Shown: one piece after another, positions 1 through 64,000 of the stretch | How positions within the stretch are numbered: the first letter of the stretch is position 1 | How the letters are laid out: every line of letters starts with the position of its first letter | Assembly (NCBI RefSeq): GCF_026930045.1 | Contig: NC_072740.1 | Coordinates: forward strand, 29,364,384 to 29,428,383 | DNA from: Uloborus diversus | Taxonomy: Eukaryota | DNA length: 64,000 nucleotides | Reading direction: 5' to 3' | Position numbers and translations under genes: made by a program | The notes under the pieces: model-generated | Database searches by the model: none | Seen by the model: the letters and a program-made list of their open reading frames with translations, nothing else | Told to the model about the DNA's origin: nothing

Positions 1-185
1 TATTTATCTATCTATCTATATACAAACATACATACATATCTACCTATCTATTTTCTCTCTTTGTATATATATTTCTATTTCACTATCTCTCTATCTACCT
101 GTCTATCTATCAAGAGAGATCAAGATATAGAAAGATAGATGTAGGTAGGTAGGTTAATATACAGATAGAGATATAGATAGATAAA
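1..185. repeat. Imperfect (TATC)n/(GATA)n microsatellite block
   Basis: Visible runs tatctatctatc, ctatctacc and agatagatag on both strands; low complexity. Confidence 0.8.
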
Positions 186-759
186 AGATAAAACTCAGTA
201 AAAAGTGCATTGTTTGCAAAGACAAAAATAAAGAAATTATAAAATATATAATGAAAATACATAAATAAACAAGCACATAAAACTATCTGCATTACAAAAA
301 AGTACGAAAATGAAAATATCTCAAAGAAACTTCAAAATTCTTTTTAAATCAAAAGAAATTTTGCCATTGTTCATTCATTGGGTTTTCGCAATTTTTCGTA
401 CCCAGTGACTGAACACCCCTCTACCTGAAAGTCTACGCATTCTGCATTGACTGAAACAATTTAAATCCATAGCCTAAATATGTATCATTAATTTTTCTTT
501 CGTAGAGTTAAAAAATAAAATTTATTGATAAAAATAATATGTATCGAAATAATTGCTAGCACGAAACCAGTTTTGAAAGAGAGAAAGAACGATTCAGGGA
601 AGTACAAATTTCAAATTTTTTCCAGGAAAAAATATGTATCCAAAGTAACCAATCAGGTGTCAGATAGCTTAGAATATCAATAAAGAACGCTTTTGTAGTG
701 AATTTATTCAGAAAAAAAATTTTGGAAGCTTATTTTTAAAAAAAAAATGACGTGCTGTT

Positions 760-1500
760 CATTCACTGCGTGGTGTTCACTCACTGGTCGGTCTACCCTA
801 CCCACTATTTTAAATTACATTTTGTCTATCAAACACAGTAGCATCCCTATGGAAAAGGGAGGAGTGTGCTGGAGGGACGGGCATCACCCTTCTTGTGTGA
901 GACACCAAAATGGATTTCAGAGTTCATGAAAAAATAAACACTTCAACTCTGAAAATTATCTTCAATATTTCAAATTTTCTTTTTTCCATGAAACGCAGTA
1001 CTATCTCTACAAAAGGGGGGAGGGGTGCTTGCACAGTGTTACGACTTGCTAGGAGTGTATCAAGACAAATGGACTAAGGTGTTAAAAAATACTTGAAGCC
1101 TGAAATTTTCCCCCAATATTCAAAATTATATTTACTCCATTAGGCACAGTAGTATCACTACCAGGGGGGCTCTTGCACCAGTTGACCTCCTTCTGGGATG
1201 TGGCATCCAAGATGAATTCAGGAGTTTATGAAAAATATAATTCAATTCTGAAAATTTTCTCAAATAATTTAAATTATATTTGATCTATAAAACCCATTAG
1301 CATCATTAAAGGTAGGGTGGGGTGGAAGAGAGTTTGCAAGAGAAAACACCCTTCTGAGTGCATTTAAGAGTTTATTAAAAATATAATTTATTTCATTCTC
1401 TAACTTTTTTCCCAATATATTAAAATATATTTGATCCATCAAATATTTTAATTTCTCTAAGGAGTTTTATCCCCCTCCCTTCCCAAGGAAAATCGCACAT
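760..1500. repeat. Diverged tandem array, about 5 units of ~150 bp
   Basis: Recurring unit ttcag(a/g)agtt(c/t)atgaaaaa...ctgaaaatt(a/t)tc..aata.ttcaaattatatttgatc.ataaaac..agtagcatc...gg.agggggg starting near 770, 916, 1061, 1211 and 1356. Confidence 0.55.
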
Positions 1501-4500
1501 CCTCTCAAATATTTCATAGCCCCTCAAAATGAGATTAAATCCCTTCTCAAATAACTCCGTCCTCATTAAATATCAATCAGTGCCATGGATCCCATTTGGG
1601 GCACCCCTGTTTTATTTGTAATACAGTAAGTACACACCATGGTTTATATTTACTTCATTCCATCCTTATGTTCTAATTATTTAATACTTCATCACTGCTA
1701 TGGTCAAATAAGGCAGTGAGAAACAAAGGGATGTAAGTGGACTTTTTAAAGCTTCGAGTAAAATAAGTTTAAAACTTAGATCCTAGGTAGGCTTTCATTG
1801 AAATTTTGTTCAAAATCAAACTGTTTAGCAGCGCCTATTGGGGCTACTGGAACTATCTCTTGCCCCAGAAGAGATGTTTTCTTACTGTTTGTACATATAT
1901 CTTCAAATTTTTAATTTTGGCACTAACATCCCTTTGCTGTTATCTCAAATGTTCTTATTTGACTGAAAATATTGTATGGGATTATAACTTGTATGGGATG
2001 TGATGGGGATGATGTCTTAATATATTTGCTAATTAAAGGCATAAAAAATGAAACTAGGCCAAATGGGTTCCAAAAGAAAATTTGAATGGTTTAGTACCTA
2101 ATTCGACTCTTAACTCTTTGCTGTTCTTAAAATTTACCTTTGGTAATTAAAATCCTACGAAGATGAGACTGGGCTATCCAGGATCAGCATAAACTTTTAA
2201 ATTCATTAATACCTGATTCAATTTTTAACTCACTGCTACTTTTCAAGGAGTTTGAGTAACAGACATATGGTTGAGTTTTGTTTGATGTACAGTTAACTCC
2301 CCATTATCTGCAGAATAAGGTGGCACAGTAACCTCGATAAAAGAAATTTGTGGATAATCCACAAAATAGGTTAAAAAAAGTATACTAGTGTATGCATTAC
2401 CTTTAAAAAATCAATAGCACTCACATACATCAAAACTGGAGCTATAATTGATAACAGTATGTCAACAGCTAAGCAAGGATTGCTTAGCATTACAAACTGA
2501 TTACACACATACACGAGGGAAGCATACAAACAGATAACCTGAAACAGATCAAGCTAGGTATTACCAAAAATGTATAGGGGAAGAGTGGGAGTTTTTATGA
2601 ACAAAACTGGTCTAGTCTCTCGTTTAGGCACGTAAGTCGTGTAGAGTTAAAAATTGGGTTTTGCTTGCAGTGTAGATCTGAAAATCAGTAAGTAGTGAAG
2701 ATCTAAAGCAGTAAATAGTTTAGATCTACAAACCAAGTTTGAACTATACTCGACTGCAAGCTTACTTGGCAATGGAGAACAGGGTGGCGACAGGAACTGT
2801 GAAAAAAAGTTCCCTGACTTTTCCCTGATTTACGTTACCAATGATAATGATTTCCTTTCTTTGCTCTACTCGAATTCCATTGTATGTTTGTATAAAATGC
2901 AGTTTTTTAAAAGTTTTAAGTTGTGTGAAGTTGTTGAACTAAAGATATATTTTTTAAAAAATGCTACTTTTTTAACAAAATGGTTAAAAAAAAACATATC
3001 AAGTCAATTTTTTTTGGAAAAAAAACCCTACAAAACAGTATATTAAATTTTTCTGCATGGAAAGATTATAGAAAATTTTTAAAAAATACTTTACTTCCAG
3101 AAACCACTTAGCATAAGAAGTTTAAGAAACTATTAAAATCACTCTTAAAAACATATGCGTATTTATGGTTGAACTAAAAAGTAATTGAAATTATTTTTTA
3201 TTAAATTTTTAAACAGTATAATAATTGTTGCAAGAATAACAAGTAATAGTGAAAGAATAGAAGTAATGTAGTTATTCTTATATAACTAATTGACATATTT
3301 ATGCAAAACAGATGAAACCTTTTGACATCCATTCATAGGGAGCTTTTCTCTAATCAAGAACATTGGTTTTAATGAATGAATACAGCATTTTAACAATAAA
3401 AAATAAAGGTATTTACTTAAGTACAAAGTTAACTCTATTTCAAATGATTTCAGTATGTAACAAAAAAAAATCTTAGATTGCTTTTGTAACAAACAACTTT
3501 GAAATGAAAAAAAAAAGCAATTAGTTAATTTCAAAATATATAAAAGAAGAATACAACTTGGTTATAAAATAAAAGAATCATTTAAGTCTGAAGAAAAGAA
3601 AACCTCTATAATCTGCGGCTACAGCAAGTTGTATAACGGCAAAAAACAAAGTTTTTATTGAAAGTTCAATTTTAGCAATTAAATTAAAAACGCGAAGAAG
3701 TAATAACTTTTAAACTTTTATCGGTATGAATTCAAAAACCAAAGATTCCTTCTTGAAATCATGATTACAGTACGCTTATCACTTCAAGACAAAGTTTTAA
3801 CCTCTTTACTGTGAGAACTTCTTCGCCAAAAAAGGTCCTTTTATGCGTAAACATTTTGAAGAGAAATGTTCACTTCCCAGCAATGCATTTGGTTCCGGGA
3901 CCTCCTGGGTTGCTACTCCTTTCGTTTTACAAAGGAGCTTCTGCTTGATCAATCTAGCCATTATGGGGATCCAGCCCACGATGGTTTCTAAAGAGTGGGA
4001 GGGAACGTTGTCCCTGAGGTGCAAGGGGTAGGTTGACGATGACAGCTGGAATGTATTCATTTTGGCTTTCTCTTTTCTTAGGTTTGTTCTGGAAACCATT
4101 TTGAAATTCTCCTAGCTTCAAAAGGACCTCTAAGCATTTTACTACGAAATTCCGAAATATTTACTTATATTCAGACAGACGTTATATATTCTGTAAATGC
4201 TAATCAAACTAGTTTAGTTATTGAAATTTGCTGTTTAACTTTTAAAACTGCGCAATTAAATCAATTTAATTTAAAAATTGAAAAAATAAGATTTAAAAAA
4301 AAAAAAAAATGATGGAAGTTGAAATAACTTTCCCTTACCACAAACTTTAACATGAAGTTCTTTATATTCTATGGATAATTAGATTGCTTATTAAAACTGC
4401 GAAGCTTAGTATTTGCTACATGATTATACTATGATAAGCAATGTTATTTTTTTACAAACTAACGGTTTGCAGTTTTGCTGCATAAATTTTATAGTAGCTA

Positions 4501-7435
4501 AAAGCTGGGGCATTAACTTTCATCACGTATGACTTGAGTCACACCCATTTACTTGGGTGTGCTACTGTTTCCTTGGTTCCAACCAACTTAAAACCAATGT
4601 TTTCTAGCAATGAAATTCAGACTGAAACATTTATAATTTATCCTGTTCTATATTAATAATTTCAAGCCGGTAAAAAATTCAATAGCGATTGTATTTTTTT
4701 TAAGCGATAAACTTGAATGCTTCGTATATGTTATATTGTCATTCGGAACCGACGTCTACAAACTTACAATTGAAGAAGAGTTTGCTTACAAAATGTAACT
4801 GTAGATGGGGCAAACCTAACCTCGCAGCATTTTGAAGGCTGAGCAGATCCTAATGATAACATCACGACGCTGTCAAGTTAGGTTTACCTCAACTGTAGCT
4901 GAAATCAAAATCAAATGCAAGATCCGACTAAAATATGGGGAGAGGGGCGTAGATAGACTTTGATGCTCTCCCCCCCCCCCCGTAAAATTTAAATTTCAAC
5001 ATAGTGCTTATTTTTCTGAACGTACGCCCTCATACTTTTTGCGCCCCCCCCCCCCCGCACCGCAGGGTTGTCATGTGCGCCACTGGATTTAGCCATTGGC
5101 TAAATCAAAATCTTAGTCACTTGGGAGCATTTCAAAAGCAGGGGCCGTTGGCTACGGCCCAGTTCCCAGATGGTAATTCTGATTACGCCAGTGACTGCTA
5201 TAATACCTAAGCACTAAATTGATTTTTCTTTCAGCCTTTCTTGACCTGCGGGCCGGCAACATCTTTTTAAAAGATCCCGGACCGGTCAGTTTTTTTTCTT
5301 GCCTTATTTATTATTATTTTTTTATATGAAAAAAAAAAGAAAATGACTCGCACAACTTGAAAAATCTGCTAAAAATCTAATCTGACCGGAGAATCCCCCC
5401 CCCCTTTTTTTTCTCCTTTTCTTTTTATTTTTTGTTTTTTTTTCTTTTTTTTTCTCAAAAAAAAAGGGAAATTTTTGACTTGCGGATTGTTGTGGAAAAA
5501 GTTAGTGGGCAGTCGAGTTTTTTTTTTTTACTACATATTAGAGATTTGTTGCAAAACATTTTATAGCAAAGGTTGTAGATAGCTAATTGTTGTAACAACT
5601 ATCCATAAGTAAGCATTTGAGAAAAATCAGACAATTTTGAAAATTAATCACCAAATTCATGCAAAAACCATTACATAGGATATTATTAGATTTTCACATT
5701 TATTTCTTTATTTGTTTTTGAATAAAGAATTTTTAATTTGTTTATTTCATAGCTGCGTCACCTGGGCTTCAATCGGTCTACCTCGAAAATAAAAGTTATG
5801 TCAAACGATCAGGCTAAATAATATTAAAAATCTTCAAAATTTCCTGACGAAGTGAGAAAAAGTTACCAAAATAGAAAATTTTTAAATCCCCCAATTATTG
5901 AAAAAGCCTCAAAACAAAAGGTAGAATTTTTTTGTTCATATTTGAGAAAAAAAAAACGGCAACAGATCTCTCTTCTTAATGATTTTCGTCACGCTACTAA
6001 TTTTTATAAAATCATTGTTCAACAATGACCGTAAGCAGCAACGAATTTCAAATTGAAGGCTTACCTACATTTTAAGATTGAAATTAGTTAAAAACAGTTG
6101 TAACTCGCGTTCTAATCACCTTGGGACATTGGAACAAATGATGCAGAAAAATCAGTGGTTTCCATGGATATTTTATTCTAATTTTTGTGAGTATTTTTTT
6201 GCCCTCACATTATAGAAAAACGCCATTTTTGGATCTAATTAGAATTCAAACGGGTTTTTTTTTTCGCGTTCGAAAACTCCCTTACGTTCTTTCTTGGGTG
6301 CTCGAGTACCTCCCTGCCAAGTTGTTCGAGATCCGACGTAAACTGTGGATTTATATAGGGCGCCATACACACACATATACGTATATATATATTGAATGCT
6401 TTATTTATATAGATTTTAAATCGAGGACGAGCAAAAAACCCTGAGGACCGGCAAATTTTTCCTCCTTACTGGTACCGGTCCACCCAACCACCAAGCAGGG
6501 GAGGGCCCACAAATAAAGATGGTGACTAGCGACTCAAGTATTGTTGTCGGGTCGTGGGAGTAATTATTCTTTCGGCGGAGATAGGGGGGGGGGGGTATTT
6601 GGCTAAATTGTCATCTGCGCAGTTTTCTTCATCAGAAGATTCTTGGTCATTAGAATAAATACTATAATCAGAGCTGTCGTTGCTCGAATAATCTGCGTCT
6701 GACATTATGAAGCATATAAGTATTCGCTAAGAGGAAAATGTTCTAAATGCATCGAATGTTCAACAAAGAATGAAGGCCTTCTCGTTGTAGATACAACAAT
6801 GTAGCTACTGTGAAGTGCGCATGCGCAGCCAGTATACACCTTATCAGTCAGACATTGCACCCATGAAAAGCAAGAGCAAAGAGTTAATCCCCTTTCAAAA
6901 GAAAACCTGAACTATTGTAGAAGAATCAACGTGGGAATTCGTGCTTGAATGATCATTAGAATCTAGTTTCTGTGATTAAAATTAGTACTCGAAAAAGATC
7001 TGGGTTGTGTTAGTATATGTTTAAACTAATGCACATATATTATACGTGTATATATAAGTAAGAGGGGAAAGCATACATTTTTGTATTTTTATCCTTTCTT
7101 CTTTCAAACTATTAAAATTTGTTCTTGTTTCTTAATTTTTAATCTTCATGGCTAAACGTCCCAAGTGACGGTGAAAATTTGATCATGATAAAAACTAAAT
7201 TGCTTGGATTCGGTTGCAACATTTGTTAAAAGGGAGGAGAATAAAAGGGGGAGGGGAATAACGAAAAGAGCGTATAAGAAGTATTCTTCTCCTAATATCG
7301 ATCCAATTTATGTGTATAATCAAAGCATCATTTAATTTTCTTGTTCATATTTATTGAAAAATATATCGTGAATTGTAGGAATATTGCTTCGTTTTGAATA
7401 CATCCAAGATTAGTAAAATAAATACCTTTGTGTCA

Positions 7436-7676
7436 AAAAGTAAAATAAGAAGTGACACAACGTCAAAAAAGCACAAATTACAGATTACTCCAGACACGAT
7501 CTTCGGCGTTACAAGGAAATGCCTTTTTCATTGCAAAAAAAATGAGCTTTCGGATGTCTTTTCCCTCCATAAGCTCATTTCTTTTGCGTTGAAAAAGGCG
7601 TTCCTTGTAACGCCGAAACACGTGTCTGCAGTAGTCTGCAATCGTGCTTTTTGACGTTGTTATTTTTTATTTTACA
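7436..7676. mobile_element. Foldback/MITE-like element, ~240 bp
   Basis: Left arm gtaaaataagaagtgacacaacgtcaaaaaagcacaa...cggcgttacaaggaa pairs with right arm ttccttgtaacgccg...ttgtgctttttgacgttgttattttttattttac (~80-bp imperfect arms). A second inner palindrome aaatgagctt...aagctcattt sits in the centre. Confidence 0.5.
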
Positions 7677-10600
7677 TTTTAGATTGTTTACTATATGCAG
7701 TAGAACCTTGCATGTCCGAATCTTCGGATACTCCGAACAGATTTTTTTTTTTTTAATTTTATGGAAAGTATTACCGGAAGAGAACTAAATGTGTTAAAGG
7801 AAAAAAAAAAGAAAAAGAATTTTTCAGCACATATTGATTTGAAACACATTGAAAAAAAAAAGAAAAAAAAACGCAATACAGGATTACCTCATTTACCTTT
7901 AACTGAAAATATTAAAATAAACTTTACTTGAAATTTACTTTACATTAAAGATGTTTTGTGGTGAAGAGACAGGTCAAGTTTTTACTGGTGAAGTGATGAT
8001 ACTTTTGACGAGGAAGAAATACTATTCCTTAGGTCTCATAAACATAATGTCTGTTCGTGAAACCTAGAGTCTTTTACTATGTTTCACTGATTTTAAATAT
8101 TTTTTTCCTATAGCAGAACTATATTTTACTTTTTCAGCTTCAGAATGAAAAGTAAGAATATTCTCTGATCAATTTCTTCTAAAACCAGTCATCTTGTGTT
8201 GAATGTATACTAGAAATAAAAATGGGATTGAATATTTATTTCGTTGAAATGGAAATTTCTTTGCATAGGTATTCGCTGCAATGAGATTTTACTGTATTAT
8301 TTAATGATTTTTTTTATCATTGATTAAATTTATTATTATTTTATTTATTTATTTATTTTTTGACATTTTTTTGACTTAAGATTTTCTATTCAAATTCACC
8401 AGCTGTTAGTGAATCTTGCTATTATAAAACTTCACATTCCACAATTGTGTTTGTGGCAAAGAAAGTAGGGGTAATGGAATGCACTGATACGACAGAGAAC
8501 CTGTTTCCGTATTCATCTATCTCTCTTGGGAGTGTCTGAAGTCTTTTATTCGCATCGGATTCTAAGCCTTTCTGAATAGATATCTTTTTGGGGTGCAAAC
8601 AGCTCACACACACGTGTTGTATTTTCTACCTTGTCACTCTATAATAGTAAAAGTGACCCGATGTGATAACTGCTCCTTTTTAAATCTTATTTTTAAAAAA
8701 AAAAAGAAAAACAGGAAGAACATATTGATTAGAAGGAAAACGACTAGCCTCAACTTGGGGTTTGGGACCACAAAAAGCAACAGCATAAGTAAAGGTGGTT
8801 TTGAACGACTTTACGTAACAATTTGCATTATTTTTACCATAGAAATTCAAATATTTCGGGGGGCAGCATCCCTTCCCCTTCGTTCTCTTAAACTACATCA
8901 TTGCAGATTGATACATTTAATTGATTCACATTATGCCACGATTTTTTTGCACTACGTTTAGTTTACACAAACTAAAACGCCGCACAAGTTTAGATTCAGC
9001 TGACTCTGTAATAAAATAAAAACGTCCAACTAGATTCTCTCTCTGTTTACATATATTTATAATCGACTAGTATGGGGGACAACTGCCCTCTTTTCTTTCA
9101 AAAGAAAAGGTTCCTATTATTTTATAAAAATTAAAAAATGTAGCATCGAATTGAAAGAAGTACCATATGACCATTAGTCCCAATATTTGAGGTCGTGTCC
9201 CGGACATTTTGAGAAAAGGTCTGTTAATCAATAATTACGTTAAAATTAAATTTTAGAAAAAGTCACCTGTACACTGTACAGGCACCGTCTACCTACCCCC
9301 CTCCCCTCAGGTATCTCCAACTTTTTTGTGCACCAGCTGCTTATGTTCTCTCTAATTATATCTTTATCTCTTGCACTCTTGCAAGGAAAGTGACACAACT
9401 CAAAATTTGAGAAAAACGTACTAGATATTTATTTTAAATCTAAATTTAATGCTCTTTTTTTGCCAACAAAACTCGCACAATACTTCTGGCATATATCGAA
9501 TTTCTCGGGTAGAGAAAGAATTTCCGACCCCGCAATGTGATATAATTTCAAGTCGTCAGGATGCATCCCACCCCTCCTAGGAGCTCTGAAACATTTAACT
9601 GAGACACCCTGCATATATAATAATGCATCATGTTTCTCTGCAGTTTTTTCAGTTCGAGCTTTACCAGGTGTATGAGAAGCGTTTCGCAATTTCATCTTAA
9701 AATAATTAATATTTTCCTTTGAAAACATTTGCATAAAAAGTGCAATATGTAATATTTTTCTATTTTTAAATAAAAACTTGAAGCACTAATTGATTAATAA
9801 GTTTAACATCATTTAAAACAGCACTAATTTGCAAAAAAAAAAGAAGGTGCAGATAGAAGGGTATTGCAGTGAAGAGGAGGATTGCAATGAGAAACTTGTA
9901 ATATAAGAAGATGTAAGCTTTGAATGTTATAAGGTAATCAGAATATCCAATAAAGTCCATATCTAAGTTAAAAAAATTTTTCTATGAAAAAGGTCTTCCT
10001 TGCCCCCCCCCCCTCCTTTCCCGAAACATGTAACTGGAGTTTTTTGGTAAACTTGTGCTGTTTCCAAAGTTGTTGATTTTTTCCCCATTTACTTTTTAGT
10101 TCAGATATTTATTTATTTCATACTAGGAAATTTATTCAGATCTTGACGGAAAGGCATTCTGTAGAGAAAAGAAAAGCGCAAAACAGATATCGGTATAACA
10201 AGTTAGAACTTTATCTTGAGAGGGGTTTGTCGTAACAGTTCGAAAATAAATATATTTCAGAAGACTTGAATTGCAAATATCAGTCCAAGTTCAGGATTAA
10301 TTTTAAGTGATAAGTATTGTAGATTACCTCGAATGTTTAGGGGAGTACTCTGAACACATTGAATTTGCTCTAAAAACCTTTCATACTTCCTCTTCAAGAG
10401 TTGATAAAGCATAAGAGTTTCGTGATGGTATTACATACTTCATAAAAAATAATTTAATTAATGGAAAAGTATGCATTTTATACCAATAAGCTTGTATCTT
10501 TTTGCTTTGAAAAACGGGCTTGTAACTCCAAAACAGATGACAGCATTTTTTTTTGGGGGGGGGGGGACTTTGCATTTTTTTAAAACCAAAATGGTGCTTT

Positions 10601-11307
10601 TATTTCATTATTTTAAACCACTTGTAAGCATGATCTTTTTTGCAAATATTAAAAATTTAATTTTACAGAACTGTGTTGTGTGACAAGAAAATATTCCTCT
10701 CAATTCCGGATTTAACGCAAAAAATCGAAAAGAATTAATAATAAAAAAAAAAGAGATACATGAAATAACCCACATTATTAGATTAAGTTCATATTCCATT
10801 GGACAATAGTGTCACTTAGAGTTCCTAGGGACGCTAGTACCATGAACTTTCATTTGATAAGAGAGATTAAATTTATGATATTTTTGAAAAAGTATAATTG
10901 ACAGGTTATTTATATTTGAACAGATTAATAAAGATTTTATGCTGGGACTCTAGTTATACTTCTATATTTATTTCAGACTAAGATTTCTAATTCAGATCTT
11001 TTTGTATTTGATAATTAATTATAATGAAAACTTCATTTTCAGCATTTTGCGAGAATATTCATTTTTAGTACCTAATTTCAATCTAAAAATACACAACTTC
11101 TGAGTACACATCCATTTCAAGCAGCGCTAGGATGAACTTACTCATAGCTCTCGAACACGTGCGCCTGTCCAGTGAGCGGAAACAAATTAGATCGACAACT
11201 GACTCTCCACCTACTCGCGGTTGCTCCTTTTTTCGGAATTTATCTTAAGACACCCGCGGTTAGTTGCTTCGAGTACTGCAGGAAAGTCCACTGCCCCTAC
11301 TCAAGGC

Positions 11308-11493
11308 GCTCGGGCTACACAGTTAAAGGTACATAAACCTCACCCCGAGCTCAGCTCGGGCTACGCAGTTAAGAGGTTAAAGGCAAAGGAGCTAAGGCAT
11401 TAATGAAGGCTTCATCTTTGCCTGTATGGTTGTTTATTTTACGTCGCATTGAAAGCGTGAAAGGAAATTTCAAGCTTGGTAAAATAAACAACC
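11308..11493 (+). other. Locally GC-rich block with three consecutive stem-loops (possible structured ncRNA or SINE/MITE core)
   Basis: Stem 1: gctcggg...cccgagc at 11308-11350. Stem 2: ggcaaag...ctttgcc at 11382-11422. Stem 3: a perfect 15-bp stem ggttgtttattttac / gtaaaataaacaacc at 11428-11493 with a ~36-nt loop. The motif gctcgggctac(a/g)cagttaa is duplicated. Confidence 0.3.
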
Positions 11494-11747
11494 TAACAGA
11501 CACAGAAGCAATCTTAGGAAGTTCATCCTGTGGTTAATAAGTAAGATTCAATACCTTGACGTTGAGGAAAAAAGATGCACAAATATGCGGCAGTGTATAA
11601 TCGCACCTCATTAATTATATACTTTTTTTTGAACAGATAATTGGCAGGAAATGCGTAGTGAATTAGGATACTTAATTTTGTAAAGCAAAAAAAAAAAAAA
11701 TCTTCATAAAATCATTTTTCCCTGATTTTTTGTTATTTTTTCGAAAT

Positions 11748-11805
11748 TCCCTGATAGTTCCCTGACTTTTCCCTGATTAATAAAGTTCCCTGACTTTTCC
11801 CTGAT
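11748..11805 (+). repeat. Subterminal tandem 21-mer repeats (GTTCCCTGACTTTTCCCTGAT, 2 full copies plus partials) abutting the right TIR
   Basis: Direct reading; the same 21-mer occurs once at 2809-2829 next to the left TIR. Confidence 0.7.
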
Positions 11806-14800
11806 CTGTCGCCACCCTGGAGAAATAAACTGAGGCCCAGCCAAGGAAATAGTTCCTAGCGCCTTGTCCGATATTCGGGTGAAAATATGCTCTTCACTTT
11901 AGAAATTGGATTAGTTATAACTAACTAAAATAACCCACACATATATAAGCTTCTTCTGTTAATTTCTGTCAATTGTCAAATATTTTCAATTTTATGAGAG
12001 AAGGCACAGCCTTTCATCCATTTGAATTATATGCGCCGGTCAATAGCAGCTCATATACAGGTAGCAATCTCTTCTTATTTGTGAAGTAGGTAGGGAAGGT
12101 AGCTAGTAAGTGTGACGCGTTATCTGTTAACTCGGTTTTTCTTCCATGCATTTTGACATCACTGCCAAGTAACTTTGCAAACAAGTATAGTCCGTTTTCT
12201 ACAATCTTGGAAGGTTTAATGTCACTGGAAGGGAGGGGAAGAAAGAAATATGAATGTCTGAAAATATGTTTCCACTTGCTAAGTTGAAATAGTCGCATTT
12301 ATCAACATTCAGTTCATTATTGCTGAAAATAGTTTTTTTTTTTTTTTTTTTAATGTCAAAAACCCTGGATAATTGAGAGTTTACTGTATAAGAGTAGTTG
12401 GCAAGACAGCTAGATTAACAGCTTGCAGCTGATGTCTTAGCGTCTTTTTTTTTTTTTTTTGCTTGCCCCCTTTTATGGCAAATTAGTGTACACTTTTGTT
12501 CTCCTATTTTACTGCTATGCTAAAAAAAAAAAAAGATTTTTTTAAGTGAGTGATTCTGTGCAGAAAATAAAAAAACATATTATTGTTAGCATGCATAAAC
12601 AAATCAGAGACTGAAAAGGTGTTAAATCACTTGCATGCAGGAATAAAGTCTTTATATTAAAAACATTAAGAACAAAAACAAATCTTTTTTTATTTGTATT
12701 TTATTCTTGCAGAAAAATCTGTCATTTCAAGTTGCAATAAACAGTTGTGTGATTCATGAAACAGTAAACGCTGAACTTTTTCAACAAATATTTCTTTTTC
12801 AGCAGCACATTCATTTTCTTTTGTGATTTGTTTGAACATTTCATGAAAAGCCTCTATGTTTTCAATAAAATTTTATTAAGTCAGGTTAATAACAATTTGT
12901 TTCTTCAACCTCCTTGAAAATTGCATCTTCAGCTTTATTAATCAGTCTCACTGTAAGAACTTTCGAAACAGTTTCTTACTGAAGTTTCATACAAACTCTA
13001 AATGCAAACAATAGAACAAGAGAAACCACAGGTGTTATTCCTTTATTGTTTTTCAAGAGAAGAATAAACAATTTTTCAGATTTAAATTGAAAATTTTTTC
13101 TGCTCTTTTAACTGCCAAATTTTGAATTGTCTTTAAAAAAAACTTCGAGTAAAAAAAAGTAAATTCCAAGATAGAGAGGGGGGATAATTTACATGATATT
13201 GAAAGACTAAGGAATCAGGACCTAATAAAAAGATATAGTATTATTCAAGTTAACACAAGAATAATTCTTAAAACATACCAAGGTGGTTCAAAAATACATG
13301 CAAAAAAAAAGAAGTTTTTCCTAGATAACAGGACACCTCTCAATATTTTTAGACTTGTGGATAGTAATATACTGGAAGAATTTTAGCTCCTGTTTCAACT
13401 GAAAGAGGGTGTTCAAACAGCTGCCCCAAACTCTGTAAGTATGCGGAGGGGGAGGGGGGGTAAAAAAGGCACTGAACTAAAAAAACAATGCTACATATTA
13501 TAATATACACGAGTAATATGCATATACATTGCAATAAAATAATCATTCACAAAAAAACAGCTGGAAAAATTAAATGTTTCTAAATATGTGACATTTTATA
13601 CGCTACGGCTAATGTTAACTTGAGGGGTCATTGAGCACCCTCTTAAAATGTGAGTAAGACACTAAAAATTTTACCGCAAAATACTATTAGTAAGTCTAAA
13701 AAAAACAGAGGGTGTCCTGGACTCTGGCTGAAAAATAGTTTTTTTGAAACACTGTAATACTTACGTTCCCTTTTCATTCCATTCTAAACAGTTAACACAG
13801 CCTGCATGTCCCTGCAAAAACAGAAAGAACTTTAAGCTCTAAAATTAATATTGTTACAGTATACCAAACAAAAAATAAAGTAACACTTTAAATGATAAAT
13901 ATTGGAAGAAGCAATTTTTGATTCAAATTCTAATGCTATGATGATGACAAATCAAATAATACATGATGAAATCTATATGCATTTCAGGTAGCCAAGCTAT
14001 ATATTTATGCAAATGACTTGATTACCCTTCTGTTGTACCACATCACTTTTTGTGCCTAGCACCACAAGTAAAAGTTACAATAAAAATAACTAAAAGGTTC
14101 CAAAAATCATCAACAACATAAAAGCTCAATGTATGTTGATGATTTTTGAGTCAGAACTAAAGTGCTACAAGTTATGAAACTGTATTTGCTACCTTTTTCC
14201 ATAATTTTTAGCACAATGCACTACTTTTAAAAAGAAATAGTGCAGTGAGTAGTGCAACACAACAAAAAAAAACTTGCTTGCAGCAATTTCTGGGTTAGTT
14301 CAGTAAAACAAACAAGGTTCAAAGGCAACAATTAATTTGATTACAAATCCTATGCATATATCAGTGTATGTGATGAGACTGTCTCTGTGACCGAGTATTT
14401 TAGAATGAGAATTATGTCAGATGCTTCAAAGTAGCAAGTTTTTCATAAAGGTTGTCAGTACTTCTTTATCTTATTGTTGCTTTTTGGAAATCTGACAATC
14501 AGAATCACATGTGTGGTTAGACTTAGATACAAAAATTGTTTATGTTTTCATAAATTTTTCAACTACTTGAAAGTTTCATCAGGGTACTGTTGAACTGCCC
14601 TGGCTAGCATACAATACTGAATCTAGTGTAATCCAAAAATATCAAAACAAAAATTTTTCAGAAACATATAAACTTTACCCAATTAAAAAAGAAGCTAATA
14701 ATTTCAAAATAGTCAAACCACACCTATGCTGTTTGACTATTAACTCTTAGTGTTTTAAGCTGTAGTCAGGTTCCAGTTTTTCAAACTTTTTTTTTTATAT

Positions 14801-16699
14801 TCAGAAGTTTTCCCTACCATGTATGATTCTGGAAAATCAGAAATTTAATTTTGAACTGCTAAGGATTGAGATTCCTTTTTTTTTTTCATTTCCAAAAAAA
14901 CAATGCCTCATTTATAATGCTTTTACTTTCTGTTTGTGTATTGGTTGAACTATTTTTCCAGTTTTTTCGTTTTATTGGTACATAAAAATCGTGGACTATG
15001 GTGTAAACTGTTACGTTTAATAGATTTTGTTGTACAAAAACCTTTCAGCCCAGTTTTTTTTTTTTTTTTTGTAATAACATTCACTTCAAATAGGTGAATT
15101 TTGTTTGAACACATGAAACCAGAAGATAGTTCAAATCTTTCATCCATAACAACATGAAAGATCTTGTTTTCGAAATCACACAAATTGGAAATGAACATTC
15201 TGAAAAGAAAGAAAACAATTTGCAAAGAGTAGATTTCTGTTAGCGTAAAGGGGAGGGGACGGGATAAGAGAGTTTTTTCCTTTGTTTTAGCTATTAATTT
15301 GTTAAAATAAATGTCGATTTTTTCCAATTTTGCAGCTGAACGAATAGTTCAAGCCTATATTTTCATTTATTTTCTCCCATCAAAAAAGGACATTCGCTAT
15401 TCTCTTCAATTTCACTTCTGAACTATTCAAAAAAAGAAAAAACATCACAATTTTTTTTGTTTAAAGATTTTGGAAGGTGTATTGTTGCTATATAAAATCC
15501 TCCCAAAACTAGGGAGTTGTCCCCCTATGCTCCTTCTCCCCCATAAATCCCCCCACAAAACTCTTCAAATTTCTATAAAAGATAAGTAAATATCAAATAT
15601 GCAACTCATAATTTCGCTTTTGAAAAATTCTAAAGGGTCCTTTCCTTAGCCTTCATTTCTTACAAGCATCAATAAGTATAATTGATTCAAATTAACAAGC
15701 AACACTAAGTGGCATAAGAACCTCTCAAAATGCTTCTGAGAAGATTCTTACTGATTGCTATGTAAAATGACCCCCTGAATCCAAATATGACTACCGTTTT
15801 CCCCCCATCACCCATCCCTTTTTGGAGATAGCGCTCCCCAATTGTTTTCAGTTTTCGACAGCTTCATAGCCATTATTTTTTACTTGGAGAGGAAGAGAGC
15901 TTTATATTAATCATCAACATTTTTCTAAGAGGCTAGAGAGGTGAAAAGTTCAAAAATATGAATATTTGTAGTAAGGAGGGAGACTCATGGGGCACCATTA
16001 ATATACACTATAGCTTTGATTTAACAATACTCAATTTAATGAATTCCTCAATTTAATGATACATTTCAATGGTCTGGATTCAACTGCATTGAATGTCTAT
16101 GCTCTTTGAATTGATGATATCCTTGGGGAGAAGATCTACCATCCCTGTGATCAGGGAGGTAATTCCCCTCACCCCCCCCCCCCTAGATTCTAATAACCAT
16201 GCAATCATGTATTTTGTATCTTGTTCTTATAAAATAAATCAAGTATTTTTCCTTTGCCTTGAGTGAAAATTCTGAAATGACCGGTCAATAGGAGGGACTT
16301 TTATGAATTTTAATTTTGAATGGGGAGAGAACGAGTGTAATAGCATACTTTTGCAAAAGAAAGTACCATACCTGCCAATATCTACTGCGAAAAAATCCAG
16401 TAGATCATTAAAAAATACAGTAGATGTTTACGACAGATTTTTCGTTCTTAGTTAGGAAATAAAAGAATTTTTTATTTTCCTTCTTAGTACAACCAAATGT
16501 TCCTTACATCTCATACACAATCAAGAGAAATGATCAAAATCCAGGAATCTCCCGGAAAAACCAGTAGAGTTGGCATTTATGAAGTACCTTTCGTATGGAG
16601 TTTGTAGGGAAGGAAAGTGTTTTTGGAGCTGTGTATTACGTAAGATTACCTTCATGGCAGTACTGCAACACTAACTAAACACCAGTAACTTTCACTTTT

Positions 16700-17560
16700 C
16701 ATTGAGCTTCCAAAGAAGAAATGCACACTTTAAAAACCAGGCACCAAGTTACTCCGTGTGGTGACCGGAGCAGATCCATGCATGTTGTAAAAGGCGACTA
16801 AAATGGATACCCAATCTAAGGTGTGAGGCACTGTGCTGATGGATGGATGGCATCTGGGTTGTATGATGTCTAAATGCCCCCCTTGAGGAACCGGGCAAAA
16901 CCTCATTGCAATTAGCCTTGCACTCGTATAGGGTGGCTGTGCGGGTGTCGACCTTTTACCACCTCCCAGTTCCTAGCTCCTCTGGAGTTGGTTACTGGTT
17001 TGAAGGAGAGAACTAGCAGCCTTTCTGCTGGAGGAGGTGAGGGTGCAAGTCTGCAACCCACCGACTAACATCTTGCAATGACATTGAACATATTCAGCTT
17101 GTCATCCTAAAGAGGACAAACATGATTCTCTCTGGGGATCACATGCCAAAAATACAAAAGGCTTCCTAACAAAATTAGTATTGGGAAGGCTTTTGGTCTT
17201 CTTACTGGTAATTACACCTTAAAGTGGCATCATGCTATTATGGGTATCAGTAATGATCCAATTTGTAGAGGTTACCTCTTTTATGAGGAAACTATTACTC
17301 ACACCCTATGTGGTTGCGAAGTGTTTTCTGCCTATAAGTTTGAACACCTTGGTCATCATTTGCTTGAACCGTGAGATATTGATTATTCTCTTATTGGGTG
17401 TTTGCTGAATTTTACTTAAGCTGCTGGTCTGTTTTAAGACTTCTGTTCGGGGACTAGTACAATAGACTTCTGGCCACAGTGTTTAGTTTGGTTGAGCCCC
17501 CCCGTCTTTCATTTCATTTCAGGCACTAAGTTACTGCAGCTGAACTTATCTATGAGTACA
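16700..17560 (+). mobile_element. Degraded 3' fragment of a non-LTR (LINE) retrotransposon
   Basis: The frame spanning 17184-17373 reads GKAFGLLTGNYTLKWHHAIMGISNDPICRGYLFYEETITHTLCGCEVFSAYKFEHLGHHLLEP*. This matches the conserved LINE ORF2 C-terminal motif (..TGH..L..HL..IG...SP.C..C...ET..H.L..C). Upstream frames are broken by stops and frameshifts. Confidence 0.45.
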
Positions 17561-17744
17561 AAAGTTGAAATAACCATCAATTAATTTTTTTTTTTAATTT
17601 CTTGTTTGGGTTTTTTGTTCAACTTTAAATATTTTATGTTTTTAAGGGGGAGCAGCTGACCTACCTTGCCCCCTTTGGGTTCTCCCATGCCTGTATTATT
17701 TATATCAATTCAAACTACATTCATGGATAAATTACAATTGAAAA

Positions 17745-18000
17745 TAAAATTAAGTAGGGTCAGGTGGGGTGGAATGGGTATAAAAACAGGTACTTTTGAA
17801 ATGGTTATAAACTATTCAAATTTGATATCAAAAATTGAACGATTAAAAAACCTTAACTGAGTTTTTACATTTCAACAATGCACTTCACATATCCATAGTT
17901 ATTATTACTGAAATAATTTTATTATTTAGTAAAAAAGCTATTATTTCAGTCTGTTTTTATACCTATTTCACCCATTGGGGTGGGGTGAAATAGGTAGAGT
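17745..18000. mobile_element. MITE-like element with ~30-bp inverted termini
   Basis: Left end gggtcaggtggggtggaatgggtataaaaacag pairs with right end ctgtttttatacctatttcaccc...ggggtggggtgaaataggtag. There is an internal hairpin ctgaaataattttatt.../...ctattatttcag. A related terminus (ttatacccattccaccccac) recurs at 29806. Confidence 0.45.
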
Positions 18001-18347
18001 TGTTTTAAATTAAATTTCAGAGTGAAAACATGAATTTATTTATTATTTTTTTCATAAAAATATATTAATATAAGGGTAAAAATCTATTAGTCTGTAATTT
18101 AACTGCAATTAAAGGTCCACGATTATTGAGGAATGGCTGACTTAGGTTTTGATGATCTGTTCTTCTTTAATCTCCATTTTCACTTTATTGGGGAAGCTGA
18201 AAAAATTTCAAATCAAAGACTTCTTAAGAATTTTTACAACATAAGCACAAGTATATAAAGTTTCTAAAACTTGAGCAATAAATACTTTTTAAATTTCTTA
18301 ACACCGTATTCAACTAGCACCCTATCTCCTGTAGACTTCAACATAAG

Positions 18348-18622
18348 TGTTAGAAACTGAAGTGAAGAGAGGTCCAATTGAATGATAGATGTGTGCACGA
18401 GAAAACGTCAGAACACTGAAAAATAAAATTAAAATCTGTGGGAGTTTAAAAATGGTGTTGTAATGCACAAATGTTTTTGGCTCTGTAGTTTTCTGGTAGT
18501 TTAGCAAAATAAATGTCCTTTTTATGAAGAAAAGGTGAACTTCTTGGATTCCAGCACCACGCATTATTTAATGCAGTCCTGATAAAATAACTCATTGTTA
18601 GAATTTGAGTTTGTATTCAACA
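18348..18622 (+). repeat. BEL/Pao 5' LTR (275 bp)
   Basis: Identical by eye to 22789-23063; starts TGTTAG and ends TTCAACA. Confidence 0.9.
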
Positions 18623-18628
18623 TAATTT

Positions 18629-18646
18629 TGGCGTCCGCGACAGGAC
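18629..18646 (+). promoter_or_regulatory. Primer-binding site TGGCGTCCGCGACAGGAC
   Basis: Begins with TGG 6 nt after the 5' LTR; complementary to a tRNA 3' end (...GTCCTGTCGCGGACGCCA). tRNA identity not determined. Confidence 0.6.
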
Positions 18647-18659
18647 GGGTGCTTGGAAC

Positions 18660-21600
18660 TTGTATAAGAAGATGGATTTAACTACATTGAAAGCTCAGAG
18701 AAAAGGACTGAGGGCGTCTTTTACCCTCAGTATGAAAAAAATTGAAGCTGAACTTTTGAAGGAAATTACTGGTTCGGATGAACTTTTAATTTTAAGAAAT
18801 CAGATTTCTGACAAATTCAAGCGGCTAGATGATTGTCAGAGCATAATATCTGAGCTGTTGTTGAAAGATAAAAATGCCGAGGAGGCTTATTATGAAGATT
18901 GTGAAGAAGCAGAAAATTATCGGGACAAGTTTATTCAAATTTGCTCTCTGCTTGATTTAAAATTTGAAAATGTTCAGCGTAATGGTAACATTAGTAAGCG
19001 CAACTTTAAGCTTCCGACGATAGAACTTAAAAAGTTTAACGGCGAAGCAAGAGAATTTTTAAATTTTTGGAGCCAATTCAAGAAAATCCATGAGGACAAG
19101 GGCATTGATAATGAAGATAAAATGCAGTATTTAATTCAATCGATGGAACCTGGTTCGAAGGCAGAAAGATTAGTGCTGAGTTTTCCTGCTACCGGAGAAA
19201 ATTATAGTAGAGCAATACAGCAGTTAAAGGAAAGATTTGGCCGTGATGATCTGCTGGTGCAAGTGTATGTTCGAGATTTATTGAGACTAGTTATGAAAAA
19301 TGCTGCCACAGGACGGGGGAAAGCTGATCTTCCATCCCTCTATGACGAATTGGAAGGAAAACTTCGTGCGTTGGAAACTCTTGGACGGACCAAAGAGAAG
19401 TATGGAGATTTCTTGACACCTTTGGTTGAGAGCTGTCTGCCGGAAGAAGTTTTAGTAACGTGGGAAAGAAGCCGTAACCATGATCTAACCGAAGATAAGA
19501 ACTGTCGCACTTTAGAGCAGTTAATGAACTTTCTTCGCCAAGAAGTCAATGGAGAAGAAATGGTTCGCCTCGCAAGAACTGGCTTCGGCACGAACTCAAA
19601 TTTGCGCAAACGAGAGCCCACAACTGAGAAGGAAAGTGACCTAGCGACAGCTGCAGCGTTAGTAAGTACTGAGAAAAAGGGTAAGCGATTTGAAAGTTGT
19701 ATTTTTTGTGGAAAAAGTCATCCAAGTAAAAGATGTTTCATTGCAAAAAAGATGACTGTAAATGAAAAACAAAAAATATTGTTAAAAAAGGGGGTTTGTT
19801 TTATATGTTTTAATTCAAATCATATTAGTAAATATTGTAATGTAAAAAGAGAGTTAAAATGTAATGGTTGTGGAGAACCTCATTTTTATGTAATGTGTCC
19901 AAAGCTGGAAAGCAAAAGTTGTGAAGCTAAGGATGTAGTAGTTTCTAAGTCTGAAAATTCTCTCTCTAACTTTGATAAAACTCAAACTGTATTTTTGCAA
20001 ACTCTGTGTGTTCGGATTAAATGTAATAATCGAGAAAAAATAATTCGGGCTTTGGCAGATTCTGGTAGTCAAAGTAGTTATGTAAGTCAGAAAGTTTTGT
20101 CTGAGCTGAAAGCAACTCCACTTCGTGAAGAAACAGTGATTCACTCGTTATTTGGGGGGAGGGAAACGAACCCAAAACGGCATAAGATATTCACTGTTGA
20201 AGTGAGGGGTTTGAAAGGGTCTTTTGCTTGTAGTTTTGAAGCTCTTTCTGAAAGGAAAATTTGTAGTTTTATACCAAAAGTTAGCAATCCTTATATTTTG
20301 AATGAATTAAAGAAAAAGAATATTGAAGTTTCTGATTCCCTTTGTAAAATAAAAGAAATTGATCTTTTAATAGGGGCAGATGTTTTAGGAAAATTGCTGA
20401 CGGGACGTTCAGTAGATTTAGAATCCGGTCTTACTGCCGTAGAAATGAAGCTTGGGTGGACTGTTATGGGTAAGCAGAACACAAATGAGAAAGATGATGT
20501 TTTCAGAACATTATCGATGCATGCTAAAAGTATTCCTTTGAATGAATTGGGGGAACTTGAAAGTATAGGAATAACAGATCCCACTTGCAATGTTAATAAG
20601 AAAGCATGCATAGGAGAACATTTAGCTGAATTTGAGGATAAATTGAAAATTCTTCCTTGTGGAAGATATGAAGTAGTGCTTCCTTGGAAGTATGATTTTT
20701 CGAACTTACCAGATAATAAGGATTTAGCCTGGAAAAGGCACGAAAAAATGATCAGTAAGTCAAAATGTAATAATTTTATAGCGGATTACCAAAATGTATT
20801 CAAAGAATGGGAAAACTTGAATATTATTGAGCGCGTACCAGATTCGGAATTAGAGAATAAGTGCCACTATCTACCACATAGGCCTGTTATAAAAATCGAT
20901 AGTAAGACCACGAAAGTTCGGCCTGTTTCTGATGCTTCAGCATCCCAGAGAGGTAAACCTTCTTTGAATGAATGCTTGGTTAAAGGAATGAACCTCATTG
21001 AACTAATGCCAGATATTGATAGATTCCGGTTGCATCCTATAGGGTTGAGTGTAGGCATTGAAAAGGCATGTATCCCTCCTGAATATGAGATTGCACAGAA
21101 GTTGGAAGGTTCTTTCTTTGTGGACAATTGTGTAACAGGGGTTCATAATACCGAAGAAGAAGCGAAGTTCATCGAACAATCGCAACTTATTATGTCAAAG
21201 GGATGTTTTAACTTGCGAGGGTTTGAAAGCAATGTAGCTTCTGAAAATGTTACGAAGCATTCAGGGGAAGCGTCTATTTTAGGAATTTTATGGAATTTGG
21301 ATAATGACACTCTAAGGTGTAATATAAATATAGAAGCATTGACTTGTGAAACAAAAATTACAAAGCGTTTAATTTTATCTACAGTGCAAAAGATTTTTGA
21401 TCCCATCGGCTTATTAAGCCCTACTACATTGCTTCCTAAACTGATACTGCAAGATGCTTGTAAGTTAAAACATTCCTGGGATTTAGAACTACCCCCTGAT
21501 ATTGTAAATAAATTTTTGAAATGTTTCAAGGAAATTGCATTGTCAAATAACGTAACTTTGCCATGCTACATAATAACCAATTCTACAACAGAACTGTATG

Positions 21601-22073
21601 TATTTGTGGATGCTTCTAAAGAAGCTTACGTGGCGTGCGTCTACGATCGTTCAGTAGTGGAAATTGAAGTTGAAATATATCTCGTTAGGTCTAAAACTAG
21701 AGTAGATCCACTAAAATCACTGAGTATTCCTCGGTTAGAGCTTATCGCTTGCTGCATAGGGGATAGACTTTTGCAAGAAAAATGGAAATTGACTCAGCCT
21801 GAGTTGTGGAAACATATTTTTGGAACAATGAATATAGCTGATGTATTGTCGCGAGAATTCAGCCCTAGAGAATTCTTTGACTTCAATTGGTGGGAATTAC
21901 CGACCTGGCTGAAGTTGGCGCTAGAAAAATGGCTATTATGTGAAGTAGATTGGAGACCAAAAGAAGTAGACGCGAAGAGAAAAATATTAACAATTACCAC
22001 TATTGATCTGAATCTGGACGCACCGCTTTTGCCTCCAAAGTTGGTTCGTATTGTTAATGAATTACTAAATTGA
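18660..22073 (+). CDS. BEL/Pao Gag-Pol polyprotein: gag, CCHC knuckles, aspartic protease, N- and C-terminal RT fragments, RNase H; RT core deleted in frame
   Basis: 1137-aa ORF. Gag DUF1759-like region: KLPTIELKKFNGEAREFLNFWSQF...QQLKERFG (~19000-19410). Zinc knuckles: CIFCGKSHPSKRC, CFICFNSNHISKYC and CNGCGEPHFYVMC (~19700-19900). Protease: ALADSGSQ and LLIGADVLGKLL. RT start: CHYLPHRPVIKIDSKTTKVRPVSDASA...GLSVGIEKAC. This is followed almost directly by the RT C-terminus FFVDNCVTGVHNTEEEA...GFESN, so ~110 aa of RT are missing near 21075-21115. RNase H: YVFVDASKEAYVACVY and SIPRLELIAC. The NIADVLSRE...NWWELPTWL tail is also present. Confidence 0.85.
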   Translation: MYKKMDLTTLKAQRKGLRASFTLSMKKIEAELLKEITGSDELLILRNQISDKFKRLDDCQSIISELLLKDKNAEEAYYEDCEEAENYRDKFIQICSLLDLKFENVQRNGNISKRNFKLPTIELKKFNGEAREFLNFWSQFKKIHEDKGIDNEDKMQYLIQSMEPGSKAERLVLSFPATGENYSRAIQQLKERFGRDDLLVQVYVRDLLRLVMKNAATGRGKADLPSLYDELEGKLRALETLGRTKEKYGDFLTPLVESCLPEEVLVTWERSRNHDLTEDKNCRTLEQLMNFLRQEVNGEEMVRLARTGFGTNSNLRKREPTTEKESDLATAAALVSTEKKGKRFESCIFCGKSHPSKRCFIAKKMTVNEKQKILLKKGVCFICFNSNHISKYCNVKRELKCNGCGEPHFYVMCPKLESKSCEAKDVVVSKSENSLSNFDKTQTVFLQTLCVRIKCNNREKIIRALADSGSQSSYVSQKVLSELKATPLREETVIHSLFGGRETNPKRHKIFTVEVRGLKGSFACSFEALSERKICSFIPKVSNPYILNELKKKNIEVSDSLCKIKEIDLLIGADVLGKLLTGRSVDLESGLTAVEMKLGWTVMGKQNTNEKDDVFRTLSMHAKSIPLNELGELESIGITDPTCNVNKKACIGEHLAEFEDKLKILPCGRYEVVLPWKYDFSNLPDNKDLAWKRHEKMISKSKCNNFIADYQNVFKEWENLNIIERVPDSELENKCHYLPHRPVIKIDSKTTKVRPVSDASASQRGKPSLNECLVKGMNLIELMPDIDRFRLHPIGLSVGIEKACIPPEYEIAQKLEGSFFVDNCVTGVHNTEEEAKFIEQSQLIMSKGCFNLRGFESNVASENVTKHSGEASILGILWNLDNDTLRCNINIEALTCETKITKRLILSTVQKIFDPIGLLSPTTLLPKLILQDACKLKHSWDLELPPDIVNKFLKCFKEIALSNNVTLPCYIITNSTTELYVFVDASKEAYVACVYDRSVVEIEVEIYLVRSKTRVDPLKSLSIPRLELIACCIGDRLLQEKWKLTQPELWKHIFGTMNIADVLSREFSPREFFDFNWWELPTWLKLALEKWLLCEVDWRPKEVDAKRKILTITTIDLNLDAPLLPPKLVRIVNELLN

Positions 22074-22088
22074 ACTCCTGGCAAATCA

Positions 22089-22826
22089 GTGTTGAATTAT
22101 GAAGAGTTGAACGCATTGATATGTGATTGTGAATTTGTAATTAATTCAAGGCCTCTAACATACGGGTCGGAAAACCCTCAGGAGTTGATTCCTCTCACAC
22201 CTTCAATGTTTCTTATTGAAAACCGTAGTTTTGATGTTACAGATATTGGTCATGTGGATTTGCAAAGTCCAAAAAAGAGAAAAAGATATAGATATAAGCT
22301 GTTCAATGATTTAAGACAGCGTTTCAGAAAAGAATATTTAGGCCAATTAATTCAAAAACACTATGAGAAGCCAACCCGAGAGCCAAGAGTTGGCGAAATT
22401 GTTTTAATTGGCGACGATAATAAAAAACGCGTGTTTTGGCCTTTGGCGAAAATTATTGAATTGATTCCTGGACGAGATAAAAGGGTTCGCGCTGTTAGGC
22501 TCAAAACTCAAAATGGGATTTTTGTTCGTCCAGTGGAACGTGTTTACCCATTGGAGATACGTACTGATGATGAGGCGGTTGCAATTTCCGACAAAGCCAT
22601 GAGTGTGATGGAATCAAATCCTAAGGAAGGTGTTCAGAAGACTTCTGTTAAAAAGTGTTATCCTGATATTGTTCTGGAAAAATATACCAGATCTGGAAGG
22701 TGTGTGAAAGTACCAAAAAGACTGGATCTTTTAAATAATGAGTGTTACATGTTTGAGACCCTTCCCAGAGTCTCAAAGGGGGGAGGTATGTTAGAAACTG
22801 AAGTGAAGAGAGGTCCAATTGAATGA
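22089..22826 (+). CDS. BEL/Pao integrase C-terminal region (DUF5641-like) only; integrase zinc finger and DDE core absent
   Basis: 245-aa ORF reading LNYEELNALICDCEFVINSRPLTY...LTPSMFLIE...VGEIVLIGDDNKKRVFWPLAKIIELIPGRDKRVRAVRLKTQNG. This is the typical C-terminal tail of BEL/Pao IN. It starts only 16 nt after the gag-pol stop, so the ~250-300 aa IN catalytic region is deleted. The ORF runs into the 3' LTR. Confidence 0.75.
   Translation: MLNYEELNALICDCEFVINSRPLTYGSENPQELIPLTPSMFLIENRSFDVTDIGHVDLQSPKKRKRYRYKLFNDLRQRFRKEYLGQLIQKHYEKPTREPRVGEIVLIGDDNKKRVFWPLAKIIELIPGRDKRVRAVRLKTQNGIFVRPVERVYPLEIRTDDEAVAISDKAMSVMESNPKEGVQKTSVKKCYPDIVLEKYTRSGRCVKVPKRLDLLNNECYMFETLPRVSKGGGMLETEVKRGPIE
22775..22786 (+). 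promoter_or_regulatory. Polypurine tract AAAGGGGGGAGG
   Basis: Purine run 2 nt upstream of the 3' LTR start. Confidence 0.7.
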
Positions 22827-23063
22827 TAGATGTGTGCACGAGAAAACGTCAGAACACTGAAAAATAAAATTAAAATCTGTGGGAGTTTAAAAATGGTGTT
22901 GTAATGCACAAATGTTTTTGGCTCTGTAGTTTTCTGGTAGTTTAGCAAAATAAATGTCCTTTTTATGAAGAAAAGGTGAACTTCTTGGATTCCAGCACCA
23001 CGCATTATTTAATGCAGTCCTGATAAAATAACTCATTGTTAGAATTTGAGTTTGTATTCAACA
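22789..23063 (+). repeat. BEL/Pao 3' LTR (275 bp)
   Basis: Identical by eye to the 5' LTR; preceded by the PPT AAAGGGGGGAGG. Confidence 0.9.
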
Positions 23064-23111
23064 ATAAGCTTAGTGGAATGGGAGTTTGATCAGAATTGGT
23101 TTTCAATTTAT

Positions 23112-23324
23112 TTAGTCAGCTTTGACATTGTCTAGTGGTTGCATGGTATGACTCGCATTAGGCGGTAGGCAAATGATAATTTCATTATCGATAACATGCT
23201 TTACAGTTTCATAGGTCAGCTGGCTTGCCTGTCTTTTCAGATGCCTTGCGAAAAGTTTGAACCATTCTTTAAAGAATGGTGTCTTCCATCCAACCAGATT
23301 TAGTGCAACCATAAGCAACTCCAT
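23112..23324 (-). pseudogene. pogo/Tigger-type (DDE_1) transposase fragment, ancient DNA-transposon remnant
   Basis: Minus-strand reading VGWKTPFFKEWFKLFARHLKRQ...VKHVIDNEIIICLPPNASHTMQPLDNV matches the AWMT..LF.EWL...(LL)DN...v.FLPPNtTS.LQPLDqgv block of pogo-like transposases. It is truncated by a stop and flanked by the two LTR-retrotransposon insertions. Confidence 0.5.
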
Positions 23325-23435
23325 AACATAAGGATTTCAGAATATGAAACTTTTGATAAAATGAACAACTTACTTCAAAGAATAACTTTTAATGAGAAAA
23401 AATGTTTATTCGGCAGCTTATGTCATTAAGCCTGG

Positions 23436-24484
23436 TTGTTGGGCTAAATGCCTTTATTTTTGGTTCTTGAAGGATTTCACCAATATTGTTTAAAAGAAAA
23501 ATCATTTTGTGACTTACCTTTTGCCATTCCGAGAGAAAACTTTGCGCGAAGAATCCCATCCACCTGCCGCCAACACTCAAATGTCCGAGTTTGAATCGGA
23601 AGTGTTTGGAAAACATGCGGCATGCTATGATTGGTTGTTGTCATTCGGCAGATGTCGGTAAACTTCCGAAAGAGCACGTGTCAATGACGTGATGAAATCA
23701 TGTTGAGGTGTTAAGTGCTGAATGCCAAATTAAATAAGAATTGTGTAACCGGCAAGCTGTGTTTTCTCCGGGTTGTGTTGTTTTGGCAATATGCAAATTA
23801 GGTAACGTCACATTGTTTCTGGAAAGGCCGAATCTGGCTATAAATACGCAGACCGGCAGGAGCTCGATCGCTTCGCTTCGTTTTTTTACTTCTACTCGTC
23901 TCCTCGTCTTGTGTTGTCTGTGTCCCGTGAACGTGTTCGTCAAATGTCATCCTAAATTTTTTTGCTATTGGCCTCTTGGTGAGGTCTGGTTTTTCCTGGA
24001 AAAGCACTGATGATGTTTTGAGTTTGGAACCCGCGTGTTGTGATGACGTCTATAAAAGCAAAGAGTTCTAAGTTTCCCTGATGTGGGTCTTTTGTTCTCC
24101 TGCGGAAGAAGATCGCGTCCATCCCTGGTATACCTTTCCCTGATGTGGTGAACTGTTGCTCACGCGGTGTGAATCGACCTGCCTGCAATTCGTGGAAATT
24201 GCCATGCTGTCCAACGACCGGTGAGGCGTCACCTTGGATCACCAACAGGACTTTTAATCCATGCATGGACTCATTGTAAGATCTCTTTTTCTAATTTTTC
24301 CCGGGGAACAAATCATTGTGTTGTAACCAATTTTCAATATGTGTCAAATAAATGTTTTTCAGTGTAAAGAATGATTCATGTTTTATTTTCTTCGGGCAGA
24401 CCACTACCTCAAATTTTTAGTTGGAAATGAGTTGCCTAATTTTCAGCTTAGCTGTAGGCCATAAACCTCAAATTATATCCAACA
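23436..24484 (+). repeat. copia 5' LTR (1049 bp)
   Basis: Matches the 3' LTR except for a few SNPs (e.g. t/c at 23750 vs 29068; g/a in gaggtctGgttttt vs gaggtctAgttttt; gatc vs gaac near 24240 vs 29557). Contains a TATA box and AATAAA. Confidence 0.9.
23839..23846 (+). promoter_or_regulatory. TATA box (TATAAATA) in LTR U3; same motif in the 3' LTR near 29156
   Basis: Sequence context ggctataaatacgcagaccggcagg. Confidence 0.5.
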
Positions 24485-24486
24485 GG

Positions 24487-24497
24487 TGGTAGCAGAG
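24487..24497 (+). promoter_or_regulatory. Primer-binding site TGGTAGCAGAG, complementary to the 3' end of initiator tRNA-Met
   Basis: Lies 2 nt after the 5' LTR. Eukaryotic tRNAi-Met ends ...CCUCUGCUACCA, whose reverse complement is TGGTAGCAGAGG. Confidence 0.75.
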
Positions 24498-24524
24498 TCG
24501 TGTGGTTGATCTGCCCGGAGAAAA

Positions 24525-26333
24525 TTGAATCATTTCTTTATTATGGAGAAAGATTATAGAAACGTTGAGAAGTTGGGCTCCCATAATTGGGCTACCTGGT
24601 CCAAAGATATAAAAATGGTGCTCATAGAAAGGGATTTATGGGAGATTACCCAAAAGAAACCAGAAGGGGAGTTAACTAGTGCTGACAGAAAAAGATGTGG
24701 CCAAGCTTTAGCCATCATCTATTTAAACTTGGAAAAAGATACAAAAAGGTTAATTGATAATTTGGAAGATCCTAATGAAGCCTGGAAAGCCCTTAAGGCA
24801 AATTTTGAACCCCCATCTTTGGCCAGAGTAGCCGCATTGTGGGAATCCTACTTCTCTTGCAAAATGCAAGAAGGTGAAACGGTGGGATTATTCGCTGCAA
24901 GGTTGGGGGGAATTTTTAACCAACTAGTCGAAAATGGATATATTATGGAAGAAAAACTCAGAACTTTTCAATTGATACGGTATCTACCTCCTAGTTTCAG
25001 CAGCATTGTTCAAGCCATCTACAGATGGGAAGGAGAGAAATTTACTTTCTCGAAAGTAAAAGATGAACTACTAGCTGAGGAAGGTAGGATTAGGTATTTG
25101 GCCGAAGAGCCTAATATAGAAAATTCGGCAATGTTTTCAAAACCCGGAAACTCCGGAATGGCAAATGGTAGGGGTAAATTTCTTGCTAAAAATAAAGTTT
25201 GTTACATTTGCAAAAAGAAAGGGCATATTGCGTCGAAGTGTTGGAGCCGTAATAAAGTAAAACAGGATAGGAATTTTAAATTTCAAGCCAAAGAAGACCC
25301 TCGGGCAGGAATGTTTTGTTCAGTAAATGAAAACGAAATTTCTGCAAACACTACCTACCCAAAATGTGAGGATACATGGCTATTGGATAGCGGCAGTACA
25401 TCTCATTTTTGTAGAGATAAATCGTTATTTGCCGAGCTAGAGCCTGTACAAAACACACAAATGGAGGTAGCTGTAGGAAATGTGAAGAGCCAGGTAGAGG
25501 GCATTGGGAAAGTGATTTTTAAAATTGAATCAGATGGAAAATTAGTTACCATCACATTGAATAACGTTTTCTATGCTCCAACACTGCGACGCAACCTAAT
25601 TTCTGGTTCTTGTATAGATAGACAGGGCTATAAGCTCAAATGGTTGCCCGGAAAGATCTGTGTCTTTAATCAAGAAAATGTTAAATTATTTACAGCAAAT
25701 TTAATAAATAAACTTTATCATGTTAAACCAAATTTTTATATTGATTGTGAACATGTTAATTATACCAAATTTTTTAAGACCAAGGACCCGTCTGAAGGGG
25801 CCAATATGGTCAGTATTGATATGGAAAAATGGCATAGGAGATTTTGCCATATAAATATGGAAAGTATCACCAAAACGAGTAAACTTGGTGCAGTCCAAGG
25901 ACTGGAGATTAAGAAGGGGCAAAAACCCAATTGTGACCCTTGTCAATTAGGGAAAATGAGGAAGTGCTCGTTTAAATCTATGCCAGAAAGGCGTACTAAT
26001 TCTGCACTTCAATTGCTCTACATGGACCTGATGGGACCCCTTCAGACCGAGTCCTTGGGGGGAAAGAAATATATTTTTATAATTATAGATGATTTCTCAA
26101 GAAAGTCATATGTTTTCTTTTTAAGAACAAAAAATGAGGCATTTAATGTTTTTGTAAATTTTCAAAAAAGGACTGAAAGATTCCTGAATTCAAAAATTTT
26201 GGCTATCCGTTCCGATAATGGAACAGAATTTGTTAACAAAGATTTTGAAAACTATCTCACCAATCAGGGAATAAAAATAGAGCGGACCAATTCCTACACC
26301 CCGCAAATGAACGGGGGTAGTAGAAAGGTATAA
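24525..26333 (+). CDS. copia Gag-protease-integrase (N-terminal part), ended by a frameshift
   Basis: 602-aa ORF. Gag: WATWSKDIKMVLIERDLWEI. CCHC: CYICKKKGHIASKC (~25200). Protease: LLDSGSTSHF (~25386). Integrase zinc finger: HRRFCH...CDPCQLGK. Integrase catalytic Ds: LLYMDLMGP and IRSDNGTEFV, then YTPQMNG. The frame is broken at 26313-26317 (GGGGG); the +1 frame continues NGVVERYNLTIMNGVRSML, which is the conserved NG.AER.NRT motif. Confidence 0.9.
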   Translation: MNHFFIMEKDYRNVEKLGSHNWATWSKDIKMVLIERDLWEITQKKPEGELTSADRKRCGQALAIIYLNLEKDTKRLIDNLEDPNEAWKALKANFEPPSLARVAALWESYFSCKMQEGETVGLFAARLGGIFNQLVENGYIMEEKLRTFQLIRYLPPSFSSIVQAIYRWEGEKFTFSKVKDELLAEEGRIRYLAEEPNIENSAMFSKPGNSGMANGRGKFLAKNKVCYICKKKGHIASKCWSRNKVKQDRNFKFQAKEDPRAGMFCSVNENEISANTTYPKCEDTWLLDSGSTSHFCRDKSLFAELEPVQNTQMEVAVGNVKSQVEGIGKVIFKIESDGKLVTITLNNVFYAPTLRRNLISGSCIDRQGYKLKWLPGKICVFNQENVKLFTANLINKLYHVKPNFYIDCEHVNYTKFFKTKDPSEGANMVSIDMEKWHRRFCHINMESITKTSKLGAVQGLEIKKGQKPNCDPCQLGKMRKCSFKSMPERRTNSALQLLYMDLMGPLQTESLGGKKYIFIIIDDFSRKSYVFFLRTKNEAFNVFVNFQKRTERFLNSKILAIRSDNGTEFVNKDFENYLTNQGIKIERTNSYTPQMNGGSRKV

Positions 26334-26343
26334 TTTAACCATA

Positions 26344-28620
26344 ATGAATGGTGTGAGGTCTATGCTCAAGGATTCTGGATTGGGGGATGAGTTTTGGGCT
26401 GAAGCCGCTCTTTGTTTCAACTATGTAAGGAATCGGACGGTAATAGGAAATATGGACAAGACCCCATTCGAGCTGTTTTCTGGACGTAAACCTTCAGTGA
26501 GGCACCTACGTATTTTTGGGTGTACTGCCTATGTAGGTCAGCCTAGGTCCAAACTAAAAAAGTTAGATATGAGGGCTACCAAGGGGATCATGGTCGGATA
26601 CGCCTTACGTACCAAAGGGTACAGAATCTGGGATCCTGAAACCAGAACAGTCACAGAAACTATTAACGTAAAGTTTAATGAAAATGAAAGATGGGGGGAA
26701 TTAAAAGTCCAAAATAAAAATGAGAGAAAATTTAACTTTATCAGGCCTATAAGTGAAGTTCAACTTGAACAGGAAATCCAGGAGAGTGTTGAGCAAACTC
26801 CCTGTGAAAAAATTAAATGGGTTAGAGAAGCCAAAAAGAGAAAGACCGGGGATAGGACTGATATTTATTATACAATTGCTGGTAAAAATAAAGTAAGATT
26901 AAATTCATTAAAACAGGTTCTAAAATATTGTAGTGAAAATAAAATAGAGTATAAACCAAAACTTTTTGACTTTTCATCTAAAAATCCAACAGTAGGGGAA
27001 ATCTGTGACGACAGTGAAAGTTCGGGAGAAAGTGAAGAAGCAAGTTTGGTAGAAATTTTTATACCGAACTCGTATAGGCAATGTATGGCTACCCCCGAGG
27101 TGGACAACTGGAAACTGGCCATGGAGTCTGAATTGGATGTCATTAACCAAAGAGAGGTGTGGGACCTTGTACCCCCACCAGAGGGGAAACCAATTTTGGG
27201 AAACAGGTGGGTCTACGACCTCAAGGTAAATGACAGGGGTGAAGTTGTAAGATACAAGGCCAGATTAGTTGTTAGGGGGGACCGTCAGTCAATTGAGTCA
27301 TATTCTGAAGTTTTCAGTCCAGTAATTGAGTTTTCACTTGTAAGAGTTTTCTTTTCTATTTTTATATGTCTTTTAAAATGGTGTCACTCACAAATTGATG
27401 TAAAAAATGCTTACCTGTATGCTGATTTAGAGGAACAAATCTACATGAGACAACCAGAGGGTTTTGTCAGTAAAAGCCACCCTAATTTTGTCTGTAAATT
27501 GAAGAAGTCTCTCTATGGACTACACCAGTCCGGAAGAAACTGGTTCTTAGAAATAGACAGTGTTCTTCGTGGTTTTGGTTTTCAAAAATTAAAAGGATGT
27601 AATTGTGTATACCATAGAGACAAAAATACTTTTCTTCTTATTTATGTAGATGATATAATAATTCTAGCAAAAAATGAAAATTTAATTAAAAAGGTAATCA
27701 ATGAAATTAAAAGTATGTATGATATTAAAGAAATGGGGAAAACCAGAAAGCTCCTGGGGATTGAATTTGTGGAAGATAAAAATAATCTTTTCATTCACCA
27801 AAGCTCTTATATTTCGAAGGTCTTGGAGTTATTCTCTGACTACTATGTGCCAAATTCAACCCTCCCAATCTCAAAGGGTACAGTTTTGTCGAAGGACGAC
27901 TGCCCGAAAACTGAGGAAGAAAAAAGGGAAGCAGAAAAGCTCCCATACAGAAATTTGTTGGGTTGTATGGCATACATAGCGGGGAAGACCCGACCTGACA
28001 TTTCGTATGCGGTGAATATTTTTTCCCAATTTCAAGCAAATCCCGGAAGAAAGCATTGGGATTTTCTATTAAGATTGCTAGGGTATTTAAAGCATACAAT
28101 ATCATACAAACTAAATTTAAGTTCAATCAATAGTGTAAATCTACGGGGATTTTCAGACTCCGATTACGCCGCTAATCGGGAGGATAGGGTCTCAATGGGA
28201 GGATCAATTTTGTGTATTGATCGGGTCCCGATTAATTGGAGGACATTTAAACATAAATGTGTTGCGTTATCCACAATGGAAGCAGAATATATTTCACTTG
28301 GTGAAACTGCAAAAGAAATGGTCTGGCTGAAGAGGATAATCACAGAAATAAGTGAATTAGATATTGAAAACCTCCAGCTTAGAGATACAATTATTTATTG
28401 TGATAACACTGCAACAATTGATTTTTCTAAGTCTCCCATTGAGAATTCCCGTACAAAACACATTGATGTAAGGTACCATTTTTTAAGAAATTTAATTGAG
28501 CAAAAGATTTTTTTGATTAAATATGTGAGGACAAATATAAACATCGCGGATATTTTCACTAAACCCCTATCTAAGAATTGTTTAAATAAACTTTGTAAAA
28601 TTATATTTAATTGGGATTAA
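26344..28620 (+). CDS. copia integrase C-terminal part, reverse transcriptase and RNase H
   Basis: 758-aa ORF. IN: TPFELFSGRKPSVRHLRIFGC. RT: WDLVPPPEGKPILGNRWVYDLK, YKARLVVRGDRQ, DVKNAYLYADLEEQIYMRQPEGF, KLKKSLYGLHQSGRNW and YVDDIIILAKN (~27643). RNase H: GFSDSDYAANREDR, STMEAEYISLGETAKE and IYCDNTATIDFSKSPIENSRTKHIDVRYHFLR. Confidence 0.9.
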   Translation: MNGVRSMLKDSGLGDEFWAEAALCFNYVRNRTVIGNMDKTPFELFSGRKPSVRHLRIFGCTAYVGQPRSKLKKLDMRATKGIMVGYALRTKGYRIWDPETRTVTETINVKFNENERWGELKVQNKNERKFNFIRPISEVQLEQEIQESVEQTPCEKIKWVREAKKRKTGDRTDIYYTIAGKNKVRLNSLKQVLKYCSENKIEYKPKLFDFSSKNPTVGEICDDSESSGESEEASLVEIFIPNSYRQCMATPEVDNWKLAMESELDVINQREVWDLVPPPEGKPILGNRWVYDLKVNDRGEVVRYKARLVVRGDRQSIESYSEVFSPVIEFSLVRVFFSIFICLLKWCHSQIDVKNAYLYADLEEQIYMRQPEGFVSKSHPNFVCKLKKSLYGLHQSGRNWFLEIDSVLRGFGFQKLKGCNCVYHRDKNTFLLIYVDDIIILAKNENLIKKVINEIKSMYDIKEMGKTRKLLGIEFVEDKNNLFIHQSSYISKVLELFSDYYVPNSTLPISKGTVLSKDDCPKTEEEKREAEKLPYRNLLGCMAYIAGKTRPDISYAVNIFSQFQANPGRKHWDFLLRLLGYLKHTISYKLNLSSINSVNLRGFSDSDYAANREDRVSMGGSILCIDRVPINWRTFKHKCVALSTMEAEYISLGETAKEMVWLKRIITEISELDIENLQLRDTIIYCDNTATIDFSKSPIENSRTKHIDVRYHFLRNLIEQKIFLIKYVRTNINIADIFTKPLSKNCLNKLCKIIFNWD

Positions 28621-28740
28621 ATGAGGGGGGCGTATCAAATTTTTGAACTGTTTTTCAAATGTATCTTTTGTAAATATAATATGAATGTAGTTAAATGTTT
28701 TTAATGTATATAATGTGTTTTTTTTGATGAAATTCCTTCA

Positions 28741-28752
28741 AGAGGGGGGAAC
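28741..28752 (+). promoter_or_regulatory. Polypurine tract AGAGGGGGGAAC
   Basis: Immediately upstream of the 3' LTR. Confidence 0.7.
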
Positions 28753-28753
28753 T

Positions 28754-29801
28754 TGTTGGGCTAAATGCCTTTATTTTTGGTTCTTGAAGGATTTCACCAA
28801 TATTGTTTAAAAGAAAAATCATTTTGTGACTTACCTTTTGCCATTCCGAGAGAAAACTTTGCGCGAAGAATCCCATCCACCTGCCGCCAACACTCAAATG
28901 TCCGAGTTTGAATCGGAAGTGTTTGGAAAACATGCGGCATGCTATGATTGGTTGTTGTCATTCGGCAGATGTCGGTAAACTTCCGAAAGAGCACGTGTCA
29001 ATGACGTGATGAAATCATGTTGAGGTGTTAAGTGCTGAATGCCAAATTAAATAAGAATTGTGCAACCGGCAAGCTGTGTTTTCTCCGGGTTGTGTTGTTT
29101 TGGCAATATGCAAATTAGGTAACGTCACATTGTTTCTGGAAAGGCCGAATCTGGCTATAAATACGCAGACCGGCAGGAGCTCGATCGCTTCGCTTCGTTT
29201 TTTTACTTCTACTCGTCTCCTCGTCTTGTGTTGTCTGTGTCCCGTGAACGTGTTCGTCAAATGTCATCCTAAATTTTTTTGCTATTGGCCTCTTGGTGAG
29301 GTCTAGTTTTTCCTGGAAAAGCACTGATGATGTTTTGAGTTTGGAACCCGCGTGTTGTGATGACGTCTATAAAAGCAAAGAGTTCTAAGTTTCCCTGATG
29401 TGGGTCTTTTGTTCTCCTGCGGAAGAAGATCGCGTCCATCCCTGGTATACCTTTCCCTGATGTGGTGAACTGTTGCTCACGCGGTGTGAATCGACCTGCC
29501 TGCAATTCGTGGAAATTGCCATGCTGTCCAACGACCGGTGAGGCGTCACCTTGGAACACCAACAGGACTTTTAATCCATGCATGGACTCATTGTAAGATC
29601 TCTTTTTCTAATTTTTCCCGGGGAACAAATCATTGTGTTGTAACCAATTTTCAATATGTGTCAAATAAATGTTTTTCAGTGTAAAGAATGATTCATGTTT
29701 TATTTTCTTCGGGCAGACCACTACCTCAAATTTTTAGTTGGAAATGAGTTGCCTAATTTTCAGCTTAGCTGTAGGCCATAAACCTCAAATTATATCCAAC
29801 A
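28754..29801 (+). repeat. copia 3' LTR (1048 bp)
   Basis: As above; preceded by the PPT AGAGGGGGGAAC. Confidence 0.9.
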
Positions 29802-29805
29802 CTGG

Positions 29806-30190
29806 TATTATACCCATTCCACCCCACTTAAAAAAATTTAACATATTTATTAAAATCTATGAAATTTTTCTTTTCTGATTTTTTCAGTTGACGAAGGAAT
29901 CTTCCTTTAATGAAAATAACAGCAAAAGAATGCTATCTAAATACAAACAAAATCCTGAAAACAAAGTTACAATGATATCAGTTAGTTTTGATTTTTACAA
30001 TATAACTTACAAAAAGGCTGCCACTAAACTGACAGTTTCCATTCAGTTTTTTCTTGAACCAAAATAAAGTCAAACTATTGTAAATAACATGAGTGTTTTT
30101 ATTTTTTTTAAAAAAATATTTTTTTCTTTTCCGTAACTCAAAAGATAAATAAACTACCCATTTCACCCCACATAACCATTTCACCTCTCC
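29806..30190. mobile_element. Fragmentary MITE-family sequence abutting the copia insertion site
   Basis: ttatacccattccaccccac at 29806 is the reverse complement of the left terminus of the 17745-18000 MITE; a related ctacccatttcaccccac lies near 30158. Confidence 0.3.
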
Positions 30191-31849
30191 TGACGCTATG
30201 CTTTTAAGCATTAATGCATATTTATTTTCCTGAGGATACATCACTCTTATTGATAATCGCTTTTTAATATATTATATTTTGCTGTGCAGTGTTAATTTCA
30301 CAAATTAGCTTCTTTTTTATTTAATTAATTTCCTTTTTTTTAAAACTTATTTACCCTTTTTATTTATTAATTTTCTTTCAGGAAAATATTAGACAAGATC
30401 TCAGGTTTTAATGAAAAAGACATAAAAGATTTTACACTTATGCAAAAAAAGATGTGTCAATAGCTAAACATCATAACTTCAAAAAAAAAAAACCCCAAGC
30501 TTGTATCAGTCAGAATTTAATTTTCTTTTACACTGCAATTTTAATGCAACAATAAGTAAAGAAATTCTGAAAGCCTACCTTCATCTCTTTTTCTAAGCCT
30601 AAGCGGTTAATAAGCTCTTTAGTAACATGCATCTTACGTTGAAACTTAACAGCATAATCATCCTAAAAAAGATAAATTTCAAAAATTATAAGAAAACAAG
30701 ATACAACATAATGCTTCAAAAAATACTAAATATTTTTTGTCGCTAACACAAAATTCACAGGACCATGATTGTTATTTGATGTTAACCAGAATTCCGCTTT
30801 TCTGACAAATTATTAAGAAATTGTTTACTTACAGGATCAAAAGAGCATTTCATGTAAAGCAATAATTTACGTTAAGTGATTTCGCGCAAACGAGGTTTGA
30901 CTGTATTAATGAAATATATCCACACATTCATAAGTTCGATAACATGTGAAGAGAATTTACATGCAAAGAGAGGATCGATTACATGTGTGAATTTCTTACA
31001 TATGCAATAAGCTTCAAATAGTTTCTTCTTTCTCTGACAATAAGTAAGTTTCAGATCTCTTATTAATTCGCTGAATAGGATGGCCGGGTAACCACTGATT
31101 AGCAAAAATTTGCATATAATCCACAAAATAGGTAAAAACTCATGTACGCAATACAGTGGCGGATCTAGAACTCCAGCAGGGGGGAGGGCTAACCTCGGTC
31201 CAACTGGAGAGTCACTGTTTTAGAGGGTCTTTTTTGTCATTTTTGCAGATACTCTGAATCTCGGGGGGGGGGGGGGGGGATCTCTCTTAGGAGGACAGAC
31301 ATCCCTTTTTAAACATGAAATTTTCTCTGTTAGTGGTCCCTCTCCCGAAAAATTTAGGACTTTAAATACAGCTTTTTACTTGAAATAAACTTATCCTGAT
31401 GAGTATAAATAATTTCTCAAACATTGTAAAGGTATGAAAACACTATATGCACCTCAGTTGGATATAAAGCTACAATTTACCACCCCATGACCAGAGCTAA
31501 GACGAAATTACAAGCAAACACACACCCAAAAGGTCAGTTACAGCATCCAGAGATTGCAGCTGCACTCTAGCTTTCTGCTCATGAGTAGCTAAAACCATGA
31601 TCAGGCAAAAACCTCATATAAAGTTGAGTAGATTATCACATTGGTAGATAAAAATACATTCGCATAGCAGGAGGAGTGCAAACATGATATGGCTCCCTAT
31701 TAAAAAAGTGAAAGGTAAAAGCTAGAGTATAAACGTTATACCCCAGCTATTTCTAGAGAAAGGTAGTAAAAAGAAGCGGATGCATGAAGGGGGTCAGGAC
31801 CCTCCCGTAGAATTTGAAAAATTGATGTCAAAAAGACTATTTTCGTAAG

Positions 31850-33480
31850 GTTTTCATGGTAAAGTTAGGTGAGATGGGATTGAAGTTAGTTCCCAAGTAT
31901 TTTTCCTTTCTATAGTCAATTTCAAGCTTTCTTTAGCGATATTAGGGGATCTAATGCTCTTTCCAGAAATTTGCACAAATAAAAGGTTAGAACGCAATTT
32001 TATGCTATCTGTGATAACGTTGAGCTGATGGGGAAGGTCCAGGGCTCTCTCTGAAAGTTTTTCGCTGTAGAACTCAGGGGAAAACAAGATTACAGACTAT
32101 CTTTGGGGACGTTAGGAGAGGAATTCTTTGGTGATTTATCTTCAAATTTTTTCAAAATTAAGAGCTTTTAAGAAGGAGTTTTACGCAATTTCTGCTGAAT
32201 TTACGTTACTAGGCAGCTCTCCTCCGGAAGTTTTTCCACATTGAAAACTCAAGTTTAGGCTATAGTTGGTGATGTTTAGCAAATGAAGAGGGTTCAGAGG
32301 CCCGGTCTAGAAAAGTTTCGTCAGTGAAGTCTGAAAGACGCAATTTTAGTCGATGTTTGTTTAAATTTAGGAAATGGGAAGTTTTGGAGGCACTCTATAA
32401 AAATATTTTAACAACTAAGTCTTCAAGAGGCTGTCCTTGGTGGCCTTGCATTTGGGAAATGGAAAAAGTTCACAGGCTGCCTCTGGATCTCCTAACCTCA
32501 CAAAAGTGATGTCAGGTCTTTTTTCCGGAATTTTTCAAAATTGAGGTCCTATGTGACTTAAGGTTTAAGTTAGGGAAAGATATAGGAAAAAGAGGGTGCC
32601 TTAGGGTGTGTAGAGTCAAGAGGTGCCTTCTCTTGACTCTATTGGCCTCTTTTCCTCCCCCCCCCCCAAAAAAAAAAATCTCTTTAAAAAAGTCTTTAGG
32701 TTGTATGTAAAGAAGAGAGATTCCAAAGAGTTTTCTGAAACGAAATTTAAAGCTATCTGTGCTGATACTAGGGGGAGGTGCTCGGGGGGACCCTCTGGAA
32801 ATTTATCAAAGTTGAAGCTTTAGAAGTGCAATTTTTGGTTGCGTTTAAAGACGTTAAGTATATAGAAAAGAATTTGGGTATCTTTTTCAGCTGAATTTGG
32901 AAATTGAAGTTTCAAAGACAAATTTATTCTATCTTTTATAGTAAGAATATTAGGAAAAGAGTGAGTGTTCAAAGATCTTCTCCAGAACTTTTTCGAAATC
33001 AAAGTCTTTAAAACGCATTTCAGGATCTCTTGGACGAAGCTAGAAGATGCATTGGGGTTTGGTGGCTGTCTTCTGAAATTTTTTTATATTGAAGAACTGA
33101 AAATATAATTTTAATTTAAATTTTGGTGGAATAAGTCGTCTCCAAAGGAAATGTTTCAAGCTTGAAAATTAATCTTTTTTAGTCTTGTTAAGGGAACGGA
33201 GAGTGTTGCCACAAAATTTTGACATTAAAGCTAGAAAAGCAATACTAAGCTTTTTTTTATAGTATTGTTAGTGGAAGGAGATTCAGGAGCTCTTCTCTGT
33301 CCTAAAAACATATTTTAGAGCTCACTTAGGCGACGATAAATATAGATAGGAGAAGTTTCACACCAGAAATAATTTGAAATTGAAATGCAAAAATAAAATT
33401 TCACTCTATGTTTGTCCAAAGGAGGGGTGAAGATTATGTAAATTGGAAAAAAAAGCTAGAACATTTTCTCCAGAAATAAT
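31850..33480 (+). repeat. Satellite-like tandem array (family A), ~110-125-bp diverged units
   Basis: Recurring core ctc(t)cc.c.gaa(a/g)tttttc.aaattgaagtttnaaa.tgcaatttnag...ttagg(a/g)a across at least 12 units. Confidence 0.6.
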
Positions 33481-36185
33481 ATTTCTTAGTTTATATAATT
33501 TCTCCAGTCTGCTAAAGTATACGAAGCAAAAAAATATTGTTTTTCTATATCTGCCGTTTTTGTACCTATTACTATTTCAAAGATCAACAAAAATATCTCT
33601 TCCAATTTTAATTTGCTTAAACTAAACCATGACTGCCACCTGATTGTTGTTTCTTTGCCACAAGTTTTCCCCCCAATTACCAATTTACAAACAAACACAT
33701 ACCCATACGAACAGTTTTTTTCTGTTTTAATTTTCATTATGGAGTAACATTGAGAACATATCATTTAATTTTTAATCAACCCAATTTCCCTCAAAAAATC
33801 TAAAAATACATCCTGATTTTCAATTAAATTGTAAACAAAAGATCTGTTTAGCACTCTGGTACGTCCAAACAATTAATTTGTAAATAAAAGATCTGTTTAG
33901 CACTCCGGTATGTCCAAAGGTTGGACAACCGGATGAAAAAGTAAAAGATGTTTCATTCATAAATTGAAATTGAAATTTTTCAACAACACTGCAAACAGAA
34001 CTCATTTCAAATTATTAAACTGAACTAAATTAACAGAAAGTAGCAACAATTAGAAGAATACTCTAAAATAAAGTTTGAATTGAAACTTTATTTTAGAGCA
34101 TCCAACTTAAAATTACTTCAAACTAAAATCTCCCTAAGAGCGGAACATATGCGCACCTATCTCCACCATGGCCATGTGCGAAAAGAATTACTTCAAGTCT
34201 CTGCTTCCCAGATCTATGCTCCAGGGTTACTAGAGTTACCGAAAAAATTATTATTCCCAACGTTGGCAATTTTCGTAACGAGCTAAAAATTCAAATCTAG
34301 CCAGGGGGGGGGGGGATATATCACATCTATACCGTCGCATGTTTACCTACGTAAGTGATGTAGATCTAAAAACCAGTAAATAGTGTGCTTTGAAAAATCT
34401 ATATAGGTTATTTTTCCCATTCGGGGATGAGGAGATAAAAGGATAGCAATAGATATTGGAGCAATTAAAAAGAAATAAAAAAATCTGGAATGCTAATGAT
34501 CTTTTCCGAGAAATCCTTTTCATATCAACACTAATTTGAGTAAAAGGTTATAAATTATTTCAAGGCATCTTTGATCATTTTACAGCATAATATCTAATTG
34601 TATTTTTTTATAACTGCACTAGAACTGAAACAATTTTAAAAAATAAAAGCAAGACACAAAATGTGTCTTCCTTTTTTGACATTGTATTACGGCAGGGATA
34701 ATGTGCTACATAGAAAAGAAATCTTACCTCTCTTTCTCTTCTGTTCTGGTATTTGATCAAATTCCCCAGTTCAAACATTCTTCAATCAAAGCTATCAATC
34801 ATCACAGAGACCAGATATATTTATCTAAAAGAGTAATTGAGCAATGAAATGAATAATGCAATGTGGTCCATAAAATAGGTAGCAAAGTTTTTTAAATATA
34901 GATTTCATAGCTCATGAGAAAACTAATTGAACATTTTAAACCACTGAAACATGTTTTCATTGTTGAGATAGATAATAGTTTTAAATTAAAAACAATCAGC
35001 ACAAAACCCATGACAAATTTTGAACAAAAATATTATTCAACATTTTAATATTAGAAATTGGTATTTTCTTGCTTCATAAATAACACCAGAGCTCAATTAG
35101 GGGGATTTGCCAGTAGTTGACTGCCAGGCAGTAATTGACCACTCCAGCACAAAAATTTACAAAACAAAAATAAATAAGTAGATATTTTTAATCAGATTGC
35201 TATAACAAATTTCTAGCGTCCCATGAAATGCTCGGGTATAATTTATAGTTGTAACTCAAGTTTTAATTGGCGGTTATGACTGCACATTTACAGCAGATGA
35301 CAGCTAGGAAACTTCAAGGAAGTCACTATTCTTAGTAGTGAGAACTGTCATGAGATGAAAATGTTTAAATGCATTTCTCGAGGTTAAATTTATTCTACAG
35401 ATTCATTTACTGCGATATGCTGCTCACTCATATGTGTTCCATGTAAATAAAAAAAAATTGCAACTAACTACTTATGCTAGGATTAAAGGGTGGTCAATTA
35501 CTGGTTGTCTAAAATGCGATCAATGTCAATAATTGACCAGAAAGATAAATTAATGAATTTATGTGATTTTAAAGTTTTTTACCCCCCAAAACCAAAGTGA
35601 TTAAACATTCTTGTGCTTAAGATAAAATATAACAGATGTTTTATCCAGAAAAAAAAAAATTTTACCAGTAAATGTGGCCTGGCGTGTGAAATAGTGTAGA
35701 TTCGAGAGGGTAAGATTATGGGAAAAAGGCTTGGCACTAAAACTAACATGTTTTCCACCTGCATTACTACTGTTAAATATTACACATATAAAATATTATT
35801 GACAGGGTGATTAAAAAAAAGGGTACTTTTCCTACGCATAAAGTCCTAGCAGCAATTCACCACTAAGACTGAGCCAATCAAACTAATGTTTTATGTATGA
35901 TATTTGAACATGAATACTCATTACTGCAATGATTTTAAACAGTGCAATGCTCATGGTTATGGTCACAGTAATAAAATTTAGAAATGCAGCACCAAATCTT
36001 TTGGGCAGATTGATCAGCATATTGAAAAACCTTGAATATCTTTGAAACGAGTGAGCGAGACCAAAATTGCAGGCTTAAAGCATTTGCAAAGATAAGAATT
36101 TTTAGTCCTAGTGACAATATAAAAGAGGATTTTTGTCTTACTTTTCGTAACTCGCAGGGTTGGAAAGTAGCAGAAGTACTTTCCA

Positions 36186-36480
36186 ACGTGGTGGCCTGAT
36201 CGGTAAGGCATCAGACTTTTGACCAGAGGGACCCAGGTTCGATCTTAGCCGGTCGAAGATCTGTCTTCATTAATGGTGACTGGTGGACGTTAAATATGCT
36301 CATGGTCACAAAATCCTCCAAGTGAAACGATACTTCTGGAGGTACTGGGCCAGGGATTGCACGGTTTCTGGACTGGATCAAAAAATCTGAGCTGTCTTTA
36401 GGATTCCATCTAACTGGCTAAACCACAAACAGTGGTAGGTAAGGGGGACCCTGGAGTGAAAAGTAACAGAAGTAGGACCA
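36186..36480 (+). mobile_element. tRNA-Lys(UUU)-derived SINE-like element (not a functional tRNA)
   Basis: 36186-36260 reads GTGGCCTGATCGGTAAGGCATCAGACTTTTGACCAGAGGGACCCAGGTTCGATC. This closely resembles the AGAGCATCAGACTTTTAATCTGAGGGTCCAGGGTTCAAGTC region of tRNA-Lys-TTT. A and B boxes are recognisable, but the acceptor and anticodon stems are disrupted. ~200 bp of unrelated tail follows. Confidence 0.5.
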
Positions 36481-36859
36481 ATCACTAAACACCAAGCAAA
36501 AATCATTGCTTGAGGGAAAAACTTTTAAAATACAGAGTAAAATGAGTGTTTCTTCAGTTGGTGCTTGAATTTGCCAACAAGTAAATTTCATTACACGGCG
36601 ATCGTTTGTGGTTTTTCAATACGCTGATCAGCTTGCACAAGTTAAAAGTTAAAGTTGTCTTTAGAAATTTCTTATTTTTGTTCACTGTAACCTTAACCCT
36701 TATCACTGTGTTGTTTAAAATCATCATAATCTGGAGCATATACCTTCAAGTAACCATACCTAAAATTTTAGTTCAATTATTTCAGTGGATAGGCCGCTAC
36801 GTATACATATAAAGGAAAAGTTACTAACTACCTTGTACAACATAGGTACAAGGTCTTCA

Positions 36860-37170
36860 AAATTACAATTTCAAAAGTGCAATTGTTAGTAGAAGAGACG
36901 GGGCTCTAGACTCCCCACAGAAATTTTTCAAACTTGAAGTTTAATCTACAGTTGTAGACCATATTTGATGACCTTAAGGGAAAGATTAGAGATTGAAGTT
37001 TCTCCCTCAGAAATTTTTCAAAATTGAAGTTTCAAAAATGCAGTTTCAGATAAACTTAGATGCTGTTCGGAACAGGTGGGTTCGGGAGCTCTCCCTCAAA
37101 AATTTGTCCTGAAGCCAAAATTTTAGATGATCTTGGAAGATCTTTTTTTTCAGGGGGGGGGGCTGCTGCC
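36860..37170 (+). repeat. Family A satellite, short array in the same orientation
   Basis: Units ctccccacagaaatttttcaaacttgaagtttaatc, ctccctcagaaatttttcaaaattgaagtttcaaaaatgcagtttcag and ctctccctcaaaaatttgtcctgaagccaaaattttag. Confidence 0.55.
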
Positions 37171-37569
37171 TTATAGCCCCTTTCCTGGATCCATTACTGA
37201 TTGGCATCAATATCATATCTCTGACTTTGAATATCATTTACACTCAATCCTAATGAGTCAAGTTATTATTTAACAGGGTTGTAAGAGTTTTGACCACTGG
37301 TGGTTTTAACCATAGATAAAACCGGTTAAAACCGGCTTGGATAAAATCAGTTTTGTCCAGTTTTGGCCATTGGATGTGGATATAGAAAATAATGAAGTTA
37401 AAAATCAAAATAAACGAGTACATAATTAAAAGAAATATGAAAATCAATCCTATAATCAGTAACTAATCATTATTTAAGTAAACAGTTAATTTAAACCACG
37501 CAAATAATAAATGGTGCCATGTCCCAAAAGGTTAGTTACATCATAGGAGAAATCTGTGACATATTTTTT

Positions 37570-38440
37570 TTAATGTTTCGAATAGTGTAAATAGCACAAT
37601 ATATACTTGTTTCATACAAATAAAGTATTAAAATAGAGTTAAAAACTCAGCAAACAGCTGTTTCGGGACTGTCAAATGCAAGCCTCTTCATCAGTGCATA
37701 AAAGAAGAACAAAAAACCCACACAATGTAGACCAAACGACAAATGAATGAAAAATGGAATAAAGCAAAGTAAATGGACATGGAAGCGGAAACATTGTGTC
37801 ACAGAACAGCAACGACACCTATAGTGCAGAAAAACGTCACAAACAGAAAAAAGTTTTTAAAGATAAGATTTCTAAACACCAGGGAAGGGGGGGTACTCGA
37901 CAAATCATTAACTACTGAAGCAAAATTTTTCCAAATGTACTAGGATTCCCAAAAATCTAAATCATAAATGGAAGAACACAGACACCATGAATAACCTTGG
38001 CAGAAGAAAAATTGAAAATATGATTCAAAGACCAACAGTGTTGTGCAATAGAGGAATGTTTTAAATCTTATTTCTTGACATAATTTTCATGTTCTTTAAT
38101 GCGGAATTTAAGAGAGCGTCGGGTCTGTCCTATGTATGTCATTTGACACTGACAAGAAATACTATAAATGCCCCATCTGTCAAGTTAACCTCAAGTTTAA
38201 GGTTTTTTTCGCACTATAGGTGTCGTTGCTATTCTTTGAGGCAATGTTTCTGGTTTCCATGTCCATTTACATTGCTTGATTCTATTTTTCTTTCATTTGT
38301 TGTTTGGTCTGCATTGTGCGGGCTTTTCGTTTCTTTTTTATGCACTGATGAAGAGGTTTGCATTTGACAGCCCCAAAACAGCTGTTTGCCGAGTTTTTAA
38401 CTCTATTTTAATACTTTATTTGTACTTTATACACGTTGTG
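37570..38440. mobile_element. Long inverted repeat (foldback) with ~215-250-bp near-identical arms and a ~370-bp spacer
   Basis: Arm 37615-37830 (gttaaaaactcagcaaacagctgtttcgggactgtcaaatgcaagcctcttcatcagtgcataaaag...cctatagtgc) is the reverse complement of 38195-38400 (gcactataggtg...cttttttatgcactgatgaagaggtttgcatttgacagccccaaaacagctgtttgccgagtttttaac). Confidence 0.75.
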
Positions 38441-38804
38441 TCATTTTACGCATTCCATAGTACAAAGTTTTCGACTGCTTTTTACTACTTGTTTCATAGT
38501 TTTATGTGCACAAAATGAATTTCAAATTTAATAAAAGTATGTAACTTATTTTTTAATACATTGAATACATGTTGTAAGTTTTGCGAAGACTAGCTATTAG
38601 TTTATATTGCAGGCTGCTAAGTATTCCAAATAAACAAGTGTTTTTTGTCTTTATTATGAACAATTTAAATTAATGTTAATATAAGAAAAGTCGCATTTAA
38701 ATCATTGAATCAGTTTTTAAAATTACCATTATGATAAAAAACACATCCTATTTCTCTTAATTATGCCTTAAAATATGCAACATTATGCATACAAACTGTA
38801 TGCA

Positions 38805-39540
38805 TATGTCCCAAAAAAAAACGAAAGTTTATATTTCAAGTCACACACCCTGTAATATTTTTCCTTTTAGGTCAAAACAATTGTAATAAAAAGTTTCATG
38901 TAATTTGAACAAGGGCAACCTCCGACTTTTTGCGCCTGAAAGTGTAAACCAGCCATGTTTACTACGCTGAAAAAAAAATTAAGATTTCCTTTAAAAAATG
39001 GATTTTTCCGATTTATCTTTTTAAAAATTACACATACATTTCAATAAAATATCACGCTCAAAAATCATATGCAAACACATTTTCAAAAAAGTAATAAAAA
39101 ATAATATATTTAAAATGAAAAATTTAACTTAAGCTAGAAAAAAATCCATATTTTGAGTACTAGGTAGGAGATTTAAATATTAAAACAGAGCAAAAATTTT
39201 ATTTAGTGCTAATTACCAAGTTTACTGTTGATATTTTTCTTCTTGAAATATATCTCACATTTTTATAAAAATGTATAGAAAAAATAGATATTTTTAAGAC
39301 AATTACAAATTTTAGGCTTTCTGTTGGCCACCTAAATATTTTTTAATTCGGATAAATATTTTTGTGGTACATGTAGGTACATGTACACAACGTTTTATCA
39401 ACATGAAACTTCAAACTTCCGAAGAAAAAAAAAACTTTCAAATTATATGAAACTTTTTTTACAATTGTTTTGATCTAAAACCAAAAATATAAGAAGATGT
39501 GCAACTTGAAATATCGACTTTCGTTTTTTTTTTTTTAGGG
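38805..39540. mobile_element. Foldback element, copy 1 of a family also present at 42425-43360
   Basis: Ends aaaaaaaaacgaaagtttatatttcaagt and acttgaaatatcgactttcgttttttttt are inverted. The interior (ccgactttttgcgcctgaaagtgtaaaccagcc...) is shared with 42530-43330. Confidence 0.6.
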
Positions 39541-41499
39541 AACACCCTAGTATACACATATTAGTGTATTCTTTTGCAACTCAGTTTTGGCTAGCTCTAT
39601 GGTGGTTAAATCCAGTTTTAGCCTGTATGTAAAAGTGGCATAGCCAAAATCAATTTTGTCTGGCCAAAAACTACAACCCTGTCATTTAAGCACATTATAT
39701 GAATTTTGTCCGGTTCTACTCTACACCGTTAATACATTTTTATAAATTCTTCATTTATACTGGATTAATGTATGAGGTAGTGTCCCATCTGACACATATC
39801 TAATTGTATGAGACATTTGTTCATGGTACCTTTGCTGCTTTTATATTTTCTACTATATTTGCATAAAATGCTATAACTGCATTTGCCATTCTACTGATGA
39901 GTTCATTTTGATTGTTTTTATTAAGGTATTGACACAGATTAAAAAAATTAATTAATTAAATGGGAATAAAAGAGAAGCTTGCCCATCTTATGAGGCGCTG
40001 CAAGGGGCCCTTATGTTATTAGTCACATTAATAATTCACGATAAACATTAATAAATTTTGCATTGGGGTCCCATTATTTCTTTTTTTAGACCACAGGGTA
40101 CAGGATGTAGCCAGTAAGATCAAGGATTTAAGATTTTTAAACCGTCATTTGTTTAAATTTTTTCTAAATGTTTATTTTGCATTTAAGTAGTTTTTTATAC
40201 ACATTTAATAACTTTAATTACGATGGAAAAAGCTTCAGAAACCTCCTCTCTCCCCGGAATTGGACAAAAGTAGCACCACACTCCCTAAACATCAGTTAAT
40301 ATTACTTTTTGACTTTTGATTTTTATGCAACTTTTTTGTATTTTTCTCAAGAAGAAAAATGATTTTTCGTCATCGGGCCCCTTGACATCGCAGGGCCCTA
40401 TTGGGCTAAATCAGTCCAATCGACCTAAGACCGGCTCTGAATACAGCAGCATAAATTGGGCCTTTTTTTAAGGTACTGACTGCCTCCTGCAAGGTATCAT
40501 ACTTACCAGAATTTCTAACTATTAGAGATGTTATTTTGTCATTGTTTTTATAAAGAAACTCAGTTGAAAAAGAATCATAAAATGCAGGAGTAAAATACAA
40601 ACTTCGGGCAATTTTTCCAGTTGACATTGATGTATTTATTGCACTAAAATATGAATTTCGAGAAACCATCCGGGAATAATTCAGCACCCAGAGAAACAAC
40701 AAGAAATGCATTTATGATGATGTTTGATGTGAAGAACTTCTATCTTTTTGTTGAGGGCTGTGAATAAAGTGTTGCTCACAAACATTTGATTAATTGTTGC
40801 AACTGTAACATTTACAAAGAAGCTAATTCATACTCTACATCTAAAGTACAAATTTTTTAGTCAGTACTTGGCTGACTAACTTACTAAAAGCTTCAGAAAA
40901 AATTTAAAACAAATTTTACTTAAATGACAGAAATTTGAAACATTATTTATGTTTATTTCTGGTATTTATTTCTGGTCTTAGATGAAGAAAACAATAGTAG
41001 GTGCACTTAGATGAGCAACAGAAGAGCACATGAAAAAATTCACACAATCTCAAAATATTTATTCAATGCGTATCATTCCCTAAGTTGCTTTCCTACAAGC
41101 TGAAATTAACCGAGTTTTTCCCCATCAATTTGCTGAATTCTTGAAATTAAAAACTCATGCATCCCAAAATATTAAGATAAAAAGGAATGCAAATCATAGC
41201 TTAATCAATTTCTCTAGACCACATAAAGTGCCTTTATAGAAAGTCACTATATGTGATCCATTCTCTTTACCTGAACTGTCAATGGAAAATTAATAAAATA
41301 TATAGCTTGTCCGAGGGTGAAAATTTCAGTTTATCTGGAAAAATATCTATGCCACGAAAAAAAAAAACATTTTTCCTACTTCAAAAGTAAGAAATACATA
41401 AATAAGTGTTAGAGTATCATATTTTAACATAAACAAACATAATCCACATTGAAGTCATTATTTAACCGTCTGAACGGTACACGACATTCAATGCAGGGA

Positions 41500-41780
41500 A
41501 AAATCAATTGTTTCTACGAATTTCATTGGTTCTTATGCACAGTGAGAGTTACTATCGTTACGATTCAGTTTCTGTCGTCGCGTTAACTTTGGAGTGGGTA
41601 CAGCTTTATTGGGAACTGAAAGTAACCAACACGCCACCTAGCGAGAGAGCAACAAATAAACCCTTGACGTCAAAGGACGTGACGTCACGGGTTCCCTTGA
41701 ACTTACGGTTCAGCGCGAATCTATTGCTAGTGATTGATGTTTGCAGCGTTCAGGCAATTTTGTTTTCTTTCAGTTCTAAG
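41500..41780. promoter_or_regulatory. CpG-rich promoter-like island with two tandem CRE palindromes (TGACGTCA at 41665-41672 and 41680-41687) and an inverted CCAAT (cattgg near 41524-41529)
   Basis: Reads cccttgacgtcaaaggacgtgacgtcacggg. GC and CpG content is well above the surrounding AT-rich DNA and the region appears to be single copy. Confidence 0.35.
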
Positions 41781-42203
41781 TAGAATCATATCTTTTGCTT
41801 ATTTTAGTGGTGCCCACCTAGGAGGGGTCATGGCGCAGACTGCGCCACTGAAGTTTTTAGGAGGGTTGTTTTGAGGAGTATTTTTCTCTCTTTAGTGGGG
41901 GTCCACGATTTTTAGGGGGGTGGGCACCCCTGCGTATTTTAATGCATGAAATGAGTATAATAGGCTTCGCTATTCTCAAAAATAGTCTATCAACGGATTT
42001 GATCTTCCCGATCCTTTAGATACAGAAATAAGAAAACGAGTCTTCGTTTGTCGATCATTACCCGCGACCTCAATGATCAGCATTTATGAATACCTCGTGA
42101 ACAGAAATAAAGTAGACACAAAGTCTTCTTTAAAGAATCACACAGCTCTACTGTGCTACAGGTACGTTGTGACTGATAAGACTAAAAATCTGGGAATATA
42201 TTA

Positions 42204-44237
42204 TGCTGAACCAGTGGTTGGAAAAACTACATTTTTTTGGTAGCGAACTACAACTACAGCTACTTTCTTACAAATGTAGTTAACTACAACTACAACTACT
42301 TTTTTAAAAAAGTAGCAACTACAAACTACTTTTGAAATGTAGTCGCTACTTCGCTACTTTTCAAAAAATAAATAAATAAACAAAAATAAAAAATAAAAAT
42401 GAAATAAAATAAAATAAGTGGGTTTAGTGTGTCCCACAAAAAATGAGTCGATTTTTCAAGTCATACCCTCTTATATTTTTCCAGTTATGTCAAAACAATT
42501 TGAAAAAATGTTTCATATAATTTGTTGAATAACGGCAAACCGTGCCGACTTTCGTCTGAAAGTGTAAACCAGCACTTGTATGCTAGCTCCCACCTCCCCT
42601 CCAAAAAAAAAACTTTTTAAGAATTCGAAATTCCTGTTGATAAAACGTTGCCCCTAAACCCTACTTCCCACATGTACCACAAAAAATATTTATTTAAATT
42701 AAAAACCATTTGGATACCCCACACTTGGCCTAAAAATTATAATTTTCTTTAAATAATTGATTTTTTTTCCTATTCATCTTTTAAAAATTTAAACATGAAT
42801 TTAAATAAAAAATCAAGTTCAAAAATTATTAGCGAGCTCATTTTCAGATTAACATTTTCAAATGAGTAACAAAAAAATAATACATTTAAAATGAAAAATT
42901 CAACTTAACCCTGAAAAAATCCATATCTTTGAGTACTATGTGGAAGACTTCAATATTGCAGGAGAGCAAAAATTTCTGTTTAACGCTAATTACCTACTTT
43001 ACTGTTGATATTTTTCAGCTTGGTAATTTCGTAAAATTTACCAAAAATTTTAAAAAATATGTATCGAAAAAAAAAACAATTTTTTGAAGAAAGTTATAAT
43101 TTTAGGCCAAGTGTAGGGGATACCTTAATGTTTTCTAATTTGAATAAATGTTTTTGTGGTGCATGCGGGGTATAGGGAGGCAACGTTTTATCAACAGAAA
43201 TTTCGAGTTTCTAAATTTTTTTTTTTTTTTTTTAATTTGGCACTGGTGCAGTTGTTCAAATTATATGAAACTTTTTTACAATTGGTTTGATGTAAGCGGG
43301 AAACTATAAAAGGGTGTGCGACCTGAAAAATCAATTTTCGCTTTTTGGCAGACACACTAATGCAAACACACACGGTAAGAGGATTGAATGAAAAAAGGTT
43401 TAGATTGACAAATTAGCTCATTTCAACATGGAACATTACTAAGAATTATCTATTATTTATTCCCCCCCCCCCCAAATGTCCGTTATTCTTCTCTTATATA
43501 ACACTGTAATTCTCGTATTCATTGTAAGCCGGCAAGGGCAATTCAATATCATCCTCATCTATAACATTTACAGTAGCTTGAAAATTTAAGCTTCACGAAA
43601 TATATGTATTATATATTTTTTTTCTTTTCAACTTTAGGTTTGTTCATATAAAATTAACGAAATTTTCAATTCGCAAAATCATCGATATCTTCATTTTCGC
43701 GAAAATAAATGTTTTTACAGTGTTGGATCTCTTTGAAGTTTAAAACGTTCATCCACGGGACATTCCCGACAGTCAGAAAAAAACAAAGGAGTTACTAAAT
43801 TGACGGTTATCGCTAATTCATATATACTTTTCTTTTTAAGTCAAGCTCTATATTCAATACAAATTTTGGCGAACTATGAAAATTACAATTGCAAACGAAC
43901 TAATGGCGTCAAACAGATAGAACGTATGGCGTCAAAATGATATGCCAGAGGTCACCTCGTATTTTTATAAGCCTTATTTCTCATTGCATCCGTTGATGTA
44001 CTCGCGTAAGATTTGCACGAGTCAAATTCGTTTGAACCGAATTGTTTCTTTAAAAAAAAAATCTTTATTAAAAAGTAGTTTTCCGAAATCGCTACTAACT
44101 ACTATTTTTTGTATCGAACTACTCACTACACTACTCTTTTTTAAAAGTAGTGCGCTACACTACAAACTACTGAAAAATGTAGCTACTACAGTAGCGTCGC
44201 TACTTGTAGCGCGCTACTTCCAACCACTGTGCTGAAC
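42204..44237. mobile_element. Foldback-type element with ~170-bp (CTAC)n/(GTAG)n-rich inverted arms enclosing family copy 2
   Basis: Left arm 42204-42370 (tgctgaaccagtggttggaaaaactac...tagcgaactacaactacagctac...) against right arm 44075-44237 (...gtagctactacagtagcgtcgctac...ttccaaccactgtgctgaaca). The inner foldback at 42425-43360 is homologous to 38805-39540 and carries its own IR (42640-42760 vs 43090-43210). Confidence 0.6.
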
Positions 44238-44989
44238 AGTTGGCCGTTTCTGTTCAAGGTAGTCAACCCTGGAATAAAATCCACTGGTCTTAAATTGTTA
44301 TAAAAAACGATGGTGAAGTCGTAATTCCTATTCTTGTCAAGCTATTTTGTCAAAGAAGATGGAAGATTTTCTGCTGTTTCTTCTGCCCTGTGTTCACGCA
44401 GAATGGCTATGGCAGGAAGCTTTGGTGTCATAGCCATACTAAATCAATTCTCCTGTTGTAGCATTTCAGTTCACAGACACTTATTGGTTCATAGTTGCTA
44501 CCTAATTTTCAGGTTTGGTATTTTATTACATTTTTGTTCATCACTTGATCAACTTCCTTCTGTTGTAAGATTGATATATCATAGACATAAAAAAATTTGA
44601 AAGATAACAACATTTAAATTTCCGAAAGCTTTCTCCTGCGTTAATATTACTTTGAATGTGATACCAATACTTGTACTATGATACTATACTATAACTTTCA
44701 TTAATGTGTTTGCTGTTAACCAATTGTCGAATATATACATTTGTTAACAAATCGAGCGCCTAATATCAAAGTACCGTCAACAACTTGATAATTCGAAGTC
44801 CCAAGAGACCTGCTAAAACGTTCGAGTTATTGGTAGTTCAAGCTATGAGAAGTTTCCACAACTGTCTCAAGAGTTTGAGACCCAATTAAAACTTTGAGAT
44901 AAAGGAATATTTCGAGTTATAAGCTTCGAGTTTTCGAGATCTAACTGTACTCGGCTGAAACGAACATTTAGTTTGTCCGTCAAGTAGGC

Positions 44990-45650
44990 CGTGTACCTAT
45001 TTGAACCGAATATTTGGTGCATCCCGGCACCCAATGTTCCAACGCCCAATATTCCCGGCGCCCAATGTTCCCGGCGCCCAATATGCCCAACGTTCAATGT
45101 TCCCGGCACCCTATATGCTAGGCGCCCAAGTGACGGTGCCTAATCTGCGGCGCCCAATCCTCTCTCAAAACATGAAGGGGTGGGCGACTATTCAACATGA
45201 TGCCTGCCCAGACCGTCAAACCAGCACCGCCATAATGGTCAATTTCGCGGATATTGGAGGGCAGATAGCGGGTTCCTGCTTCTATCCACATGAACGCAGG
45301 ACAAGAATAGTCGGTTAAGCTGCCCCCGGGACCCGATACGTGCCCTCCAATATCCACAAAATTTACCATTATGGAGGAGGAGGTTTGACGGTCTGGGCAG
45401 GCATCATGTTCGATGGCTGCACACCCCTCCACGTCTTTGAGAGAGGCTCTGTGACAGTTGCGAGGTACAGGGATGTGGTCTTGGAGCCCTATGCTCACCT
45501 CTTGAGGGGCGCTGAGTTAATTTTTAGCCCTGAGTTAATTTTAATGGATTTTAATACAAGGCCACATATAGAGCTCTTGCAGTCGACGAATTTCCTGAAG
45601 GAGAGAATATTCACTGGATGGATTAGCCAAGCAGATCTCTAGACTCCAAT
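44990..45650. pseudogene. Tc1-like (DD34E-type) transposase remnant arranged as two head-to-head partial copies
   Basis: Plus copy 45340-45642: PSNIHKIYHYGGGGLTVWAGIMFDGCTPLHVF...ILMDFNTRPHIE...WISQADL, i.e. the GGGSVMVWG...DNARPH...SPDL block. Minus copy ~45266 down to 45118: PSNIREIDHYGGAGLTVWAGIMLNSRPPLHVL. A ~70-bp perfect palindrome (45198-45266 vs 45339-45405) encodes HDACPDRQTS..IMVNF.DIGG on both strands. Confidence 0.6.
45030..45140 (+). repeat. 16-bp minisatellite (CGCCCAATGTTCCCGG)n, ~6-7 units
   Basis: Reads cgcccaatattcccgg cgcccaatgttcccgg cgcccaatatgcccaa cgttcaatgttcccgg caccctatatgctagg cgcccaagtgacggtg. Confidence 0.7.
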
Positions 45651-46259
45651 CCTATAGAACATGTGTGAGACTCTCTTGGGAGTGCAATAGCAACTTGCAA
45701 CACCCCTCCGGGGACCCTCCATAGCTTGATGACTTTTTAATTGTTCTTGACTCCTTGAAAATAATTAAATTTAGCTTTGAAATTTAATGAAAAGTGCTTC
45801 AATTTCATTTCTTATCAAGTGTATAAAATATTAATTGTCCGAATTGGCAAGATGCCACTTTATAAATACATGTTTTCTAAATGTGTATACCAAGCCCGGA
45901 TTACCCAATAGGCCAACCTAGGCCCTGGCCTAGGGGCGTAAGCCAAAAAGGGCGCATATCCAGGAGGAGAAGAAAATGAACAGCTCATTAGAAAAATAAA
46001 AGGAAAATGGCATGCTAGTATTTGGACAGTAAAAATACAGCTAGAACTGATTGGGACCTTACCACTGAGCAGAAAAAAGCAATTAGAGGAGAAGGGGCGT
46101 AATGCTTGAGTCTAGGTACTGTTTCTGGTCAAAACAGATAATTTTCTAGGGGCGCCGACTCCGAGGGCGCTGCGATGCTCCAGCAACCCCCCCCCCCCCA
46201 ATATTTGCGGGGGTGCCGGGCAACCCCACTATCAGCAGAAAACTGATGAAAACCTTTTT

Positions 46260-46300
46260 GTATGGCCTCTTTTTCTACAAGCAGAAAAAAGAGGCCATAC
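46260..46300. other. Perfect 15-bp stem hairpin with ~10-nt loop (gtatggcctcttttt ctacaagcag aaaaaagaggccatac)
   Basis: Direct reading. Confidence 0.6.
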
Positions 46301-47739
46301 AAAAAGGGACGAATTTTTAAATATTTAGCTAAGCTTAACAAAAAGAACAAATTATACTGTTGTGTTTTTGTTCCTAAACTACTTGTGTTTTGATTCTCAC
46401 TAAAATTTTCTCTGCTTTAATTTAATTCATTCTATTTTACTTTATTTTATTTTCATTTATTTATTTTTTTCACGTAAAATTTTTTTGTGGTAAAAACCCG
46501 AAGTAAAATAAGATATTTTCCACCTAGTGTTTCTGTTTATAAAACTGAAGCACATTTTCTTGAGAGTTATACGCTCTGAAAAATTGCCCTTGTTTGGTCC
46601 ATTGTGCTCGGTGTTTGAGCACCCCCACTGGTTTTCAAAACCCGGTGACACTAAATTTTCAATATCTTTGATTTGAACAATGATTTCAAAATTCGGTAAA
46701 GCTATGATATAGAAAGTGTTCAATGTAAAAAACTTGTTCATGAAACAATTTTTCTCTTGATGTCTTTAAATCATGTCAATAAGTATATGTTTTGCAATTA
46801 ATAATTTATTAGTTCATGTTTAGTTTTGACAGTCAATAATTAGCGGCGCCCGAAGCTTAAATTTTTGAAAGGATGAAATTATTAATTTACCGAATGAAGT
46901 TTCAAATTTTACGGAATGACAAAACACGAGTATGCATAATTGCACGTGTAGCAAAATCTAACGAAAACAGACAATAGACATCCCTTTAAAGAATATTTTT
47001 ATGTTGTCTTCAAACTGTCAGACATTGTTTGACGCATAAGGAAATTTTGGGGAGTTCACGGTGACCTCCTGCGGCCTTTGCCAATAATATCCCCTATTTT
47101 GTACACAAAATATTCACCATAGTCTGCTTTAGTTCTCCGCACTAAGCATTGCATACAAGTTTCCTAATAAATAATTTCTTTGACACAATTTTCTATCTTT
47201 TCCTTTATAATTACCTCTGTTATTGGGTTTCACTTCCAACATATTATTTTTCTGAATATTTTTTTTTTTTCAAAACATCATCTAGATCACAATAAAGTTG
47301 ATAAAAATAAAAGAAAAATTAAATATATTTACAGAGAGAGACCAGCAGTTTTAAATATTTTCAAGGTAAAAAATGAAACTATCAAGGAATTCAAGAGTCA
47401 TGATAACTAAATGTAAATAAAAAGGGGAAAAAATACTTCAGATATCACTGCTAAATATCATCTCAGCTCAAACCGGTAAAAGCTTTTTCCTTGGGCTACA
47501 GACATTTGTTTTCCAAACAGATAAAAATTTTGAGGCGGAAAATTTGAAAATTTCACAATGGAAAACCAAAACAGTTAAATGTTTTTGAAAAAGAAAAATT
47601 GAGGCAAGATGTTTGATAACATGTTTTAAGAAATGAATGAAAATTTCGGGACGTAGCAATGTGGGGAGGGAGGCGTTTTATGAGCCTAATCCCATCATGT
47701 TACGTCACCAAAGGTAACCTAAAATTGCGAATTTTATAA

Positions 47740-48860
47740 ATTTAATTTCAGAAAAAAATTACCGAAGAGATTCCCCCAACCCACTTCTACTAACATCTTC
47801 AAAGTTTTTCTGAGTTTGCTTTTTATGAAACGTTAGTTTCAAAAAGTTTCCGAGTGTTTCTATATTTTCCGAACATTATCGAGATTTTTTTCATAGGACC
47901 TCAACTTTTGAACATCTGTGCAGGAGGGTCCCCCTCCCCTTCTTAGCATTTTGAAGATGGTCTAAAATTTCGAAAATTTTCCGGAAAAGAGTCCTCAAAC
48001 CCAATCCCTTTACCCAGCACCATCAGATGCATTAGAAGTCCTACAAATGCATATTTAGAGTTTTCTTTTCAAAGGCTTCATATCATAACAGATCGTCTAA
48101 AACTTTGTTTTTAAGTCCTCAAGCCCAAAGATTTTCCAGGGAAGTGACCTTGACTTCAGTATCCCCTACCCCCTTCTCCAACTCATTTAAAATCGCCTAA
48201 GATTAGGACCTGAATTTAGAAAAAAAAAAAAAAAAAATCCGGATAGCTGCAGAGTTCAGCCTTTCTCCAACATTATTAAAATTGTCTAAAGCTTTGTTTT
48301 TAGGACTTTAAATTCGAAAAATTTACGGAAGAGAGTTACCCAATTCCATCCCTCCTCCTTTTGTTATTAAAGATGACTCACAATAAAGTATTTAGGTTTT
48401 TGATTTCGAAAACTTTCTGGGGGAGAATGGCTTAACCCCATCCATTTCCCTAACATCATAAAAGATGTCTTCGAATGTTGCAGTCTTTAATTTCAAATAA
48501 GTTCCTTGCTAAAGCAACTCGCTCATCAAGAAAATATCCTCTAAAATTGTTTTAGGACCTCAATTTCTTCGTTGTCTCCCAGCATCATTAAAGTTTTTCA
48601 AAAACTTAGTTTTATGACTTTAATTTCGAAAAGGAAGGGGGAGAGTTCCGTAACCGATCCCTTTCTCTAACATCATCAAAGATGACCGTTACTTCGAGTT
48701 AAATGGCCTAAAATTGCATTTCTGAAGCGTCAATTTTGGCAAATTTCTGGAGTGCACCGGCAAATCCACAGCCCCCCCCCCCTTTTTGAACATTAACCAT
48801 GGGAAAATTGAAAATGAAACCCATCCCTTAATTTTCAAACTGGGGAAGGGGCGCGAAATT
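47740..48860 (-). repeat. Family A satellite array in inverted orientation
   Basis: Units such as ttttaggactttaaattcgaaaaatttacggaagagagttaccc are reverse complements of the 31.9-33.5 kb units; ~10 copies. Confidence 0.55.
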
Positions 48861-49212
48861 TTCACTTATCTCCCGGACGCTGCTACGCCTTTGAGAAAGA
48901 AGAGGGGGGGGGGGATACGATTTCGATACACTTCGAATATGTGAAGGGAGTAGGAGGGTGTAATCTCTAAGTTTGGCCTAGGGACGTAAATAGACGTTAA
49001 TCCGGCCCTGGTGTATACCATGCTGATCAAAAACTTAACTATACCGAAAGCAGATCTGAGCAAGTGACAATGCGTGATCTTTTCATTTCCCTCGGTCTTC
49101 CTTTCCGTCATTTAATGTCAACGATTTGTCGAACAAAAAACAATTTCTATTTTGAACCATCTTAAGTTGTTAAATAGTGTATGATTTTAAAAAACAATAA
49201 TTTTCCCAGTTT

Positions 49213-49740
49213 TCCCTTGATATTTTTGTAGTTCCAAACATCCTTTATATGTCCACAAAATGCAGAATTATACATAATATATTTCAAAATTTTCTCCGGG
49301 GGAAAAAACCCCGGGCCCCCTAAAATTTGCTGGTATTCTGTAGCCCCCTTAAAGAAGGTTGCCGCCAATGATCGAAAGTGATTTTTGACGGTGTTTTTGG
49401 TACCCAGCGAGCACAAATTTTTCTGTAACGCAACAGTTCTAGAGCTATAGAATGTAGGGACGATCTTGAAACTTCTGGAAATTGCATCGATAATTCACTT
49501 ATCATGAATCTTCGTTTCCTTAACCGCTTTGTCAACTCGTTGAACAAGGTCGTCTGTAGCCACAGACTTGCGCCCCAGACCCCCTTCATCATGCACATTA
49601 TTAATAATAATATTGTTAATAACAACATTAAAAAATAAATTTTCAGTGCATTTATTATTCTGTTAGTTTCTTTTATCTCTTTTAAAATGAAGCATAACTG
49701 GTAAAAGTAATAGATCCAGTGTTTCTTAGAATATGGCAAG
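49213..49740 (-). pseudogene. mariner-like transposase N-terminal HTH fragment within a truncated element
   Basis: Minus ORF segment (~49517-49364) FMISELSMQFPEVSRSSLHSIALELLRYRKICARWVPKTPS matches the mariner HTH block (..IA..L.VS...V...L...GM.K.CA.WVP..L). The terminus 49219-49330 is shared with the 55350 MITE. Confidence 0.45.
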
Positions 49741-49779
49741 ACAATTTTTCAGTAACTATACTTATACGTTAACGTTATA

Positions 49780-50240
49780 GGTTACGTTCGTCGACCTCGA
49801 CCGGCAGTTACCGGTCGGTTGATCACATGACAGTTATGACTTTAGACGAACAGCACACAGGTGAAAAAATATTTATTAGTGGCCAAAAAAGTCACACGCT
49901 TCAATCAACCAATCAGTTTAATTTGCAGTCTACCGGTAGATAATAGAACGCTGCAGTTAGTCACCAATCGACCAGTCGAGGCTTACGTTCGACGACCTTA
50001 ACCGGTAGCTACCGGTAGGTTGATCACATGGCAGCTATGACATCAGTGGTTACCTACCGGTTGCGTACCATCAAATGCTTCATGGAACGCTTGCGGTTGA
50101 TCACCGGTTACTTGCGCAGACACGGCGCAGACGAATAACACGCAGGAGAAAAGTACTTATAATTGGTCAAAAATGTCACGTGGTTCAATCAACCAATTAA
50201 ACAGCTTAAAGTGTGGTCGAACGGTAAATCACCCGGTGCG
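49780..50240 (+). repeat. GC-rich tandem duplication (2 units, ~200 and ~285 bp) carrying CCAAT-like and E-box-like motifs
   Basis: Unit 1 ggttacgttcgtcgacctcgaccggcagttaccggtcggttgatcacatgacag...gtcacacgcttcaatcaaccaatcag. Unit 2 gcttacgttcgacgaccttaaccggtagctaccggtaggttgatcacatggcag...gtcacgtggttcaatcaaccaatta. Confidence 0.6.
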
Positions 50241-50389
50241 GTTCAGTGGTGGCGATTGGGGGGGGGGAAGCAAGGGGGCGATTGCTCCGGCGTTTTTTTC
50301 ATCATCAAAGATTTCCTCAATATTAAGATTTTAATTTCAAACCATTCTGGGTTAGATTACCCGAACGTCACCAAGTATTGTCTGAAATT

Positions 50390-50880
50390 TCAGTTTTAAA
50401 ACTTCAATTTTGAAAATTTTCAGTTATAAAATCTCCGAGAGCACTCCTTCCTTTCTTTAATTTGAAAGACGACCTAAATTTGCATTATAAAGAATCGAGT
50501 TTGAGGAAAAAAAAACAGGAAAAGAATTCCCCTAGATAGCGTAAAACTACGTTTTTAAGGCTCCAACCTAGAAAAAAAATAAAAAAATCCGGAGATTTTT
50601 TTCTTAACTCCACAAAGGAAGTTTAATACTGAGTTCTTAGAGTAGATAGTAGTGGTAGTAGTTAGTAGTGAATTTCATCAGTTCAAAAAAGAAAAAAAAA
50701 TACTAGGAGAACCGCCGAACCCTTTTGTTCCTCCTTAAGTCAGAAGAAGAGAAGTCTGAAATAACGTTTTAAAAGAAGTTTAAAGAACGTTTTAAAATTT
50801 GCAAAACTTCCGGGAGCGAATCCCAAACCCTTTCTGGGGATTGTACTGCTCGGGACGTGCAGTCCTTGGGAAGGGGGCAA
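50390..50880 (-). repeat. Family A satellite-related short array (inverted orientation)
   Basis: Motifs of the form aattttgaaaattttcag..., tttaaaatttgcaaaacttccgggagcgaatccc. Confidence 0.4.
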
Positions 50881-53045
50881 TGTTACAAATTCTGTAAATA
50901 GTAAATATTTTTATGATTAATTTGTCGTAATCTAGCTAAATTTGGCGCTTATTAAATTATCTTTCGTCTAAAATTATTGTAGCAACGTAACATGTAAATA
51001 GTATTTTGTAATGAATATACAGCCCCCGTACATTCGGCTGAAGTATACGGTCCCCTCATTTCTGAATGATAAAATTTGCGAATGGAAAGAAATGAGAAAT
51101 TTGTAGAACGGAGTAGGATTTTCTGGAATATCTGAGAAGATCTCTTTCGATGTCTACAAACAGCCGTGCCGCATGATAAAAAGTCAGTTTCGACTGAGCC
51201 GTTGGGCTGAGAGCATGTATTTTGCTCTGTGTGTATTAGCCTTCTTTTTCGCTGTGTTGGTTTGCGTATTTGGATTTAAATACGTGTACCATCGTTGAGT
51301 ATACGGTGATAATTGATATTTGCCTAATTGCTATGGTGAATTTAGCAGTTGTTAACGATCTTTCATGTACATAGTGTAAATAAATCTCCTGCGTTTTTCT
51401 CAAGAACTGTGTCGCCATTTCAAGAAAGTTTGAAGCTGCACCGGAACCTTTAACAATACTAAACCCAATATAATGTCACCGAGATACTATGCAACGAGAG
51501 AGATTTTAATTAGGAACATTGTCATAATGTTTATAACACGAGGGCAAGGTTATTAAATAAACCCATACGTCATTTGAGTTTCTATAAATTAATTTATATT
51601 TAAATATAAAATGTTATTTGATTGAAAAAAATCAAAACTTCATAACATATAAGTTTTATTGAAGAATGAGGAACTTGCATGAGTCGGGTAATCGCGAAAC
51701 GTTGATTGATTTGATTAGACTAATACTTAAAACTCCCAAAAATCAACTCAGTTTTTAAAAAACTGGATTGGATTCCTCAAAATTACAACTTAAAGTTAGC
51801 TTAAAACGGAGCGAAGCTCACGTGACACAAAAAGGGGAGGAGCATGCACACGTCAAGATTCAGTCCCTGGGTTACAACAGAACCGGTTCCGAAGGAGTCG
51901 AAACGAAGGGGATAGGAGTGCAGAGTGGATTGCCGTTGTTTATCGAAAACAAAGATGCTCTTATTTTCATCTTCAGAAGAGGAAGGGGTGTACATCCTCG
52001 CTGAATCACCCATCCTCAACCCCCGAAATTCATACAACAAGAAAATTTACTTTGAATTGGACATCAATATTTTATTCACAAGTAAATTACTTCAAAGTGC
52101 AATTGTTTACACAATATAATAAATACAGAGCATTAATTGACACCTCTATATGTCATGGGCGTAGGGTTTATTTAGACCCCCCCCCCTTGAAAAATTCGAC
52201 ACAAGAAGAATTCATTTTGAGCTGTACATGATTAACTAATTCAAAATAAATTCAATTTAAAGTAAAATTTTAAAATTCATAAAGAAAACAAAAATGAATG
52301 ATTTATTTCTATATTTATAGTCTACCATTAAGAATTTTACAAACTAGAGCAGTGCCAGTGACTGCAGGGCCCGACTAATAAATGTGAGGCCTAAGGCCTA
52401 CAATGCTGTGGAAGCCCCCCCCCCCCTCTATTCTATCACTTTAAGTCAACACAAAATGATGTTTAACATTTACTTTAAAGATTCTTTTTTTCATTTTCAC
52501 AAAAATACATAATTTTTTAATGCTGTGCAGAAGTTTTTTTTTAAATTCGGGGCCCCTTAGGAAGAGGGACCTCAGGCCCAGGGCTAGTAGGCCTGTTCCT
52601 TAATTAGGCCCTGAATGATTGTCATAGCTTGCCAACTAACATTCATAAAACAGTGTTTGTGTTCATCAATGAGTCAGAGCAAATTAACACTACTTGCCAT
52701 TTTAGCCATGAAAAATAATGACGCTCAAAAAACAAATTTAGAAGATATCAAACAAATTGCTAGTGCCAAAGCTAGAAATAAGATACCTCTCCCCACATGG
52801 AATATGGGGGAATAAACCATCTTAATTTAATACTTTATAACATTAAGCAGACATCAACTTTACCTTTTTTATCTTTGTTCGTCAAATTTACGCGCTTTTT
52901 TTCCCTAATGGAGTTGTTTCCATCAGTCAAAAGTACTTTTAGTCACTGAAGTTAATAGAATGAAAAAGAAATAACACGGAGTCAGGAAAATCTTTTTTTC
53001 AATACGTTTAACTTTTATTTAATTTTTCAAACAAGGCGTGGTCTT

Positions 53046-53212
53046 TAAGACATCACAAGTGATGAAATTTGACGCGCACTCCACTTTCACGCTGAATGTT
53101 TACGCTTGCTGTGTAGCGCGTTTCCAGGTTATGATAATTCAGAAGCGAATTAAATATTGCGCTCTGCGCTAATGGCATCAGTGAAAGGTATTTCATCACG
53201 TGTGATGTCATG
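53046..53212. mobile_element. Small MITE/hairpin element with a 20-bp TIR (gacatcacaagtgatgaaat / atttcatcacgtgtgatgtc)
   Basis: One mismatch between the two 20-mers; they are separated by ~125 bp of GC-rich sequence. Confidence 0.45.
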
Positions 53213-53374
53213 TGCAGAAGTGTAAAAAAGGAAGTTGAATCTGCGCACAGATTAAAATGATTTGTAAAAGTATTAAACTTTGTCAAATTATTTAAAAAAA
53301 TGGTCAAATCCTATGTTTTTAAGCATGCTCTTTCAGAAAAAAATATTTCTAAATTTCGGAAACAACCCCATTCT

Positions 53375-53377
<3 letters not shown>

Positions 53378-53460
<83 letters not shown>
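53378..53460. repeat. (TA)n dinucleotide microsatellite, ~40 units
   Basis: Uninterrupted tatata... run. Confidence 0.95.
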
Positions 53461-53463
<3 letters not shown>

Positions 53464-54439
53464 TGCCTTTTCAAATTGCTATTATTGATCTGAAAAATAG
53501 CACACAATGGTTTTCAGATTGATTTAAATGCGTAGTTTTTTAACAGTATTCCTTTTTTCGAAAATTGTTTTTGAAAAGCTAACACCTAATAAATATAAAT
53601 AAAAGTTTCATTTAATAGTTTTTTAATATTTAGCACCTATATAATTCAGATTTTTATTCATTTACAATTAAATTACGAAGACGCTCGTCTATTGTGCATT
53701 GAAGTTACAACGAACCAGCTTCATTTCTCTGTTCGTATGGGGGGAGGGGGCGTTAACGTCACGTCTCCATACAACCCGGGTTTTGGACGCAGAAGTTAGA
53801 ACACAGCAAAGTAATACAAATTAATAAATGAAAACTATATTAATCTTTACTGTAACTACTTTCGAATTTTATACTTTTTTCCATATGTTTCGAAGTAAAA
53901 AGGAAATATGATTTTTAACTAAGAATTTTTGAGAATTGATCAATTCTTCAATACGTTTCTTCCTCATTTTTATTGCTTGCTCTTTAAGTATTTTATTTAT
54001 TTATTATTATTTTTATTCATGAATTTTGCAGACTAGAGATGCAAATCATTCAAAAAGCCCCTTCATTTTTTTTTAATCTTAAAAATTACTCAAAATTCAA
54101 ATAGAGACTTTTGAGTTCAATAACTGTTTTGAATGCAATAGTTGAAGCAGAGCAAAATGAAATAAATCAATACATGAAAAATAACATTCTATCCTCAAAG
54201 AAAATAAACTTGTTTCAATTCGAAGAGTAAAAAAAAAAAGAAAGAATAGTGATCAGGAATAGCTTTTATAAAAAGTAAAACAATTTTGTATAGCTAATAT
54301 ACAATTCTGTGAGTCTCTGTAAAATTTTTTTTGCAACAGAAGAGTGAAAATTACATTTTAGTTTTTTTTTCCCTCTCTCTCTCTTTTTAAATGGTGTTGA
54401 TGGCATTGCACTATTTTTATCTCTTGGTACACTTAAAGT

Positions 54440-54660
54440 ATTTAACTTGTTGTGTACGATGCTGAATATTTGCAATGAGATACAATATAGTACTTGCAGT
54501 TCGGCAATTTGTACGTGGAGCCATCTTGAGAATGCTAGCGATGTTCTATACACGCACGTGCGTCCTGCGCCAGAAGGAGCGGGGAGCGGAATGAATCTTG
54601 ACGTCATCAGCGGAGATAGGGAAACTAAGGCGGCGGGGCTAATCGGGAGATTTTAAGAAT
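54440..54660. promoter_or_regulatory. CpG-rich island with a 12-bp palindrome ACGCACGTGCGT (E-box core, 54552-54563) and a CRE TGACGTCA (54599-54606)
   Basis: Reads cacgcacgtgcgtcctgcgccagaaggagcggggagcggaatgaatcttgacgtcatcagcgg. Confidence 0.3.
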
Positions 54661-55349
54661 TAATTAAAATATAACTTTCAGCCCGAATGAATTAAAATCG
54701 GTATCTATCGTTATAAAATGGCCTAAATTTTCATTTAATGAAATAAAATAAAATTGCATGCATGTTCCTCATTGAGAAAAAAATTGGTGTATTGGGAAAG
54801 GTATAGATTTTTTTTTCCTTTTAAATTTAAAATAGTTGCTCTTACAAAGTTAGAACAATACTGTAAAATTGTACTATCTAGTACTAAATTTCAGAGACTG
54901 GAAAGGGCAAATGAAATGCCTTAAAAAATCTTAATTGTTCTTGGGTCCTTGAAAAGAATTAGGTCAGTCTTTGAAATTCCTAAGCAAAGCGTACTTCAAT
55001 TTCATTCATTATCAAGTGTATAAATTATGAATTGTCCAAATGGGCAGCATGTTACTCTCTTTTTACCTATTTTCTAAATCTGTACATCATTTCTTTTAAA
55101 GCATTTTTTACTACTGATCATTTTGTATTGAACTCGTCGTTGTATTTGTGGGTGGGTTGGAGGCGTGATCAAAAAGTAATTGAATTGAACCGACAGTCGA
55201 TGTAAGCAAATAACAATGCATAATCATCTGCTCTCCCTTGCTTTTTCTCTCTGAGTATACCGCTGTCATTGATTTGTCGACCCAAAAACAGTTTTTACTG
55301 GGTATTATCGTAATTTCCAAAAGAGTATAATTACCTCTTTTCCCCCCAA

Positions 55350-55621
55350 GATTTTTGTAAGTTCCAATTACCCCTAATAAGACTTCAAAACGCAGAATTT
55401 TAAATCTATTTTACAAATATTCCTCCGGGGGGAGAAACCCCCGGACCCCCAAAAATTGGAGATATTCTATACTCTACTTAAGAGCATTTTCCCTCTTAAG
55501 TTCAATTCAAAATGACAGCAAGCAACACAAAACACAAAAAAAGTAAAGCGTGGGAGGCACAGGAATAGAAAACAACAACATAGAGGGGGAGGGCTTTATT
55601 TAATAACCTTACAAAAGAGAT
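55350..55621. mobile_element. mariner-derived MITE (~270 bp), related to the 49213-49340 terminus
   Basis: TIR gatttttgtaagttccaatta (55350-55370) vs taataaccttacaaaagagatc (55601-55621). The interior (...caaaacgcagaatttt...ctccggggggagaaacccccggaccccc...) is co-linear with 49240-49330. Confidence 0.45.
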
Positions 55622-56599
55622 CAAAAACCTGAACTGGTTTGAGCCATGTTACGTCTAAGTCCAGCCTTGATTAAAACTAATGTTGCTCAAAAAAAAAAAA
55701 AAAAAAAAAAATCCTGCTACCCCTCCCCTCCCCCAGGAACTTAGTCCTAAATCCGCCTATGCCCCAGGGGCTTTCACAGAAATTTTGGGGAGTCACAAAT
55801 GACTTTTCCGCTCCTTCTCCATGTTGTTTACCCCTCTATATTTCACCTTTAGTTTATAACATATTGGGCATGCTTCAGGCTCCGGCCCGGGCCAACAGGT
55901 GGCCCTTCTCCACCCTGTGCACACCCCTGCCTATCCCACGCAACTGCTAACATCCTTCTCACGCTTTCTGTCGCCAAAGTTATTTCTAAAAACTCCTTTT
56001 ATCACTTTATGGCAAACCTTTTGTCTTTTATAACATTCCTATCAACTACAATCAATATATTAATGTGGCTTCATTTTTTTACTCTTTTTTCTGTCTAATT
56101 TTTTCCCCATTTAAGTGTTTCTTTTTTTCTGTTCTCATCGGTACCGTGGAATAATTTTGAAGCTTCCTAATATTTTTAGGCGAGTCTTTTTTTTTTAAAG
56201 TTAAGCTATCCGGTATTCGGCTGAGCTACTGATATATGTGTTGTTACTTTTTTCGTCATACATGGTCTATTGGTTTTAGTAAAACTATAATTATGTATGC
56301 AGTACTGCAACTGAAAAAAATTAATAACTTAATTTTTTGACATGCTGAAATGGAACCTGAGAGTTTTGGAAAAGAAAATAAATCTTACCACTTGGGAATA
56401 TTAGAAATATCTTACAAAATTAACTATAATTGCTTTTTATGCATCTAAACCTGAATAAAGTTTGTTTATTCATTTTTCCTAGACATATTTTCTTACTTTT
56501 AAATTATTTTTCCTACAAAGAATATTACTGATCTCATGAAACATTTCAACGTGAGTATGTCGTGCAGAGAGATCACCTGCAACTTTTTTAAATGAACGA

Positions 56600-57250
56600 A
56601 GTCGTTCAAATGAACGAGTTGGATGAAGGGATCAAAAGAATGAACGATCCTCTCATAAGCGGAACATTCTCGGTGCATTCGGGAACAAGGATCGGTCGCC
56701 TCGGTTCCACCGCAAGCGTTCGGAAACGCTTGCGGTGGAACAGGTGACGTGTCACTCTACCGCGTTCGGAAACGCTGCGGTCGTTTTCTGGCGGTCGACT
56801 TTGTAGCAACTTGTCGCACCGCTGTGTGGAAGCGGTTAGCGAGATCACCAACGTCACAAAGTCTGTGTTGGGCATTCCGGTCGTGTTTCATGTTTTGATC
56901 GTAACGCACGTGACTTTTCCATCACGAAAGTTACGCTTTTGATTGGAGCGTCGTTTGCTGCTAAACTAGAACTACCGCGGTGTAACCACGGGCGTTCGGA
57001 AACACAGCTGTTCTACCAGGCTTCCTAGAAAAATTCCAGATATGTCATAACCACACCGGACTAATCACGCGGTGTAATAACCGATGGATTATTTCCGAAC
57101 GCAGCCTCTTTAATCGAGTCTCAATGCGTTTTCAAATAGGGACTCAACCGTTTCGACCGCTTGTGGCTCGGTACCTGTTTCCAAATGTAGCTTGAAAATC
57201 GGTCTTTAGCTTTAAAAATTTGGCGAAGGAGAATTTTAGTTCGTTGAAAC
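56600..57250. promoter_or_regulatory. CpG-rich island with a perfect 14-bp stem / 4-nt loop hairpin (56706-56737) and a thrice-repeated motif gcgttcggaaacgc
   Basis: The hairpin reads ccaccgcaagcgtt cgga aacgcttgcggtgg. The motif occurs at ~56715, 56763 and 56993. cgcggtgtaa occurs twice. cacgtgac and gattgg motifs are also present. Confidence 0.3.
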
Positions 57251-60200
57251 TAGAGTTCCTATAATAAGGATTCTAGTTGATACCATGGAGTCCATGGTTG
57301 ATACTTTCCTATGCTGGTGTTAATGTTTTTCTCTTTTGTATGGCAATATGTTTTGCCGGGCGGTGCTCGCTCTAATCTTTGTTTGTTTACATTGCAAATT
57401 GCAATCCGGCAAAGAGTGATGCAATGTCCATTATTAAGATACATCTTTGCATTTAATCAGAACTTCTTTGAAACGCTACACTTTAAGAGAGGAGAAAGGT
57501 ATACAAAAACTCAAAATCGATATTAGGAATGATGTCAAGTTCCCAAGGTATTTTATTTTGAGGATTCATATAAAACTTCACTGTATTATGCTAACATATG
57601 TGCTTCGGAACGTATATTCCCTGGGACATCACATTTGTTATTCATTGGTTATTTTACCCCAAATAACTACACAGCTTCCTGGAAATAAGCTATGTCATGT
57701 GAACCGATGCTGCAAAAAATCAAAAAATAAAATTTCGGTTCATTTAATGTGAATTAAGTTGTGTGTGTATATTCAAACTAGGGCAGGTTCGTCCCAAATT
57801 GCAGATATAATCGATCATTCCTCACAATATTTCAACCAGAACTTTTTACCCTTAAATTGAAGTTTAAAAGAAACGCTGCTGTCCTAAAGTAGGAATTTCT
57901 CTATGGTATAGCAGACCCGAAACCGAAAATATTCTTCAAACAAAGTTTGTTTTAAGCAGAATCGTTAAGCAGAGAAAAAACTGTACTGTTCAAAAATTAA
58001 AGGAAAATATTTGTGTTTCAGATGTGGGCAGGTGTTGATACTGATGATTGATTATACTATTTTAAAACTAAAATGAAAAAAAAATGAAGATTTTTAAAGG
58101 ATCATTTCCCCTTTACGCCTTTTTCTTCATCCTGTACAACACTTATAAAATAGAATGCTGTATCTTTTTACACTGTTGAAAAGAAGTAGCAGTACTTCTC
58201 TTCAAGGTGATAATATATATACACATATTTGAATATTCTCTGGTATTATTTTGACTTGAACGCAATAGGTATATTGTATTACAGAGAAACAATAGGTATA
58301 TTGTATTGTATTACAGAATTTGGAATGTTCCAAATACAGTCAGATGCCAAAAAACCCAAGCGAATGACTTGTTATTTGCTAGTGTATAAGCCATGTAAAG
58401 TTAAGTATGGGTTAAAGTACGACAGTCAACATGTCTTTACAAGTGAAAGAAGAAAAAAAGATCATCTTTATACTGCTGTGCTAAGCACAGATATGGTATC
58501 TGCACATTTTATCAAAATTGAGTTATTGTCACCTGGTAGTCATTAGTAATTTAATTGAACTTTCTCTCAAGTTTTTTGGCGATTTGTAAACGCAAAATAT
58601 TAATAAAAGCTTTAGAAAAAAAGTGGTATCTGCATATCTTGCGTAGTTTGCTAAGGATATTTGAACCTTAGTGACAAATATTAAGCCTTTAAAGGGGGGT
58701 CTGCAACACTTATTCCATTTTCCTTAGTAATCATGTAGATCATGCTTAGATCTGCGTACCCACAGTGTGAGGAGGGGGGGAGGGCACTGTACTACAGGGA
58801 CCTGTGGCTCTCTGTGGTGTAGAAGTCTAGTAGGCAGTTAGGAGGCCCTGCTGATTTTTTGCAGGGGGGGGGGGGAGGGAGCAAAATTTAAAGATCCTGG
58901 CCTGATGTAGATACAACTTTTATACTTTAATAAGGCAGCATTTAATAATCTAGCAGTTTATTGTAAGATAATACTAAAGTTTAGTTTGCCTATTAATCAA
59001 ATTATGGATATAGGTTAATTATAAAAGCTGCCTTGCATAAATGTTCATGTAAAAAATCAACTTTCTCTTTTTAAATATTTATTTTACAACTTTACTTTAA
59101 TGTACCCATGTACATAAACATTAAATATTCAAAGTAAGAATATGTAGCAAAACACATTAATGTGTCCATCAGCAATTTGTAATTGCTTCTATCTAAAAGC
59201 CCTTTTGTTGAAACGTGTCCCTTTTGCTAAAGATTGGGGGGTGATAAAGTGTCAGAGAAGACAATTCCACAATTGTTCGTAGGATCAGCACCATTATTCA
59301 AGGACTGAAAAAGAGAAAGAGGAATCTCTGAATTAAGGAAAAAAAAATCTATTCTGCATATAGTATAAAGCTAGTAAAAATATGCAACTGGATGTAAAAT
59401 TATGATCATCAAATTATTACTTTTTTAAAAACATTCGCGTAAAAAATGACTGAATCTGAAAGCATGGTTGTTAAAATTTCTAGTTGCAAACTATTACTAA
59501 TGAGCATTGAATGAATGAGGTTAAAGGGGGGGGGGAGGCGGAATCAAGCACATCAACCCCTGATCTATTGTACTATCCCCATGAGGACCCCTAGTAGAGT
59601 CCAATAGCTGAAACAAATTTCAGCAGTTGTCTAATTAAATATTAGGCAGTTCCCGGGAATTCACACAGTGATATCCTAAATGTTCGACTGTTTGTGCAGA
59701 ATAATAGTCACTATCAGATAGTAAATGAATTCAGCTTTCTTCTACCATTTAGCATCCTCTGCAACTAATCACTGTTTCTTTTGAACACTGGTTTAAAAAA
59801 ACAATGTAGGCTAAGAAATTTCTCAAATTTATCTGGCAAAGTGATATTATTCTTGACAAGGAAGCAATATTATGCCAGCGCATCATTTCATGAACACTGT
59901 CTCTTGATCTCACATTTTCATTCTGCTCTATATATCACAGTGCATTTGCAGCTTCAGAATAGTGAACAAAAACATTTTCTGATTCACCAGTTTCTTCTTG
60001 TGATCAATCATCTTATGGCTTAATCGGAAGTAAATAAATGAGTTCTTTATCTATATATAACTGATAGGCTTCGATATCGAAAGTCACCAGTTGTGTCTCC
60101 ACTAGCCTCGGGTACATTCAATAAATTCAATACAAAGGAGAGACAGATCATTGTTCTACTGCTTTTGAATCAAAGATGTTAAGAGATATTAGTACTGACA

Positions 60201-61107
60201 ATTTCCAGCTTACATTTTGTTTTTGCACATATTTCCCCCCTAATATTTTTATTAGAATTTTGGGTAATAGTCCAAATTTATTTTAATTTGAACAGGCATT
60301 AGTCCCTATTAGTTCAGATTGGCAATGTTCTACTGTGGCTTTGTTTTTCATACATTATAGTTAATACAGTATAACAGTTTAAAAGTGATAAATGTAAAAT
60401 GTATTTGGTGTGGCATAAAAGATATTTTTATTAAGTTGTATTAAGTAAAGAGATTCAATAGCAGTTTTATTACTTATGCTGTAAAATATACCTTACAGTA
60501 TTATTTTTTTAAGCATTTCCTGTTGTGCCTGCAATGGATTTGAAAAATGTGTATCTGAAGGAGACTCATTTGACATCAACTAAGAACTATATTCTTGAGG
60601 AATCAACTAAAGTAATTAGAGACTACATAGAGAAATATAAAGAGCTTGTTGATAAAAGGTATGGACTAGAGTATGTTATTATTATTATTATTATAACAGT
60701 TGTACCCCAATTTAACGAACCTCTATTAAACAAATTTCACTATTTAGCGAATTTTTTTTCTCTTTTATATTAACTTTAGATTTAACTCTTTTATATTAAC
60801 TGTTTCAATGGCTGTATCCATGTCATCGAAAAAGGCTGATTATTAAAGAAAATGATTAATAGAAAATTTCTATAGAATGAGTTAAAGCGGTGTATTAATT
60901 GTATTATTATGCACAATATGCTAAAATGACAATTATTTTTCATTAACTATGACCTTTGTTACTATGTTGTAGTAAGACTAAATATGTGAGTTGTTTTTGG
61001 GAAGTAGAATTTTCCAATTTTCATATTTAAGAAATATCTGATTGAAAATAAATTCGAAAGATGTTTTGCTATGTGCTTAAAAAATTGGATCTACTCAGGG
61101 CTGTGCT

Positions 61108-61900
61108 TAGGGGTGGTAAACTTCAAAATGAAGATGAATACATTATTTTGTCTAATATATTTACAAATTTTCGAAGTGACTATTTTTAGCCTTAACACAG
61201 AGCTTAAAAAATTTCACAAAAACTTGGGCCGTGGGCTGCAGCTCACTTACTGATAATTTATCCCATTCCTTGTATAAGGGTTTCCTTAGGAAAACCAAAG
61301 TTACATGAGGTTTGGCACACACACCCTTGTTTAATAATCATTCAGGTTCAAATCTAGGAAATACTTTTGGCTTCTTGAGCTCCAATAAAGTTCCGAAAAT
61401 GTGTCTAGTACCAATCTTAAGTGCTTTTGGCTCTGTGTGCAGGTGCTAAATACTGTTGGAAGGTCCATCTTTTGTTTCCAAAGAACTTTTGCAACCAAGA
61501 TAAGTCAGCACCTTCCAAAATGAGTTTGTGATATATTTCTTGATTAATCTATACCCCTTGATCAACAATAACAAGTGGTGTTTTCCCACCAGCACATATC
61601 CCACCCCAAACCATTACTTATTGGGGTCATTGACATCATTTAACAATACAAGAAGGTCTTGGAGACAAGGGTGTGTGCTAAACCTTATAAAACTTTGGCA
61701 TCCCTAACAAAATCCTTTTGCAAGGAATTGAATAAAATACTAGTAAGTGAGTTGTGGCCCATAGCCGAAAATTTGGGACACGTTTAAAGCTCTGTATTAA
61801 GGCTAAAGGTAGCCACTTTGAAAATTTGTAAATATGTTGGATAAAATAATGTATTTATATTAATTTTGAAGTTTGGTTGTAATATTTTCATTAGCATTAA
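61108..61900. pseudogene. Tc1/mariner-superfamily transposase remnant organised as a palindromic element with ~150-bp inverted ends
   Basis: Minus strand 61640 down to 61160 reads WTFQQYLAPAHRAKSTQDWY*..FPRFEPE*LLNKGVCAKPHVTLVFLRKPLYKEWDKLSVSELQPTAQVFVKFFKLCVKAKNSHFENL*, i.e. the FQQD.APAH.AK.TQ.W...RVC.KP...L..L...L...W......I...VKAKGG.T.Y block. Plus strand 61640-61845 repeats the C-terminal tail (TRVCAKPYKTLASLTKSFCKELNKILVSELWPIAENLGHV). 61108-61260 is the inverted repeat of 61747-61900. Confidence 0.55.
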
Positions 61901-64000
61901 AATTATAATGTATCATGTTTGTCCAAGTTATTTCTTGTCCCCCTGTTTATCAGTGATCTACAAGTCAATAAACTCCAACTGCATTCTTTCAGGTACTATC
62001 ATCAGTGTTAGAAAATATTTCTAACGATCACTCTCCAATGGCTAATTCTGCTGCTCAAATAATGGGCAATATGTATGATACTCCAGGAACAGGAGTGAAT
62101 GAAACAAATCTGGACACATTGGCTTATGGCCAAAAACCTAAATGGTGAACTAGGGAAATTTCGTATGGAAAAAAGGCCTTGGCGTATAAAACAAAGTACA
62201 TTTCCTGTTGATGATACAAAATTAATATATTAATCTTTTAGTTAAATGGCTTTCTTAACTAACCGTAGTACTTGCTGTTGCTAAAAATATTGGTCTTGAT
62301 TTATGCTCATTTGTTGTGTAGTAATAATTTGATCAATCTGATTTTTGACTTTTTAGAAGCTTGCAATCACTTTGAAATGTCTTGTTCCTGACAAATGATA
62401 AAACTGTTTTTGTGATTTTTCGGTAATTTTTGAAAGCCTGTGCAACAACACAATTTAGGAGGGAAGGTGCCTTAATCACTTCCCTCTACCTGTGAATCTG
62501 TACCTGTAAACAGTGGATTTTTGTTTATCATTGTCAATTTCTTCTTATAATTAATTTCAGTTAACTATTTCCTATTAGGTGGGAAACGAATCAGAATTTG
62601 TTGACGAAATTTCCTGTGGAAGAAGTGGATGCATATGCAGAGCATAGGCCAAAAAGGCTACGATCCTCAAAAGAGATATTTGCAGGTCAGTTAAATTTTA
62701 CTATGATGTTAGGATAATGTATTTTCATTAAACATAATAAATTGGACTGCATGTCCAAAATATGTTGCATAAAAAGCACAAGCTAACTACAACACAGTGA
62801 CACATTCCTGGAAAAACTTGAAAAATAAAAACTTCTCTGAAAAAATTGTGTTATGGCATTTTTTCGAATTTCTTTTTTGAATGAAATCAGCAGTGATTTT
62901 TGATTGAATAAAATAATGAAAGCGTCCTATCTTTAGTTTTTGTATAATTATTGCATTGATTCTCATAATTATAAGGTCAGCAGGTGCTATAAGGACGGCA
63001 TGAAAGCTATACAGTCGACGCTCGATATAACGACCATCTCCGTGCCAGAAAAAAAGGTCTTTATAATGAGTGGTCATTATAAGAGATAGAATTTTTTAAA
63101 AATATACGCATGCATCATGTATGTTCCGTTGTTCCAATACAATTGGCACTTTTTTAAAGATTCCAGTAAAATGTCCAAATTATTTTTTATCATGGGATTT
63201 TTCATTTTTAATTATGGGTGCAAAATATGACAAAATATTTCTAAGTAGAAAATATAGGAAAAATTGTATTACAGTGCTTACAAATCATTTATTTTCTGAA
63301 GATAAAATCAGAAAGAGTTGCTTTCCTTTGCACATATGATTTTTGCAAAACATAATTTTCCATTCAAAGAAACTAAAAAGTCTCTCGAGCATTTGAAACA
63401 TTTTTCATACTGGGAACTTTGGTCTCAATTTCTTCTTCTTCATCTGATCATGATATATTAATTTGTTTTTGTGCACAATATCGAGAGGTACTTCATTTTC
63501 TGACAGACACGTGTTTGACACATTATAAATCATAATTGATTTTAGCATAACAGTTAAAGTTTAACACTTCTACCAATTTCATTTTTTTTTTAGAAATTTT
63601 ATACATCATTTCATCTTTTTGATCGAAATTTTCATCTTGGATTGCCTGAAAAATCGTTTAAGCATTTTTCCTTTGCTTTTTAAAATCAACATGGTGGAGG
63701 CAATTCTTGATGGTCTTTTCTGAATTCCATGCTGATTTAGAAAGATGCAAAGCTGTAAGGATACCCACTTTGTAATCTTCACCTTCTTCCAGTCCGTAGA
63801 CGGTAATGTAGGTCATTTCAAGTTACATATTAGTAGCATTGGAAAAAACACCAGGAATAGTGTGAATCGCTGAATTCGGTCGCTGTATTGGATTAAATGA
63901 TGCAGAGCGGTCGTTATAGCGGAAGCAAATTAACATAGAGTTCATTGGAATAAAGTTGGGACTATTACCACTGGTCGTTATAATGGATTGGTCTTTATAA

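Follow-up and report, generated by a model that had tools for sequence, protein, structure and literature searches.

Positions 2780-11819 of the window (i.e. the whole 64,000-nucleotide stretch of Uloborus diversus DNA analysed here) are probably a single 9,040-bp insertion of a non-autonomous class II TIR cut-and-paste transposon belonging to U. diversus or a close relative. Judged by its TIR and TSD features alone, the chances that this element belongs to the hAT5 group of the hAT superfamily are about even. The segment is built as a single TIR DNA-transposon insertion would be, as proposed in a preliminary description of the window: its TIRs are perfect over 14 bp, the TSD is 5 bp long, and subterminal repeats are present. 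The following features were identified:

2775-2779, no strand: left copy of the TSD, GAGAA, identical to 11820-11824
2780-2793, + strand: left TIR, CAGGGTGGCGACAG, with a hAT-type 5'-CAG terminus; found twice in the window when up to two mismatches are allowed
2809-2829, + strand: left subterminal 21-mer, GTTCCCTGACTTTTCCCTGAT, comprising two TCCCTGAY octamers (2811 and 2822) 11 bp apart; the shared unit reaches 2806-2830
2830-11711, no strand: non-coding interior ('filler'), including the ORFs at 3806-4099 and 9429-9734, most likely chance ORFs, and a foldback
11719-11755, + strand: inner part of the right array, consisting of two isolated TCCCTGAT octamers (11719-11726 and 11748-11755)
11757-11777, + strand: right subterminal 21-mer, inner copy, exact
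11785-11805, + strand: right subterminal 21-mer, outer copy, exact, abutting the TIR
11806-11819, - strand: right TIR, exact reverse complement of 2780-2793
11820-11824, no strand: right copy of the TSD, GAGAA, identical to 2775-2779

The termini were found where they had been placed previously, the 14-mer and its exact reverse complement each being abutted by one copy of the direct repeat GAGAA. Within the 64-kb window, the 14-mer is present in these two copies only, even when up to two mismatches are allowed (0.04 expected). Similarity between the two ends ceases precisely at the base adjoining the matching 5-mers, and a 5-bp flank match has a chance of ~0.0016-0.002 at the local base composition. 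The 8-bp flanks, ATGGAGAA versus GAGAAATA (a GAGAATAA-type comparison), differ, with three of eight positions being equal; the duplication is therefore 5 bp, and a decayed 8-bp TSD was ruled out. The random expectation was obtained from 300 Markov-1 windows of 64 kb, in which a 14-bp inverted repeat no more than 20 kb apart and with equal 5-bp flanks was sought. As 14 of these windows (mean 0.047, ~5%) contained such a pair by chance, the TIR and 5-bp TSD taken alone represent weak evidence and are only suggestive.

Decisive evidence that the two ends are related is provided by the unit of 23-24 nt beside both termini. This unit is exact over ~21-24 nt, lies in direct orientation and, together with the TIR, accounts for all similarity between the ends. 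The 21-mer contained in it adjoins both termini, as had been reported, with one copy on the left (2809) and two on the right (11757 and 11785), all exact, and none is expected by chance. The octamer TCCCTGAY is present 14 times in the window (2.5 expected), and eight of these copies are located in the two ends, i.e. at 2811 and 2822 on the left and at 11719, 11748, 11759, 11770, 11787 and 11798 on the right. They lie within 50 bp of the left terminus and within 100 bp of the right terminus, and are mostly spaced by 11 bp, corresponding to one helical turn. As suggested earlier, the subterminal repeats resemble a binding-site array, the octamers being putative transposase binding sites.

All eight end octamers, as well as all 21-mers, are on the + strand, and are thus direct rather than inverted across the ends. 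Since all of these octamers, two on the left and six on the right, point the same way, the two ends are asymmetric. The one-way orientation of the motifs and the asymmetry of the ends had been overlooked in the preliminary description. Such a one-directional, 11-bp phased subterminal array represents a neat natural case of transposon end asymmetry.

The interior was shown to contain no ORF of more than 131 aa, and a six-frame Pfam search of all interior segments 32 aa or longer yielded no match at E<=1. The ten longest interior ORFs produced a single weak match to AIM3 (E 0.056; 14.8 bits against a cut-off of 25.4 bits). No protein homologue of 14 interior ORFs, joined as a single query, was found among 5.8 billion proteins, and exact look-ups of ORFs from the window returned no match. 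Neither an Rfam family nor a tRNA was found in the interior, and self-BLAST did not detect the interior elsewhere in the window. The ORFs at 3806-4099 (-) and 9429-9734 (-) are present as described, as is the foldback (~245 bp, about 7440-7686, with arms at 7477-7527 and 7592-7642). The two ORFs had been put forward as transposase candidates, but a profile search revealed no Pfam domain in them and no homologue was found; they are most likely chance ORFs. Because the interior lacks a Pfam domain in any frame and a protein homologue, this copy is non-autonomous. That its ends have only the TIR and the 23-24-nt unit in common is what would be expected of functional end sequences enclosing unrelated filler.

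In comparisons covering 61 bases (14 of the TIR, 5 of the TSD and 42 across the 21-mers), no difference was observed; the probability of this outcome is 0.16 at 3% divergence (0.97^61) and 0.04 at 5% (0.95^61). The insertion would thus be fairly young, with a divergence of no more than ~5% between the compared end sequences. The proposal that the interior carries later insertions was not upheld, in that no datable nested-insertion marks were seen and the pristine ends speak against much insertion after arrival. A LINE insertion bounded by a 19/22-nt match (5999-6020 versus 11699-11720, near an A14 tract) was also considered and rejected, the match being judged fortuitous because no RT remnant is present.

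An alternative, though an unlikely one, is that the mobile unit was a short MITE-like element of ~150-300 bp (2780-~2831 plus ~11712-11819), to which the 9 kb were added later by nested insertions. The end-specific sequence indeed amounts to only ~52 bp plus ~108 bp, and the interior resembles the AT-rich, TE-littered intergenic DNA of spiders, with its foldback, poly-C/G runs and poly-A tracts; very recent TE activity in the window, apparent from two LTR pairs that are 100% identical, is also consistent with this reading. However, the ends and the TSD are free of mutation, implying a divergence of ~5% at most, and nested TEs of such an age would be expected to be recognisable, whereas the interior displays no ORF, Pfam domain or clear nested TSDs, and no LTR or TIR pair besides the small foldback. 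MITEs are small, typically under ~800 bp, and present in high copy number; at 9,040 bp between the TSDs, the element is not a MITE by size. A macrotransposon composed of two complete elements side by side was ruled out, as only two TIR copies are present.

Within the 64-kb window, no second copy of the ends was found, and neither flank recurs as a paralogous empty site (self-BLAST). Public collections were searched with the pattern TCCCTGAY-N(0-30)-CTGTCGCCACCCTG, which retrieved 13 metagenome, 9 prokaryote and 0 viral matches. Because their spacing is arbitrary and the 21-mer occurs in none of them, they represent fortuitous matches in GC-rich bacteria. A literature search for the terminal sequence returned nothing relevant. 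In the surrounding sequence, Pfam was likewise run on ~85 stop-free stretches (55 aa or longer) of 559-43084 that lie neither in the element nor in the two LTR elements, and on 10 selected segments from 44959-63095; neither set gave a match, nor did the segments at 45.1-45.6 kb and 49.3-49.7 kb, which had looked Tc1/mariner-like by eye. The sequence has a GC content of 33%. A true LTR element is located at 18348-23063, with 275-bp LTRs, TGT..ACA ends and the TSD ATAAG.

With respect to superfamily, hAT elements are recognised by short TIRs that begin with CAG and are accompanied by subterminal repeats, and their canonical TSD is 8 bp. Their transposase comprises a BED zinc finger, a DDE core with an insertion domain and a hATC dimerisation domain. 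The hAT5 group, which is known but uncommon, carries the RepeatMasker class name DNA/hAT-hAT5. According to a supplementary figure legend, nucleotide 3 of hAT termini is always G (Kapitonov & Jurka 2005, PMC1131882, Fig. S7 legend), and later papers credit an earlier report with the description of hAT5, a hAT group whose TSDs are 5 bp long (Kapitonov & Jurka 2007, Repbase Reports 7:1188, via PMC12730594; PMC9004415). The group is known from cnidarians, other invertebrates and fish (PMC9004415); no published report of hAT5 from spiders was found in the literature. The Uloborus element was shown to share with hAT5 a 5-bp TSD (GAGAA, in a single copy of the element), a short TIR (the 14-bp CAGGGTGGCGACAG) that conforms to 5'-YARNG and starts with CAG, thus having G at position 3, and short subterminal repeats, represented by the eight TCCCTGAY. 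It differs in that this copy lacks a transposase. The element had been regarded as fitting no common superfamily and as possibly unclassified, but its CAGGG terminus and 5-bp TSD match the published hAT5 group.

Two other classes of element were rejected. LTR retrotransposons, with which a 5-bp TSD is compatible, have long terminal direct repeats and TG...CA ends; the termini in this case are inverted, and the direct repeats common to both ends are 21-24-nt units only. Ginger1 and Ginger2 have TGTNR termini and 4-bp CCGG or 6-bp RTATAY targets (PMC2836005), and were ruled out by the termini CAGGG...CCCTG and the TSD GAGAA. The hAT5 assignment is weakened by a recent preprint showing that TIR and TSD features can be labile inside a superfamily; they are reported to vary within a Transib lineage (bioRxiv 10.64898/2026.08.26.747230).

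There is a slim chance that the element instead belongs, as a non-autonomous representative with an atypical CAG terminus, to the Transib (RAG1-like) lineage, a reading to which the variation just cited lends itself. It shares with Transib, the classical superfamily with 5-bp TSDs, the length of the duplication and a CA..GTG-type terminal heptamer, CAGGGTG, which departs from the RSS-like CACAGTG or CACAATG mainly at position 3. Furthermore, an A-rich block, GTGAAAAAA, is located 12 bp past the left heptamer, A-runs being common at 33% GC. Transib termini, however, begin with an invariant CAC within a CACAATG-like heptamer (PMC1131882), a rule from which the G at position 3 deviates, and at the right end nothing resembling a nonamer follows at a spacing of 12 or 23 bp, so that a nonamer is not consistently present. 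In addition, Transib favours GC-rich targets, whereas GAGAA is situated in AT-rich DNA, and Transib has not been described with arrays of short subterminal repeats, which are characteristic of hAT. Little probability is assigned to a lineage outside both hAT5 and Transib, i.e. an undescribed transposase that generates 5-bp TSDs, cuts at CAG and employs a one-way, helically phased TCCCTGAY array; if such a lineage were real, the unequal copy number of the array would render the two ends functionally distinct. That there was no insertion at all, and that two related fragments of a dispersed or rearranged repeat lie 9 kb apart with a coincidental GAGAA match, is very improbable: although TIR and TSD alone arise in ~5% of random windows and the 5-bp match has a probability of ~0.002, the exact 14-mer is inverted while the 23-24-mer is direct, which means that the ends are not simple inverted or direct duplicates, similarity stops exactly beside the matching 5-mers, and the motifs are phased at 11 bp, as transposase binding sites typically are.

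Under the preferred reading of a non-autonomous TIR transposon, the transposase would act in trans, its source being an autonomous relative at another genomic locus. The N-terminal sequence-specific domain of this transposase (in hAT, a BED zinc finger) would bind the subterminal motifs, after which the enzyme would pair the two unlike ends and cut at the CAG termini. Insertion would then proceed over a 5-bp staggered cut at GAGAA, with repair of the stagger duplicating the 5 bp, and the 9-kb interior would have travelled as non-coding filler at the latest move. The pre-insertion site is expected to read ...GGCAATGGAGAAATAAACTGAGG... (also ...GCTTACTTGGCAATGGAGAAATAAACTGAGGCCC...), with GAGAA present once. 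Weighing against this reading are the fact that the available evidence is a single copy, the size of the filler, 9 kb being large for a non-autonomous element, and the strictly one-directional motifs at both ends, which are unlike the textbook symmetric layout.

The element is ordinary selfish DNA, which carries little weight beyond annotation and opens no new question. It would enlarge the repeat library of a uloborid spider genome by one family, possibly the first documented hAT5-type family in spiders, and its clean ends can be used as a query for the autonomous partner and for the mobility of large, filler-laden non-autonomous elements in spiders.

The TIR of the Uloborus element includes GTGGC, which matches the Hermes/hobo subterminal motif. 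In hAT elements, as exemplified by Hermes of Musca domestica, the ends are asymmetric and have short subterminal repeats of varying orientation that are bound by the BED domain, the asymmetry being needed for activity (PMC10368747). Hermes and the Uloborus element are alike in their dissimilar left and right ends and in their short subterminal repeats near the TIR. Conversely, the TIRs of Hermes measure 17 bp, its TSD is 8 bp long (nTnnnnAn) and it is autonomous, whereas the Uloborus element has its richer array at the right end, with all motifs in one direction. A further parallel is offered by Ds-like elements of maize (Ds2 and Ds-l4), which contain filler DNA and resemble Ac in nothing but their TIRs and subterminal hexamers (PMC3260210). 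These elements differ from the Uloborus element in their 8-bp TSD, modal length of ~1 kb and AAACGG motif, compared with a 5-bp TSD, 9 kb of filler and TCCCTGAY. In both cases, common TIRs and subterminal transposase-binding repeats (putative in Uloborus) are all that is shared around unrelated non-coding filler, and mobilisation in trans, as occurs for the maize elements, is proposed for the Uloborus element.

The 14-bp termini, GAGAA flanks and 21-mer subterminal repeat that the preliminary description had placed at both ends of the element (2780-11819; 9,040 bp) were all confirmed as exact. The features of the element ends are as follows:

2780-2793, + strand: left terminal inverted repeat (TIR), the 14-mer CAGGGTGGCGACAG
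11806-11819, - strand: right TIR, exact reverse complement of CAGGGTGGCGACAG
2775-2779 and 11820-11824: target-site duplication (TSD) GAGAA, a direct repeat abutting the outer side of each TIR
2809, + strand: left copy of the 21-mer, beginning 15 bp inside the left TIR
11757 and 11785, + strand: right copies of the 21-mer, the outer of which touches the right TIR
2811 and 2822, + strand: two TCCCTGAY motifs, left end
11719, 11748, 11759, 11770, 11787 and 11798, + strand: six TCCCTGAY motifs, right end

No third copy of the TIR 14-mer was found in the 64-kb window at up to two mismatches (0.04 expected). The 8-bp flanks do not match (ATGGAGAA versus GAGAAATA), so that the duplication is truly 5 bp in length and a decayed 8-bp TSD is ruled out. 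By themselves, the TIR and TSD constitute weak evidence for an element, since a 14-bp inverted pair at most 20 kb apart with matching 5-bp flanks was also obtained in 14 of 300 Markov-1 random windows (mean of 0.047 per window).

Decisive evidence, over that of the TIR and TSD, is provided by an exact 23-24-nt unit which is common to both ends and located within 30 bp of each terminus. The 21-mer (GTTCCCTGACTTTTCCCTGAT) occurs in three exact copies, where none is expected by chance, and was absent from all matches in metagenome, prokaryote and viral collections, these being chance matches only. The true repeat unit is really the octamer TCCCTGAY, of which the window contains 14 copies (2.5 expected), eight being positioned within the two element ends. 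Most of these end motifs are spaced by 11 bp and all are on the + strand, showing that the subterminal repeats are direct across both ends rather than mirror-image. The ends are unequal (two motifs on the left versus six on the right), and their similarity is limited to the TIR and the 23-24-nt unit. The left end has ~52 bp of end-specific sequence (2780-2831), the right end ~108 bp (11712-11819). Together, the TIRs, TSD, shared unit and phased motif array support the earlier interpretation as a TIR DNA transposon.

The interior (8.9 kb between the ends) contains no ORF longer than 131 aa. Among its ten longest ORFs, Pfam returned a single weak, sub-threshold AIM3 match (E 0.056, under the curated cut-off), while all interior stop-free segments of at least 32 aa in six frames yielded nothing at E<=1, and 14 concatenated interior ORFs had no homologue among 5.8 billion proteins. 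This copy is therefore non-autonomous. The two ORFs previously proposed for a profile search against transposase families (3806-4099 and 9429-9734, both - strand), which were included in these analyses, possess neither a Pfam domain nor a homologue and are most likely chance ORFs. No Rfam family or tRNA was found in the interior, nor was a second copy of its sequence found elsewhere in the window. Poly-A tracts are also present, and the interior resembles AT-rich, TE-littered intergenic DNA with the following features:

~7440-7686: foldback of ~245 bp, with arms 7477-7527/7592-7642 (80%) and 7518-7554/7566-7602 (84%)
4964-4980, 5040-5056 and 9997-10013, with G-runs at ~6584 and ~10556: homopolymer runs (C or G), each 10-13 nt long

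The foldback, whose tips read GTAAAATAA...TTATTTTAC with no obvious TSD, may be either a MITE with a palindromic structure or a repeat that forms hairpins. The C/G runs may represent a spider-specific repeat hallmark or an assembly/sequencing feature.

The window as a whole is eukaryotic, judging by its GC content of 33%, its lack of long host ORFs and the presence of two LTR retrotransposons. Its further features are:

18348-23063: complete BEL/Pao LTR retrotransposon (275-bp LTRs, 100% identical; TGT...ACA ends; 5-bp TSD ATAAG)
23436-29062: second LTR pair (310 bp, 100% identical), enclosing ORFs 24525-26333 and 26344-28620
37615-38424: inverted-repeat structure, 170-nt arms (91%), 470 nt between
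61118-61874: inverted-repeat structure, 103-nt arms (84%), 551 nt between
45167-45437: inverted-repeat structure, 110-nt arms (82%), 51 nt between, adjoining a 16-bp tandem array (45027-45138)

The BEL/Pao element is very young; its pol ORF (18660-22073; 1137 aa) exhibits 89-92% identity to Uloborus diversus proteins, which places the host among the uloborid spiders. Against other spider genera, the best matches at full-length coverage have 46-59% identity, and some partial ones of shorter length rise to 60-72%. The second LTR pair begins ~370 bp downstream, with no clean TSD at its exact-match boundaries, and a strong positive GC skew at 18-28 kb coincides with the two LTR elements. The three inverted-repeat structures have the appearance of foldbacks or small TIR elements. 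Another non-autonomous DNA element family is probably represented by segments 38813-39532 and 42462-43346, two copies of the same repeat that have diverged to 71-81% identity. They share one orientation, are separated by ~3.7 kb and both contain inverted repeats. By eye, translations of 45121-45639 and 49323-49748 resemble pieces of Tc1/mariner transposase, an unconfirmed likeness for which Pfam gave no match at E<=0.01. To the left of the 9,040-bp element, 50 bp from its insertion site, is a 23-bp tandem repeat (AGTGTAGATCTAAAGCAGTAAAT; 2669-2728) of 2.5 copies with 81% matches.

The most likely reading of positions 2780-11819 is that a non-autonomous cut-and-paste DNA transposon inserted here once. 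The TIRs, TSD, end-specific phased motif array and absent coding capacity are seen in the sequence itself, from which we infer a mechanism whereby a transposase supplied in trans would use a sequence-specific domain to bind the TCCCTGAY array, and would then synapse both unlike ends, cleave at the CAG termini and integrate at GAGAA with a 5-bp stagger. A fairly young age is suggested for the insertion, as all 61 compared bases (14 TIR, 5 TSD and 42 across the 21-mers) are without difference, an outcome with a calculated probability of 0.16 at 3% divergence (0.97^61) and 0.04 at 5% (0.95^61). A short MITE later bloated to 9 kb by insertions is a live though less likely rival, with a precedent in maize, where most Ds-like elements prove to be short when extraneous insertions are discounted (PMC3260210). 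Nested insertions that young should still look like TEs, and none is recognisable in the interior. Carriage of the 9 kb as filler at the element's last move is therefore favoured.

Transib was the sole eukaryotic superfamily with 5-bp TSDs known in 2005, and its TIRs show perfect conservation of CAC at positions 1-3, whereas hAT termini always have G at position 3 (Kapitonov and Jurka 2005, PMC1131882). The CAG terminus thus lacks the defining Transib feature and carries that of hAT, making a Transib-lineage element improbable despite the TSD length. Something undescribed is a slightly fainter prospect, and that the locus is not a transposon is the least probable of all. Ginger, whose termini are TGTNR and whose targets are 4 or 6 bp long (PMC2836005), is ruled out. 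An LTR element is ruled out by the termini, in contrast to the genuine LTR element nearby, with its 275-bp LTRs, TGT...ACA ends and TSD ATAAG.

The suggestion that the element fits no common superfamily was not borne out, as a CAG terminus with a 5-bp TSD fits hAT5. Judged from the end features of one copy with a single TSD, membership of hAT5 has roughly even chances; TIR and TSD features can drift inside a superfamily (preprint, bioRxiv 10.64898/2026.08.26.747230). The description of a hAT group that makes 5-bp TSDs dates from 2007 (cited in PMC12730594); hAT5, 'unusual in having 5 bp TSDs', is reported from invertebrates and fish (PMC9004415). The element is useful for spider-genome repeat annotation and as a query for an autonomous partner, and is otherwise ordinary. 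Short TIRs, short subterminal repeat arrays and functionally required end asymmetry are established hAT traits (Hermes, PMC10368747; Ac/Ds, PMC3260210), and the element adds to a known kind of transposon.

Follow-up and report, generated by a model that had tools for sequence, protein, structure and literature searches.

Structure of the element

The window analysed here is a stretch of 64,000 nucleotides of forward-strand DNA from the spider Uloborus diversus (contig NC_072740.1, positions 29,364,384 to 29,428,383), and all coordinates below are counted from its first letter. An LTR element of 4,716 bp is found at positions 18348-23063, and all its features lie on the forward strand. The 5' LTR (18348-18622) has the ends TGTT...AACA and the 3' LTR is found at 22789-23063. 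The two LTRs, 275 nt each, are 100% identical, and the identity ends exactly at the LTR borders. The sequence ATAAG stands directly before the element (18343-18347) and is repeated directly after it (23064-23068). The element thus displays the direct TG..CA LTRs and a target-site duplication within the 4-6 bp range of the BEL/Pao group, here 5 bp. The identity of the LTRs and the perfect ATAAG duplication had both been reported in a preliminary description of the locus, and both are borne out.

The same description called the insertion very recent. It is true that no LTR difference is found, but identical LTRs of 275 nt bound their divergence only to below about 1.1% (95% upper limit, 3/275), and the recency is therefore only relative. 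In principle, gene conversion is another conceivable source of the LTR identity.

The signals needed in cis are all present as read from the sequence, and their function is predicted. The 5' LTR contains AATAAA at 18422 and at 18508. Six nucleotides past this LTR there is a primer-binding-site-like (PBS-like) sequence, TGGCGTCCGCGACAGGAC (18629-18646); no tRNA gene that could be the source of its partner was found within the window. A polypurine tract, AAAGGGGGGAGG (22775-22786), is positioned immediately 5' of the 3' LTR.

The first ATG is found at 18672 and opens a frame of 1133 codons that ends at an in-frame TGA (18672-22073); counted from the TTG at 18660 it has 1137 codons. It encodes Gag, protease and a reduced pol region. 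Alignment shows that the TGA (22071-22073) forms part of an Asn-stop where the relatives have Lys-Arg. Beyond it the same frame continues from 22074 to 22826, reaching 38 nt into the 3' LTR, and encodes the C-terminal tail of the integrase with a DUF5641 (PF18701) match at 22293-22553 (E=6.9e-17). The survival of a DUF5641-like tail had been noted before; the tail was then taken for a separate open reading frame of 245 aa, but it is the first frame resumed past a single stop codon.

Searches of the window using blastn and tblastn matched the element alone, with no further copy and no partner. The possibility that the flanks contain an older LTR of the same family was rejected, as local alignment scores were not above those of shuffled sequence. 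The surrounding DNA is rich in transposable elements; another young LTR element adjoins, and a copia open reading frame neighbours the element.

Family identity and close relatives

Arthropod BEL/Pao elements have a single gag-pol frame encoding a DUF1759 Gag, CCHC knuckles, a protease with a D-S/T-G site, reverse transcriptase (RT), RNase H and an integrase followed by a DUF5641 tail. The element in the window has the same domain order, with a DUF1759 Gag followed by CCHC knuckles and the Pao-type pol signature PF05380, and it shares with this group PF03564, PF05380, PF18701, the TG..CA LTRs and the 5-bp duplication. A homology search gave 141 matches at E<=1e-10, and those listed bear PF05380, PF03564, PF17921 and PF18701. 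The best homologues are BEL/Pao polyproteins of spiders and insects, and the coding region is nearest to proteins from U. diversus. Full-length BEL/Pao elements of spiders, beetles, springtails and moths are 34-59% identical to it. When aligned to such full-length relatives the remnants fall in the BEL/Pao order protease-RT-RNase H-integrase.

Two of the U. diversus proteins, XP_054713683.1 (here P0001) and XP_054707478.1 (P0348), are encoded on chromosomes of 185.5 Mb and 272 Mb, respectively. Compared to the window copy, 5.3-5.8% of their residues are different, and the two are 0.5% apart from one another. Their C-terminus is the same as that of the window copy and likewise runs into the LTR (...GGGMLETEVKRGPIE), but they have Lys-Arg in place of the Asn-stop. 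The models of both proteins omit zinc knuckles 1-2 through a predicted GT-AG intron of 171 nt, the splice sites of which also occur in the window copy, with the donor at 19680|19681. NCBI labels the U. diversus relatives of the element 'uncharacterized protein'. In a further relative, P0003, the RT core and the RNase H strand are still present, and the gene model is without an integrase core.

None of the matched U. diversus proteins of this family had full length (1600-1800 aa); as annotation pipelines mask transposable elements, such an absence carries little weight. Searches using the tail, and the segments of P0003 that are deleted here, brought up no further close protein from U. diversus; the proteins returned were apparently 0.55-1.7 times the length of the query, and P0001 and P0003 were not found again. 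When searched for as exact patterns, the RT junction had no match in metagenome contigs and the start of the LTR none in viral contigs; a megablast comparison of the element with phage records was negative as well. A Parasteatoda protein of 1145 aa without an RVT_1 match, P0002, was considered as an ancient conserved deletion and rejected, since it keeps the RT core and its model is chimeric.

The Gag and protease regions

The Gag core matches DUF1759 (PF03564; E=5.7e-17) at 19035-19472 and keeps 31 of the 31 positions that are conserved in at least 90% of the full-length relatives. It is followed by three CCHC zinc knuckles, CIFCGKSHPSKRC, CFICFNSNHISKYC and CNGCGEPHFYVMC (19698-19898), found by a pattern search of the translation; they have the form C-X2-C-X3-4-H-X4-C, three times, and all 13 conserved positions are retained. 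The aspartic protease region (20049-20384) gives a weak Pfam match (Asp_protease_2, E=0.0055). Its active-site D-S-G is found at 20058-20066 and the motif LLIGADV at 20364-20384. The D-[ST]-G motif kept here is invariant in the 36 full-length relatives, and the region keeps 17 of 17 conserved positions. It had been stated that Gag, the CCHC knuckles, the protease and RNase H are uninterrupted. This appears correct for the first three, while RNase H has lost 29 and 12 aa.

Segments missing from reverse transcriptase, RNase H and integrase

The gaps in pol were measured residue by residue by alignment to the 36 full-length relatives. In the RT palm 52 aa are absent at the junction 21071|21072 (in the aligned region 21042-21098), between motif A (GLSVGIEKAC) and IPPEY, and the motif-B region is thereby removed. 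The gap had been estimated at about 110 aa, roughly twice what the alignment gives. Motif C, FVDN, is present downstream of the gap (21111-21140) and has the Y/F-V-D-N form typical of the full-length relatives compared. The catalytic Asp of motif A, found in all 36 of these relatives, is a Gly in this copy.

The PF05380 region ('Peptidase_A17') at 21360-21779 gives a strong match (E=3.9e-35) and covers the RT thumb and connection, extending over the N-terminal half of RNase H with VFVDAS and RLEL. It ends at profile position 144 of 162, whereas in P0003 and in the related protein P0004 it reaches 162. Two gaps are found in RNase H within 21750-21809, 29 aa at 21773|21774 and 12 aa at 21785|21786. 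The larger one takes out the conserved W-S/T-D-S catalytic strand, which in a weak profile match (E about 0.5) aligns to YSDSQTAIKW of the Bacillus halodurans RNase H. The fourth gap, at 22037|22038 (22014-22070), corresponds to about 285 aa of the integrase, comprising the H2C2 zinc finger and the DDE core.

No Pfam match to RVT_1, rve or Integrase_H2C2 was obtained for the element (RVT_1 and rve at E<=0.1), while both P0003 and P0004 match RVT_1, and P0004 matches rve and Integrase_H2C2 as well. The absence of the RT core and of the integrase zinc finger and DDE core, both recorded in the preliminary description, is thus upheld. Because of the missing RT and integrase matches, the gaps of 52 and about 285 aa and the change from Asp to Gly in motif A, the copy in the window is a defective member of its family; the complete RT and integrase catalytic domains of an autonomous member are not found in it. 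The lack of RT motif B, of the RNase H catalytic strand and of the integrase zinc finger and DDE core is also what sets it apart from other arthropod BEL/Pao elements. With the missing codons added back, a full-length parent would measure about 5.9 kb, compared to 4.7 kb for this element. All insertions and deletions along the whole open reading frame are in frame.

Age of the deletions

Internal deletions are common in resident LTR elements, and the window by itself holds nothing that dates the deletions described above. An autonomous element might then have inserted here, with the segments of RT, RNase H and integrase being deleted afterwards in place. When compared at the protein level, however, all four deletion junctions are common to the window copy, P0001 and P0348, that is, to copies on two other chromosomes that have diverged by about 5% in amino acid sequence. 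Deletion in place would further require at least four deletions and 19 losses of conserved pol positions during a period in which 550 nt of LTR stayed unchanged. The shared junctions effectively refute this explanation, which is hardly credible any longer. Since P0001 and P0348 carry the same four junctions on two chromosomes, the deletions are, judged from the sequences, older than the insertion in the window and were inherited by at least three copies that fall into two sub-lineages, and the defective lineage appears to have multiplied. Nine substitutions at positions conserved in at least 90% of the relatives are present in both the window copy and P0001 and absent from P0003, and the decay of pol is taken to have begun on the stem branch leading to the deleted copies.

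Copies with shared junctions might also be found if a single dead element had been multiplied through segmental or chromosomal duplication, with no retrotransposition in trans. This is very unlikely, as the window copy is flanked by a perfect 5-bp target-site duplication of its own and has identical LTRs, the mark of a fresh integration, and the copies are found on different chromosomes. Passive duplicates would not be expected either to show the strong contrast between the gag-protease and pol regions described below.

Possible constraint on the Gag-protease half

The two halves of the frame differ when it comes to conservation. Gag, knuckles and protease together keep 61 of 61 highly conserved positions, whereas the pol remnants keep 111 of 130 (Fisher p=5e-4). 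The amino acid divergence from P0348 is 1.1-1.4% for gag and protease, while it is 7.7% for the pooled pol remnants (59/771; 3-10% by region). From P0003 the window copy differs at 0 of 46 residues in gag and 2 of 148 in the protease, while the pol segments are 9-31% apart. This pattern suggests that Gag and protease are still under constraint.

A second source of the near-identity would be recent recombination with the autonomous lineage, through template switching between co-packaged RNAs, instead of purifying selection. Recombination is frequent among LTR retroelements, and the comparison with P0003, nearly identical in gag and protease and 9-31% different in pol, is what it would produce. 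However, selection alone could yield amino acid divergences of about 1% against 8-10%, no breakpoint can be placed from the protein data, and the in-frame nature of every insertion and deletion points to selection on translation. Recombination is considered unlikely, if by no means far-fetched.

A long open frame with conserved Gag and protease and only in-frame deletions could also belong to a gag-protease gene domesticated by the host and no longer mobile, and the relatives are indeed annotated as genes. Such a gene would not be expected to retain identical intact LTRs, a target-site duplication, a PBS-like site and a polypurine tract, nor to be present as several diverged copies on different chromosomes, and another young LTR element adjoins this one in DNA rich in transposable elements. 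Domestication has next to no likelihood here.

A proposed model for the spread of the element

Most probably the element belongs to a non-autonomous BEL/Pao subfamily of deletion derivatives that went on being copied after the loss of RT and integrase, using enzymes from an autonomous relative. A non-autonomous derivative mobilised in trans had already been proposed, and the junctions shared with P0001 and P0348 argue for it. Having lost its own enzymes for copying and insertion, the element needs those of an intact relative. The lineage has lost four segments in frame, 52 aa in the RT palm, 29 and 12 aa in RNase H and about 285 aa in the integrase. According to the model, RNA driven by the 5' LTR would enter particles, where the autonomous relative would supply reverse transcriptase, RNase H and integrase for copying and integration. 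Copying in trans would then have rebuilt two identical LTRs and generated the 5-bp ATAAG duplication. The element's own Gag and protease are probably still used, perhaps in cis, and this would explain why the Gag-protease half is conserved while the pol remnants decay.

More tentatively, and with somewhat less than even likelihood, the subfamily may constitute a long-lived 'half-autonomous' BEL/Pao lineage in which selection holds Gag, protease and the open frame while the enzymes have been hollowed out. It would in that case live on its autonomous relative as a parasite while still making a capsid protein of its own, which it would require in cis. Such a lineage would match, among BEL/Pao elements and in arachnids, what IAP 1Δ1 is in the mouse.

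Comparison with other non-autonomous LTR elements

According to PMC6466679 (citing Saito et al., 2008), the mouse element IAP 1Δ1 has a deletion in gag-pol and is mobilised in trans, and its fusion protein helps in cis. As described there, it resembles the element in the window in being an internally deleted LTR element with an open fused frame that does not replicate alone and yet is evolutionarily successful (PMC6466679). It differs in being a class II ERV with a single gag-pol deletion of 1.9 kb, and in the same account the pol enzymes are partly encoded (PMC6466679). In the window element, four separate deletions hollow out pol and leave Gag and protease whole. The mobilisation in trans and the effect in cis are reported there as experimental results for IAP 1Δ1 (PMC6466679), whereas for the spider element we infer them.

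The LARDs and TRIMs of plants and animals also keep LTRs, PBS and polypurine tract and need the enzymes of a partner. Unlike the present element, with its frame of 1133 codons and its conserved Gag and protease, they have no coding capacity. This type of parasitic element is already well known, and the case is an ordinary but tidy one that opens no new class of biology. It does provide a clean example from a spider of an LTR element that is coding yet enzyme-dead and that went on multiplying. Taken together with genome-wide data, it could offer a way to examine if BEL/Pao Gag favours the RNA that encodes it. For annotation, both this locus and its 'uncharacterized protein' relatives in U. diversus are to be read as defective retrotransposon copies and not as host genes.

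LTRs, cis Signals, and Coding Frame

The BEL/Pao copy at 18348-23063 (4,716 bp) is bordered by two directly repeated LTRs of 275 nt (18348-18622 and 22789-23063). These are 100% identical, start with TGTT and end with AACA, and their identity ends exactly at the repeat borders. A perfect ATAAG target-site duplication is found on both sides of the pair (18343-18347 and 23064-23068); base by base, the identity and the duplication are as stated in the preliminary description. A PBS-like sequence, TGGCGTCCGCGACAGGAC, opens with TGG as tRNA primer-binding sites do and lies 6 nt internal to the 5' LTR, and the tract AAAGGGGGGAGG is found immediately upstream of the 3' LTR. With the LTRs, they complete the set of cis features expected of an LTR retrotransposon.

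The upstream flank CTTCAACATAAG (18336-18347) resembles the LTR end plus the duplication (TTCAACA followed by ATAAG, 23057-23068), 7 nt of it matching the LTR terminus. The remainder of both flanks displays no LTR similarity beyond shuffled controls, and the likeness may be due to chance or to a target-site preference.

ORF1 runs from an ATG at 18672 to a TGA at 22073. It matches DUF1759 (Gag, E=5.7e-17), PF05380 (Pao-type pol, E=3.9e-35) and, weakly, the aspartic-protease models of Pfam. The 245-aa ORF2 (22074-22826), earlier listed as an ORF of its own, is not a separate gene; it is the ORF1 frame continued past a single TGA, and a match to DUF5641, the integrase C-terminal tail, is found in this frame downstream of ORF1. 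Where relatives have ...ELLKRTPGKSVLNYEEL..., the window copy has ...ELLN*TPGKSVLNYEEL.... With no TGA there, the frame would comprise 1384 codons; it terminates 38 nt within the 3' LTR. The nearest database proteins are from Uloborus diversus, followed by other spiders and then by BEL/Pao polyproteins from beetles, springtails, moths, and flies, which points to a uloborid spider or a near relative as the origin of the window. BEL/Pao fragments constitute 0.38% of the U. diversus assembly (PMC9912274).

The name of the PF05380 family, "Pao retrotransposon peptidase," is misleading for domain calling. The match maps to 21360-21779 (ORF1 residues 901-1040, TTG numbering), downstream of RT motif C, and covers the thumb/connection together with the N-terminal half of RNase H, while the D-S-G protease (20058-20066) lies outside it.

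Missing Segments of Pol

Alignment to P0003, a U. diversus relative that keeps the RT core, and to 36 full-length (≥1600 aa) BEL/Pao proteins displays four clean in-frame gaps in the element. The first (junction 21071/21072) removes 52 aa after motif A, including the FG..SSPF motif-B region, and is thus shorter than the ~110 aa first proposed. The motif-A Asp, present in 36/36 relatives, is Gly in the window copy. RNase H, previously considered uninterrupted, has lost 29 aa with the invariant W-S/T-D-S strand (21773/21774) and another 12 aa (21785/21786). The fourth gap (22037/22038) removes about 285 aa, including the H2C2 zinc finger and the entire DDE core, so that the RT and integrase cores are both missing, as originally noted.

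The RNase H assignment is supported by the PF05380 match, which ends at profile position 144/162 in the element and reaches 162 in P0003 and in P0004, a relative matching RVT_1 and rve/H2C2. It is further supported by a profile of the region built from relatives; its PDB matches are weak (E about 0.5), and 9/9 are Bacillus halodurans RNase H, with the WSDS strand aligned on YSDSQTAIKW, a segment that carries a catalytic Asp. With these segments of pol gone, the RT, RNase H, and integrase of the window-copy protein cannot work.

Age of the Deletions and Other Copies

All four junctions, and likewise two single-codon gaps in the protein alignment, are common to the window copy and two U. diversus gene models, P0001 (XP_054713683.1, on the 185.5-Mb chromosome) and its cluster-mate P0348 (XP_054707478.1, on the 272-Mb chromosome). 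The shared junctions indicate that the deletions preceded this insertion, and place the deleted form in at least three copies, two sub-lineages, and at least two chromosomes. P0001 and P0348 differ at 6/1169 residues, and the window copy differs from them at 5.3-5.8% of residues. Nine substitutions at otherwise ≥90% conserved positions, among them W627G, D795G/S, W951C, G1062E, and P1088L, are found in the window copy and P0001 and are absent from P0003, which argues that the decay of pol had begun on the stem leading to the deleted copies. No second copy or related coding sequence is found elsewhere within the 64-kb window.

The insertion had been called very recent. It is young compared with the 5% amino-acid divergence between the sub-lineages, but it has not necessarily just happened, as 0 differences over 275 aligned sites limit LTR-LTR divergence only to less than about 1.1% at 95% confidence.

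In the gene models of P0001, P0348, and P0003 alike, the sequence breaks off after STEKK (19680/19681), where the window DNA has the consensus splice donor AAGG/GTAAGC. P0001 and P0348 restart in frame 171 nt further on, at an AG acceptor (19851/19852), omitting zinc knuckles 1-2; their absence may reflect a predicted or real splice, not a genomic deletion. In P0099 (XP_054720556.1), a U. diversus host gene model for which Pfam domains of the WD40 type are recorded, internal exons hold a 240-aa Gag fragment of the same family that matches the window copy at about 96% identity. The probable explanation is that annotation exonised a TE fragment lying in an intron.

Uneven Conservation

Positions conserved in ≥90% of the 36 full-length relatives are kept at 61/61 in Gag, the zinc knuckles, and the protease, and at 111/130 in the pol remnants (Fisher p=5e-4). 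Compared with P0348, the window copy differs at 4/282 residues in Gag and 2/185 in the protease, against 59/771 in the pol remnants. Every indel along the ORF is a multiple of three; four independent large deletions would all be in frame with a chance of about (1/3)^4 = 0.012, a figure to be read knowing that the locus was picked for its long ORF. The same pattern of conservation could also result from recombination with an autonomous relative. The simplest reading of the sequences is that selection kept Gag-protease and translation through the frame in the lineage that replicated, leaving the pol remnants to drift.

Probable Mobilization in trans

The perfect duplication and identical LTRs are marks of fresh integration in a copy whose own enzymes are predicted to be dead. 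From this we infer, no autonomous partner having been found, that enzymes supplied in trans copied the element. Together with the junctions common to P0001 and P0348, this supports the earlier reading of a non-autonomous deletion derivative mobilised in trans. Internally deleted LTR elements mobilised in trans are well known, and the locus is a BEL/Pao, spider example of these and no new kind. LARDs and TRIMs stand at the non-coding end of this range. In function, mouse IAP 1Δ1 comes closest, although trans-mobilisation is here deduced from sequence. IAP 1Δ1 is a deleted, helper-dependent element whose gag-pol fusion frame is open; it nevertheless accounts for most new insertions, helped in cis by the protein translated from it (PMC6466679).

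Neighbouring Elements

The short ORFs 45118-45498 (-) and 49320-49739 (-) are, by eye, candidate Tc1/mariner transposase remnants (e.g., ...HYGGAGLTVWAGI...); neither has a Pfam match at E≤0.001. A Ty1/copia LTR retrotransposon is found at 23437-29801. Its LTRs of 1048 nt are 99.7% identical, with three mismatches; CTGGT is duplicated at the target site, and the PBS starts TGGTAGCAGAG. One interruption near 26333-26344 separates an ORF with copia Gag, rve, and related domains (24525-26333) from one with RVT_2 (26344-28620). Only 373 bp separate this element from the upstream BEL/Pao copy, so that two young LTR elements adjoin in TE-rich DNA.

Follow-up and report, generated by a model that had tools for sequence, protein, structure and literature searches.

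A young full-length Ty1/copia retrotransposon, very probably of the MBD-bearing CopiaMBD lineage, in a spider genome

Structure of the element and its priming sites

The window, by which we mean the whole 64-kb stretch of DNA analysed, carries at positions 23437–29801 a young, full-length Ty1/copia LTR retrotransposon, very probably of the MBD-bearing CopiaMBD lineage, residing in a spider genome, probably that of Uloborus. The CopiaMBD kind has already been described, and this element illustrates it well without being unusual. All stranded features given below lie on the forward (+) strand. An adjoining BEL/Pao element encodes a protein that is 89–92% identical to Uloborus diversus proteins, with the next best matches in other spiders, and the GC content of the window is 34.4% as compared with 33.8% for the U. 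diversus genome.

The 5' LTR (23437–24484; TGTTGG...CCAACA) and the 3' LTR (28754–29801) are both 1048 bp long and differ at three positions (23746 T/C, 23988 G/A and 24239 T/A) with no indels, which corresponds to 99.71% identity (1045/1048). The 5' LTR contains TATAAA motifs at 23839 and 24051 and an AATAAA motif at 24347, and it is CpG-rich (4.0 CpG per 100 bp, o/e 0.91). Perfect copies of the 5-bp target-site duplication CTGGT, read from the sequence, border the element at 23432–23436 and 29802–29806. A first-pass annotation had described a near-intact Ty1/copia element with LTRs about 99.7% identical and an intact CTGGT duplication, and the LTRs, target-site duplication, primer-binding site and domain order were all reproduced here. 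Its start position, 23436, was one base too early because T23436 is the final base of the target-site duplication and, by chance, the same as the base preceding the 3' LTR; the true start is 23437.

A primer-binding site of 11 nt, TGGTAGCAGAG, begins 2 nt past the 5' LTR (24487–24497) and would pair with initiator tRNA-Met, as had been claimed earlier. Animal initiator tRNA-Met has the 3' end CTCTGCTACCA, of which TGGTAGCAGAG is the reverse complement; an 11-mer match would arise by chance in a space of a few positions with a probability of about 1e-6. The 64-kb window contains no tRNA genes. The polypurine tract, AAGAGGGGGGAA, is located at 28740–28751 and ends 2 nt ahead of the 3' LTR. No further copy or fragment of the element's family was found within the window and no close copy in any of the sequence collections searched.

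Polyprotein domains and the interrupted reading frame

The encoded domains occur in the order gag-CCHC-PR-IN-SH3-[MBD]-RVT_2-RH, with the integrase upstream of the reverse transcriptase (RT) as in Ty1/copia elements. The six domains listed in the first-pass annotation (gag, CCHC, PR, IN, RT and RH) were all recovered in that order, but the list omitted the MBD located between IN and RT. The copia-type gag (Retrotran_gag_2, 24612–25088) is recognised by Pfam with E=2.8e-25 and 89.2 bits, and it is followed by a CCHC zinc knuckle, CYICKKKGHIASKC (25200–25241), which has the exact C-X2-C-X4-H-X4-C spacing and scores 16.7 bits, below the Pfam cutoff of 20.8 bits. The aspartic protease (Pol_BBD, 25377–25631, E=8.5e-21) carries the active-site motif LLDSGS at 25380–25397.

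The integrase consists of an N-terminal HHCC zinc-binding region (gag_pre-integrs, 25818–25958, E=7.1e-11; H..H at 25833–25850 and C..C at 25932–25955), a catalytic core (rve, 26004–26334, E=2.5e-12) and a C-terminal SH3-like domain (SH3_retrovirus, 26479–26694, E=2.2e-29). The catalytic triad is made up of the D in YMDLMGP (26019–26039), the D in IRSDNGTEF (26205–26231) and the E in a restored NGVVER motif (26310–26334). The copia-type RT (RVT_2, 27154–27837, E=2.7e-58, 197.9 bits) has its YVDD motif at 27643–27654. A connection region and RNase H follow at 27943–28617. RNase H was detected neither by Pfam nor by PDB sequence searches, and it was confirmed by the invariant D/E/D/D columns (FSDSDYA 28150–28170, STMEAEY 28270–28290, IYCDNTA 28393–28413 and IADIFTKP 28543–28566) and by an AlphaFold model (pLDDT 83) for which the best PDB matches are RNase H, with E-values down to 2e-5.

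The sole coding disruption is a GGGGG run at 26313–26317, which has one base in excess (G4 to G5) and shifts the frame one codon ahead of the catalytic Glu in the DD35E triad of the integrase, a position that had not been remarked on earlier. As assembled, ORF1 (24543–26333) starts at ATG 24543, covers gag, CCHC, protease and the N-terminal part of the integrase, and terminates as ...NGGSRKV* after the frameshift. The downstream frame (26318–28620) comprises the C-terminal part of the integrase, MBD, RT and RNase H, ending with TAA at 28618–28620; in the mechanical ORF list, ORF2 starts at ATG 26344. The reading frame was verified upstream as far as the conserved YTPQMNG and downstream from V-V-E-R-Y-N onwards, which confines the indel to the G run. 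Removing one G restores the NGVVER motif and yields a polyprotein of 1358 aa with zero stops, in good agreement with the single frameshift and the roughly 1360 aa proposed from the first reading of the sequence. The frameshift precedes the DD35E Glu, and therefore the copy as assembled yields no active integrase and neither MBD, RT nor RNase H. Its possible products are gag, protease and an inactive, truncated integrase, and the copy is non-autonomous. Mobilisation in trans would still be possible, because the LTRs, the primer-binding site and the polypurine tract, which act in cis, are intact.

The earlier annotation was right to allow for both a mutation and a homopolymer error. On balance, we lean towards the extra G being a real and very recent slippage mutation rather than an assembly error. 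The LTR divergence (K = 3/1048 = 0.0029) leads to an expectation of about 5.8 substitutions in the 4.08-kb ORF since insertion, and indels arise at a rate of about 0.1–0.2 per substitution. A single slippage indel is unsurprising under neutral decay, given that the LTR divergence predicts about six point changes in the ORF.

The fifth G may, less probably but still quite conceivably, be an assembly consensus error; the true sequence would then be GGGG, encoding an intact 1358-aa polyprotein with all catalytic motifs, and the element would be a potentially active, autonomous CopiaMBD. The element is otherwise stop-free across 1358 codons, its DSGS, HHCC, D-D-E, YVDD and DEDD motifs are all intact, and the near identity of the LTRs (99.71%) and the perfect target-site duplication point in the same direction. 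Moreover, the defect lies exactly within a homopolymer, the commonest error class in long-read assemblies, and the U. diversus assembly, the likely source of the sequence, had a HiFi consensus coverage of just 13x. Against this, all nine homopolymer runs of at least 5 nt that are shared by the LTRs, including two T7 runs, are equal in length, and frame is kept by 50 of the 51 such runs in the ORF. A run of 5 nt is also short for errors in HiFi or Illumina-polished sequence, and the LTR divergence makes one slippage indel expected in any case.

The MBD module and lineage placement

What most sets the element apart is a methyl-CpG-binding-domain (MBD) module of 55 aa, KWVREAKKRKTGDRTDIYYTIAGKNKVRLNSLKQVLKYCSENKIEYKPKLFDFSS, located at 26815–26979 after the SH3 domain and between integrase and RT. 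On profile and fold evidence, we accept that an MBD is present in the pol ORF at this position. Taken alone, the module scores 18.3 bits (E=0.0018) against Pfam MBD (PF01429), under the cutoff of 21 bits, and as a single-sequence PDB query it gave no significant match (MBD4, E=0.42). It matches the modules at the same position in 19 relatives with E-values of 7e-16 to 1e-7, and 16 of these 19 family modules match PF01429, the best at 7e-8. A family profile yielded 30 PDB matches, of which 29 were MBD/TAM domains (MBD4, MBD2, MeCP2 and MBD3), the best being MBD4 with E=1.8e-4.

The AlphaFold model of the window module (pLDDT 81) shows three strands and one helix, and its closest folds are MBD4, BAZ2B-TAM and MeCP2-MBD (rmsd 2.5–2.7 Å, TM 0.55–0.61); the Foldseek E-values for this small domain are weak (0.2–2). 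In the family alignment R19, F61 and F63 are invariant and R14, R24 and D26 nearly so, and all are present in the window module, where R19, D26, Y28 and R38 also fall in conserved columns. By positional alignment we take R14, R19, D26, Y28 and R38 to correspond to MeCP2 R106, R111, D121, Y123 and R133.

It is improbable that 26815–26979 is a degenerate, MBD-like IN-RT linker that no longer reads methylation, in an element behaving as a plain copia. The low scores of the single module against Pfam and PDB would be in accord with such degeneration, as would the occurrence of Leu-Asn after the second Arg finger, where Arg-Ser or Ser-Lys are usual, and the finding that spider transposons are reported to be mostly unmethylated (PMC6673714). 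The flanks of the insertion are also CpG-poor: the 150-bp flanks contain 0.67 CpG per 100 bp (o/e 0.34) as compared with 1.9 per 100 bp (o/e 0.67) in the rest of the window and a window median of 1.67 per 100 bp. Thus the CpG-dense insertion target reported for CopiaMBD is absent from the 150-bp flanks of this single copy, although that is a statistical trait of the family and not a criterion for individual copies. The module is, however, collinear with those of 18 relatives, at 29–44% identity, it retains all six of the invariant or nearly invariant residues given above, and it is modelled confidently with an MBD-like fold. Furthermore, the published family MBDs show Ka/Ks < 0.1 and methyl-specific binding (PMC6673714).

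The location of the MBD module between integrase and RT is the basis for assigning the element to the CopiaMBD lineage, a placement which we consider very probable on the combined profile, fold and RT-tree evidence. An RT-domain phylogeny, recommended in the first-pass annotation, was constructed by neighbour-joining from the RT-RH region of 150 sequences (499 columns). One clade of 20 members (bootstrap 0.905), the MBD-bearing copia clade, contained every one of the 17 MBD-bearing sequences, as a single origin of the MBD capture would predict, and the window element lies in a subclade of seven (bootstrap 0.995). Its closest database relative, P0167, is 53% identical over IN-C/MBD/RT/RH. Membership of CopiaMBD is judged here by clustering with MBD-bearing elements, some of them araneid, and the published Strigamia and Stegodyphus elements were compared by description only; no copia proteins from either genus were among the matches of the similarity search.

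The CopiaMBD retrotransposons reported by de Mendoza, Pflueger & Lister (2019, Genome Res 29:1277; PMC6673714) came from a centipede, Strigamia maritima, and two spiders, Stegodyphus mimosarum and S. dumicola. The window element shares with them a Ty1/copia architecture, an MBD of host origin that immediately follows the integrase and precedes RVT_2 within one ORF, the DNA-contacting Arg, Asp and Tyr residues and an arthropod host, and in both cases the MBD-bearing elements constitute a single RT clade. It differs in its host family, Uloboridae, from which CopiaMBD was previously unreported and to which the probable host belongs, in the sub-threshold Pfam score of its own MBD and in its CpG-poor flanks.

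Life cycle and comparison with other elements

By analogy with the established copia life cycle, transcription would start in the 5' LTR and a single gag-PR-IN-MBD-RT-RH polyprotein would be translated and then cleaved by its own protease. Initiator tRNA-Met, annealed to the primer-binding site, and the polypurine tract would prime reverse transcription, and the integrase would insert the cDNA to generate a 5-bp duplication, in this case CTGGT. The most likely role of the MBD is to anchor the integration complex on methylated DNA, since the analogous CopiaMBD domains bind methylated CpG, a property demonstrated by DAP-seq for three Strigamia MBDs only (PMC6673714).

Typical Ty1/copia elements (Pseudoviridae), among them Drosophila copia and tobacco Tnt1, have in common with the window element TG..CA LTRs, a 5-bp target-site duplication, an initiator tRNA-Met primer-binding site and a single gag-pol ORF with copia-type gag, RVT_2 and the order PR-IN-RT-RH; they differ in lacking the additional MBD between IN and RT. 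At 1048 bp, the LTRs are several times longer than those of Drosophila copia (about 276 bp). Moreover, it is the 3' CCA end of the tRNA that anneals to the primer-binding site, unlike in Drosophila copia, which primes with an internal tRNA fragment. Chromoviruses, like the window element, carry a reader of chromatin or the epigenome at the integrase C-terminus that is thought to steer integration, but they belong to another superfamily (Ty3/gypsy), with RT before IN, and their chromodomain reads histone methylation whereas the MBD is a reader of 5-methylcytosine.

Within the same superfamily, Ty1, Ty2 and Ty4 employ +1 frameshifting, and the shift required at G5 is also +1. A programmed, Ty1-like ribosomal frameshift that balances upstream against downstream products is nevertheless effectively refuted: the site lies within the integrase catalytic core rather than at a gag/pol boundary, the sequence carries no Ty1-type slippery heptamer, and all 38 relatives, the closest included, read straight through with NG(V/I)(A/S)ER in one frame, so that the G5 shift is unique to the window copy.

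Interruptions of the polyprotein frame are found elsewhere in the copia group, as in the Ty1 +1 frameshift and the gag-UGA-pol readthrough of Candida Tca2 (PMC2194720), and relatives of the window element carry an in-frame UGA. The Ty1 and Tca2 sites are conserved and located at the gag/pol boundary, in contrast to the copy-specific G5 in the integrase core and to the UGA of the relatives, which is placed between IN-MBD and RT.

This TGA is conserved between the MBD and RT in all eight relatives examined, with CTA following directly in seven, and at the corresponding position, by comparison with these eight, the window element has AGT (Ser) at 27043–27045. No description of a recoding site between IN-MBD and RT was found in the literature for any LTR retrotransposon. 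We tentatively propose that the CopiaMBD lineage may normally express RT-RNase H by programmed UGA-CUA(G) readthrough at this point, and that the window element could be a derived, stop-less Ser variant. If this were so, and if the extra G were an assembly error, the element would also be currently active and methylation-guided in Uloborus.

Architecture of the element and its MBD module

The element is delimited by two direct repeats of 1048 bp, the 5' LTR at 23437–24484 and the 3' LTR at 28754–29801, each starting with TGTTGG and ending with CCAACA. The repeats are 99.71% identical, with three mismatches (23746 T/C, 23988 G/A and 24239 T/A) and no indels, and the pair is flanked on both sides by the target-site duplication CTGGT (23432–23436 and 29802–29806). 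A primer-binding site, TGGTAGCAGAG, lies two bases past the 5' LTR at 24487–24497; it is the reverse complement of ...CTCTGCTACCA, the 3' terminus of initiator tRNA-Met in animals. A purine tract, AAGAGGGGGGAA, lies two bases ahead of the 3' LTR. The first-pass annotation had described LTRs of about 99.7% identity, an intact CTGGT duplication and an initiator tRNA-Met priming site, with all of which these results agree; its start at 23436 was one base too early, that base being the final T of the duplication.

TATAAA motifs occur in the LTR at 23839 and 24051 and an AATAAA motif at 24347; a scan of the LTR for sigma-70 promoters and terminators yielded no promoters and is irrelevant to a eukaryotic element. 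The LTR (23437–24484) is markedly richer in CpG (4.0 per 100 bp, observed/expected 0.91) than the internal region 24485–28753 (1.8 per 100 bp, 0.55) or the surrounding DNA (1.9 per 100 bp, 0.67), and none of the three differences between the LTRs is a CpG transition. Given an assumed arthropod-like mutation rate of about 3–5 × 10^-9 per site per year, the insertion age is on the order of 0.3–0.5 million years. Searches of the rest of the 64-kb window with DNA (blastn) and protein (tblastn) queries found nothing resembling the element.

The upstream frame, ORF1, extends from the ATG at 24543 to a stop at 26333, and the second frame (ORF2) stays open to the TAA at 28618–28620. Deleting one G from the run GGGGG at 26313–26317 generates a polyprotein of 1358 amino acids without stops, as the earlier estimate of about 1360 had anticipated. 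Pfam domains occur in the order copia-type gag, CCHC, Pol beta-barrel protease, integrase zinc region, integrase core, SH3-like domain and RVT_2, the CCHC knuckle matching its pattern exactly at a sub-threshold score. The C-terminal RNase H was not seen in Pfam and PDB sequence searches, where the sole match, a repeat-driven one to lysostaphin, was spurious. Across 13 aligned copia C-termini, however, four columns (D, E, D and D) are invariant and the window element keeps each of them, and an AlphaFold model (pLDDT 83.3) gave RNase H structures as its top PDB matches, with E-values down to 2e-5. Thus, the listed domains of the first-pass annotation (gag, CCHC, protease, integrase, RT and RNase H) stand, by Pfam and, for RNase H, by conserved columns and model. 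Its observations were sound and its interpretation correct as far as it went, and incomplete in that an MBD was missed.

This MBD module, KWVREAKKRKTGDRTDIYYTIAGKNKVRLNSLKQVLKYCSENKIEYKPKLFDFSS, follows the SH3 domain of the integrase and precedes RT, at 26815–26979. Alone, it scored 16.3–18.3 bits against the Pfam MBD, below the 21-bit cutoff, and a single-sequence PDB search gave no significant match, the top one being an unrelated biotin ligase (E = 0.32). A protein search with the repaired polyprotein detected a collinear module in 19 relatives, matching that of the window at E = 7e-16 to 1e-7, and 16 of these 19 modules match PF01429, the best at 7e-8. When a profile of the 19 modules was searched against the PDB, 29 of 30 matches were MBD/TAM domains, led by MBD4 at 1.8e-4 and followed by MBD2, MeCP2, MBD3 and BAZ2B. 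The AlphaFold model of the window module (pLDDT 80.9) carries three strands and a helix and its closest PDB folds are those of MBD4, BAZ2B-TAM and MeCP2-MBD (TM 0.55–0.61, rmsd 2.5–2.7 Å), with weak Foldseek E-values of the kind usual for a 60-residue domain. Alignment of the modules revealed invariant or near-invariant columns at R14, R19, R24, D26, F61 and F63 which, together with Y28 and R38, presumably correspond by position to DNA-contacting residues of MeCP2. Clearly, the evidence for an MBD is much stronger at the family level than for the window module alone and, among the PDB searches, only the family profile is convincing. For annotation, the lesson is that an extra domain falling below the Pfam threshold can hide under a "plain copia" call.

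One database relative, P0225 (766 aa), carries three near-identical MBD modules, at residues 203–264, 380–441 and 576–637, about 180–195 aa apart, which could reflect either tandem duplication inside the element or mis-assembly.

Affiliation with the CopiaMBD group

Elements of the same architecture, named CopiaMBD, were described by de Mendoza, Pflueger and Lister in 2019 from the centipede Strigamia maritima and two Stegodyphus spiders; they are monophyletic on RT and their MBD is under purifying selection (PMC6673714). In DAP-seq experiments three Strigamia MBDs bound natively methylated, CpG-dense DNA, and the DNA surrounding young copies was CpG-denser and more methylated than that around other LTR elements, the targets being transposons in Strigamia and methylated gene bodies and introns in Stegodyphus (PMC6673714). 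The authors proposed that the MBD steers integration and did not exclude other roles (PMC6673714). Our literature search found the name CopiaMBD in no further paper.

The RT phylogeny suggested with the first-pass annotation was produced for RT-RNase H. ORF2 was searched against 1.8 billion representative proteins, and its matches, those of the repaired polyprotein and three loci of relatives were aligned (150 sequences, 499 columns) and used for a neighbour-joining tree with 200 bootstraps, which is built on sequences other than the published Strigamia and Stegodyphus ones. All 17 sequences with both RT and a detectable MBD fall in one clade of 20 members (bootstrap 0.905), the other three members being two ORFs with RT alone and an Araneus gene model that is truncated but keeps the tail of an MBD. 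Within it, the window element belongs to a seven-member subclade (bootstrap 0.995) together with the database protein P0167, to which it is most closely related (53% identity). The named relatives derive from the araneid spiders Araneus ventricosus, Argiope bruennichi and Trichonephila clavipes.

The element is therefore a new member of the known CopiaMBD group, probably from a new host family, Uloboridae being a family without an earlier CopiaMBD report. No retrotransposon group other than CopiaMBD is known to have captured a domain that reads DNA methylation, a mark by which transposons are normally silenced, and a young copy, intact except at one base, in another spider family would extend the group's host range. 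The copy is also a clean starting point for functional tests of integration steering by the MBD.

Reading frames of the element and its relatives

The upstream frame was verified up to the conserved ...YTPQMNG and the downstream frame from VVERYN..., and GGGGG at 26313–26317 is the sole sequence between them. As proposed earlier, removal of one G restores the integrase motif NGVVER. IRSDNGTEF contains the integrase triad's second Asp, and the triad's Glu follows 36 residues later as the E of NGVVER; hence the extra G falls one codon ahead of the catalytic Glu. The copy as assembled lacks a functional integrase, with MBD, RT and RNase H untranslatable, and is thus disabled by a single inserted base in the active site of the integrase.

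A real mutation is, on balance, the somewhat more probable origin of the extra G. At an LTR divergence of 0.0029, about 5.8 substitutions should have accumulated in the 4.08-kb ORF since the element inserted, such that one slippage indel is to be expected. The rival explanation, that an assembly error added the fifth G, is only a little less probable: the element is otherwise wholly intact, the defect falls in a homopolymer and the probable source assembly has only 13x HiFi consensus coverage. However, all nine homopolymer runs of at least 5 nt common to both LTRs have the same length and 50 of the 51 runs in the ORF keep frame. Exact-sequence look-ups of ORF1 and ORF2 returned no record, a scan of metagenome contigs for the G4/G5 site gave no matches and the best match of the repaired polyprotein is only 37% identical overall, so that there is no near copy by which to judge the G run. 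Programmed +1 frameshifting was ruled out because all 38 relatives covering the segment carry an uninterrupted NG(V/I/T)(A/S/V)E(R), and the site lies inside the integrase catalytic core.

A different interruption was found in the relatives. Seventeen matches of the repaired polyprotein are ORFs of 756–894 aa which terminate just past the MBD. At all eight loci examined, the gag-protease-integrase-MBD ORF closes at a single in-frame TGA (L001, 2635–2637; L003, 2849–2851; L004, 2912–2914; L006, 2689–2691; L007, 2719–2721; L008, 2754–2756; L009, 2748–2750; L010, 2655–2657) and RT-RNase H carries on in-frame beyond it, to a total of about 1370–1400 aa. The context is TGA CTA G at five loci, TGA CTA A at two and TGA CCA at one, and nearby synonymous positions are scrambled. 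Stop codons in the context UGA CUA(G) are documented as prone to readthrough (bioRxiv 10.1101/2021.04.18.440353). No conserved RNA structure was predicted downstream of the TGA (0 pairs). The window element carries AGT (Ser) at the equivalent position, 27043–27045, and the database relatives P0167, P0168 and P0001 also carry sense codons there. The stop goes unmentioned in the CopiaMBD paper (PMC6673714), and in our literature search no recoding site lying between integrase and RT came up for copia elements. The TGA-CTA is a candidate for programmed UGA-CUA readthrough between integrase-MBD and RT. It constitutes the only potentially new biology here, and lies outside the window; if confirmed, a conserved TGA-CTA between MBD and RT would represent a new recoding position in retroelement biology.

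Insertion site and neighbouring sequences

Within the window, the sequences flanking the copia insertion occur only once and the reconstructed empty site is not repeated, such that there is no sign of a repeat as target. A Pfam scan of ten flanking ORFs, bearing on insertion inside a gene, gave no matches. The flanks are CpG-poor (0.67 CpG per 100 bp, observed/expected 0.34); a preference for CpG-dense targets is not illustrated by this copy, and a single insertion is uninformative as a proxy for MBD targeting. The GC content of the window is 34.4%, as against 33.8% for the Uloborus diversus genome.

A second young LTR retrotransposon, of the BEL/Pao type, occupies 18348–23067 (18343–23072 including its ATAAG target-site duplications), in the same orientation as the copia element and ending 365 bp upstream of its insertion. 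Its 279-bp LTRs (18348–18625 and 22789–23067) differ by one indel. The ORFs encode Peptidase_A17, DUF1759 and DUF5641 and lack RT and the integrase core, and the element is therefore internally deleted. Its protein is 89–92% identical to Uloborus diversus proteins, the next best matches being other spiders at no more than 60%. With the GC content, this points to a spider host, probably Uloborus (Uloboridae).

An ORF of 139 aa on the minus strand (49320–49739) yielded no Pfam match; on visual inspection, its C-terminal half (…FMISELSMQFPEVSRSSLHSIALELLRYRKICARWVPK…) resembles the helix-turn-helix at the N-terminus of mariner-type transposases. GC skew is strongly positive over 18001–28000 (+0.14 to +0.21) and about zero elsewhere in the window, reflecting the purine-rich coding strands of the two same-strand retrotransposons.

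Follow-up and report, generated by a model that had tools for sequence, protein, structure and literature searches.

We propose that positions 44990-45750 of the 64-kb Uloborus diversus stretch analysed here (the window) probably represent the decayed remains, ends missing, of a Tc1-like (DD34E) element from a non-autonomous family of araneoid spiders, in which the 5' half of the element has been replaced by an inverted copy of its 3' half. The window copy is an immobile relic without demonstrated function, and as a dead transposon it is in itself an ordinary find. Its head-to-head junction, however, has counterparts in two other spider genomes, and it is on these that our reading of the locus depends.

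By homology, both arms of the locus (locus 1) are fragments of a DD34E Tc1-like transposase, and, as the original prediction had stated, one transposase segment is present here twice, in diverged copies of opposite orientation (minus strand ...GTRYLPSNIREIDHYGGAGLTVWAGIMLNSRPPLHVLRE, plus strand ...GTRYVPSNIHKIYHYGGGGLTVWAGIMFDGCTPLHVFERG...). The minus-strand, 'long-start' copy occupies 45159-45321 and covers aa 16 to ~70 in the numbering of the homologues P0001 and P0003 (SLTDYSCPAFMWIEAGTRYLPSNIREIDHYGGAGLTVWAGIMLNSRPPLHVLRE). Using Araneus and Trichonephila Tc1 proteins, tblastn placed aa 16-67/78 of this copy at 45321-45166/45133, but the extension to aa 78 (45133) was rejected as an over-extension into a neighbouring minisatellite, and in the alignment DNA homology to the other arm ends at 45159. 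The plus-strand, 'short-start' copy of the same transposase (45322-45734) runs from aa ~29/30 to aa 162, where it is truncated at its 3' side, with tblastn matches for aa 30-111 at 45325-45579 and for aa 107-162 at 45567-45734. It carries a frameshift near 45567-45579, two W-to-stop changes and an 18-nt internal duplication (CTGAGTTAATTTT at 45512 and 45530), and its second catalytic D has become F (LMDFNTRPH), while the E of NPIEH is retained. Both copies lack the first catalytic D (aa 11) as well as any terminus, and they meet 5' end to 5' end, with zero filler, at 45321|45322, a position given by tblastn mapping and by DNA alignments. The best homologues of the plus copy are Tc1 proteins from A. 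ventricosus, with 62-65% identity (best E = 3.5e-43), and these proteins in turn match Pfam PF13358 (DDE_3); the window fragments are themselves too degenerate for a direct match, and gave nothing in a Pfam search at E <= 0.01. A tRNA search likewise gave no match. D-34-E spacing is present in the homologue P0001.

In a gapped alignment, the left arm of the inverted repeat (45159-45276, 118 nt) and the right arm (45328-45446) share 99 matches, with 19 mismatches and 1 gap (83.9% identity, K2P 0.18), and an ungapped inverted-repeat search recovered arms of 110 nt at 45167-45276 and 45328-45437 that are 82% complementary and 51 nt apart. The arm-versus-arm self-match in blastn (E = 1.5e-46) is far past chance, and the same self-comparison found no further copy of the sequence within the 64-kb window. 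A perfect palindrome of ~70 bp had been claimed for 44990-45650, yet the longest exact inverted match in this interval measures 29 nt (45194-45222 with the core of the right arm at 45382-45410, the halves lying 159 nt apart), and the centre is not palindromic. Instead, the 51-nt spacer (45277-45327, minus strand) is unique and asymmetric sequence that forms part of the minus copy, and protein mapping together with DNA alignments against normal and rearranged relatives assigns it mostly to aa 16-29 (SLTDYSCPAFMWIE). The peptide HDACPDRQTS..IMVNF.DIGG, described as encoded by the central sequence on both strands, does occur on both as the antisense of each arm (...HYGGGGLTVWAGIM), but it is not central and is uninformative beyond the inverted repeat as such. 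Transitions and transversions between the arms stand at 10:9 and each arm has about six private amino-acid changes, a mode of decay that appears to resemble that of neutral sequence.

Whether this arrangement belongs to a repeat family or arose on the spot was addressed with an exhaustive HMMER search, its query being the 126-aa ORF that continues across the junction. Of the 413 matches, those in sense only begin at query residue ~57-76 and those in antisense only stop by ~61, and the junction is crossed by just two real proteins, namely P0069 (GBL75435.1, from A. ventricosus locus L004; query residues 1-76) and P0143 (GFW36366.1, from T. clavipes locus L005). The first aligns to the junction ORF in BLASTP over 75 aa without a gap (48% identity, E = 1e-23), and the second gives E = 2e-16. 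Among the high-scoring matches, P0060, P0062 and P0070 were rejected as unrelated repetitive proteins, and P0129 was discarded as its apparent junction is a splice of two exons 2 kb apart. In the genomic DNA of the related loci, the junction (antisense aa ~30 | sense aa 16) lies within one continuous reading frame, and L004 and L005 each have a diverged inverted repeat of their own. Moreover, the window, L004 and L005 are colinear across the junction in DNA alignments, with anchor spacing identical in the window and L004 and with a junction position that agrees within 1-2 nt on both sides in the three species, while the normal copies L006 and L002 align on the sense side only.

The junction-bearing set therefore consists of three loci in three genomes. 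We detected no similarity among the flanks of these loci, and the TRP gene of L004 is missing from the window; with unrelated flanks, the loci are non-orthologous. Because the junction recurs at such loci, the antisense|sense arrangement is favoured to be a property of a dispersed repeat family as opposed to a local accident, and of the two outcomes that the original prediction had set against each other, an arrangement ancestral to a repeat subfamily and a unique local rearrangement, the comparison with A. ventricosus and T. clavipes favours the former. A one-off local event, whether two opposite Tc1 insertions joined by a deletion or the inverted duplication of a dead copy through fold-back or template switching, would sit well with each family being found just once in the 64-kb window, with the density of transposable elements in the region, and with the Logan contigs of relatives (L001, L002), which hold ordinary copies without an internal inverted repeat. 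It would also agree with a word-index protein search with the junction ORF, which returned matches to the sense half only and no junction-spanning protein, although that search is superseded by the HMMER result. Nevertheless, we regard such an event as highly improbable, given that two other species also have the junction, at unrelated loci, which contradicts a local event for locus 1, that the duplicated sequence is entirely internal to the transposon, and that L004 is a complete element with two 3' ends.

The A. ventricosus element at L004 is ~1.3 kb long and almost wholly derived from transposase sequence, with termini at 9490 (TA|CACTGATG..., the left end reading TA|CACTG) and ~10790; the terminal repeat next to a TA target site that marks the superfamily is thus seen at its left end. 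Its inverted-repeat segments form a colinear series from the centre outward, its arms extend over at least 640 nt, and both of its outer ends correspond to the ~255-nt 3' terminal region of a normal element, each giving an alignment of ~255 columns to the 3' terminus of L006, a normal copy. By comparison, L006 has an intact 5' half and no antisense coding fragment. A tblastn extension of the L004 minus copy to aa 10 was rejected as an over-extension into mirror sequence.

Palindromes are a known class of assembly artefact, and a chimeric or fold-back read can give rise to a false one. In such a case near-perfect arms are expected, yet the arms differ at 16% of sites at locus 1 and at 20% at a second locus described below (locus 2); the spacer is asymmetric, and the junction is present in two independent assemblies of other species. 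With arms 16-20% diverged and a junction common to independent assemblies, we exclude an artefact, whose probability we consider negligible.

Under the favoured reading of a dispersed family, the element would have lost its 5' TIR together with the DNA-binding domain and first catalytic D, and the junction would have been made once or rarely, via aberrant repair of a double-strand break or gap. Synthesis from the 3' end may have switched template or folded back, or two neighbouring copies in inverted orientation may have been joined by a deletion; the present-day sequences show no microhomology to account for the junction, and, as regards the hairpin resolution raised in the original prediction, Tc1/mariner excision is not known to involve hairpin intermediates. 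A derivative with two 3' ends would possess two transposase-binding termini, and could therefore have been mobilised in trans by autonomous relatives and dispersed. In vitro, transposition of a Mos1 transposon is 26-fold better with two right ends than with its ends as they occur naturally (PMC4505599), and by analogy this could be why two identical ends might help the locus 1 family. The window copy would have arrived by transposition and then decayed, an arrival that we infer, as the copy has no TIR or TSD.

A different explanation for the common junction is that head-to-head fusion has occurred recurrently and independently in each genome, at a structural hotspot that fixes the breakpoints, such that the junction would be a signature of mechanism and not of descent. 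Indeed, the arms group by locus or genome and not by arm type, being 84% identical to each other in the window and 81% in L005, compared with 59-69% between species. The L005 arms are nearer to the normal copy L006 of the same genome (0.76 / 0.68) than to the window arms (0.59-0.69), and both L004 arms have private changes in common (LFRY.VGL) that are lacking in the window copy and in normal proteins. Furthermore, many independently rearranged copies with breakpoints in one region are known for Rpmar17 of Rhodnius (PMC4678618). However, breakpoints vary among the Rpmar17 copies, while those considered here fall at the same nucleotide position within 1-2 nt in three species, with window and L004 anchors identically spaced, and no inverted microhomology is visible that could act as a hotspot. 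Long inverted repeats are subject to concerted evolution by palindrome gene conversion, which would be sufficient to explain the similarity of the arms. On balance we consider recurrent formation unlikely, while recognising that a single origin would require arm-to-arm gene conversion, since the arms cluster by locus.

Rearrangements of this type have been described before, in the 'Deleted/Recombined' mariner lineages Rpmar49 and Rpmar17 of Rhodnius prolixus, which have a 3' part in place of the 5' part (Filee et al. 2015, PMC4678618), Rpmar17 being represented by 227 rearranged copies (PMC4678618). Judged on its structure, locus 1 matches these lineages and would be an example of a known rearrangement and not a new kind. 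In each case an inverted 3' part stands in for the 5' part, transposase homology is found in the rearranged portion (in both arms, for locus 1 and L004), and the product is non-autonomous, ~0.9-1.3 kb in length, with long ends in inverted orientation; abortive gap repair has been proposed as the origin of the Rhodnius lineages, and aberrant repair of a break or gap is what we propose for the locus 1 family. Several dispersed copies with one common junction are likewise a feature of Rpmar49, and are represented here by three loci in three genomes with unrelated flanks. Unlike the Rhodnius lineages, the locus 1 family is a DD34E Tc1-like family of spiders as opposed to a DD34D mariner of a bug, its complete-copy arms measure at least 640 nt as compared with 221 nt, its junction lies within the catalytic core and is common across species, and the window copy has lost both termini. 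Derivatives with a mirrored back half are consequently not peculiar to Rhodnius mariners, but are found also in orb-weaving spiders, within a DD34E Tc1-like family, and probably in a maT-like family. This suggests that Tc1/mariner elements have a general way of giving rise to non-autonomous parasites with two identical, possibly preferred, ends. They also present a hazard for annotation, given that such copies give long antisense-plus-sense ORFs that are called as proteins or first exons, as in the A. ventricosus 'TRP-gamma' model GBL75435.1.

Comparison with other classes of derivative yields a poorer fit. Internal-deletion derivatives attributed to abortive gap repair (Rubin & Levy 1997, as related in PMC4678618 and PMC5490172) and the MITEs that descend from them are, as we propose for locus 1, non-autonomous products of faulty repair that are mobilised in trans. 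In simple deletion derivatives, nevertheless, the two original ends retain their normal relation to each other, and the inverted duplication of locus 1 is lacking. [quoted passage not shown] The Drosophila foldback elements FB and Galileo resemble locus 1 in having very long inverted arms for the length of the element, but FB arms are composed of tandem subrepeats and those of locus 1 of transposase coding sequence, the sole tandem array at the locus (45022-45158) being one-sided and locus-specific. A repeat subclass derived from transposase genes had been offered as the alternative to break repair, and the idea of a transposase-derived repeat family holds, with the junction at unrelated loci and L004 as a complete element; the labels 'MITE' and 'foldback-like' attached to it describe the family poorly. 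Finally, inverted ends of hundreds of nucleotides are found in long-TIR Tc1/mariner elements, including the aphid LTIR-like DD40-41D clade (PMC5490172), Bari LIR elements (PMC4877112) and the metagenomic maT-like elements L051 and L053, in which the long TIR takes in C-terminal transposase codons and hence places an antisense transposase fragment at the 5' end. Such elements either keep a complete transposase gene between their TIRs or are simple deletions, whereas the locus 1 family lacks everything upstream of aa 16/30.

A 306-nt stretch at locus 1 is predicted to fold into a single long hairpin (-181 kcal/mol, z = -16), and this, together with arms that span the coding region of the catalytic core, suggests a further hypothesis, compatible with the structural explanation. 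Under this hypothesis the locus would act as a 'killer', whose inverted fragments yield read-through dsRNA that is diced to small RNAs silencing autonomous copies. Inverted duplications of Ac fragments in maize do generate dsRNA and siRNAs, with heritable silencing of Ac (bioRxiv 10.1101/2020.01.07.897926), and Mu killer and Ac killer (Ack1) resemble locus 1 in being inverted duplications of an internal, partly coding segment that form a hairpin if transcribed (PMC1563492; bioRxiv 10.1101/2020.01.07.897926). However, each maize killer is a single locus for which dsRNA, siRNAs and heritable silencing have been demonstrated, and Ack1 arose by alternative transposition with re-replication (bioRxiv 10.1101/2020.01.07.897926), whereas locus 1 belongs to a dispersed family and has a stem that is 84% paired. 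Folding of this kind is common to any inverted repeat, pairing is perfect over 29 nt only, an Rfam search gave no match, and the arms decay as neutral sequence would (~6 private amino-acid changes each, ts:tv 10:9), such that we consider a silencing role quite improbable. A broader and very speculative extension, to which we would assign little probability, is that head-to-head transposase elements could be a self-spreading source of hairpin RNA, forming a mobile 'killer' directed against Tc1/mariner invasions in spiders and perhaps other arthropods (cf. Rpmar17 and Rpmar49). Each insertion subject to read-through would then be a source of dsRNA targeting the catalytic core of the autonomous elements of its own family, and homogenisation of the arms would be kept, a well-paired stem being what is diced.

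The original prediction had also pointed to the same arrangement in a different Tc1/mariner lineage at 61108-61900, and this topology is indeed present at locus 2 (61118-61943), in a maT-like DD37D transposase, with a left arm of 213 nt (61118-61330) that is 80.5% identical to its partner (61665-61874) across a spacer of 334 nt. The long, minus-strand copy (61118-61665) covers aa 89-259 in P0043 numbering and ~50 nt of 3' UTR, with tblastn matches for aa 89-186 at 61665-61372 and for aa 204-259 at 61337-61170; stops and frameshifts mark it as degenerate, and it shows no recognisable 3' TIR. The short, plus-strand copy (61664-61943) holds aa 204-259 (tblastn: aa 204-243 at 61656-61775, aa 236-259 at 61751-61822), the 3' UTR and a recognisable 3' TIR at 61915-61943 (...TTTGTCCAAGTTATTTCTTGTCCCCCTGT), which agrees with the TIR of the relative L003 (CAGGGTGACCAGAAAAAAC.GAGACAAAC) at ~26 of 32 positions. 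The two copies adjoin at 61664/61665. P0043, the best homologue (E = 5.9e-44), has D-37-D, the second D being replaced by Y in the window copy (FQQYLAPAH). As a candidate left TIR, the stretch 61104-61117 (CAGGGCTGTGC...) resembles the family TIR only in its first 5 nt and last ~7 nt.

Locus 2 is most likely the same class of derivative as locus 1, its 3' ends facing outward and its right side closed by a true 3' TIR. A metagenome scan supplied 80 maT-like relatives, none of which had transposase matches on both strands with P0043 as the query, and no second copy of the locus 2 junction was found among them. These relatives also bear upon a quite different reading, in which locus 2 is an ordinary internal deletion of a long-TIR maT-like element and its inverted transposase fragment is a normal 5' long TIR reaching into C-terminal codons. 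Many of the 80 have TIRs of 100-350 nt, and in two of them C-terminal codons lie inside the TIR: the L051 arm begins at aa 252 of an ORF that is nearly full-length, and the arms of L053 (351 nt, 97% identical) run from aa 310 to the end. Several loci (L081, L082, L084 and L086) are simple 5'-internal deletions between long TIRs. Yet L003, the closest full-length relative at hand, has TIRs of ~30-37 nt and no inverted repeat in its coding region, and it is this short TIR that the window 3' TIR matches; the left arm, moreover, has no recognisable terminus, so that its length is not comparable with a full TIR. We therefore treat the long-TIR reading as a serious possibility, but the less probable one.

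Around both loci, searches for outer TIRs found no inverted repeat above shuffled controls, and at locus 1 no TSD was found for the window copy, nor any remnant in the window of the family 3' UTR or TIR. Its left arm is truncated by an adjoining minisatellite of 16-nt period (45022-45158, unit ~TCCCGGCGCCCAATAT), which TRF reports at 45022-45129 with 6.8 copies and whose GGCGCCCAAT motif continues to 45158. This minisatellite is absent from the first six related loci (L001-L006), to which the search was confined among L001-L086, and is consequently regarded as foreign to the family. On the right, an unrelated repeat (45737-45887) starts 2 nt past the truncated end of the plus copy and has a second copy, 78% identical, at 54931-55084.

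The inverted duplication of transposase fragments that had been predicted at 44990-45650 (locus 1) is real. An inverted-repeat search returns arms of 110 nt at 45167-45276 and 45328-45437, 82% complementary and separated by a 51-nt gap, and gapped alignment widens them to 45159-45276 and 45328-45446 (99 matches, 10 transitions, 9 transversions and 1 gap; 83.9% identity, K2P 0.18). The arm-to-arm match has E = 1.5e-46 in a blastn self-comparison, which detected no further similar sequence anywhere in the 64-kb window. The ~70-bp perfect palindrome described in the original prediction is absent: the longest exact inverted match within 44990-45650 is 29 nt (45194-45222 / 45382-45410), and the 51-nt centre is not self-complementary. 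Similarly, the reading HDACPDRQTS..IMVNF.DIGG, reported from both strands, is present as the antisense translation of each arm, yet reflects nothing beyond the inverted repeat. The arms have decayed in a manner resembling neutral DNA, and the predicted hairpin would be very stable (-181 kcal/mol, z = -16), although such folding is expected of any inverted repeat.

In translation, the plus copy matches Tc1-like DDE_3 proteins of the spiders Araneus ventricosus, Trichonephila clavipes and Nephila pilipes (best E 3.5e-43, 62-65% identity), relatives that have D-34-E spacing and match Pfam PF13358. Mapping spider Tc1-like proteins onto the window by tblastn (numbering of homologs P0001/P0003) places the minus copy from 45321 (aa 16) down to 45159 (~aa 70) and the plus copy from 45322-45325 (aa ~29/30) to 45734 (aa 162). 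The copies meet between 45321 and 45322 with zero filler, the apparent 'spacer' being aa 16-29 of the minus copy. Both lack the first catalytic D (aa 11). In the plus copy, moreover, the second catalytic residue has changed from D to F, the reading frame shifts near 45567-45579, two W codons have become stops and 18 nt are internally duplicated. We searched the window for the terminal inverted repeats (TIRs) and 3' UTR remnants of the family at this locus, and found none; the window copy is a dead relic. Its left arm is cut off and directly adjoined by a minisatellite at 45022-45158 (16-nt period, unit ~TCCCGGCGCCCAATAT, about 7-8 copies), where alone the motif GGCGCCCAAT is enriched (6 matches vs 1.15 expected). 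This minisatellite, which may derive from decaying Tc1 sequence, was not found in any of the six related loci compared (L001-L006). Two nucleotides past the plus-copy truncation begins an unrelated ~150-nt repeat (45737-45887), 78% identical to a second copy at 54931-55084 and probably a piece of another mobile element.

The same structure, joined at the same junction, is dispersed to unrelated loci in three spider species. The query was an ORF of 126 aa that spans the junction on the minus strand (45118-45498). A word-index protein search with it returned ordinary transposases only, over the sense half only, and two Logan contigs of relatives contained no internal inverted repeat. When 1.84 billion representative proteins were searched exhaustively with HMMER, 413 matches were obtained. 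Ordinary transposases among them align from query residue ~57-76 onwards, ordinary antisense ORFs as far as ~61, and the junction is crossed by two proteins, P0069 (query 1-76) and P0143. By BLASTP, the window ORF aligns with P0069 gaplessly over 75 residues (48% identity, E = 1e-23), ...HDAYPNHQTSAAIVVSFSDVAGAVAGPGS / VITNDSQRTFMWREPG pairing with ...HDACPDRQTSSSIMVNFVDIGGHVSGPGG / SLTDYSCPAFMWIEAG across the junction, and it is likewise aligned over the junction with P0143 (E = 2e-16). Three high-scoring repetitive proteins in this set were spurious, and P0129, considered as a further junction protein, was rejected as a spliced gene model.

The two junction proteins are GBL75435.1 (A. ventricosus, annotated 'TRP-gamma') and GFW36366.1 (T. 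clavipes). At their genomic loci, L004 and L005 respectively, the junction lies in a single continuous DNA frame, and both loci contain a diverged inverted repeat of their own. DNA alignments of the window copy with L004 and L005 remain colinear across the junction, and the base counts between junction-flanking anchors are equal in the window and L004. The normal copies L006 and L002, by contrast, align on the sense side only, their upstream sequence being the expected ...FTDESRF coding sequence. The three rearranged loci have unrelated flanks, and the window does not contain the TRP gene, so they are not orthologous. An assembly artefact is excluded, because the arms have diverged and the junction is common to independent assemblies. 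In GBL75435.1 ('Transient receptor potential-gamma protein') the first exon is this transposon piece, and the first ~76 residues are the rearranged Tc1 antisense-plus-sense reading (L004 10001-10230, BGPR01000007.1); such a start reflects either an error of the gene model or exonisation of the transposon. In a predicted 96-aa T. clavipes protein, P0163 (GFV03766.1), Tc1 sequence read in antisense (…CAAIQRDAYPDHQASS…FSDIGG) is fused with a mariner-like segment in sense orientation (DEAHFWLNGYVNKQN…), which at the protein level appears to be another chimeric TE junction.

The architecture of the family is clearest in L004, where the inverted-repeat segments are colinear from the centre outward to both ends, and each of the outer ends can be aligned with the 3'-terminal ~255 nt of the normal element L006. 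The left terminus is TA followed by CACTGATGTTT at 9490, and the right terminus, which has decayed, lies at ~10790, so that the complete element is ~1.3 kb long and consists of two 3' portions placed head-to-head. It possesses two 3' termini and lacks a 5' end, the DNA-binding domain and the first D. Both the window copy and L005 represent shortened forms of this element, and L005 additionally contains a ~785-bp insertion. The suggestion of a repeat subfamily holds, given the junction at unrelated loci in two other spiders, whereas the MITE and foldback labels attached to it do not: this is neither a MITE in the usual sense nor a foldback element. The idea of hairpin resolution, also offered in the original prediction, is not supported either, Tc1/mariner excision not being known to use hairpin intermediates.

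Faulty break or gap repair would have produced the fusion: a strand being synthesised inward from the 3' end may have switched template or folded back, or the sequence between two neighbouring inverted copies may have been deleted, the route that Filee et al. proposed for the mariner lineage Rpmar49 (PMC4678618). The product, still carrying two transposase-binding ends, would then have been mobilised in trans. Identical ends can even be an advantage: Mos1 with two right ends transposes in vitro 26-fold better than the natural arrangement, and Mboumar-9 and Sleeping Beauty reportedly show similar preferences (PMC4505599). Similarity between the two arms of one locus (window 84%, L005 81%) exceeds that between arms of the same type in different species (59-69%). 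Because of this pattern, and because the L004 arms have private changes in common, a single origin would need arm-to-arm gene conversion; alternatively, the junction may have formed repeatedly at a hotspot. However, on both sides of the junction the breakpoints of the three species differ by no more than 1-2 nt, and for this reason a single origin seems the likelier.

The prediction that the arrangement recurs at 61108-61900 is borne out, because the topology at this second locus (61118-61943) equals that of locus 1: two copies lacking their 5' parts are fused, and their 3' ends point outward. Its arms (61118-61330 / 61665-61874; 213 nt, 80.5% identical) have maT-like DD37D transposases as relatives (P0043, E = 5.9e-44, D-37-D spacing). 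In P0043 numbering, the minus copy runs from 61665 down to 61118 (aa 89-259 and ~50 nt of UTR) and the plus copy from 61664 (aa 204-259 and UTR), with the junction at 61664/61665. Beyond the repeat, the plus copy extends as far as a 3' TIR that can be recognised at 61915-61943 and that matches the one of the full-length relative L003; no such TIR was recognised on the minus copy. This junction was found in none of 80 metagenomic relatives. Two of the 80, both maT-like DD37D elements on JGI metagenome contigs, carry long TIRs (L051, 1151-1361/2181-2391, at least 211 nt, 90.5% identity; L053, 444-793/1484-1834, 351 nt, 97%) that contain the last 26-84 transposase codons, and therefore place an antisense C-terminus at the 5' end of a near-complete or 5'-deleted element. 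Locus 2 could thus also have arisen from a long-TIR element of this sort by simple internal deletion.

The closest precedent for the locus 1 family is provided by the 'Deleted/Recombined' mariner lineages of Rhodnius prolixus, among which Rpmar17 has 227 rearranged copies (PMC4678618). The spider family is set apart from these lineages by its clade (DD34E Tc1-like), its host, the length of its arms and its sharing across species. The nearest functional analogues of locus 1 are Mu killer and Ac killer, in which transposon fragments duplicated in inverted orientation yield dsRNA and silence the element (PMC1563492; bioRxiv 10.1101/2020.01.07.897926), and by this analogy a small-RNA role for the locus 1 hairpin is possible.

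The window as a whole has an AT-rich composition (31-41% GC) and is crowded with eukaryotic transposable elements. A side-by-side pair at 18348-23063 and 23436-29801 comprises a Pao element (Peptidase_A17, DUF1759, DUF5641; 275-bp LTRs, 100% identical) and a Copia element (Retrotran_gag_2, rve, RVT_2; 1049-bp LTRs, 99.7% identical), both young, and far younger than the Tc1/mariner relics of the window. A 246-nt non-coding palindrome at 7435-7680, 79% self-complementary and without transposase homology, could be a small element of foldback or MITE type. Long inverted repeats, 74-89% identical, form three further structures (37615-37834/38205-38424, 38813-38909/39437-39532 and 42424-42790/43045-43360), and 38974-39529 and 42732-43346 belong to one family (71% identical); such elements appear common in the Uloborus diversus genome. 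At 46253-46307, 22 nt pair perfectly as a stem (CCTTTTTGTATGGCCTCTTTTT / AAAAAGAGGCCATACAAAAAGG) around an 11-nt loop, in a GC-rich repeat-like stretch that also includes a poly-C run at ~46188-46200. Finally, a minus-strand ORF at 49320-49739 had no Pfam match at E <= 0.001; its C-terminal part (...ISELSMQFPEVSRSSLHSIALELLRYRKICARWVPK) resembles the N-terminal HTH of mariner transposases, and direct repeats lie close to it at 49782-50229.
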